NCBI GenBank assembly: GCA_027604505.1
Contig: JADIIX010000171.1
Coordinates: forward strand, 1 to 39,898
DNA length: 39,898 nucleotides
Source of the DNA: Gonapodya sp. JEL0774
Taxonomy: Eukaryota
Reading direction: 5' to 3'
Shown: piece after piece, positions 1-39,898 of the stretch
How the letters are laid out: each line of letters begins with the position of its first letter
Numbering within the stretch: position 1 is the stretch's first letter
Notes under the pieces: generated by a model
Database searches by the model: none
Told to the model about the DNA's origin: nothing
Seen by the model: the letters and a program-made list of their open reading frames with translations, nothing else
Position numbers and translations under genes: made by a program

Positions 1-2371
1 GTGTTCGAGGTGTAGAATATATTTGCTATCTACGCGGCGCAGCTAAACCCTCACACATTGACCCGTTCTGTCACACTTCTTCATCAGTATTCTTAACGAC
101 CACTCTTCTGTAGTTCAATCCTCGCCATATATCAATTTGTTTGAGACCAGTGGTGCTGTAGGCGAGGAGAGGACAACTTTGTGAGTCCACTATTGGGTGA
201 GAAGGAGTGGTTCAATAATGTGCTGACCTCATTGTTGTCGTTATTTTGCTCTAGTGCATTCCCCATCCCCAACAACACATCGCATTTCTACAACTACCTC
301 TAACTCGTATTCCATGACATTTACCAAGCAATATCCCTTGGGCGCGACATGAACGAGATTGATGCTCATCTGAATCACCAGAAGCAAGTACACATCCAAC
401 GTTCTGGCACAAGGAGTCTCACTCATTTTTCATCCTCTGTAGAAATATTGATGTTGCGCCGTGGCGGCAGTCAGAATGCTTGGAAGGGGGAGAACAGGAA
501 GCAGGGGTTGTGTCAGCTGTCGCAGGAGACCAAATTCTTGTTTACCCCCTGGCCTTTGACATACTCTGCCTCCTCAATGTGTACTCCAGATGTGTGGGAG
601 CCTACGTACAGAGGACAATGTGTGGGAGCACCTTAACATTTTGTCACCTCAAGTTGGGGGGGTGAGGTCTGAGGACCAGTGATGAAGATTGTATTTCACT
701 CTGATGGTGTTGTATTTTCCTCCATACTGATATTTTGTTGGAATGGAGGACAAGCGGCAGAGAGAAGCACAAGGAGCGTCATGTCACGACACTGAAGTCG
801 AGTCAATGTCTGGGTGAGTGAATGAGTGTTCATTTTATTTAATGTTCTCACCACTTACTGAATCTAATATTTTGCAATCAGGTCAAGTTTTGGGCGGTGC
901 CTATGGTATCTGGTCAAGTTGACAATCAACCTTTGTCCTTTGGGGACACTTATCAGCTCTTCCTTACGGCATTGGTTGTTTTACTGAGTTTTGTACCTCA
1001 CACAGAAGTTTGCATGATCTAATAGCCCATGTGCCTTTTGAACACAAGTGAGTCCAAACATTATGGATCAAGCCACACTGTTCATTTTGCTGGATTCCAT
1101 GTTTTCTCCCAGTGGACTGTCTACATTAGAACACTTAACGGGAGTCACAAAATGGTTGGACATCAGAGAAGGGAAGCTATCGAGGACACTGGTGACCACA
1201 AATGACGCTCAGGGGAACTTTTTCTATTTTGCTGCTCTGGGGGATTTCTTTGCTCTTAAGCCGTTACAGAACCTCGTGGTAAATCTTCAGTTCTGCACTC
1301 ACTTCTTGATTTGGGTGGTAACAATAATTGCTGCATTGAAAGGGAACTGTGGACTATAAAAGAATTCAGAATTTCCTCACATAAAAAAGTCTTTGGCCTG
1401 CCCCCAAAAGTGGGGTTCCTGGCCCAGAGCTTGATTAGGCAAGGAGATTTGGTCCAAATTAACTGACAGTTCTGGAAAGTTGTAAGACCCCGAATGGTAA
1501 GAGAATCTCTTCTATTCTATTTATATGGAAGCACTGGTGACTCTATTCTGACAGGAACACGCGAGATGCTGCGCTTATTCTTACCCGAGGGTTGTTTGCT
1601 GTGTGGAAGTTGGTGAAGTTTTCCTTCCCTATTGCCACAACCTTCCATGAATTCGGGAAGTGAAAGCCTCCTCATTCCTACCTTAATTGCCTAGATAAAG
1701 TATCTTGCTAATTTTGGTCTTTGTAGAGCTTATCAAGTCATCTTCACAGGAGAACAGCGGAGTTGTTATGGATTCATCTGAAATGATTGCCACCCACTGC
1801 CATCGAAGGGATCCCATCTCGGTCGCGGGGCGGAATGCGTCACCTGACTCGGGAGCCCGCCGGTGGGTGTTTGGTCGGAGCAGTCACAAAATCGTCAATT
1901 TCAAGTCGTCATTATTGGGTGTGTACGTTTGTTGTTTGGTCCCTGTTTTTGCGTTTTTGTTGGATGGGATTCCCAGGGATCAGAAAGAAGTCGTCACAGA
2001 GCTTGCCTGTGGAGCGCTAACGTTCTTGAGTTGTTGGGTTCGGACTCCGAAACGAGTATCGGGCTCAGAGATGCTTGATGTTGCTGTACAACACAGAACA
2101 TTGAAGCACATCTATCCGCTATTGCGGATACATTCTTCTCAGAATATTAAATGAAACCAATGAAAATTCTGAGCGAGACAGAATAATCTGGCAATTCTTC
2201 ACCATAATCCCTATTCCACTTCTCTACAGCAGATTAACCAAAACAGAAAAATTGACCTTGTGCGGAACTTTTCCCTGTTTCTTCGACTTGTGTGTTACGT
2301 AAAAAAATTCCGGATATGTACGACTGTCTTGCCTCTTGGCAAATGCTTCCGATCTCGGCTCGGTGAAATAC

Positions 2372-3979
2372 ATGGGACATGACTTTCAATCTTCTCCCAC
2401 GCCCAAACCAATGTCCAGCTCCAACGCATCATCCAAACCCAGAATTTTCTACCCGGGTGGTCTTCGACCGCGCGCCATTGAAAAACTGAGAGGGGATCAG
2501 ACTGTGATCGTGGTTGGAGTACAAAAGGATGGCATACCCAGGTAAGCCGGAGTGACCGACCAAGCGGACGAGGCCAAGGGAGAGAACCCTTGCATTTTCG
2601 ATGTAAATTTGATTTTCTGCACGGATGTGGTAATGTGGTTCGTGGCGGACTTGTTCTAAACAGGGCAGAGCTGTTGAAGATGATGCGAGAGCAACAGCCG
2701 ATCCATGGCATCATTGGATACATGAACCCCATTAACGATGAGGTCCTCGATGCGTGTGGATCTGAGCTGAGAGTGGTGTCCACGCCGGTGAGTTCCTGGT
2801 TTGAGCGCTGGCAGCATGGCGGGCATTGCACCTGCTGCCATGTATTCACACAATCACGACCCGAAAAATACAAGTTACCCTCAACTACCACTTTCATTCT
2901 TAGTCCGTCGGATTCGACCACATTTCTGTTCCCCTCCTCGCCGCGCGCAACATCAAGCTTGGACACACACCATCTATCCTGAACCATGCCGTCGCAGAAA
3001 CGTGTGTGCTGCTCGTCTTGGCGACACTGAGAAAGTGGAATGGGATGCAGAGGGTGATCAAGTCGGGGGACGTGAGTGGCGGGGGAGACACGTGAGGGGT
3101 TTTGGTGGATCTGTGGGGCTGACCATAATATGGCCGGTATGGGTTCTTGGTTCTTGTTCCATTCGGTCAGTGGTCTCTGCAATCCGTGTGAGTACAACTT
3201 TGGCATTATTTAAACCAACCTTGAACCTTCAGCGACATTGATACCCCCACCATGATATTCCAAAGCCCGCACGGTAACGATCTCCGTCACATGAACGTTG
3301 GCATCTTTGGTCTCGGTCGCGTCGGCCAAGAATGCGCCGCGCGTCTCTCGGCTTTCGGCTGCACCATCCGATACTCCGATATACGTCCCGTTCCACAAAC
3401 CGCCATCGCAGGGAACAATACGGGGTCCCTCGAATACGTACCTGGCTTAGATCTCCTTGCAGAAAAGTCTGATCTTTTGGTTGTGGCGTGTGATTTGAAC
3501 GACAGCACAAGGGGCATTGTCGGAGAGAGTGTGCTAAAGAAGTTGAGGGGCGGCAACGGTGGGTGGCTTGTGAATATCGCAAGAGGCCCTGTGGTGGATC
3601 AGGAAGCGCTGGTGAGGGGGTTGAAGGAAGGCTGGGTTCAGGGTGCAGGGTTGGATGTAAGTGGTGACAATTTGCGAGTGGAGCTTGTTATGTTGGATAC
3701 GTATTTTCCTCACATAGGTGATGGTACCGGAACCGCTACCCGTGAACCACGAGCTGCAGACTCTCGAGAACGCGGTGCTCTTGCCACATCAAGGCACTGC
3801 GACGGTCGAAACCCGGTGAGAATTTATCGGGTGTTCGTCATCACTTGCAATGACTTAACTTCGCTTCTATTGGCGAAACTCTCAGTGACGCGATGGCGTT
3901 TATGTGCGTTGAGAATGGACTCAGGGGGGTACACGGTCAGATGATGCCTGCCAGTGTCGACATGTCGCGGTACAAGTAG
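2372..3979 (+). CDS. D-isomer-specific 2-hydroxyacid dehydrogenase (glyoxylate/hydroxypyruvate reductase-like), multi-exon
   Basis: Spliced exons give [28 protein letters not shown], Rossmann [38 protein letters not shown] and [13 protein letters not shown], ending at TAG 3977-3979. Start could be ATG 2372 or 2411. Confidence 0.9.
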
Positions 3980-4358
3980 TACATCATGTAACCAACCTGC
4001 AAAAGAGAACAGTGTTTGTCGCTCACAATTTGCTATGTATGTGCTCGAATAATCGCCTTGTGCGAACATGCCGTTTCACACTTTCCCTGGTGTGTCTGTG
4101 GTCACTATCGTTGCACGACGAGTCACCGGAGACAACGATCCTCCGGATGGTTAGCTCAAAAGCCAGCGTTTTGGGGGATTCCCGAGGCTGAAGCTGCAAA
4201 ATCTCAATCTCAAAGAGATTATATCGTTTTTTTGTTCCCTACAGTCTTAATTCAACGGTGTTCGCAGAGGTGAATCGGAAACATTTTGGCCGATGTTGAA
4301 AAGCAATTCTAACACATCATTCCACAACTCTCCTTTTGTGCCGTCTTGCAGTTTCACC

Positions 4359-6277
4359 ATGGCCATCATCGTCGACTTGTTTTCCTCCCTCTCCCCACTC
4401 AGTGTTCTCTTCGCCGTCTTGGCACTCGTCGTGGCCGTTCTGGTATTCGCGAGCATATCAGGCACACTGTCGTCCGACCAAGCGTCGAAACTCGCGAAGA
4501 TTGATCCAAACCATCATTTATCCGTAAGAGTTTTCGAGGACGGAAAGGCTAGAGAGGTTGCAGACAAGTTTGACTTGAGGAAGTTGCCGGATGACTTCTT
4601 CAAGGACCCGTTCAAGGTGAGCTTTTCACAACTAATGTTGCCAATTACGCTTGGTGGCGTGGGAGCTATTGCGTGTCCTTTGCCAACCGGATCATGGAGT
4701 GAACCCAGTCTCTCCTCACCTCTGTTTCTTTCAAAAGTATTATCACGCCCTCCGCACTTATGCGCCCATCAAGCAAATGCCCGATGGCTCTTACTTTTTA
4801 TCACGCTATGCGGATATCGTACAAGTCTACAACAATGCACGTGCTTTCTCCTCAGACAAAAAGATCGAGTTCGCCCCGAAGTACGGAGCGAACAGTCTTC
4901 TTTTTGAACATCATACAACCAGTCTCGTGTTTTCCGATCCGCCTTATCATACGAGAGTCAGAAGACTTCTCGTTGGGGCACTGAGTCAGCGGGCGATTGA
5001 TGCCATGGAACCGGGGCTAATCAGGAGAGTGGATGAATTGTTAGATATTGCAGAAAAGAAGAGAAATGTTGGTACGTGACTTTGCCAGCGTAAATCAGTT
5101 GACTGGTCTTGGCGGATTTTACAACGAACCCGAATGCAGACATAATTGAAGACTTCGCGTCTGCCATCCCAATTGAAATTATTGGTAATCTCCTCGACAT
5201 CCCTCATTCCGAGCGTGAACCCCTCCGCCAGTGGTCACTCGATATTTTGGGCGCCCTCGAATCGAGCCTGACGCAAGACCAGTTGGAGAGGGGCGAAAAA
5301 AGCGTTAAAGAGTTTTTGGAGTATCTGAAGGGTTTAATTGCGAGGAGACTAGAGAAACCGGGTAATAGGGATACCGACATGCTCACGAGATTAAGTGAGT
5401 GCTCTTGACCTTTGATGAGGAGACGGTACACATGATTTAATTTGACCAACGTAGTGCTCGGAGATTCGACCGGCGAAAAATTCACGGAAACAGAGCTCAT
5501 GCAAAACTGCATATTTCTATTGAATGCCGGACACGAAGTGAGTACATTTTGGGTGTTAGCATCTTCACATACAAGTCTCGTTCAAACTTTGTCTGGTTTG
5601 CAGACCACAACGAACCTCATCGGAAACTCTCTGGTGATGCTCGCCGAGTGGCCAGATCAGAAGAAGTTCCTTCTTGACAATCTGAACGACATGGATGTCA
5701 TCAAAACTGCAGTGGAAGGTGAGCACAGATATTGCTGTGATTGTCCCAACCGGATTGAAGAGGTCAGGCTCATACGTCCTTCGATAATCGCACACGAAAC
5801 GATAGAGTTCTTGCGTTTCGAATCATCGAATCAACTGGGTAACCGCCGAACAACACAAGAAGTGACGGTTGGTGGTGTAAAAATGCCGATTGGCACTCTA
5901 GGTGAGCAAGCCTGGCTGTATCCATGTTTCCGCAATCCCAACCACCGTTTCTGACGTCAATTATTTGTACGCGGACAGTGACCATTGGTATGGGGGCAGC
6001 CAATCGAGACCCCGACCAATTCCCGGATCCTGATGTACTGGACTTGCAACGAGCTCGGAACAAGCATGTCGCGTTTGCGTCAGGAATCCATCAGTGTGCT
6101 GGAATGAACCTTGCCCGTTTAGAAGGTCGGATAGCGGTGCAACGTTGGCTCAAGAGGTTCCCTAATTATATTTTGACGAGCGAACCAGAGCGCAACCGGA
6201 GGGCGCGTTTTCGGGGGTTTGGACGTGTCAACTGCAATGTCCATGGTGAGGGAAAAGAGTATGTTAGGGACTATTAG
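4359..6277 (+). CDS. Cytochrome P450, bacterial class-I-like core with N-terminal membrane anchor, 7 exons
   Basis: Exons approx. 4359-4616, 4738-5071, 5140-5394, 5455-5537, 5604-5718, 5806-5901, 5979-6277. Motifs DPPYHTRVR, I-helix NAGHE|TT, E|EFLR, AANRDP, heme loop FASGIHQCAG; hydrophobic N-terminus VLFAVLALVVAVLVF. Confidence 0.93.
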
Positions 6278-6528
6278 TTATTGAGATACCTTGTAGTGTG
6301 GCGTGCAAATATTCGACATTTAGTTACAGCTGGATTGAATTTACAGGTCAAGTGAAGAGGTGGACACCAATATAGAGTCTTTAATAAACTTTGGATGACA
6401 GTGTGATACATTCTTGGCGGGCTGAACATAAGTGACGCTCCGCCTTCAAGGTATTATTCGTTTCGTAGCGCACATTCAACAGCCGAGAGTCATCGAACTA
6501 AACCCCAGCGAAAAGAGAGTCTCTGAAG

Positions 6529-9421
6529 ATGGAACGCACTCTTCATGGACTGATTTTCCTGGCGGTCCTCGCGGTTCTAGTTACCCCCTATCACACCGTA
6601 TCGGCAGCTTTGTCCCCCGCTGCCACCAAAGCGCAGGGCGTCGCCACGTACCAACAGCTTCTCAATTTCTCACTCTTTTTTTTTGACGCACAAAAACTGG
6701 GGACCCTCCCACCTGATAACCCATTCTCTTGGTGAGTGTCCGCGGCAGATAATCGCATTAGCCGATGGGCAATATTGCATCGCACACACCAGAGGGTATC
6801 ATGGAGCGTTCGCTTGGTACATGGCGGGTGTCATCGGACACCGGTGTTGGTCACTGGCATCGTAGCCCTTGACGCTGCAAAGCTCAACATTCGAGGTCAC
6901 CTTCACCGTTTCTGCCCCTTTTGACCCTCTCCATTTCTTCAGGCGTCGGTCAGCAGTCGAACTGGATGGCGGGGACTCGAAAGTTGACCTGGGAGGAGGT
7001 TACGCCGATGGCGGAACATACCTCAAGTGCACTTTCCCGCTCGCTCACGCGACGACAATGATGGCATGGGGTGGTATTGAGTTCTGGGACGGGTACTCCA
7101 AAGCTGGACTTGGTGATAAACTCATCGCGGTTTTGAAGTGAGTCACGTGGTGTGTCTCCTTGCGTTCAATGCTCACGGGTTGAAGGTTCTTCTTTGACCT
7201 GAAGGTGGTCCACCGACTACCTTCTCAAGGCCTCGGCGACACCTACTCTGTTGTTCGTTCAGGTTGGAGATCTTGGCGTGGAGTCTGGCAACTGGGGAAA
7301 CGATTCCTCCATTCCGACACCCCGCCCGTCTTTTGCCGTGGCCACCACAAACGCGACCGACATCGTGGCAGAAACCGCTGCCGCTCTCGTGTCCGCAGCG
7401 TCTCTCTTTCGACTTCATTCCTCCCTTCCTTCGAACTACTCACAAGCGCTTCTCGCGCGCGGCCTTAACTTGTATGCTCAGGCGTACAACTCCACCTCAC
7501 GACAGCGATACCAGGACTCTGCACCAGCTGCTTCTGGCACATATCCGTCTTCTGGGTATGATGACGAACTCATTTGGGCCACTGCTTGGTGCACCTACGC
7601 GACTCAGGTGTTCGCTTTCAATTCGACCAATACACCTTTAAGCAACACAACGGGCAACGCGACAGCACCAGTTCCCGCCGAAAATCTTACACGAGATCTT
7701 CTCGCCTCTCGTACACTTTCACTGTATTCCACCGCATCTTGGAGCAACAGCACATCTTACTCTCCACCATTTTGGGACAACAAGATTCCTCAAATCTATG
7801 TTCTTCTACATCGACTTTTGAACATCACTCAGCGTGCCGATGAATGGGTTGCACCGCTGTATCAAACTACGAATGCAACTGCGCGTGCAGGCTTCTTCAC
7901 CCCTGGAGGACTGGTCTTCTGGGCGGGAGCCAGTGATACCTACTCATCCCACATCGCCTCGGAGGTTGCGTTTTTGAGCTTTGTCCTCGCAAAGGGTATG
8001 AGAGAACTCAACAGGAGTGGCGCAGATGCCGTGGAAAGCGTCGGAGTATTTCAACTTGGGTACCTATTGGGGAACAACCCCGCAGGTATCCCTTATGTGA
8101 GTGCTCGACACCACTACGTCATCTAATTTGTGTGTCACGGTGTGCTTTTCGTTTCCAATTCTTATCCAGGTTACTGGGATCAACTCTCTCTCACCTCTCC
8201 GCGCGTCTCATCGCCCTTCCTCCGGCATCAGTTCTCTAGCGTGCGCACTCAATTCGACTTCCCCCAATTTTTACCAACTGAGAGGAGCTCTGGTCGCGGG
8301 GCCAGATTCAAGAGATGGGTTCTCGGATGTCCGCGCAGCTTGGCAAGGTGGTAATCAGGTGCGTGACTTGATCGGTTCACAGCCGAGGGATCAACGGTCC
8401 GTTGGCGAACTTTGACAGACATGAAACTGTTTTGTACATCACGTGTCGCAAGCCCACTATCGTCGCGCAATCTGGCTACACCTCCGCTCTCGCCTACATT
8501 CTCCAGCAACCCGCATCATCACCGAATTTCCCACTGCTACCAGAAGTCTCTGCCGATATTCAACTTACTTTTTCGGACCCATGCGCCCCCCTTTCAAGCT
8601 CAGCCACTCCTCCTCCTCCTCCTCCTCCTCCTGCAGTAGATTCTGGAAGTAACAGGACCGCCATCGGAGCGGGTGTAGCCGCTGGTGTGGTAGTCGTTGT
8701 CCTGATGGGAGTCGCTGGCATCATCATGTACAATCGCCGGAAGAACATTGATGCAGGGGAGTCTGCCGTGCTTGGATCCTTTAGCAACAGAGAAATCGAG
8801 GTGAATGAACATGGACATGCAGCGGAACCTACGAATCACGACGGCGATGGTGCGTTTAGTGATAGCGGGACGCTTGTGGACAGAGGAAGCATGGACTTGG
8901 ACACAAGGCTAGCCATCGCAAGATCCCTAACGCCGAACGTGGGGACTGTGGAAACGCCAACCGGACAAGTTCCCGAGAGGCCTGTTTCGCCACGAACCAG
9001 AGCCCGGGAGGCATATCTAGAATCTCTTCAAACTCCGACGTGGTCAGGTTCGCTTGGGACAACTGGGGGTCAGCGTAGGAGATCTGGACGAGCACCGAAC
9101 CGCAATACATCGGGGAGAGAGCGCAGAACGCGAAGCACTGCGGAGGACACTGCTGGCGGAAATCAGACAACAAGCAGTGGGATTTTATCGTCGACCCTCG
9201 GGTCGCTGGGTTTGGGCCGAGTTCGAAGCATCCTTGGTCAGTCGAGAGTACCAGCTGCTGCGAGTGATGCGAATACCGCGTCCACAATTGAGCTCCTAAC
9301 GTCGGATGTTGAGACGACTGGCGATTTACCTCCTGCCCCCAATTCCACCGAAGTTGTAACGGCAAGACAATTGTCAGGTGAAAACGCGGCAGTGCTCTCT
9401 GCGGAGCAAAGGGAGCATTAG
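6529..9421 (+). CDS. Type I membrane protein: signal peptide, GH9 (cellulase-like) ectodomain, Pro stalk, TM helix, disordered tail
   Basis: GH9-type motifs across exons: SLFFFDAQKLGTLP, DLGGGYADGG, QVGD, ETAAALVSAAS, YPSSGYDDELIWA, FWDNK, QLGYLLGNNP, GALVAGPDSRDGFSDVR. TM AIGAGVAAGVVVVVLMGVAGIIMY followed by NRRK. Confidence 0.85.
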
Positions 9422-9881
9422 CATGCACATATGGTGGTTTGGTTGAGGATCCAAGCTTTGGGTGGTTTTTCAGGGAATGATGGGCAATATCTCATTCGTG
9501 GGGAAACTGTGATCAATTGTGGACACCCACCAGGTTATCAATGAATGTGATCTCTAGTTCTCAATGATTTTATTCTATTTATTTCTACGTAACTATTTTT
9601 ATGATGTGTGCTATTTCATCGGGTAATAGAGCCAAGTATGTGAGGAATCGTCCTCGTAGGCAAAATCAAATTTATGGTCCCCGCATATATTCGGTCTAAG
9701 CGTTCGTCTTGGGCAGTCTGTGTTCAGAAATTCATTATAACATCGTTGCATGGTTGCATCAGATCGTCCTGCCCTGAGCCCTCCCTGGCCGCCAAACCCC
9801 TTTTGCGGCAGATGAAACTCGGGGCAGCGACATCCCAAATACAAGTTCAAGAGCTGGCGCTTTTCTCTTGACCACCTCGCG

Positions 9882-11626
9882 ATGACTTCGCGAATGTACC
9901 AGCGCTCACTTCGGCGGAGTCGATTAGTGATCCCTTTGCTGGCATGTGTGCTGATCATCCTGAATTTGCGGTTAACTCTCGGCCAAGTCATGTCCGTGAA
10001 TGGCTGCGTTTGCACGACGCCATGCACGGGTGGAGTCAATGCTGCCACGGGAAATATGGAATTTGTGAGCCTTGCAGTGCCCGTTTCTCCTAAACGACGT
10101 GGAACTGACATCCACCGTCCTATACGGACAGTTCTGTTTCACTGCCGCTACATGTAGAAACGCTATGCTGACTGCAGATCGAAGAACCTGGGATTTTTGT
10201 GTACCAGTGAGTCATTGGGGTTTTGCGTGGTTATTGGCGTGGATGCCCTGTGTGCTCAAATACCGAATCATCACGAAAGACGTCCTCCACTCTCACAGTG
10301 CAAAGAAGCTCCTCCAGTCTTGCAGCTTCGCGCTCTTCTTCACGCTCGACCGCCGCGATTCGTACAACAAGCTCTGCAGTGTTGACATCACAGGCCCCAA
10401 AACCTCCTCCCTCCCCTACCCCCATTGTGGCATCCACAGGCATACGAGTATCTGTCGGCAAACCATCACAAGCCTCAAAACCGACTTTCACCTCCTCTGC
10501 CGCTGCCGCTGACTTGGCTGCTGCGGCGACGTCCAACCGTATTGTCATGGGGTCAATTGTTCCGGATACCATGATGTCCACTGCCGCGCCAGCTGCTGCT
10601 GGGAGCAGTGCTACGATTGTCGGCATAGTAGTTGCACTGCTTGTCATGGCGGCTGTTGCGGGTCTTGTGGCACTCGTGGTGGTGAAGAGGCGTCACGACA
10701 GACGGGATCGAGAGGACACATTCGACCCAGCAAGATATGGATACGCAGTTTCAGGTCATTCATCAACTCAACGTCGCGATTGGGCGCAGTCGGCACGCTT
10801 TCCCGGGGATCCTCGTACTGGTCCTCCGATTAATATCCTCGTCTCCAAACGGCCAACCGATCAACGAAGGGAGCAACGCCCTTTCCCTGCCGAACTCACG
10901 ACCCAAACGCGCTCCGGCACCTCAGATCGTGGACCAAAGGCGAGAGACATGTCGCTTCCCCCAGGTGTTTTGTCAGCTGGTAGACGTGATGTGCAGGAGT
11001 CGCGCACTCGGCTTGGCGAGAGACCTCCTGCACCACCACCAAAGGGAATCAACGTAATAGCTGCAGAGGGCGGGATTATGCCGCACGAGGTGCCGCGTGC
11101 CTCAAATCGCAGAGGGTCGGCGGGAGATACACGTCCAATCGGAACAGACACTGTCGGGCACCGGAAGGTGCCTGCTTCACGAACGAGAAGTGATGACCCA
11201 ACATTGAATGCAATCAACTCTAAAGGGTCTGTAGATGTGCGAGGTCCACCGCCATCTCTTCCTCCTCTCGCTTCTTTCACATCTGATGCAACGCCTGCAA
11301 AGGGCACTCTTCCGTGGAAGACCCGTTCAGATCCGGTTGTCCCCACGCAGACACTAACTCACGGTGGTGGGAGCGACGCAAGCACTGGTCGGGATGTCTC
11401 GTTGGGCCCTTCACCACCGGAGACATCAACAAAAACGTACCTCGTTACTGGTGGCTACGAACCTCGTCGCATAGGCGGTATGCGATTGAGACCAGGACAG
11501 CGTGTTGTAGTTTGGGAGCGATATGGTGATGGATACGTTCTTGGCAGAGACGTGGCCACCGGGGTGGAAGGGGTCTTTCCGGCAACTTGCCTGGACGGTT
11601 TTGACGAGAAGGCGGACATTCCGTAG
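9882..11626 (+). CDS. Single-pass receptor-like protein A: Cys-rich ectodomain, Ser/Thr/Ala stalk, TM, Pro-rich tail, C-terminal SH3
   Basis: Exons 9882-10064, 10132-10206, 10280-11626 (phase 0). Signal LVIPLLACVLIIL; GCVCTTPC..|FCFTAATC..WDFC; TM IVGIVVALLVMAAVAGLVALVVV-KRR; SH3-like YEPRRIGGMRLRPGQRVVV..DGYVLG..GVEGVFPATCL. Confidence 0.8.
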
Positions 11627-11992
11627 TTGCTGTAACTTGTATTCCAACTCGGATGTTTTGAATACATTAAGCGCCCCCAAAAATGTGGGCGATACCCGGT
11701 ATCAGTTGTGCCAATGCCGAGGGAATCAGGGGCACACTGACCTTTCTCTGATCTCTGATCAAAACCTGCAAAGATCTCACCAGGGAAAGAATCAAAGAGT
11801 CCAGAGTAACGCATTTAGATTTAAATGTTTACCAAATTATAATGCCAGCATCAATTTTCTGTGTTTTGTTCGGTGACGAGAAATTAATTCATTCATTCGG
11901 CCTTTGGTGCCACAGATCGGGTGAGGGGGGCTGTTTCTGCAGTCTTTCTGGCTTCCTACCCACAATCACCAGAGCGACCGTTTCAGGTGGGA

Positions 11993-13904
11993 ATGGTCCG
12001 CAGAAAACCTCGGCGAGCACCACCGTGGAGAAAGTCAGCTGGACTTGTCTGTGTGGCAGCTTCCCTCGCACTCTTGGGTCTCGTTGTGACCCCTATACTC
12101 GGAAATGCTCACACTTCGATACACGGATGCATTTGCCAGTCAGAATGCTTGGAAGTTACGCTGGCTGGACGGGTACGGACGAGACCTGTGAGTTGTCCCC
12201 TCCACGCTTGATATCACCCGGGTTCACAGGTTTTTTAACACACACCAACCCCCATCCACAATCAACCTGGGCACAACACGCAGTGGTGCTATACAGAAGA
12301 GGATTGCTTGGGGGCCATCAGCGTGGAAGGCGGAAGGAGCTGGGACTTTTGTAAGAATGTGAGCCTCCCGTTGGTTGCTGTTCGGGATGTCAACCATCAA
12401 CACCAACACGTCGCCAAAGTCTGCTCCGAAGATTGTACCACGACAGGCAGCTACCCCGACCGCAACCTCATTGACCTCCGCTTCCGCTCGCTCTTCTACA
12501 ACCGCACAGCTGTCTTCAACAATGCAGAGCACATTTGCTTCATCTGCCGCCACTTCAGTCATTCTTACTGTGTCGTCAGCTTCTCGAACATCTACGATGC
12601 CTTTGGTGACTGCGGGCAGCGTTCCCGTAAGCTCCGAAACCCTCATTCTCGCTCTCGGCACGACGACAAAGCTCTCTCCTTCGATGGCTGCCGCCGCCGC
12701 TGCAGCCGAGACTACTTCTACGAGTGTCGGGATAATTCTTGCGGCCGTTGGGGTTGCTGCGGTTATAGGTCTCGCTGCTTTGGTGTGGATAAAGCGGAAG
12801 CGGACCGACGAGGAAGAGCCTCCCAAGCCTCCTCGGAACCCATCAGGACGTGGGCTCGGTCGCTCACGCAGTCTGCTGGGCTTTGTGTCTCAGGCTGCGG
12901 CAGTGAATGATTTGGGGGAGATGGCGACGGGGAAGCGGGCGACTGGTCCTCCGAGTTTCATTATAGGGCGAAGACGAAGTGGATCACGGAGTTCTGGACC
13001 CCAGCCACCTCTGCCAAAGCCCCCGTCGAATCGTATGGAGTCGAACCAAGGAAGATCGAGCGGACTTCAAAATGACACATACAACAGGTCCGGTTCGTAC
13101 AGACCAGTCGGACCACCCCTTCGTTCTCGCGAGGAAACTTCCAAATTGAATCCGGAGGCGTACTCTCAGCGTCCGTCCGTGCGGCCAAATATGGCGCAGT
13201 ATCCCTCCCCTCGCCGCAACTCCTCCTCTACAAATAACGGATCCTCGCTTGCGCCACCACCTCCACCTCCGAAGGATATCCATCTTTCTTCAGACTCTTC
13301 CGCAGCACCGTCGAGATCAAAGTCGCTGGTTCGACCTGCACCCTCAACTAATCCGTACCGGTCTTCCACGGCCCCTACTGGAAAGGCCCCGCAAGATCCT
13401 TCGTACCAGCGAGCGGGTCAAGCTCGTGCACCGGAGCGAGGTCGAGACTCCGAAATCACATACCAAGAAAGTCGTCGACCCACACATCAGCGATCTTCTA
13501 GTGCGGGTGCATCCCTGCGTTCGGACCCATATCGACAGGAACAATACCCAAGCCAACGTACCGCCAATGCAAGCCCATCCCGCCGGTCTACCTACGATTA
13601 CAAATCCTCCTCAGTTTCAACAAATCGCCCACCGTCTCAGGGTCCACGTCCTTACTACAGTAGAAGTGGAAGCGGAACCTCTGCACATCCATACCCGAGA
13701 GAATCTTCGTCCGCGCAACCCCCTCCTCGACCACAGTCATCGGAGAAGCTTCGTACATCCCCGCCGCCAAGTGGATTCGACGTTCGTGGGCCTCCAGCCG
13801 ATCCAGGTCCTCTACGCACCAGGCCATCACAGCCGTCGAGTCGGGGTAGATCCAGCATGGGTGATCAGCGATTGTCGTCGACTCAGGACCAACAACTTCG
13901 CTGA
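11993..13904 (+). CDS. Single-pass receptor-like protein B, tandem paralog of A, without SH3
   Basis: Exons 11993-12187, 12284-12358, 12420-13904 (phase 0, same positions as A). GCICQSEC..RP|WCYTEEDC..WDFC; S/T stalk; TM VGIILAAVGVAAVIGLAALVWI-KRKR; long P/S/R-rich tail. Confidence 0.8.
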
Positions 13905-14631
13905 AGTCCCTGAGTAACCTCCGCTCTCCTGGCTAGACCGATTACAGCATGTCAAGCCAGAGCAGTTTCAAATGTATAATTTGCCACAACGTATTGACTT
14001 GTGCGGCAGGTCCGCGACTTTTATATTTATAGAGCTGTGTAATTAGTAATTGGCTCATGAGCTTGGTCTCCTGAATATTCTGTCACGTGCAGTGATGACC
14101 GTAATCCGTGTTTTGGTTGTCGGGGACACAGCGGAACTCGAATGAGAATATCTTTCAATTGTGGCTCTCGACAAAAGAGAATGAACGGTGTATGTTCCCG
14201 AATTCATGGAACCGGTATTCTCTCCAATACATAAAATTTGGTCCACATAATGAATATTCTACGTCCTCCCCAATCTGGGGTCTGCTGAGGGTCAGAAGTC
14301 GCTCCCCAATCCGGTATCTTGTTATACAGGTGCGATTTCCCCCGCAAGTACGAGTGGCAGACGTGCTTATCTCTCGCCCGATTTTGTCTAGTCGGGTTCT
14401 GATACGCAATATCCCCCGACGGGCAAAACCGATCCCTCACAAGACCCTTCTCCCTTAAGAACCGCCTGCCCTGTTGCCGACCACTACCCACATCAATGAC
14501 GGCATCTGGAAGTCGCATGTTGGTGTGAACACGACATTGAAACGCCATCTCGCCTTGAAAAGGCTCCTTGTCCGTCCACGACTGCATCAACATCACAACT
14601 CCAAATCGATGCCCCCCGCCCCCCCTCACCG

Positions 14632-15972
14632 ATGGCCGACAACCTCCCAAACTTAATAGACGCCACAAATTTCCAACTAGACGATGTTTTGCTCCAAGAA
14701 TTTGGCACGTCCATTCAGAAAGATGCATTCAACCCTGGACCAGACGGAAAGTTTGCGAGTATCGCAAAGTATTTTTACCCAGAGCACTCTGTGACTTGAT
14801 ATTGTACTGCTCAGATTTACCATTTAAGACTACACCACTTCGATGTGGACCTGGAAAGAATGCAGAAAATGGCAACAAATTCTGATCGGAGAAAGGAGAA
14901 CGAGCATCTTCTCAATCGACTTGCATTGGAAAGCAAGGGGTCTCCTGATCTCGAGGTTCTAGAAAAATGCATTATTTTCGGAAAGCATGCGATGCGGCTG
15001 ATCATGCAAATTCCAAACGTGTACACACCTGATGAACGGCAAAAGTTCTGGGACGTTGCAAAGCCACTCGGTGACTCCTTACCATTCCCTGGGACAACGG
15101 AGAAATCTGTTCATTTGTTTGAATGGGCTTGCCACAGCAGTGGAATCTACCAAACTGCTCCAACCCGGGGCCTGGCAGATGACAGCTTCACACGATTGAT
15201 GTTCAAGGGAATATCCAAAGAGAGAGGCCGAGGCATTCTCCACGACATATCGGAGCTCTCAAGCAAGGCTGTCTACATTTCCTGGCACTTTGACAAACCG
15301 GTTTTCGACAGAAATGCCAATTATTTCCAGGCCTTGCGGGACAAGCCTGAGGAGGAAAGGACAAAACCAAAACCAATTTACGCTCTGAAGGATACCCCTT
15401 ACACCACTGTTGCATTGAACTATGGACAGCTATCTAGGGAGGGATTGGAAGAAGAAGGTGGTTCCCATTATGATGTGAAGGATGGGAAGAAGGGAATTGC
15501 GACTGTGGTTTCCTTCTCACGGCTTTGCCGCACTTGCAAGGGAAGGAAGACAAGAATGGGGTTTCTGCTCTTTCTTTCTGATGGGAGTGTGAAAGTTGTA
15601 TGGGTGAGGCTGAAGCCAGGAGATCAGGTTGTGTTCCTTGGTGGTCTCATGTGCCACAAGGTGCAGTCTGACTGTGAGGATTGCGAGGAGGATGCACTGA
15701 GGATGGTGCTGTTCACCCACCAACAAGTGATAAATTTGGCGGCAAAGGAGTGGAACAAAGTGAAGAGGCTTCCATTTGGTGAAGCAGATCCAGAAAAGGC
15801 CCAGGAAATTTATGATGAGGTTCGTACGCGACCTGGGCAGGGAGCGCAAGATCGAATGAAGTGGAGGAAACAGCACAAGAATTTCAAACAACACAACGTC
15901 CAGAAAAAGTTGGAACGGAAGGCGAACGCGGCTTTGAGGAAGACCCTGGATGGTGGCGTTTCTCGAACTTAG
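14632..15972 (+). CDS. Fe(II)-dependent dioxygenase, TET/JBP-like
   Basis: Open 375-codon exon 14845-15972 with TTVALN, HYDVKD (HxD at 15466-15474), LKPGDQVVF, distal His in LMCHKV and LRMVLFTH, in the family's motif order. A 5' exon from ATG 14632 with intron 14751-14828 is tentative. Confidence 0.62.
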
Positions 15973-16919
15973 AATTTTAGATACCCATCTTTTTGTACTG
16001 GAACTCGAATTTTCGGGCTGCGTGCGGGAACATCATGTTTGTTTCTGAAACAGCGTCTTCTCGTCAGCACTTGGAAATATCATATCCACGTTCCCCCCGG
16101 CACCATCGTTGCTGCAGACACCTCATTCGCCACTCCCATTTCACGAATCATCCCCCTAATCCGTTTTCGCCGCTCCGGGAGGGATGCATGGATGAATGGC
16201 ATTGTGTCTCGAGGTCGTCCGAACACAAAAAGGAAGGTCCGTGGCGCGGGGCGGTCTTGGAAAGCTTAGCGAACATTAGGAAATGCCGTGCTGTGGCTCC
16301 CCCTTACCCGTCGAAGCCCCTATTCACAGGAAAACGAACGCGAACGCCGCGCTACCATTTGAGGCCCCTTTCCTGATGAAGGGAGTGGCTTTGCGTGGCT
16401 GTCGCCGTTCGGATCGGCGAACCGAGCTTTCGTTTGTACAGTGGCCGCCTGTCCGTCGCCATCCTGTCTTCCCCCGCTTTCGCTCTGGGTCCCAAAGCTC
16501 ACCGCCGCATGCCCTGGTACCTTTGGTGCTTTGGGCGTGGCGTGAGGCTTCGTGGGCCTCCGTTACGCTGATGTTGGACGCAAAAGCGGTGAGGACGTGA
16601 ACGACGACCCGACCTTTGTCCAGAGATGAGAAAGACGGAGTAGTCCGCACGACCAACTGACTCGTCACACCAGGCTATGGCACAGTGTGCAGAAACTTAA
16701 TCTACCCCGCAAGTGTGGGCAGGGCCAACTCATTTTGGGTTCGCCCTCCAGACTGTGCACCCCGAACTTTGTCCGGATTGGAATTGGTTCCAATTCGGAG
16801 ACATCAACGTCTATAGAGACTTGCAAGCAGGTGAGTGTGGGAGATGAGACAGACAGGATCCTTAGAATTCACGGACTCCGCTCCCCTCTACATTCTGTCC
16901 CACCCCATCATTGTTTGGA

Positions 16920-17226
16920 GAGCATTTGCCGATTACACGAGCCCATTCTGGCACCCATCGTGGTCTGACAGCAGTGTAGGCATATACATGTACTTGCATC
17001 AACCCATTGTCATTTTCCGACACCGCTACCCTATCACCCCACTCAGACGCCTTAGTTGCTTCCTAACCAACACGTCTATTAAAGACCATTGCCGTGCGTC
17101 CCAGAATCACTGATTACCGCCCAGAAACCCGCAGTAGGACGAATCATTATTCTCTGTAATAAGCCCAAGTATCCCACGAGATGTATCGTGCCTTGGAATA
17201 TGCCGAGAGGAAGATCGATGAGATGC
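16920..17226 (+). repeat. Diverged dispersed repeat, copy 1 (copy 2 at 36987-37275)
   Basis: Collinear shared blocks such as GAGCATTT..CACGAG..TTCTGGCACC, CACTCAGAC.CCTTAGTT, CCAGAATCACTGATTA, CAAGTATCCCAC, GTATCGTGCCTTGGAAT. Confidence 0.8.
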
Positions 17227-17727
17227 ACAGTACTATCGTTTGGTTCTTCCCCGAAAGCCTTTCCGCTTTTAGGCAATACAGAAAGAATTTGGTGCCCAAA
17301 TTGATGGTACTTCTTTTCGAAGGGGCATGAATCATGGAAATTGCAAACGCGAACAGGAGATGAAAACAAACCGACACAGGGCCACACCGCCGTTGGTTTC
17401 CATTTGAAGCTTCAGTCGGGCTACTATTGCATATAGATCAGTGAAAGTGCGGCGAGATACATTCACCAGGACACCGCAATCACCATTGAGATTGGCGGGG
17501 AGTATTGCAGGGAGAAGAGTCTTTCACTGAACTCAAGGACGGACTTGGGGACTTCAAAAGCTGTATTCTTTATCCATAAGCGAATGATAGTGGCCTGCTA
17601 GCGCTTGGACAAACAGCTCCACCGGCCGGCAGCCACACGTTGAACTTATATATAAATACGATAAACGGTGTCAACCGCCACCGAGTATCAAGCAGTTCGC
17701 CAAGTGTCCATCCCACCCTCATATTAC

Positions 17728-18370
17728 TCAGTCGTACGGCTGTGTTGGCGCAGACGACAAACCATTCGCCATCCAACCTGCCCACGTGTCCTGTCCTTCC
17801 AACGTGCTATTCGACGGGTTTGCTGGCGGAGCGGATGAGTCAACAGCCATCCATGGTGCCGATGATCCCGTCGGAGTCGTCGCAGAGTGCGGTGGGGCAG
17901 AAGAGTCTGTCACGGCCTCGTTCGATCCCGAGAGGCTGGCATATTCACGTGCAGGAGGGGATGAAGAGTCCACCATTGCAACGCTCGAAGATGATGCGCT
18001 CCCAGAAGAGTCCTGAACGACGTTTTGGGGGCATTAGCAGTGAAAGAGTATTGGCGGGCAGTTCAGAACTGAAACCACATACCTGAGAAGCGGCCACCAC
18101 CTCCGCTGTCAAGAACACCATCCCAGTTGTCTTCAACATGGCTTTAAGATCACCATCCGTGTGCAAAACAATATTCGAACCATGTTTCTGCTCCCAGCTG
18201 ATTCGCAATCCTCGGTCTCCAGTAGAACCCACTTTCAAATTCAATCTCACGAGCTCACGGAAAGCACCGAGGGATGTCGGCAGGGAATCTTCCTGAAGAG
18301 ATATAATGGTGGTCTTTCCATCGTGAGAGACGTGAAGTGCTCTGGTGTGGAGAGGTCGTGTGGGCGCCAT
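17728..18370 (-). CDS. Hypothetical two-exon protein with PB1/ubiquitin-like N-terminal domain and Ser/Pro/Ala-rich tail
   Basis: ATG 18370; intron 18082-18013 (GTATGT..GCTAAT..TTCAG) joins ORFs 17945..18400 and 17728..17976 in frame. LRISW..GSNIVLHTDGDLKAML resembles the PB1 C-terminal half. Confidence 0.5.
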
Positions 18371-18982
18371 TTGTGGACCTATGGGAAGCTGCAAGCTCAA
18401 TAGACTCAGGCTTCAGAGCAGGAATTTCGCCAAGAACACAAACCAGAAAAATCTTTATTGGGAATGCTGGGGTCTGTCGGCCGGACACATATATCTAGAA
18501 GACTTTTGAAACAGAGTATTACGTTCATGCAAGACTCAGACACGAGCCCGGGTAGGAAAATGTGATATCCGAGCAACAGCTGCGAGTATCTCACGTCATT
18601 TCCGTGTATTAATGAAATGTACATGAAGCGCCTGTGGAATGTTATCGTCACAGAGTGAACTTGCCATCACCATACATCTATACAACGGAGTACTACTCTA
18701 GTGCGAGGACGAAAATCGAGTCATTGAGGCAGAGCGAGCAGTGGGAATAATCTTGCGCTGTTTTGAGTCTGAGAGGAGGGAATACTTGATGCCTCAATGC
18801 CTGGACCAGGAACAGCGAAAACCCACCCTTGGACCCACCTCAGGCAAAACCTTTCCTCGGCTACTTTCTCGGATCAGGATCGAATTTCTGGACTTGACGA
18901 CTCGCTGCAGTGCGACGACGGAGCCCAGCGTGACTCACTGACTGTCCCTTCAACGACAGCGAACAACCAAGCGCCAACCATC

Positions 18983-21141
18983 ATGAAGTTCGGAAAGGAG
19001 CTACAAAAGGCAGTGGAAGAACTGCCGGTCGAATGGCGGCCCCACACGGTGGACTATAGAAACGTAAGATCTGTTCGCGGTTGCCTGTACTGTGGTTCGT
19101 GCTGAATCGATGTCGTGGGTTGTTTCAAATAATGAAAGCTCAAAAAATCTCTCAAAACCGTGCAACTCTCCCTCGAAGAACAACTTGCAGGACTTCCACT
19201 CGATGTTGAGGTGGTGTACACCCTCGCTGCCGGTATGTCGACCTTCTCTCTGCTGTGCTTATAGTTTCATCACCCGAAGGTCATGCGCTCTGTTCTTGCT
19301 TTCAGAGGATATTGAACACCATATCGACTCATTCCTTGCCATCTCTAATAAATCGATTGAACTTTGTGACTCAGCAGATCCTTCCGTCGACCAACGCGTG
19401 CCAAATCCCAACATACTGTGGGAGACACCCGTCGCCACTCAAAGTGACGAAGCACGCGATAGCTTGCTCGGCACTGGCTTCGTTAGTCATGAAGGAATAC
19501 CGAGGCGTCTCTCCGCTCATTCAGTGTCTGTCCCTGTCGTCTGGAAGCGGCCACGACGATCCACGTTTGGGGCTGACAATACTTCGCGTCCAAACAACGT
19601 CCAGTTAAACGAGGCTCCAGAACTCCCAGCTTCGGAAAGTGTTGTCATCAGCACTAGACGTCGGTCATTCAGTGGCATGGAAGCATCCGACACGACTCCG
19701 ATCGACACTAATTCGCCCTTCTCCACACATGATGGAGGAAAGCCACCATCGGACCTCCTCCTCGCAACCGAACATACCAGTATCCCGCTTCAAGGAGATT
19801 CTGCATTTCTTACTAATTTATCTAAGAGCATACAAGGCATCTCGGACTTTGAAAAAGGACTGGAGCACCACTTCCAGGAGCAAATCGATACGATGGCCAA
19901 AGTGATGGTCTCGGTGACAGATCGCAGTGGAAGTGCTGATCACCACCTTTTGGTGCTGGGACGGGATGATCCATCATGTTCGCTCAGTGATGACTCCCGG
20001 GGGGCCAGCACGTCGTTGGATATTCAGAGGCTGCGTGGTGATACACATGGGCCACCAAGTCGGACATCAATCTCACACAGTCGTTTTGCAATACTCCGGC
20101 GTCCCGGTGGTCGCAGCAAGCACCGAGACTTGTATGCTTGGCGCGCCTTGCTCGCCCTCTACATCTCCACCTCCCCGTTCATCGATCTGTCTACACACCA
20201 TGAACGCTTGCTGACTGATGTGACCGACTGCATGTCTGAGTTCCAGGAGAAGGCAAGACATATGGCGGGGGACTTCAAGATCAATGGGAGTGCGGCGCTC
20301 TTGGAGGATTTCTTGCGTCTGAACTGGGAGTGCATCCGAGTGAGGAGATTCGGGGAGATCAACTCACGGGCGATCACAAAGATTTTGAAAAAGCACGATA
20401 AAGTAACCAACTTGCAGTTCGTACTGCGTTCCGATTTTGCATCTTTGCTTTGTTCATTGGCTTGATATCCTCGTTCTCGTATCTGTCTTACAGAGCCACC
20501 AGCCCGTTTCAATCCCTTCTCGGTTCCCATCCATTTTTTACCGCCGCGCCGTTTCGCCATCTCATCACCACTATCGCCGAGAACTTGATCACTGTAGTGC
20601 CTCAACCTGACGATTACTCGTGCCCGATCTGCTCCGAAATTCTTTGGCGGCCTGTCAAGCTCCGATGTGGTCACCACTTTTGTCACATGTGAATAGGACG
20701 CCGGTGGATGGGCATCAACTTCGCGTCGTCTTGTTTTGGGAGATATTGAATTCTTCTTCTCAATTTGGATTCAGGTGCATCGTGTTCTCTTCGACACGAG
20801 GTCGCAGACGTGACTGTCCGCTCTGTCGATGCCCCAACGCTTTATACGAAGCCGGACTGGAGAATATCGACGCTGCAAAAGTCGAACTCATGAAAAAGTA
20901 AGTTGGTATTACTTGAACCCAAAAGCTGAAACACATTTTTACATTGTTTGGACCTGTTGTCACTTCTTCGTTGCGTTCCCTTATGATCACATCTAGATGG
21001 TTCCCAATTGAAGTTGCCGAGCGTCAACGTGTACTGGATGACGAGGCAAGTCGACGGGAGGCTGAAAACATGATGTTCATCTTGGGTTTCGATGTTAGTG
21101 AAGAAGGCCAGCGCCGCCCTCGAGCATGCTCTATCATGTAA
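18983..21141 (+). CDS. SPX-RING E3 ubiquitin ligase (plant NLA / fission yeast Pqr1-type architecture), multi-exon
   Basis: SPX start MKFGKEL..EWRPHTVDYRN|LKK, SPX end EINSRAITKILKKHDKVT; RING CPICSEILWRPVKLRCGHHFCHM|CI..DCPLCR; ends ..RACSIM-stop. Confidence 0.9.
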
Positions 21142-21365
21142 TGTCTTCAGCCGGCTCCGCCTTGTATATATGTTGCTATCACGGTGTCATCAGGGAAAAA
21201 AAATTAATAAACATTCATGCTACATTAAGTTGAACAGGTATTTGTCAAACAGGTACTTGTCCCTGACCCAGCCTTGCCAACCCCTTCCGCCTCAATAAAT
21301 GACCCGTTTTCGCCGCAGTTTCGAAACTCCATCGATGTTCGTTGACCTCTTGTTCCCGACAACAG

Positions 21366-22884
21366 TTCGCGCATTATAGCTCCGGTGAAAGTGACTGCTG
21401 CGCAATACCAAGTACATCAGGACATCCGAAAGGGCAGAACGCAGACAAACCGGGGGTGAGGCCAGGTCCTGCACGCGCTGATACCTGTGTCGGACATACA
21501 CCAGTTCTAAGTGGACAACCGGTGACCATTCACAGATAGCAACTGCCCTCCAGCCCAGCGAAGCTAAGCTGGTGTTTTCGCCCAAGTTCACAGACTCATC
21601 CGACAAGAGCGTGGACTTTTCCGAGATGGCGGATGGCAGCACTCCATCATTTCCATCGGATAGTGCGATAAGCCCGCGGCGGGAGGGGGTTGTTGTTGTC
21701 CGACAAAGGAGGCACCGTGTGGAGAAGGTATGTTCCCCGAAAGGCACTGCGCAATTGCCAGCGAGATCGGGATTGCGGGGTATTTTCGGGATGCCGGAAC
21801 ACAGAAATCTCATCGTGGGTTTGACCATTTACATATCCCTGTCAACGGTCCACCTTGCAGGCGTGTGACCAATGCCACCGGAGGTTCGTTTCAGGAAGCG
21901 GTTCTACTGTCACCTCTACACTCAGTCACCGTACCTTGATGCTTTCTCCGACTCGCGTCATTCATACCAGAAAAAAAGGGTGCGATAGTAAAACTCCCCG
22001 ATGCGGTCACTGCACGTAAGTTCACCGACTAGACTGTCCGCCTGCGAAGTCATCTCGTTAGTTCACAAAGTCGTTCTTTTCTTCGCAAAGTCTCTCTGGC
22101 CTTGCCTGTACTTTCAATCGAACAGGCAACGAGGTGCGGTCCCACTCGGCGGAGGCCTCGTCTGCAAGCAGAATATCTCAGATCGTAGCCGGCAGTGACG
22201 CATTTGCGGGGAACTTCCAACCTATCCTTGCGCGTTTTGGGTCTACTATTCCTATCTCGTTGCGCCCAGTGAACTCATCGCCAATTGTGGATCACACTCG
22301 GAACAACCAGTATGCTTGGGCTCCAAACACGGAACCCAATTCATTCTCGTTTCCGCCACCGGCACCTGACTCCTCGAATTTGGTGAGTTGAAGTGTGGGC
22401 AATTGAGCATTATCGATCATTCTTGCTCTAGTAAAAAATGTGCTTGGATGACGACGAAACATCACGTCACTCCGGTACAGTCCCCTTACAATAATCCATC
22501 TGCGAATACAATCGAAACACCTGAATATATTGTGCATTCATCCTATGCAACCCCTCGCTTGGTGAGTTCCAATGTCAAAGATTCCACAAAGGTTGCTCAA
22601 TGCTAATCCTCTTCCTCCTGATGATGAAATGTGCTTGTTAGCAACCCATCGCACACAGCGATAATGCACTATTTGTAGCGCCTCAACAGCTGACGGATAT
22701 TCCACATTTACTCACAGCCACGGCATGGAATCAACACCTGAGTTCACTGGCGACACTGCACAACCATGATCCTGCACATGTGGACCCTCAGAACGATAGG
22801 AACATTACCCAACCACGAAGTATGCCTCGGTCAGTGAGCACACCACAACTCATGCCGACATCTGAGTCTGTGAAGCGATTTTAG
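21366..22884 (+). CDS. Zn(II)2Cys6 fungal transcription factor, short, about 7 exons; 5' end uncertain
   Basis: Splicing RQRRHRVEK| + ACDQCHR(R) (from 21861) + KKGCDSKTPRCGHC(T) (from 21971) + LSGLACTF (from 22091) yields CX2CX6CX6CX2CX6C. Further in-frame exons end at TAG 22882-22884. Not visible in the ORF track. Confidence 0.85.
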
Positions 22885-23184
22885 ATATGGATTCGAAACG
22901 AAAGGGGGTCAATTTTGCATTTGCATTGGGGTTTGAGTTTGCATTTTTTTTGCTGTCGGCACACTGTGTCACATGAAACTGTTTTGTAAGGACTGAGATG
23001 TCCTGAAGCACATGAAAAAACACTGAAAAACTCGAATAACGTTCAAATCGGCGCACGTAATGTGTACCGAGCAAGTGTAAATGTGCAGTTTCAGCAATAG
23101 GTTTCTCCACCAACTTTTAGTTGCCGTGGCACTGCGACGCCTCCGCAGGAAGGATCGATTGTCCACCTCACCAAGTGAAAGGGG

Positions 23185-23448
23185 TCGCTATCCGTCTTCC
23201 TCTTCAAAGCGGTGAGCCTCCTGTACACCAAGCCTGCTGCCACTGCACCTTGCAGTGACTGTCTTGAGGTGAGGATCTGGTTACCTCTCGCTTGGCCCGC
23301 AGTCTATTGAGAACACGCAACCTGATGTGACTCTGTCATCTTTTATCACTTTTCCCATGGTTTCCAGGATGTCAAAATCGGCGCCAAAGTCTGCCCCTAC
23401 TGCCGGAAGAACCTCGTTGCTTCGAGCGAGGTGGGCGCCAAGGAATAG
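23185..23448 (+). pseudogene. 5'-truncated remnant of a second MscL paralog (end of TM2 plus CxxC/CxxC tail)
   Basis: SVFLFKAVSLLYTKPAATAPCSDCLE|DVKIGAKVCPYCRKNL aligns with FVIFKLLISIYPKP..EQCPACLE|PHKPGARLCPHCK of the neighbouring gene, with an intron (23269-23367) at the same position. In-frame stop just upstream; no TM1 exons found. Confidence 0.68.
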
Positions 23449-24099
23449 AGAACAGGTTCAATGTTCATGGTGCATACGGAAATTCATGACTGCTATCTAG
23501 GACTCAGATCTGGACACACACTTTCACTTTGGCTTTTACTACCCTCACAGGTGCACGACACTGCCTCCTAAGAAGTCGGATGTATTTCACGGATGATCTA
23601 TAATGCTGCGTGTTGGAGGAAACGGATAGCTGCACTACTTTACTTCCTAATTTAAGTAATGAAATATGGTGTCTCGATAATTGAACAAGGACCTACGCAT
23701 TGTTGAGACTCAAGGACGTTTCCGTCGACATGTGCATTCGTCCTTGAGTTCGGGTATTCGAGTATGGCATCTCACCAAACAGAACAATTACTTTGAGCAC
23801 ATTCCACGGTACTCGCCGGACACATTACGTGGAAAAGAAAGTGCTCTCCACACATAAGGGGGGATCCAAATGGTGGAACCGAGTCGGCTGGCGCGCGTTG
23901 CGAAGGTAATCATCGAGGCGACAATTTTCATCATACACCATAAACCTTAACGTATTTCTCCCCCTTCCGCTTCTGATAACAGTCACCAACGACACCACAC
24001 TTACGTTTTCGCCCTGCATGTCCTTTCTCCGTAACTCCACCCGCGCCGCCCCCTTTCCCGATTGGCCCGCCGACCCTTCGCCTCGCACCCAACTCCATC

Positions 24100-26539
24100 T
24101 CACACCTTGATTTCCGCCGCCGTCAAGGCCTTTTTCTGGTCCCACTTGCAGTGGGGACACAGTCGGGCGCCAGGTTTGTGGGGCTGAGGCGGCGATGGGC
24201 GGGTAGGCAAGGACGTGGGGTGTGGTGGGTTGAAGTGGGCGAGGGGGGCGTGGAAGTGGGAGCAAGAGTAGTGCAGTGGCCCGGGCCGGCCGTGGTATTT
24301 GGTACGTGATGGTACAAAAGAAGAATGATGCGTGGGAGTTTGATTCGCGAGTGTGAGAGAGGGTGCAGATCGAGAGGGATCAGGTCCGTACAGTACAGAA
24401 CAAAAGGGGTGGGGACGTGTGTGGGATGGATAAGAGACCGACGCAAGTTCATGTGATTTAGTGTGAAGGGAGAGACAAGGTCCAGTGGGGAGCGGGAGAA
24501 TGGGAAAAGGTAAGGATGAGCACCTGACCCCAGCCAAAGTGTGGGAACCTGGCCACCGCACGCACGCGGAGGAAGTGGCAAACAGCACATAACAAGCGCA
24601 CCACGCAAAGGATTCATATAGAAGTAGGAATGCTCAGGGGAGTGATGCCATGCATGACACGCTCACTGGCATCCAGCGATCGCGGCTTCTGTCCCATTTA
24701 CAACTCCGGCGAAGGCGCATATTAATATCCCACCTTCCGCACATATCCACCCCAAATACATCCACCATACGAAAAACTCCCACCCCAGTGAGGCACCCCG
24801 CTCGTGATGGAAAGAAAAACCCACCTCCAAACACGCAGGGCACTGTTCCGTGACCGGTGGCGGGGGAGTCGGTTCTGCCGGCTTGGGTTTCGGGTAGATG
24901 GAGATGAGGAGCTAGAATGCAGCCGTGGGCCGGTGGGACCGCCACGATGGCAGAGGTGCAACATAAAGGCAGAGAGGGGCCGAGAGGGGGGTCGACGTCA
25001 GGAATGCGCCGGTGGGGTGATGGGGTTTGGAAGGAAATTTTGGTGAGATGGTGCGTGTAAAGGGAAGGTGTACGGCTATGTGATGGAAGTAGGTGAACAT
25101 CCAATGTGGATGCGTACTTATGCGTGTGCGTTCGGGGGTGGGGGTTGGGGTCCCATGTCCCTGGAGGAGCAAGTTGGTGCGTGGGCCGCGTCACCGCCAC
25201 CCCGATACCGTTGCAGTGTGGGGACCACCGTCCGGGTCAGATTCAAAAGACCAAATCCGCCCTCATTGCAGGCCATACACCAAACGACCGCACCCGAAGA
25301 GCTCCGAGCATACCAATAGAGGAAAGTGCATACACTTAGGTACAGCTTGCGCAACTTTCAGTGTCCACTCAAACGGGACTATCTTTCATCAGGATTGGTG
25401 ACGCTGCGGTGACGCCAATCCGGGGACATTGAGCTGGGGACTTTACACATTTCCGTTCCCCACCAGTCCGCCGCGCTGGCCTGGCTCGATCCCACTGGCG
25501 CTCGCACACCAAGGAAACTCCCTTACCTTGAAAATAACAAACATGACGAGGCATACGATGAAGAACGAGAGAAAAGTGTTGACGAAACTGCCGTCTTGTT
25601 TTGGTGGGTCCCGTGTGTTCACGTAGTGGATTGAGAGTGTGGGCAGAGACGCGTGTTACAAATCAGTCAACACAAAAGCCAGAAAAATTGAGTAGGGCAA
25701 ACACGATCGGCGCCCAGGGGACGGAAACGCAATGGATACATACAGTTCCAAGTGACCTGGTTTTCGGCCGCAACATTATGGTGGGGATCACAGAAGAGAG
25801 AACAGGGATGAGCATGCAAACATCAGTGGAGAGAGTGAAAACGTATCATATTGTCAGAAATTGTGTGCGCGTGCGTTCCACCGCCATTTGATTTAAGGTG
25901 CCCCGTAAGTGAGGACGACGCTCGAACCCCTGGCTCGCTTGCGAGCCACCAAACAATTCCCCCCAATTCTACAACTCACCGCCTCATCTCGTCTTGCCTC
26001 CTCCAGCGTCGGGTAATTCGTCTTTCCCGACTTTCCCGGCCTGAGCACAAGGTTTGCGTCGGGTAAGGACGAGTGCTGGGTAAAGAGGGCGACAAAAGGG
26101 GTGAAGAGATCCGTGACAGCTGAGTCGACGACGCGGGAGAAGGCGGCACCTGGGGGAAGGACGGTGCGGGTGGGTCCAGGATGCGATAAGGGATAAGGCG
26201 TATCGGCGTGAGTGAATGCGGGTGTTATGGGAGAGAGAAAGGTGGCAGAAACAACACGCCATCAAAAGTACATGCAGTAGTTCGAATAGTACAGCTGGTC
26301 CCAATCGTATCGGACAAAATGTCTCCCGGGTCAGTCATCCCACCGCCCACCATCACCACCACCCATCAAGCCAAAACGTGTTGCGCACCGATGATGACCG
26401 CGATGGCCAGATCAGCCACGTTTCCCCTGACGATAAAGGCCTTGAACTCTTGAAACAAGGACCGGGCTCCCTCGACCACGTGGGTGCCTGTCTCCCGCGC
26501 TTCTGCAAGGAGGGGGGTCGATGCGTCGTCAGTGGACAT
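24100..26539 (-). CDS. mscL: Large-conductance mechanosensitive channel MscL homolog, 190 aa, 6 exons, C-terminal CxxC..CxxC
   Basis: Exons 26539-26389, 26149-25980, 25756-25744 (13 bp), 25594-25527, 24911-24825, 24183-24100 total 573 bp. FQEFKAFIVRGNVADLAIAVIIG|AAFSRVVDSAVTDLFTP (TM1), VTWN|YGSFVNTFLSFFIV (TM2), CPACLE|..CPHC. Confidence 0.9.
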
Positions 26540-27058
26540 GGTTCCAGTGTATTTGAGTCGAAGGGTGGGGGACGCGTGTGTGTGGTGTGTTGTTTTGTCA
26601 CGGCTTCCAGAAGTCTCGACGGCTGGTGGATTGCAGGATCCAACGCTAACCACGGCGTCGAGGATTGTCGCTACAATGAAATGGATAGTGAAAAACATCC
26701 TTAAATATACCCTGAACTATCGCCTTTTTAACATCTCGAGATCATGCCTGTGACGCAATTCTGAACTTGGGAAAGCTTTCAGCTTGATATCACATGTATA
26801 TCTGGAAGGGAAAATTTCAAGAACTCTGTGGCTGGAGTGGTGGCTGCTAATTTGGGGGAGAAGTGTTGAAAACCCGAGTGTTTGTGAGCATCACCTCAGC
26901 TGGTGTCTGTCACACCTAAATTCGGAGGTCCGGCCCCTCAAGCGAATTTGGAAAGGATTGTTGTCCAAAATGGGTGGTCAGCATGGGACAGATCGGGGAT
27001 TGAGAGAGTGGGACTGGGACGGGGGTTGGGTGGTCCTTGAGCGGGAAGACAGATTTCT

Positions 27059-27830
27059 TCTCAATTAACGCGCAGGTGAGCATTCATACACGTTTCTGTG
27101 TTGCTCTAGCACCGCTACTGATTCTACCAAGTACAACCTAGTTTCATTATGGGCATACTGGCGCCTGCTATGCTCGAAATCATTCGTGGCGACCTGAAAC
27201 ACCGCTGCTCTGGTTTGCACCAAACGTTCTTTCACGACATGAAGAGCGGGGCGCGGCCACATGGTCTCGGCAAAAAGGACAGCGATGGATTGGAACGAGC
27301 TCTGTCCCTCGTGCGGGGCGACCAAGACGCATCACCGGCAATGAAATGGGGCAAGAGTGGAGATAAGGCTACCCTAGACGAGGATGGAAACGCTGGATCC
27401 GTCGAGAGCGGGACGATCGAGAACAACAGCAACTAAGAGAAGCTGAAATCTTCAACGTCGTGTTTCTCAAGAAGTTCAATCGCCCTCCAGGCTCCTCGGA
27501 AATTCAGAGGTACCTGCACTCGATCGTAGTGATTGTGAATTATCGCGACCAACGGTCCAATTGCTGGACCTGCCAATTTTGTTCGTGCAATGAAGCTCCA
27601 CCTCGCCAGAATGACGAGAGAGGAGCTGGATGCTCTCTCTGCAGCCGCCGATTTGCCAGCCGCAGAGTCGGAGCTAGCGAAGAAAGAAGTTGGTGTGTTC
27701 TTACGGCCGGAGTGGAGTGGATATGATTAGAAAAAGGCACCGCAGGGAGGGGTGGCGGATGGTGAGTGGGCCACGTCGTGTTGTTCTCGTTGCCGGACAA
27801 CACTTAACATCACATCAGAACGTGTTCTGA
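27059..27830 (+). repeat. ~770-bp direct repeat, copy 1; decayed gene-like sequence
   Basis: Collinear with 32981-33755 with long identical stretches (e.g. GGATGGAAACGCTGGATCCGTCGAGAGCGGGACGA; TTTCTCAAGAAGTTCAATCGCCCTCCAGGCTCCTCGGAAATTCAGAGGTACCTG). Frameshifts and stops differ between copies. Confidence 0.93.
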
Positions 27831-28306
27831 TAACCTCCACCAATGACACCAACTTGGGCCTGTGGAGACTCGAAAATTTGACAGTCGCTTGATTTTGAGA
27901 ATGTCGGGGACGGTCTCATTTTTGCGTGGCAGGGCCGCCGTGAGCGAAGTCCTGCACAAACTCCTCTCGTCAAGCATACTCTCTCGCTCCACAGAACCTC
28001 TGCCAAAATCCGGGTGAAAAAAAGAGAAATTTCGACGTTTTCTGGAGGATTCCAAATTAATTTCATACAAAAAATAAAATTCAGGGTGTGTGGGTGAGCA
28101 ATGACTCTGTGGTCAGTCCATCTCTCTCCCTCTATATTGATATTAGTGAAGTTCACACGACGAAAAATACTACTAACAACATAACAATCCCAACTTATCT
28201 GGTAATCCTATTCACCTTTGGTGCTCCACGCAAACACAAAACTGAAAACAAAACCAAAACAAAACAAAACGCAGTACAAACGTCAATCTATCAACTTCAA
28301 GCTTCT

Positions 28307-31300
28307 TCACACCTCAATTGTGCGTCGAGAATTTGCAAGTGCTTTGATTGCCCTTCTCCCAGCCTCACCAATCGAGTTGTCTGTAGTACAGAGAGGAGAG
28401 GAGACGGTGGGTGTGTGAATGTGAGTGAGACTCTGATCGGGAACGAGAGGTCAAACTCTGATACTCACCACTGACATGAAGCGACGTCAAGGTGGAGTTT
28501 GTCTTGAGGGCCTCACCAAGCGCTCCGGCACCAGCGTCACTGATCGAGTTGTCTAGAGTAGAGAGAGGAGAGAGGAGAGAGGAGGCAGTGCGTGTGTGTG
28601 TGTGTGACGCTGAGCGACAGCGAGAGGTCAAACTCTGATACTCACCACAAAGGTTGAGTGACGTCAAGGTGGAGTTTGTCTTGAGGGCCTCAGCAAGCGC
28701 TCTGGCACCAGCATCACCGATCGAGTTGTCTGGAGTAGAGAGAGGAGGGAGGAGAGAAGAGACGGTGTGTGTGTGTGTGTGTGTGACGCTGAGCGACAGC
28801 GAGAGGTCAAACTCTGATACTCACCACAAAGGTTGAGTGACGTCAAGGTGGAATTGGTCTTGAGGGCCTCAGCAAGCGCTCTGGCACCAGCGTCACGGAT
28901 CGAGTTGACTGGAGTAGAGAGAGTGCAGAGGAGAGAGGAGATGGTGGGTGTGTGTGTGAGAATGAGACTCTGAGCGAGACCGAGAGGTCAAACTCTGATA
29001 CTCACACGCCATATTGAGCGACTTCAAGGCGGAATTTGTCTTGAGGGCCTCAGCAAGCGCTCTGGCGCCAACCTCACCAATCGAGTTCCCTGTGTTCGGG
29101 TGGGACGGGGTGGTGGTAAAGTCATACGATAGAAGACACATTGACATCTCAAGGCGTAATGCTCCATACGCCCTGCTGGACTCACAGGCTAATTTTATTG
29201 TCCTGAGGGCACTATTAGTTTTGAGAGCATGGGCAATTGCGCTAGTTCCAGCATCTCCAACTGACTTCCCTTTGGTGGAGGGGCAAAAGTTGGAGGAGGA
29301 GGAACAAGTAAGAAGGGAGTAGGGCTTCTACATTTCGCCACTGCTTGGAGAGAGTAGAAACGCGCAATTTGAGATGCAACTCACACTGCAGATTAAGTTC
29401 GGTTTCGTGGTTGGCTATGTCCTGCAGCGCTTTGGATAAAGCACCTGCCCCGGCGGCTTTGCTTGTTCTGACATTCACTAGTAGGTTTGCGATTGTGAAG
29501 GATTCGTGTTAACACCAAGTGAATTGCGTGGTGTCTGCCAACTCACGGAAACGCCATGTCTCCAGGTCGTTTGCCGATAAAATTCTGGCGGGATCATCTT
29601 CCGGTAGTTTCTTTTCCCGGATATGGTGAACACTCTTCAGAAGGGCTTTTGCACGTTCTAGCTGCCCTTGGGAAAAATATGCTCGAGCGAGCGCATGCCG
29701 GGCCGCCAGCAGATCCGGATGGTCTTCCAATAAGACTCTTTCCCTAGCAGCAACAACAAGCTCCAACATGTTCACTGCCTTGTCTACTTGTCCAGAATAC
29801 TCGTATGCGTGGGCGAGCTCTTGCTGCGCCTCTAGCAGAGGAATGTTGTCTTGTGTAGGGGCTGGATATCGAAGACGTTTGAATGTTTCATCCAGCAGGG
29901 CAAGCCAACCCTCCCAAGGCTTTCTCTCGTCCCCTTCTAGCTTTCGACCTGTCAACACCACAGAAAGTTGTTGTCTTCCAGAGACGCACGTTTGAAGCCA
30001 TAGAGCTGCTTCTGCGAATCTTCCATCAGAGTTCAAGCACCGCCCAACCAGAAGACACAGGTCGTATTTTAGTTCCACCCCGTTTCCTTCGTCACTTCCC
30101 AGTACCTTCACGGCGTGCGGGAGGTACTCCCTCCATCGCTCCCGATTCTCCCACTCATTGGTTGGAAATATTCTCCTGATGTGTGTGATTGCCTCTTCCA
30201 TCTTTTTCGAAGCAAGGCGCTGCGTGCACAACCAGTGCCATGCCGCCAGGTGCACGAGACGGTGGAGATCGTACACTTCATCCTCTCTGTTGATTTCTTC
30301 TGAGCGACGTGACACGAATGCGTACCCAATGAGGGTACCGATTGCTCCTTCAATTTTCACGGCGCCACCGGCGGTGGGCAGGATGGTTCGAGGGATGGAC
30401 TTCCATTCGATACAAGCCATGAAGGCCAAGATGTCTTCTGAGAGAGGATTTTCTCGGCGGATCTGCTTGAACGAGACCACCCATGTTTTGGCCACTGAAT
30501 TATGAGATTCCTCATAACGTGTTTGGTCACAAAAGTCTTCGCTTAGAAGTTCCGTCATATCTTCCTCCAGCAGTTCCCTATACCGCTTGATTGTTATTGA
30601 GTTAATATTCAGGTACGCTGCTGCTTGGGCGATCGCCACCGGAAGGTTGGTTAGGTCCTTCAGGAGGTTGGAAGTGTTCAATTGATCTCCCAGCAATTCT
30701 GTTCTTGTGAGGGACTTCCTGAAAAACTCTGCCGCCTCCTCGTCGCTCATTGCTTGCATATTGATGGTGTCAACTCCTGCAAGGTATGTCCCCACCTTCA
30801 GGGGGCGGGTTGTGAACAGAAGAAGACGTTCTTGTTCGCTCTGTGGAAGGTAGTAATTAAGGCCTCATCCCTGCTTGGTGTGAAACACTACATCTGCGTC
30901 GTCAGCATTGTCTATGATCAAGAGCCACTTTCCGGCTGCTTCTTTGCTCAAATAGCGCTTGACAACCTCCTTGATGTCTTCCGTTGCCCCAGTCGTTTGA
31001 GAGACACCAACTTTCATAGCCACCTCCTTGCACGCCTGCTCAAAGCTCTCCATGCTGAGCGCAGGGAACCAGAAGATTGAGTAGTCTTGATATGTGTCCT
31101 TGACTCTGTACGCAAACTCGAGTGCAACTTGCGTCTTTCCCACTCCACCGAGTCCCACAAGAGCCGCCCTCTGACAATCTTTATTGTCAAAGAGCTTTCT
31201 GTTCAAGGTTGCGAGGACGTGATCCCGCCCTACAAACTGTTTGTTCCTCGAAAAGGGAATGTAGTAGCGGGGCGGGGAGGAGCAAGGAGTCACACCAACT

Positions 31301-31549
31301 TCGGGGTGGGAAGCACTAATGACATTCATGATATTGCAGCGGTCAAAGATACGAACAGTAAGCACGCGGAGCCTTGAATGGTTCAGCTTGCCTTGAGCCG
31401 TTGTAGAAGGATGATCCAACTTGAGCACGCGCATTGTCGCCAATGTGCAGGGACCCTACTGAGTAGGTGATATTATGCACTATTTGCGGAGGCAGCGATG
31501 GATTTGGAAAGTGCGGTTCAGCAGCAACAGCGGTGGTGGACATCGCCAT
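28307..31549 (-). CDS. NLR-type STAND protein: HRAM-like motif, NB-ARC, TPR, RNI-like LRR array (~843 codons, 9 exons); one in-frame TGA, possibly a pseudogenised allele
   Basis: Exons 31549-31357 (first intron tentative), 31298-29547, 29477-29385, 29269-29186, 29089-29006, 28908-28825, 28729-28646, 28552-28469, 28380-28307. P-loop GLGGVGKT, Walker B WLLIIDNAD, FTTR, LPVAIAQAAAYL, LHRLVH; TPRs with EDHPD; LRRs LTSLNLCDNSIGDAGARALAEALKTNST. TGA at 30867-30865. Confidence 0.8.
28340..29100 (-). repeat. Tandem array of ~172-181-bp exon+intron units, each encoding one 28-aa LRR; introns contain (CA)n and CT-rich tracts
   Basis: Exon starts at 29089, 28908, 28729, 28552, 28380. Four consecutive introns begin with the identical 25-mer GTGAGTATCAGAGTTTGACCTCTCG. 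Confidence 0.95.
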
Positions 31550-32980
31550 ATCCAAGAACAGGAACAGTGCCGATAAGACCGTCTGGAAAGGAATTCAAAA
31601 GGGACGCGGTCCCGTCAACATCAATACAGAGCAGACAGTAATAGTAATATGCATCACGCGACTGGAAACCTGCTTAGGCCGGTGGCACTCAAAACAGCTG
31701 GAAAGGAACGAGCCCCCACCTGCCACACTGGAATGGAATGGAATTGAATGGCGGCGAAACCTAACTCTCACAATGGAATCAAAACGCGACCACCCTTTTT
31801 TGGATTTGGAATGGAGGGCGGGATGCATTTTTGTTCTTTGGACTCGGCTTCCCCTGCTCTCCTTTGGATTCCGCGTTTGGACTCATTCGAACCAACACTT
31901 TGTGGGCCCGCAACGGAGAATGGACTGGAGAATGAACTCGAATTTGCTGCGCAAAATAGCACAAGCGAAGGGTTGGCAATGCATTGGACTGCAGTGGATG
32001 TGTTTCCATCCCAATCACTGTCAGGCCCGTTGTTGCTCCATCCGTTTCACAGAGCCCCGTCATCCTGGTCAAAGCCACGTTCTCTCAACTAAATGAAAAC
32101 AACTCAATTCTGAACTCCGTGAAATTCAGGCTTCACATTTTGAAGAGCGTTGTTGGAAATCGAACAGCGGATTCCCGCCATTCGAGCGATTTTGGAAAGT
32201 GGTGCGCCGGCACCCACGCGATACAACTCGCTGTGTGTGTCGGGTAAAATTTTGGATTCTCCCAACACAAGCTCGCCGAATTGTGCCGGAGGAAGGAGTC
32301 TGGATCGAATCATCCCCCAAACCAAGAATAGATTCCTGAAAGCGAATCATAGAGGCACCGTCCCCCGAAAGCAATTGACCCAACGCAGCGACAAGCTCGG
32401 CGTTTGCGGAGGGAGTGGCTGGATTAGCGGCAGAGTGCTTCGCTTTCTTGTTTGAAGACATCTCTGATTTTTGAGAAGATGCGGAGCGTTTGTACCGCGC
32501 TCCCACCGGAACCTCGAAATATTAACAAAACTCACCATCTTCTCGTGCGCTTCTCGTCTCCCCTTTGCTTCTACGACTGCCTGTTGTCTCTTGTGTCGGA
32601 CCTGAAACCGCACGCCCCGCTGCCGTTATCCTCGCGGTCAGACCAACAATGCTTGACCTTTCAAACTCATCGCGTCCCGCGCCAAGTTTCTGCTCTCACT
32701 CTTAGAGAAAGAGCTGTTTCCCTCTCGCGCGGGTTGCGTTTTTGATTTTCCTGGGGAATCGCATCGTTCCTTCGTGTCCATCGGAAACCTACCTGTCAAT
32801 CGCACAATCACAATAGTACGTTGTCCCACATCCCCCCTTTTCTTTTCTGGTTTCAATCCTTCCTGTAGCGTATTCAGCTTTCAACTCAGATGGCATCATC
32901 ATCCCCCACTCCCCTACCCGGTCTTCCAGTCTTCGTTGGTAACCCCCGGAAGTCCAAGGATGTGTCAAAGGGTTAGAGGA

Positions 32981-33755
32981 TCTCAATTAAGGCGCAGGTG
33001 AGCAGTCATACACGTTTCTGTGTTGCTCTAGCGCCAATACTGATTCTACCAAGTACCACCTGGTTTGGCTATGGGCATACTGGCGACTCTTTAGCTCGAA
33101 AGCATTCGTCACAAACTGAAACAGCGCAGCCACGGTTTGCACCAAACGTTCTTTTCACAACGTTAAGAGCCGGGGACGGCTACCTGGTCTCGGCAAGAAG
33201 GACCGCGATGGATTGGAACGCGCTCTGTCCCTCGCGCGTGGCGACCAAGACGCATCACCGACAATGAAAAGGAGCAAGAGGGGGAGCTATGGCTACTCTA
33301 GACAAGGATGGAAACGCTGGATCCGTCGAGAGCGGGACGATCGAGAACAACAGCAACTAAGAGAAGCTGAAATCTTCAACGTCATGTTTCTCAAGAAGTT
33401 CAATCGCCCTCCAGGCTCCTCGGAAATTCAGAGGTACCTGTACTCAATCGTAATGAATGTGAATTATCGCGACCAACGGTCCAATAGCTGGACCTGCCAA
33501 TTTTGTTCGTGCAATGAAGCTCCACTTCGCCAGAATGACGAGAGGAGCTGGATGCTCTGTCCGCAGCTGCGGACTCGCGAGCGAAGGAGTTGGGGAGCCA
33601 GCGAAGAAAGAAGTTGGTGTGTTCTTAAGGCCGGAGTGGAGTGGATATGATTGGAAGAAGGCACCGCAGGGAAAGGTGGTGGATGGTGAGTGGGGCAGTT
33701 TGTGGTTTTCGCGTTGCCAGAGGTTCAATATCACATCAGACGGTCTTCTGTACCC
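32981..33755 (+). repeat. ~770-bp direct repeat, copy 2
   Basis: Begins TCTCAATTAA..GCGCAGGTGAGCA as in copy 1 and stays collinear to ..ATCACATCAGA; offset between copies is 5922 bp. Confidence 0.93.
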
Positions 33756-36405
33756 ACCTCGCGTGGAATTCACCTTGGCAACGCTTATTCTACAAAATAA
33801 CACTGAGTCCATTGATGCGTGAAGTGCACGGAGTGTGTCAGTCTTGCCCACCTGAGGTGAGCGAACTTTGTATTGGGGGCGCCATCGCCATGAACATTGG
33901 CTTTGCAAGAACCTACCTGAAGTCACACAATTTAAGCGAATTACCGTAACAAACAATGCACAAGAGCAACTGCATCAGTTCAGAGAGCTTGTGCCGAAAG
34001 AAAGACGGAAATCCTCTGGATGATGGGAACATAAATGAAAGTGTAATTTGGATCCGCAGAGGAGCACACGAACAGCAAAGCAAAGGCACAAAAGTGAAGA
34101 GTTGCTGGTGTGCTGCGATTTCCAGGTTAGCGTCGGACGGGAAAGTATGAGGCGGTGTGGCGTACGACGTGAAATTGATGACGGGTGGAGTGCGGGGTGT
34201 TGGATACAAGTGACGCAGGACTCACGAGATACTGAGGATTTCGAGCAGGGAAAGAAGAGTCGGGAGAACATTGCTACAGAGTTGGCGGCAACAGAAGGGG
34301 CGAGCAAGTGGGCAGGCGGGTCTTACGTAGCATTTGAAGTCAGTGGTTGAAGGCAACCGAGACAAAAGTGGGGATGAGAAAGAAATGGGTAACGTTGAAC
34401 GGTCACTGAGACGCAGCTGAGCCACCACCACAGGGACAGGGACAGGGAACGGAGTCGTCAGCCAGGTCGGCGGAAAGGGAACGTGTCCGGCCCCATGACG
34501 TACATCAGATGGAGGTCGGGCATCACCGAGGGAACACTGCAAGAGGTGCACAGGGGTGGCGGCGTTGGCGGAAGGGAAACGGATACGAGCGGGGTCTGGA
34601 GAGTGAGGAAGTGGATCCCAAGCTCGAGAGTCGCAAGTTTATGGGGAGAAGCGAGATATGGGAGGGTGGGCGAGGGGAGTGCTGGTTCTGCTGATGAGGA
34701 CTGGAGGACTGAAGGACTGCACAAATGCAGAACTCAACCCGCCCGTCCCCACCACCACACCAACCTCCACCACACCAACCTCCCACCACTCCCGCCACCA
34801 CCACGCACGCACTACGTTCCTCGCAATCCCAGAAGTGACTCACGAGAGTGCGCCACCTACCCGTTCTCACATACAGTTTTCCGAAACTGACGCCCACAGG
34901 CTCCACCTCTCGCATTCCCGCACCCCAGAGCTCCCACCTCGCTTCACCCATCACCCGTACCAGTTCACGGCTCACGGCCCACGCGTCGTGTCTTGGTCGT
35001 GGGTCGTGGGTCAGCACCTTTATCCTCGAGGGCTCGAGACTTGACTACTTGACTAAGACCGAAGGAACGTCAGTTTTTTTTTCCGAACGCTGGATGTTAC
35101 TTGATACTATGGGCTGGGGCGTATAGGGTGTGAGGCGCGTCGGTGGAGGGGTTTGCGTTGGGACGGATGTTGAATAGGGAGCAGGGAATGCGGAATGCGC
35201 GATCGCCATCGCGATCACCACCGCCTGTGACGAGTTACTAGAATATCCGCTCTCCCCGACCCCGCCGCATCGCACTGGCACAGTGTGGTGTCACGATTCC
35301 CACTACACACCCCACACCCCACACCCCATATCCCGTACCGCGTGCGTGCGTGGTTGCATTGGTCTTCACAAAGCTCAATTTGAAGCCAGCGACGTTCTTG
35401 GGGCTTGTGAGACCTCGTGGGCCGACTTGCGGCTTCCCTTGTCCACACACCAGGTGCAAGCCTAATCTCATCCTCTTGTCCTTCCTCCTGGCCTCCGCTC
35501 CCTTCCCATGGACAGATTCCCAACCTATCCTTTCTTTCTTACGCCATTCCATGACGGACCCGTGCCCCTCAGCCGGTGCAAACCACTGGGACCTTCCCCG
35601 GACACGAAGAACCCGCTCGCGCACAAGAGGCACAAGTAGATCTCGAAGCTGTTGGGGAGAAGAAACTTTGATGCAACGTTTCGGCTCACGAAAATGGTCA
35701 TTAGAGAGGAGAGATGCGCACGTAGTGAAAGATTCATATTCGGAAAGTGAAAGTGCCCACCTTGAAACTACGGACGTACGAGGAAAGAAGACGAAGCAAA
35801 ATGTGGAGCTGTTCACCAAGAAACCACCGAGATGGGATCTTTGGAGTCCAAAGTGCACGTACGCATATACTGCAAGCTCTGCGAGACACAAACCGGCCAC
35901 AAAGGTTCGCAACTATAATCACAATCGGATATCAAGCACCCGATCGGTACTAAAACACCCTTCCACCGCTCCTGGACTTCTCCTGCATTGGGTGAATTTT
36001 GCGTGCGAAAACGTCGAATGCCTTCGTGATGGAGTTGTGGACGCGCTGTTGAGGCGGTGGAAACAGTGGTAGATGGGGGAGGGGTGGAGGACCGAAGCAG
36101 GGGATGAGGTTTTAAAAAGGGAGATGTGCGGGGAGTAAGCAGTATGTATAACAACAATTGATACAGTTCGGTTGTCTGTATGTGAACGGTGTGTCGGTGT
36201 GCAGAATAGTAATTATTGATAAGGCTCATGTTAGGCCGGTTCCCTCCCAATCCCACTGTCGATTGGCGGTAGAGATTTCCCGCGACCATCAACAGCTGGA
36301 CACGGAATATTTCATATCCGTAGGACAGAAACACAATATGGGAAAATCCCCACTTTCGATTCATGGATTGTAGCAACAATGACTTGTTTTTGAAAAATTT
36401 ACTGA

Positions 36406-36423
36406 AAAAAAAAAAAAAAAAAA
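36406..36423 (+). repeat. Poly(A) tract
   Basis: Uninterrupted A run of about 18 nt. Confidence 0.9.
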
Positions 36424-36986
36424 CAGTGAAACACGTACCTGCATACCGCTCGTCGCCTGTACTCTGTTCAAGTGTGTTTGGCTGCAGGGTCGTACATGAT
36501 CTGTGAACCTTCATTTATATGTGTGTGTCGGAGTGTTGGACATGCACGCCATGCACATTATGCCCGCCGTGCCCAACATGCTCGATTGGTGTGCATCCGG
36601 GCGAGTTCGAAGTGGTGGGTCTGGGTGGCCCCCATTGGGGCCAGGACATGAAAGTCCGGCAGTTTGCCGGCACAATAGTCCATGACCCATCTGACAGTCT
36701 GTCAGAGTGTCACAACAACCACTTCACCCCCAACGCATCACAGTCCAACGTCCACCATCCAATGCCGTCCACACCTCCACTGTCCACCTTCAACTGTTCT
36801 CTGACTCCGCCGACACGGACTATACAGTACAAGGATCTCTCGGTGTGGGACATGTGGCTGATGCAAGTGTTTAGTAACGAATCAATCAGGTTGGCTGGCG
36901 TGAATGACATTCACATGTCAAACATGGCTGGGCTGAAGAGACAGGACAAGACGATGCCTTCAGTGAGCACAAAAAGAGAAAACAAT

Positions 36987-37275
36987 GAGCATTTTCCGAT
37001 CGCACGAGTCCGTTCTGGCACCATTCTGTCGGACAACGGTGTGGCCATATGCTTCAGCTTCTGACACTGCTACACTCTCACCGCACTCAGACACCTTAGT
37101 TCCTCATCAACCAACACGTTTGTTAAAGGCCCGTGTCGTGCCTTCCAGAATCACTGATTATCCCGTGAAAACCCACCCCAAGCTCCATCATTGTTCTCAG
37201 TAAGAAACTCAAGTATCCCACCAGACGTATCGTGCCTTGGAATCTGCCGAGTGGAAGAATGATTGGTTGCGATGC
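36987..37275 (+). repeat. Diverged dispersed repeat, copy 2 (copy 1 at 16920-17226)
   Basis: Same orientation and block order as copy 1; one frame reads QVSHQTYRALESAEWK versus QVSHEMYRALEYAERK. Confidence 0.8.
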
Positions 37276-39039
37276 GTATATTTGCAAATGGTTCCGTCCA
37301 TGTGGCGATTCACATAAATCAAAGGTGTTCGATCTTGAAGAACCCGCGCCTGCCGGCTGTGGGCTCCTCCGAACGGATATCTCCACCCTCAATCTTACCT
37401 GCTGGAACCTGCAAAATACCTGCATCAGTGAATGAGCTGGGGCTGCAGTCCTTGGTACTCGTCCTTCTCGGCATCCGGTACCAGATGAGGGGCGACCCCT
37501 TCAAGCATTCCCACTACTTACCCGCTCACCTTGTTGCCAAGGAATTTGGCACTTGTGCAAGCAAGTAACAGTTTTGATGACCGGACTGCCTTACAACTGG
37601 ACGTCTTTACCCCCATCTGCACGCTAAACTCATTATAAAACTCATTTGTCATGCTGTGGGAAGGTGTCAGACATCAGTGCCTATGAACAGAGGAGATAAG
37701 TTAGTTTCAATGACCACCAATATTGGAAGAATTAAATATCACCGATCTCGGAAGAATGAAAAATGGCTTTAAACAGGGGAGGGCAAAGAGAGGGTGATGA
37801 GAGTCTGCGAAAGACTGCCACTTGGCCACACTAATGGCACTTCAGATGAACTGGACCAGCAAGGAAAACAGTAAATATACGAACCAGAATAGATAGGTAT
37901 AGATATCCAGATAGATTGGGCACATCAGATTCCCAAGACGATCGTCTGATTGAGCAACCAGCATGCCTTACGAGTCCACCATCAGAGGCCAAGGCGCACA
38001 TTAATGTAGCACCAAGGCATCGACCGACTATATGAAGCAGAATCCTGCTAGCCCCCTCAAGTGGATACGTTTCAGCTGCTGGCTCTCAAACGACCATGCC
38101 CATTGCTCAAGCCACCGAAAGCTATAGAACCTTATCACTCTTGTGAATGAGTGTTCTAACACCGGAAAGCTCAACTCCACCCTATCCCGAAGAATAGAGT
38201 GATACGATATCAAACAACAATACCCCACCCCAAAGGAGGGAGTGACGTCCTCTCAAATGACAATGCCCACGCTTTAAGCCACACAAAGCATGCTGCTGGG
38301 ATAAATCAGTCCCACTGGCTGTGAGCCTCTGGTTCCCCAACTGCCGCAGCCATAACAACGGAAGTGGCCTCACTATCGACTGGACTCGGGTCTCCCTTGA
38401 TGGTGAGACTTGTTGGTGACATTTGCCGGTAGCAAGACAGTACAGCTCAGTGAGAATCTAGGTGGTGATGTAGCGGTAGGGACGAGATGTAGTGTTACCC
38501 GCTTGGGAGAGGTCGTGGGAACGAGGGAGGAGAGAGAACAGGTGGAACTCCAATTGCGCTGAGGTGATGTGGGAGGTGCTTCTGTGGGAGAATACATAAC
38601 TGGACCATGAGTGACACCACTACCTGCCCAAACTACTGGGGGTAACTCACCAGCCGCCCCACCACCACCACCACCTACTTGACATCATCCCATCCAGAAG
38701 ACCAAGCCTTCCACCCTCCTTTTTTGATTTGGACTCGGCCACGAACCAAAAGAGCGAAGAACAGAGCGAAGAAATGAGTGCCCCTGATATAAGTGACCGT
38801 GGTGGTCAGTGGAGCTGATGGTCCACATCGTGGAAAAACGCGAAACGTATCAGAACAAAGAAAGGAATGAGGGAAAATGAGCACTTTCAAGATCGGGGGT
38901 CACCAAAACAAGAACAGTCGCACTTACCATTGTCCTACGAACGCCTCCTTGACCATGACCAAACCATGACGGTGTACCCACTTTGCCATTCCCTGTTCCG
39001 GCCCATCCATCCCGTCCTCCTCCATGGGGTTCACACTCC

Positions 39040-39841
39040 CGTTACTCCCGGCTCCTCTCTTCTTGCACTGCTTCCTCCCAGTCAACTTCGCAAGAGTCAG
39101 CTGAAGGAAGTAGTGTTTCATGGGAGTAAAACGCCGGGTTGGAGGAGGAGGCTTGCTGTGGGCGGCACAGGTGTCACCGATCGTGCTGCTGCTCCAGCTC
39201 CTGATACCCCAGACCCTTGCGACCCAGTCTGTCCAGTGTCCAAACTGGCGTTCGATTCCACACTCCTCTCCACATCGCTCACCCTCGGACTCAGGCACAT
39301 CGCAGCCTCCCCAGTCTCCCCCACTCCCTCCATCTCACCACTGGCCTTCACCCCCACACCCCCGCTCCCGTCCCGCCCTGCCCCCAACCCCATCACCATG
39401 CCGTTCTCTTGGTGTGGTTTTTCGGGGACGTGGCCCGTCTTTGCATCATCACTGTCTCCACCCCTTCGCCATTACCCCACGGGTGGGGGGCGCAGTGGAC
39501 GTGGACGCGCACGATGGAGACGGCGACGGGTGTCTGAAATACCCCGAAGCGTGGGACAGGGACTGGGAGGGCAGTTTGGCACCCCGGCGGGCCGTGACCA
39601 GCAATGGGTGACAGAGCCCCAGGATTACTGGCACCTGAGGTCGTGCTGAATTCCGAGAGACCACGGGCCCGTTGGGTGGGTTTCCTGGCGGCCGCACCTG
39701 TTCCACCTCCTCCACCAGCTCCAAACCGCAAAACGTCATCCACCCTCTTCCCTCCCCACCACCTGCACTACCTGCGTAGATGGCCTCCCTCACCCCACTC
39801 TTAACGAGCATTGATGCCGCAGACGTCCTATCTCGTAACAC
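39040..39841 (-). pseudogene. Decayed low-complexity gene fragment
   Basis: Protein-like S/G/A/P-rich frame interrupted by three in-frame TGA codons (39120, 39099, 39084), with a frame change upstream. No family recognised. Confidence 0.35.
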
Positions 39842-39898
39842 ACCATTTTGAGACCCAAAAGCGGTATTCGCCTCTATGAAATCCCCGTTTTCCCGTTC

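Follow-up and report, generated by a model that had tools for sequence, protein, structure and literature searches.

An NB-ARC-TPR receptor family of Gonapodya sp. JEL0774 with predicted splicing to one-exon leucine-rich repeats, and a probably inactivated member

The gene at 31549-28307 (minus strand) of the window, by which we mean the whole 39,898-nucleotide contig of the monoblepharid chytrid Gonapodya sp. JEL0774 analysed here, is probably a member, inactivated not long ago, of a Gonapodya family of NLRs that are likely immune receptors. In this family a Pezizomycotina-type NB-ARC-TPR receptor, likely gained horizontally, is predicted to be spliced to tandem one-exon LRR cassettes, which likely took over sensing from a shrunken TPR array. 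Chances seem about even for a broader reading, in which true LRRs are met here for the first time in a fungal NLR, an ascomycete amyloid-signalling NB-ARC-TPR receptor was acquired horizontally and refitted with one-exon LRR cassettes, and the TPR-only members and those with a TPR remnant plus LRR are preserved stages in an independent transition from NB-TPR to NB-LRR.

Gene model and the TPR-to-LRR junction

Nine exons form the chain, in which predicted splicing joins the NB-ARC-TPR part to ribonuclease-inhibitor (RI)-type LRR exons (Table 1). Its protein is identical, from mid-NB-ARC to the C-terminus, to that of the NCBI model of this gene, HDU93_002552 (P0002). A direct repeat of about 740 bp flanks the gene.

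Table 1. Features of the window gene and its flanks
Feature	Position	Strand	Basis or remark
Exon 1 (ATG 31549), short, putative N-terminal signalling exon	31392..31549	-	in-frame join to exon 2 via GC-AG intron
HET-s-related amyloid motif (putative), HRAM r0-like, 21 codons	31409..31471	-	all 7 pattern positions (PMC4518210)
Predicted intron 1, 76 nt, GC-AG, phase 2	31316..31391	-	splice signals; paralogs P0246, P0248
Exon 2, 1769 nt, intron-free: NB-ARC, winged helix, 2-3 degenerate TPRs	29547..31315	-	
NB-ARC in exon 2	about 31215-30487	-	
Walker A	31155-31132	-	
In-frame TGA, codon 203	30865..30867	-	inside NB-ARC, directly past Walker B
Degenerate TPRs, 2-3, in exon 2	about 29820-29590	-	
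Intron 2, 69 nt, phase 1, GTGAGT...CTACTAG, TPR-to-LRR junction	29478..29546	-	identical intron in NCBI P0002
Exon 3, 93 nt: cap helix and first LRR strand	29385..29477	-	homologous stretch in P0003, P0004
Five 84-nt LRR exons	29269-29186, 29089-29006, 28908-28825, 28729-28646, 28552-28469	-	one 28-residue RI-type repeat per exon
Terminal exon, last partial LRR, stop TGA 28309-28307	28307..28380	-	
Direct repeat, left copy	27059..27797	+	
Direct repeat, right copy	32981..33721	+	

A preliminary description of this DNA had proposed that an intron removes the apparent end of the NB-ARC-TPR frame, and intron 2 does take out that stop (29511-29509), the NCBI model using the same intron. The run of phase-1 LRR exons that it had traced to the terminal TGA likewise stands, all with GTGAGT donors, as does its remark that the LRR block has no start of its own, the four ATGs in 29546-29186 all lying outside the LRR frame. 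The introns between the 84-nt exons look alike, and seven introns of the gene are phase-1 introns with GTGAGT donors. What had been missed was the GC-AG first intron and the amyloid-like motif of exon 1. The annotated read-through of P0246 and P0248 fits a donor at the identical place; the NCBI start, which lies in another frame of exon 1, was rejected; the frame of ATG 31549 joins exon 2 through the predicted GC-AG intron.

The profiles that had been put forward for checking the spliced protein are all matched in Pfam: NB-ARC (2.6e-10) and TPR_10/12 in exon 2, and LRR_6 (5.7e-23) in the spliced model. NB-ARC scores above the cut-off in the read-through exon and in eight paralogs, placing them among NLR/STAND proteins, and the 28-residue helix-strand repeats are RI-like LRRs. 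The gene is not a plant-type NB-LRR in the strict sense, having no Pfam match to a TIR or RPW8 N-terminus and having TPRs in between. Splice signals and paralog models place the repeats on one predicted transcript with the NB-ARC, and we infer that they are joined in vivo.

It is very unlikely that the fusion is an annotation artefact in which the NB-ARC-TPR gene ends within the 69-nt gap and a separate or dead gene contributes the LRR exons. NCBI does end P0005 in the homologous gap, and P0248 has no LRR; but the P0005 end, which enters the homologous intron 2, is compatible with an identical donor, the gap is only 69 nt long with a canonical donor and a phase shared with all LRR introns, and the LRR block has no in-frame ATG. 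The same order moreover recurs in paralogs in which the NB-ARC is only about 50% identical and the cap sequences differ.

The JEL0774 family and the fate of the window copy

Nine JEL0774 NB-ARC-TPR proteins, encoded on eight contigs, form one clade. Its support is 0.988 (SH) in a tree of 279 rows (4 of 268 rows were omitted for short matches, and P0002 was also omitted), 96 in a quick tree of 49 rows, and 92/84 in a tree of 28 rows that holds five of the nine Gonapodya proteins and 17 of the 32 named ascomycete rows. With 43-54% identity between members, this is a deep clade. An LRR profile matches four of the nine proteins (P0002, P0004 and P0286 strongly, P0246 at 4e-4) versus none of 259 other NB-ARC hits. 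The paralogs are known as gene models, so that the fusion in them is predicted; nevertheless, the union of NB-ARC-TPR and LRRs in one gene model, and the intact paralogs that the preliminary description had suggested looking for, were both found, two of the four LRR-matching proteins (HDU93_004230 and 005986) combining an unbroken NB-ARC with several LRRs. In P0286 an amyloid-like motif and an NB-ARC precede TPR and about 10 LRRs, P0291 has PNP_UDP in place of the motif, followed by NB-ARC and TPR, and P0248 lies inside the clade without LRRs. Judged by eye, P0003, P0291 and P0296 are partial models that terminate in the cap or first repeat.

A metagenome scan with P0004 gave no relatives; an alignment scan of metagenomes gave 80 loci at 33-49% identity, with no LRR match in the DNA of those loci, and none of 80 prokaryote loci had one. 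The ten ESM Atlas clusters listed for P0004 are of NB-ARC-TPR types and include no LRR family. When 93 candidates were searched with the cap plus first LRR (60 residues), P0002 alone matched; even P0004 was missed, which makes the search uninformative.

The NB-ARC-TPR frame of the window copy, previously taken to be open and to encode a working receptor, is interrupted by an in-frame TGA (30867-30865) at codon 203 of 837. This is the sole lesion found in those codons; all nucleotide-binding motifs are retained and there is no frameshift. The stretch of NB-ARC that holds the TGA is complete in the P0004 and P0286 models. Most likely the window copy is a young pseudogene or null allele, since the TGA aligns with Arg in four paralogs (P0003, P0004, P0005 and P0246). 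The loss of function looks recent, as there is no frameshift and synonymous differences outnumber non-synonymous ones in all six LRR exon pairs. Its product would be a 202-residue fragment, or the mRNA would be degraded.

We consider it unlikely that the window copy, with this same architecture, is functional, the TGA being an assembly error, a diploid allele, part of a small intron or a selenocysteine codon. The single lesion amid preserved nucleotide-binding motifs speaks for it, and Podospora NLR pseudogenes are described as intact in certain strains in the available text of PMC13449251. NCBI models a 93-nt intron (30888-30796) across the TGA, but this intron, which has a weak donor and removes 31 conserved residues, was rejected; frame-keeping introns over the TGA in general have donors other than GTGAGT and delete residues kept in all relatives. 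As for selenocysteine, the available text of 10.1101/314781 reports its machinery in G. prolifera and SECIS elements undetectable in most fungal selenoprotein genes. The TGA site, however, sits in a loop, the paralogs have Arg there rather than Cys, and Rfam (SECIS included, E<=1) has no match in 27300-33000, on which grounds selenocysteine was rejected.

Reduced TPRs and recently duplicated LRR cassettes

The preliminary description envisaged a receptor with two sensor types. The window copy retains just 2-3 degenerate TPRs, with one canonical unit, whereas 116 relatives have a median of 5 canonical units (range 0-10). Its repeats are not a long TPR array alone but one canonical TPR unit plus LRRs. 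Canonical units number 0-1 in the LRR-bearing members and three in P0248. Near-identical repeat duplication is confined to the LRR exons, where exon-intron cassettes have recently been duplicated. Few, degenerate TPRs beside newly duplicated LRR cassettes look like the outcome of a sensor swap, not like a receptor with two sensors. That TPRs and LRRs are both active sensors seems quite improbable in the face of these counts, even if two TPR_10 matches are left and are modelled with high confidence, and the length of the inter-TPR region differs among paralogs.

AlphaFold2 models P0004 (pLDDT 83.9) with NB-ARC, TPR and an LRR arc in series, the cap region forming a helix and strand of the arc; pLDDT is 58-75 in the LRR part and under 50 at the junction, and a single-sequence fold is poor outside the LRRs (pLDDT 41.8). 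The nearest solved structures to the P0004 model in Foldseek are NOD2 (top), Apaf-1 and plant resistosomes.

The best matches of the LRR exons are Mortierellaceae and animal NLRC3-like repeats. In NLRC3 and NOD2 genes, each LRR repeat is encoded by one 84-nt exon. These animal proteins likewise have RI-type repeats of 28 residues (LRR regions 45-57% identical), but have NACHT, CARD and no TPR where the Gonapodya proteins have NB-ARC, an amyloid-like N-terminus and TPR. Plant NB-ARC-LRR receptors (ZAR1 and NRC resistosomes) also place LRRs C-terminal to an NB-ARC, with fold matches at a TM of about 0.40. In contrast to them, the Gonapodya family keeps TPRs between NB-ARC and LRR, has 28-residue RI-type rather than plant-type LRRs, and combines an NB-ARC of a fungal clade with an amyloid-like or PNP_UDP N-terminus; the two therefore appear convergent, not orthologous. 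Brown-algal LRR-ROCO and NB-ARC-TPR candidates (PMC11378527, PMC13449251) are likewise described, in the available text of these papers, as having one repeat per exon and gaining diversity by exon duplication and shuffling, but in the algae LRRs accompany ROC-COR and it is TPRs that accompany NB-ARC, whereas in Gonapodya LRR exons sit on an NB-ARC-TPR gene.

N-terminal motif, origin and significance

It had been overlooked that a host of chytrid grade carries here an NB-ARC of Pezizomycotina type and an N-terminal motif of HET-s type. The HRAM pattern (PMC4518210) spans 21 residues, with hydrophobic residues at 5, 8, 10, 16 and 18, R/K at 15 and G at 19. It is matched by 9 of 100000 shuffled sequences, the exon 1 motif having been spotted before the pattern was applied. 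The window gene carries a single putative motif of this kind at its N-terminus, near an r0 motif in the supplement of PMC4518210, and paralogs have similar N-terminal motifs, those of P0286 and P0296 missing the pattern through a Gln at position 8. Upstream of metagenome relatives the pattern occurs in none of 72, and exon 1 is unrecognised by Pfam and the ESM Atlas; two weak exostosin matches among PDB sequences were judged to be chance. NWD2/HET-S and HRAM families (PMC4518210, PMC9815663) similarly have a single HRAM-pattern motif at the NLR N-terminus, but are NACHT-WD40 rather than NB-ARC-TPR-LRR proteins, and no effector gene was found next to the window gene: the 159 ORFs of the window (from which short exons may escape) yielded no effector gene, whether HeLo, PNP_UDP or of another kind, and no cognate effector whose C-terminus bears a corresponding motif.

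By analogy with NWD2/HET-S and other STAND proteins, the TPR-LRR tail of intact members would hold an ADP-bound NB-ARC shut at rest. Binding of a non-self or damage ligand by the LRR arc could then lead to nucleotide exchange and ring formation, clustering the N-terminal HRAM motifs into a beta-solenoid seed. This seed would convert an effector that bears a corresponding motif at its C-terminus (a HeLo-like pore former or a PNP_UDP enzyme), resulting in cell death; in P0291 the PNP_UDP effector would be carried on the same chain. The LRRs may vary in number and sequence as exon-intron units of roughly 180 bp are duplicated and paralogs recombine.

The core of the family shares an NB-ARC subfamily (38-49% identity), kinesin-light-chain-type TPRs, and amyloid motif or PNP_UDP N-termini with Pezizomycotina NB-ARC-TPR NLRs, whose N-termini are described as PNP_UDP, HET or amyloid in type (PMC4986451, PMC12258605). 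It differs from these in its chytrid host and in a reduced TPR array followed by RI-type LRRs, which are found in 0 of 259 relatives. Transfer from an ascomycete is likely, though not proven, because all 34 outside relatives with a named organism (among the 259) are Pezizomycotina. Prokaryotic relatives are 23-32% identical. In the 28-row tree, Gonapodya groups with 15 of the 17 ascomycete rows (98/99) apart from prokaryotic NB-ARC-TPR proteins (100/100), that is, within the Pezizomycotina-type subfamily; the family is multi-copy, and the 49-row tree does not fix the position of Gonapodya.

A real architecture in a vertically inherited subfamily lost elsewhere, or on contigs from another organism in the JEL0774 assembly, is an explanation to which we give a low probability. 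In its favour, a topology that unites the ascomycete rows to the exclusion of Gonapodya is not rejected by an AU test (p=0.0835), the Gonapodya clade is a deep one, the named matches include none from G. prolifera, and the assembly is in pieces, with contigs of 5-40 kb. Against it, the 34 named relatives include no basidiomycete, mucoromycete or other chytrid, and none of the nine proteins, spread over eight contigs, is near any named ascomycete. In addition, GTGAGT is enriched in the window (39 versus 24.3 expected; 0 of 100 shuffles), both within the NLR gene and in the genes around it, while GTAAGT is not (9 versus 10.5 expected), and the window holds an intron-rich GH9 gene, of a family reported in G. 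prolifera in the available text of PMC6690862. The contig is deposited as fungal, as the preliminary description presumed.

Its premise that NB-LRR is not among the described fungal architectures also agrees with the surveys: none of 5,616 fungal NLR candidates had LRRs (PMC4986451), and the absence is restated in the available text of reports from 2017, 2022 and 2025 (PMC5658179, PMC9815663, PMC12881547). Chytrid NLRs were absent from the 2014 survey and as few as one per genome in some species in that of 2025 (PMC4986451, PMC12258605). The latter covered 122 proteomes, G. prolifera included, and allowed for LRRs; the term LRR occurs nowhere in 17 of its supplements, a set without its per-gene table, which may bear on novelty. 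The literature outside subscription papers yielded no earlier account of these genes or of fungal NLRs with LRRs. HRAM motifs are described from Ascomycota and Basidiomycota (available text of PMC4518210 and PMC9815663).

The value of the finding rests with the paralogs, the window copy probably being dead. An LRR-bearing NLR family in a chytrid-grade fungus would break the no-LRR rule for fungal NLRs. If confirmed, it would represent a transition from NB-TPR to NB-LRR that is independent of plants and follows the route proposed for plant receptors, and it would extend HET-s-type amyloid signalling to zoosporic fungi. An amyloid motif together with a PNP_UDP effector in the Gonapodya lineage would show a whole cell-death signalling kit crossing fungal phyla. 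NB-TPR is cited as the proposed ancestral NLR form in the available text of PMC9815663, and a small clade with both TPR-only and TPR-plus-LRR members would therefore make the origin of NB-LRR receptors directly testable.

Exon structure and in-frame stop

In our splice model the NLR (NB-ARC receptor) gene is one 837-codon frame from nine minus-strand exons, intron 1 being GC-AG (76 nt) and each of introns 2-8 having a GTGAGT donor and phase 1. Its closest match is HDU93_002552 of Gonapodya sp. JEL0774, an NCBI model that shares intron 2 and the LRR exons with ours and has an identical tail. The preliminary description had proposed that a 69-nt intron joins the NB-ARC-TPR frame to an LRR block without a convincing start of its own; this is intron 2, which takes out the stop at 29511-29509 and is also in the NCBI model, and 0 of 4 ATGs in 29546-29186 fall in the LRR frame. 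The domains it named are recovered by Pfam, exon 2 matching NB-ARC (2.6e-10) and TPR_10/12 and the spliced model LRR_6 (5.7e-23). At the DNA level the NB-ARC-TPR-LRR architecture has good support, with a predicted TPR-LRR junction.

Exons of the NLR gene
Feature	Position	Strand	Basis
Exon 1	31549-31392	minus	splice model
Exon 2	31315-29547	minus	splice model
Exon 3	29477-29385	minus	splice model
Exon 4	29269-29186	minus	splice model
Exon 5	29089-29006	minus	splice model
Exon 6	28908-28825	minus	splice model
Exon 7	28729-28646	minus	splice model
Exon 8	28552-28469	minus	splice model
Exon 9	28380-28307	minus	splice model

What had been overlooked is an in-frame TGA (30867-30865, codon 203) right behind Walker B. 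It aligns to Arg in the paralogs HDU93_006545 (P0003), 005986 (P0004), 002786 (P0005) and 006776 (P0246), which would fit a single C-to-T change. NCBI's 93-nt intron skipping it (30888-30796, GTGTTT donor) is read as an artefact, since it removes 31 residues common to all aligned relatives. Selenocysteine is used by G. prolifera (reported in 10.1101/314781); recoding of this TGA is disfavoured because the site is Arg in the paralogs and falls within a loop, and because Rfam matches nothing in the vicinity. No frameshift was found in the gene, and synonymous exceed non-synonymous differences in 6/6 LRR exon pairs, though the pairs depend on one another. Most simply, this would be a young pseudogene or null allele, a copy that is probably dead.

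A direct repeat of ~740 bp (27059-27797 and 32981-33721, plus; 78-96% identical by segment, spacing ~5.92 kb) lies on either side of the gene and may mark the duplication that put it there. The right copy holds an open frame (33120-33650, 176 codons; W-x-C-x2-C motif, no Pfam match) that is broken in the left. Adjoining the NLR is an intron-containing MscL (large mechanosensitive channel) gene (25896-26540, minus; Pfam 6.5e-9), and upstream a short ATG-led frame (32126-32461, minus; no Pfam match) sits behind an apparent GTGAGT intron at 32535. At 2500-6350 and 18984-21141 (plus) the window encodes a 2-hydroxyacid dehydrogenase, a cytochrome P450 and an SPX-domain protein whose end is RING-like. 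It also carries a GH9 cellulase gene (6500-9421, plus) apparently continuing into a transmembrane segment and long low-complexity tail; downstream of it, two more single-pass membrane proteins with low-complexity tails (10211-11626, SH3; 12363-13904); and an intronless 390-codon frame (14800-15972, plus) without Pfam match. A 217-bp repeat (17010-17226 and 37054-37270, 77% identity, 20 kb between) is possibly a mobile-element remnant.

Paralogs and a proposed sensor shift

Sequence searches and name look-ups gave nine JEL0774 proteins (HDU93_002552, 006545, 005986, 002786, 006776, 004571, 009184, 004230 and 004231), those other than the window copy known here as NCBI gene models alone. They form one clade (SH 0.988 with 279 rows, 96 with 49 rows; 92/84 in a 28-row tree that took in five of the nine). 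LRR-bearing relatives exist among these models: a profile of 257 LRR units matches 4/9, window copy included (002552, 005986 and 004230 strongly, 006776 weakly), against 0/259 of the other NB-ARC matches. The DNA of 80 metagenome loci and 80 prokaryote loci also gave no LRR match. Judged by eye, 006545, 009184 and 004231 are partial models ending in the cap (the helix heading the LRR block) or first repeat. The annotation of 002786 breaks off within the homologous intron, and its residues there would suit the same donor. Canonical TPRs without LRRs occur in 004571, and 009184 has a PNP_UDP N-terminus. The gene model of 004230 runs motif, NB-ARC, TPR, ~10 LRRs; it neighbours 004231 on one 21.5-kb contig (P0286 and P0296), and its apparent fusion to a multicopper-oxidase fragment probably represents a fused neighbour. 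006776 looks like a mosaic, being identical to 005986 at 96/120 of the first aligned residues and at 15-30/60 in most later windows, with a last TPR region nearer to 009184 (28 vs 15 of 60).

An AlphaFold2 model of 005986 (65-row alignment; pLDDT 83.9, pTM 0.77) places a cap helix and three helix-strand LRRs after the NB-ARC, winged helix and TPR helices (LRR part pLDDT 58-75, junction < 50); Foldseek ranks NOD2, Apaf-1 and plant resistosomes highest for it (whole-chain TM 0.2-0.44). Because LRR exons 5-8 (identical at 64-79/84 positions) and the introns belonging to them (73-87 bases shared out of 93-97) are so alike, the sequences indicate recent duplication of ~180-bp exon-intron units; brown-algal ROCO genes are already known to place a single repeat in each exon and to shuffle these exons (PMC11378527). 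Of canonical TPR units, meanwhile, the LRR-bearing members retain 0-1, where the median of 116 relatives is 5. Rather than the two-sensor receptor first proposed, we read this as a shift of the variable sensor from TPR to LRR.

In the accessible portions of published surveys, LRRs occur in 0/5,616 fungal NLRs and NLRs are absent from chytrids (PMC4986451), LRR absence is restated (PMC5658179, PMC9815663, PMC12881547), and a 122-proteome scan permitting LRRs and including G. prolifera reports none in text and 17 supplements (PMC12258605). Our literature search found no description of these JEL0774 genes, which NCBI lists as hypothetical proteins only, and the architecture appears undescribed in fungi.

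Origin of the family

Organism names are carried by 34/259 outside relatives, and each of these 34 belongs to Pezizomycotina (38-49% identical in one search); prokaryotic relatives reach 23-32%. Gonapodya and 15/17 ascomycete rows share one branch (98/99, 28-row tree), and exon 2 runs 1.77 kb without an intron in an otherwise intron-rich contig, whose GTGAGT bias is also present in the LRR introns. The AU test, however, did not reject ascomycete monophyly (p=0.0835). Vertical descent with loss elsewhere, or contamination of the assembly by another organism, may also account for the gene. The best reading of the sequences is a transfer from an ascomycete to Gonapodya, old enough for ~50% divergence within the clade. 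NACHT-WD40 transfers from bacteria to Mortierellomycota concern a different family (PMC11291939).

The LRRs resemble Mortierellaceae RNI-like proteins and animal NLRC3; a sequence search with them found no donor gene. Many Mortierellaceae proteins (P0122-P0239; 600-1300 residues) have long ribonuclease inhibitor-type LRR arrays and large N-terminal halves without Pfam label, with a Walker A pattern in P0172 alone, and from their sequences may be another receptor-like family.

N-terminal motif and proposed working

Exon 1 encodes (31471-31409, minus) a 21-residue stretch agreeing with 7/7 positions of the HET-s-related amyloid motif (HRAM) pattern (PMC4518210). It was noticed before the pattern was applied; 9/100,000 exon-1 shuffles also match, and the window's 79,792 six-frame positions hold 2 occurrences. 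A Trichoderma motif of HRAM type r0 (PMC4518210 supplement) has a run of five residues in common with it, as well as the hydrophobic pattern. A similar motif, with Gln at position 8, is in the annotated frame of 004230 and 004231; 006776 and 004571 have the wrong annotated frame of 002552, and in both the frame that overlaps it permits or forces the motif's hydrophobic residues and Gly. These three NCBI models (P0246, P0248 and P0002) have the wrong start frame over this exon, and the motif is therefore concealed from proteome scans. Pfam, PDB sequence search and ESM Atlas do not recognise it, the pattern was found upstream in 0/72 metagenome relatives, and the window's 159 ORFs yielded no effector gene. 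HRAM-type motifs have HeLo-like or PNP_UDP effectors as partners (PMC9815663).

Structure, lesion, domains, paralogs and motif pattern are what the sequences show; the whole signalling chain, from ligand to cell death, we infer from NWD2/HET-S and other STAND proteins. The window copy itself would not carry it out. In an intact receptor the LRRs would bind ligand, nucleotide exchange would be followed by ring formation, the clustered N-terminal motifs would seed amyloid, and a pore-forming or nucleosidase effector would be switched on, leading to cell death.

Follow-up and report, generated by a model that had tools for sequence, protein, structure and literature searches.

In the closest described systems, NWD2/HET-S of Podospora anserina and the HRAM1 pairs, a single 21-residue motif replaces the N-terminal effector on an NLR, and the effectors that have been described carry the motif at their C-terminus, usually twice, and are encoded by an adjacent gene (PMC4518210, PMC5485727). 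The adjacency of NLR and effector is common, not systematic (PMC4518210). Among amyloid-controlled effectors, MLKL-related bundles are the usual type (PMC9815663, PMC12881547), and HELL-kinase proteins resemble MLKL (PMC12881547). Amyloid motifs have been documented in Ascomycota and Agaricomycetes, with the effector motifs sought at C-termini (PMC9815663), and amyloid signalling in fungi rests on documented cases in ascomycetes and on inference in agaricomycetes. Fungal NLRs are described as having ANK, TPR or WD and not LRR (PMC9815663), and no LRR was reported in 5,616 fungal NLRs (PMC4986451); a 122-proteome screen that allowed LRRs included Gonapodya prolifera, and an LRR case may be among its results (PMC12258605). 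In the portion of the main table of PMC9815663 that was covered, 34 of 34 Chytridiomycota rows are without an amyloid motif and the term "LRR" is absent.

The window, by which we mean the whole stretch of 39,898 nt of DNA analysed from the early-branching aquatic fungus Gonapodya sp. JEL0774, harbours a gene that departs from both the chytrid NLRs without an amyloid motif (PMC9815663) and the fungal NLRs without LRR (PMC4986451), as far as the available portions of these papers describe them. The gene is not mentioned in the available portions of PMC11291939, PMC8778642, PMC10197012, PMC12261475 and bioRxiv 10.1101/2020.01.06.895854. Our main reading, to which we give a probability of about one half, is that the exon predicted to come first in an NB-ARC-TPR-LRR gene holds a HET-s-type (HRAM) motif; intact paralogs of this gene would signal by amyloid templating, and the present copy is likely a pseudogene. 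The interest of the locus comes from its lineage, its LRR tail and an unusual candidate partner, and its value is limited by two points: this copy has a stop codon, and splice and function are predicted from sequence. The features of the locus are listed in Table 1.

Table 1. Features of the NLR locus (coordinates within the window)
Feature	Position	Strand	Remarks
Predicted exon 1	31357..31549	-	64 codons + 1 nt; 26-residue leader, amyloid-like motif, short tail
HRAM-like core, 21 residues	31409..31471	-	Single copy; nearest HRAM1 NLR-side (r0) motifs; Y3 and S20 at usual Asn positions
Predicted intron, 58 nt, phase 1	31356-31299	-	Donor GTTCGT, acceptor AAG; joins motif exon in frame to NB-ARC
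Exon 2, intronless: NB-ARC, helical linker, TPR repeats	29547..31298	-	Pfam NB-ARC/AAA_16, TPR_10/12; homologs
In-frame TGA inside NB-ARC, residue 209 of model	30867-30865	-	Arg in 4/4 paralogs
Seven LRR exons, ribonuclease-inhibitor type	28307..29477	-	LRR_6 E 5.7e-23; five exons exactly 84 nt
Direct repeat of ~740 bp, left copy	27059..27797	.	Brackets NLR gene
Direct repeat of ~740 bp, right copy	32981..33721	.	Blocks 78-96% identical to left copy; spacing ~5.9 kb

A preliminary description of this DNA had placed a HET-s/HRAM-like motif at 31400..31477, and translation of the minus strand (31477-31400) confirmed the 26 residues that it quoted. Numbered by the HRAM scheme of PMC4518210, the 21-mer encoded at 31471-31409 has V5, L8, I10, A16 and V18, R15, and G19, and thus every residue that characterises the NLR-side (r0) HRAM motifs (hydrophobic at 5, 8, 10, 16 and 18, R or K at 15, G at 19), as in NWD2/HET-S and the HRAM1 pairs. 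Position 3 is occupied by Tyr and position 20 by Ser; these two residues and A16 are atypical for HRAM. The Asn at position 3 of the HRAM1 subfamily (HRAM2 has Q, HRAM3 has H) is replaced by this Tyr, and the motif was assigned to no subfamily; some of the r0 motifs listed in PMC4518210 are likewise without Asn3. The motif also starts at residue 25-27, whereas residues 5-9 are typical of the HRAM1 pairs.

A loose HRAM pattern was matched at 3 of 79,792 six-frame positions of the window and at 46 of 1,183,782 control positions; when the exon peptide was shuffled 200,000 times, 395 of the shuffles matched it. The motif was then scored with a profile of our own, the mean BLOSUM62 score over the first five distinct NLR-side motifs, in file order, of the PMC4518210 supplement; these motifs were picked after the likeness had already been noticed, and the profile is not the published HMM. 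With this profile the motif ranked first of 79,672 window positions (score 30.2, second 16.0), and none of the 1,174,182 control positions from 80 loci reached it or came within 8 points. It still ranked first when the most similar training motif was left out (26.5 versus 17.5). Identities to the five training motifs were 8, 9, 7, 8 and 3 of 21 residues; for four published NLR-side motifs they were thus 7-9 of 21, with 8 of 21 for the r0 motif on the HET-s row and 9 of 21 for another. Pfam gave no family at E<=1 for the motif exon, HET-s included, and PF11558 itself matches only 38 of 155 HRAM proteins (PMC4518210). A PDB sequence search with the exon returned weak unrelated matches only (exostosin, an efflux pump), an Atlas search gave no usable match, and no second HRAM-like motif was found in the window by the five-motif profile. 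The motif is not a chance occurrence. The HRAM-like identity claimed earlier is borne out by the identities and the top profile rank; judged by sequence and position, the motif resembles an HRAM r0 motif and is very probably HRAM-derived.

Exon 1 starts at ATG 31549 or 31543, and its frame, if left unspliced, meets a stop after 68 codons. Four alternative in-frame GT/GC-AG combinations exist, each with a GC or weaker donor than the intron of Table 1. The NCBI model of HDU93_002552 takes ATG 31434, in the NB-ARC frame, as its start and omits the motif exon, which illustrates how such motifs come to be overlooked. An effector exon further upstream, spliced to an acceptor at 31583, was ruled out, as the candidate exons had at most 35 open codons and the upstream frames gave no Pfam match. 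These results uphold the earlier remark that the N-terminus lacks an enzymatic effector domain.

The 58-nt intron had been proposed in the preliminary description, and it gained indirect support, as a prediction, from a survey by script of 27 fungal-looking related loci out of 80 fetched. In 14 of the 27, a phase-1 intron was predicted to end no more than 40 nt from the start of the NB-ARC match; the others had a phase-0 intron at -45 (one locus), only distant introns (two) or none (ten). Upstream of the junction the relatives have PNP_UDP-, HET-, lipase- or patatin-like effector frames (domain names assigned by eye). Since the phase-1 junction is shared and effector-like frames lie upstream of it in relatives, the motif exon appears to occupy the effector slot of the family. 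An HRAM was found within 450 nt upstream of NB-ARC in 0 of 31 related loci, and anywhere in 0 of 80 loci. Splicing of the motif exon to NB-ARC is predicted as probable, and a single N-terminal copy of the motif on the NLR would follow from the in-frame splice model and the conserved phase-1 junction.

The opposite view is that the likeness arose by chance in non-coding 5' sequence and that the protein starts at ATG 31434 as annotated. The NB-ARC frame indeed runs across the proposed intron with no stop codon, both in this gene and in the paralog HDU93_006776, and the donor GTTCGT is unlike the other donors of the gene. The profile statistics (rank 1 of 79,672, with 0 of 1,174,182 controls), the conserved phase-1 junction and the independent annotation of the motif frame as coding in a second protein, HDU93_005754, all argue against chance, which we consider very improbable.

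The NB-ARC-TPR region had its best match in HDU93_002552 of Gonapodya sp. JEL0774, annotated as NB-ARC-TPR-LRR. The gene model has nine exons and 843 codons, with eight introns that are all in phase 1 and a GTGAGT donor in seven of the eight; its last base, at 28307, is that of the final stop codon. The LRR part is rich in introns, in contrast to the intronless NB-ARC-TPR exon. The last 204 residues coincide with the NCBI model, and the GC3 of 0.55 falls inside the range of the other window frames. As a gene model, the LRR-bearing NLR of the preliminary description thus holds. The receptor differs in its NB-ARC-TPR-LRR architecture from the NACHT-WD of NWD2, and in its host, a monoblepharid. 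By analogy, the ribonuclease-inhibitor-type LRRs recall NACHT-LRR receptors (NLRPs), from which the receptor differs in having NB-ARC and TPR. The NB-ARC-TPR-LRR architecture with 84-nt phase-1 LRR exons (28307-31549, minus strand) is at least partly common to the paralogs.

An in-frame TGA, which had gone unmentioned in the preliminary description, was found in this copy. As it interrupts NB-ARC where all four paralogs have Arg, the copy is probably a recent pseudogene. The NCBI model skips the TGA with a 93-nt intron (30888-30796), deleting 31 residues; in each of 35 aligned homologs, chosen from the best 120 of 1,056 matches, these positions have an occupancy of at least 80%. This intron was rejected, because its donor is GTGTTT versus GTGAGT in 7/8 introns and because the 31 residues are kept in all the homologs. 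With the in-frame TGA this copy would not encode an intact NLR able to oligomerise, and prion-like signalling from it, as proposed earlier, is not supported: the NCBI model evades the nonsense codon only by cutting out conserved residues. Even so, the motif could be retained in a product of this copy that is truncated or left unspliced.

It might be argued that this copy is functional and that the TGA is an assembly error, is present on one allele or is removed by the annotated intron. The remainder of the 843-codon model is open and the splice sites are intact, and the lesion must therefore be either recent or artefactual. The atypical donor and the loss of 31 residues that all 35 aligned homologs keep speak against removal by splicing, and a functional copy is quite unlikely. 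The gene lies between direct repeats of ~740 bp, which may mark a duplication or insertion; no Pfam match was obtained in their frames. Another dispersed repeat pair of 217 nt, 77% identical, is present at 17010-17226 and 37054-37270.

Four paralogs in the same organism were present among the best 120 of 1,056 matches. One has an LRR_6 tail (HDU93_005986); by eye, two others terminate in a stretch that looks like the first LRR exons, and in one the end is a read-through of the same intron. HDU93_006776 is a mosaic, 78% identical to the present gene over the first 160 residues and 37-43% beyond, a pattern that suggests recombination or conversion within the family. When read in the motif frame, this paralog has [ILV]16-[HY]17-[LMV]18-G19-[DHNY]20 under any codon choice; in its annotated frame, six consecutive residues differ from this gene over the motif end. 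Its motif end thus appears to be the more canonical HRAM end.

The receptor shares 37-49% identity with its relatives outside Gonapodya, and the best 120 of 1,056 matches include 29 named ones, all of which we take to be Pezizomycotina. Among the closest known systems are Pezizomycotina NB-ARC-TPR NLRs with PNP_UDP, HET or lipase effector exons (for example in Periconia, Cenococcum and Bathelium), which share the predicted phase-1 junction before NB-ARC. Unlike the Gonapodya gene, no relative examined had an HRAM exon, and no LRR family was found among the non-Gonapodya matches listed. In a tree of 36 rows, with the Gonapodya genes as the only chytrid sequences, these genes formed one clade (100/99) within a 24-row clade (100/97) with 15 named Pezizomycotina, the branching inside which was not resolved. 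A 70-row tree of the same scope gave a similar outcome, and a quick tree of 30 rows placed the Gonapodya genes as the sister group of the named rows. None of the trees showed these genes as nested within the named Pezizomycotina, and no donor is claimed for this reason. Transfer of the NLR core from an ascomycete is plausible. An NB-ARC-TPR protein of G. prolifera, KXS09060.1, is listed in a table of PMC9815663. The motif agrees with ascomycete r0 motifs at 7-9 of 21 residues, while the receptor shares no more than 37-49% identity with its relatives outside Gonapodya, and this suggests long selection on the motif.

The preliminary description had recognised no HeLo-type partner in the window, and this agrees with the present search: 89 window frames (the neighbourhood of the gene and the longer frames elsewhere, out of 124 frames of at least 100 aa) gave no HeLo-type Pfam match, and an adjacent HeLo or HeLo-like effector gene with two C-terminal repeats was absent from them. 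In both this absence and the nonsense codon the locus differs from NWD2/HET-S. Lacking an adjacent HeLo partner with two repeats, and with a broken receptor copy, the locus was not classed among complete NWD2/HET-S-type systems. In place of the HeLo protein that was expected, with its motif doubled at the C-terminus, the searches brought up a protein that the preliminary description did not include, with one N-terminal copy of the motif, a likely MLKL-type bundle and a kinase.

This protein, HDU93_005754 (KAJ3335351.1, 909 aa), is encoded by the same organism on a separate 13-kb contig. It was the one protein at E<=0.001 in a phmmer search with the exon against 1.84 billion representatives, and the sole match among 32 candidates from a word search of a 5.8-billion set; a 21-residue match on its own cannot attain E<=0.001 in such searches. 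Aligned with exon 1, the first 60 residues of HDU93_005754 show 48 identities in 61 positions (79%), and the homology stops at the exon edge. The motif exon is followed by a helical region, a kinase (316-577) with intact VAVK, HRD and DFG catalytic motifs, and a PARP-like ADP-ribosyltransferase (794-885). The latter contains the H, Y and E motifs, a triad that we take to be the PARP-like catalytic signature.

For residues 70-270 of HDU93_005754, the nearest Atlas cluster (0.91, 195 of 256 features) has MLKL_N on 36% of its members, and 7 of the 10 best family-bearing matches agree on MLKL_N. Pfam detected no MLKL_N in the protein at E<=10, and a PDB sequence search returned nothing specific in support of MLKL. 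Single-sequence models had pLDDT values of 44.7 and 49.5 and showed a generic helical bundle. With these low-confidence models Foldseek found nothing at E<=0.001, and VIA-align found generic four-helix bundles (best talin, Z 11.2, rmsd 2.4, 97 aligned) with no MLKL among the best 50 rows. A search for relatives of residues 1-290 recovered only the protein itself among 5,318 candidates. On the Atlas matches, residues ~75-240 likely form an MLKL-type four-helix bundle.

With its likely MLKL-type bundle ahead of a kinase, HDU93_005754 is reminiscent of the basidiomycete BaMLKL effectors and the fungal HELL/MLKL-kinase proteins (PMC9815663, PMC12881547), for which NLR and effector are likewise at separate loci. 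In the available descriptions of these proteins, however, the motifs are C-terminal to the bundle, while HDU93_005754 has one N-terminal copy and an ADP-ribosyltransferase after the kinase. It also differs from the described effectors in that its single, N-terminal motif, on another contig, precedes the helix whose release MLKL-type domains require.

The motif of HDU93_005754 had the highest profile score (23.2) among 122 proteins scored. It is degenerate, with 5 changes in the 21 core residues (V5I, L8Q, H9Y, D12G and S20P) and 8 in the 40 flanking residues, and the core is no better conserved than the flanks. The 79% identity of the exon equals the range of the three closest receptor paralogs (75-86%), and a simple exon duplication would give such a value. 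No further Met occurs before residue 242; in the current gene model, the bundle consequently needs the motif exon for its start. HDU93_005754 may be either a partner of the NLR or the recipient of a captured exon, and both fit the conservation of core and flanks.

The exon could thus be a relic cassette: an HRAM-derived first exon, providing promoter and start codon, that phase-1 exon shuffling spreads between genes and that has ceased to signal, its presence on the MLKL-kinase gene reflecting exon capture or a gene-model fusion. This would agree with the stop codon in the present copy, the core of HDU93_005754, with its L8Q and S20P changes and its conservation no better than that of the flanks, the failure of the 89 window frames and the exon database searches to yield a classical partner, the uniform phase 1 of all eight introns and the position of the gene between direct repeats. 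A relic would hardly be expected to score far above every control, to persist in more canonical form in HDU93_006776 or to supply the only start available to the bundle of HDU93_005754. We regard it as a tentative possibility, of lower probability than signalling by the intact paralogs.

Alternatively, the classical arrangement may hold, with the true effector encoded at another site of the genome, as a HeLo or HeLo-like protein with two C-terminal HRAM copies, and HDU93_005754 as incidental. Such a protein could have escaped the searches, given the limit on 21-residue matches. Such an arrangement is the rule in ascomycetes, where 98 of 155 HeLo-HRAM genes have an adjacent NLR, and non-adjacent pairs are suspected (PMC4518210, PMC9815663). 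The window itself offered neither a HeLo-type Pfam match in the 89 frames nor a second motif, and a classical effector at another site seems rather unlikely.

For the intact family members, amyloid templating has in our view an even chance of being the mode of signalling, by analogy with NWD2/HET-S. A ligand at the TPR/LRR end would trigger oligomerisation of NB-ARC, which would bring the single-copy motifs together to stack as a beta-solenoid seed. The seed would then convert a protein bearing a matching motif, for which HDU93_005754 is the best candidate, and clustering would activate this protein, resulting in membrane damage and possibly cell death, or in another defence output. HDU93_005754 is unlikely to be a working effector in the full necrosome-like sense. 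The broadest version, also improbable, is a necrosome-like pathway built by exon shuffling in an early-diverging fungus, in which an ascomycete-related and possibly acquired NLR core would have been joined to LRR exons and a HET-s-type amyloid exon, and the same exon would have been placed at the N-terminus of a single chain of MLKL-type bundle, active kinase and ADP-ribosyltransferase that LRR-bearing receptors would switch on by amyloid templating. The analogy with the animal necrosome (RHIM-RIPK3-MLKL) is in the functional set of amyloid motif, kinase and MLKL-type bundle; in contrast to it, the motif here is HET-s-like, not RHIM/PP-like, and the three parts would be in one chain.

If this broadest version is correct, amyloid signalling would extend beyond Dikarya, an LRR-bearing fungal NLR would be added to those described, and an effector would be wired through an N-terminal instead of a C-terminal motif. 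Since one duplicated exon gives matched motifs at once, the NLR motif and HDU93_005754 would be a testable pair for the birth of an NLR-effector link.

Other genes were observed in the window. Exons matching the mechanosensitive channel MscL, a mostly bacterial family, are present at 25896-26716 (minus strand), split by introns. A 390-codon open frame at 14800-15972 (plus strand) had no Pfam match at E<=1. On the plus strand, a GH9 glycoside hydrolase exon (7203-8126) is followed by three long frames (8372-9421, 10211-11626 and 12363-13904) that have a Ser/Thr-rich stalk and a hydrophobic segment, and one of these ends in an SH3 domain.
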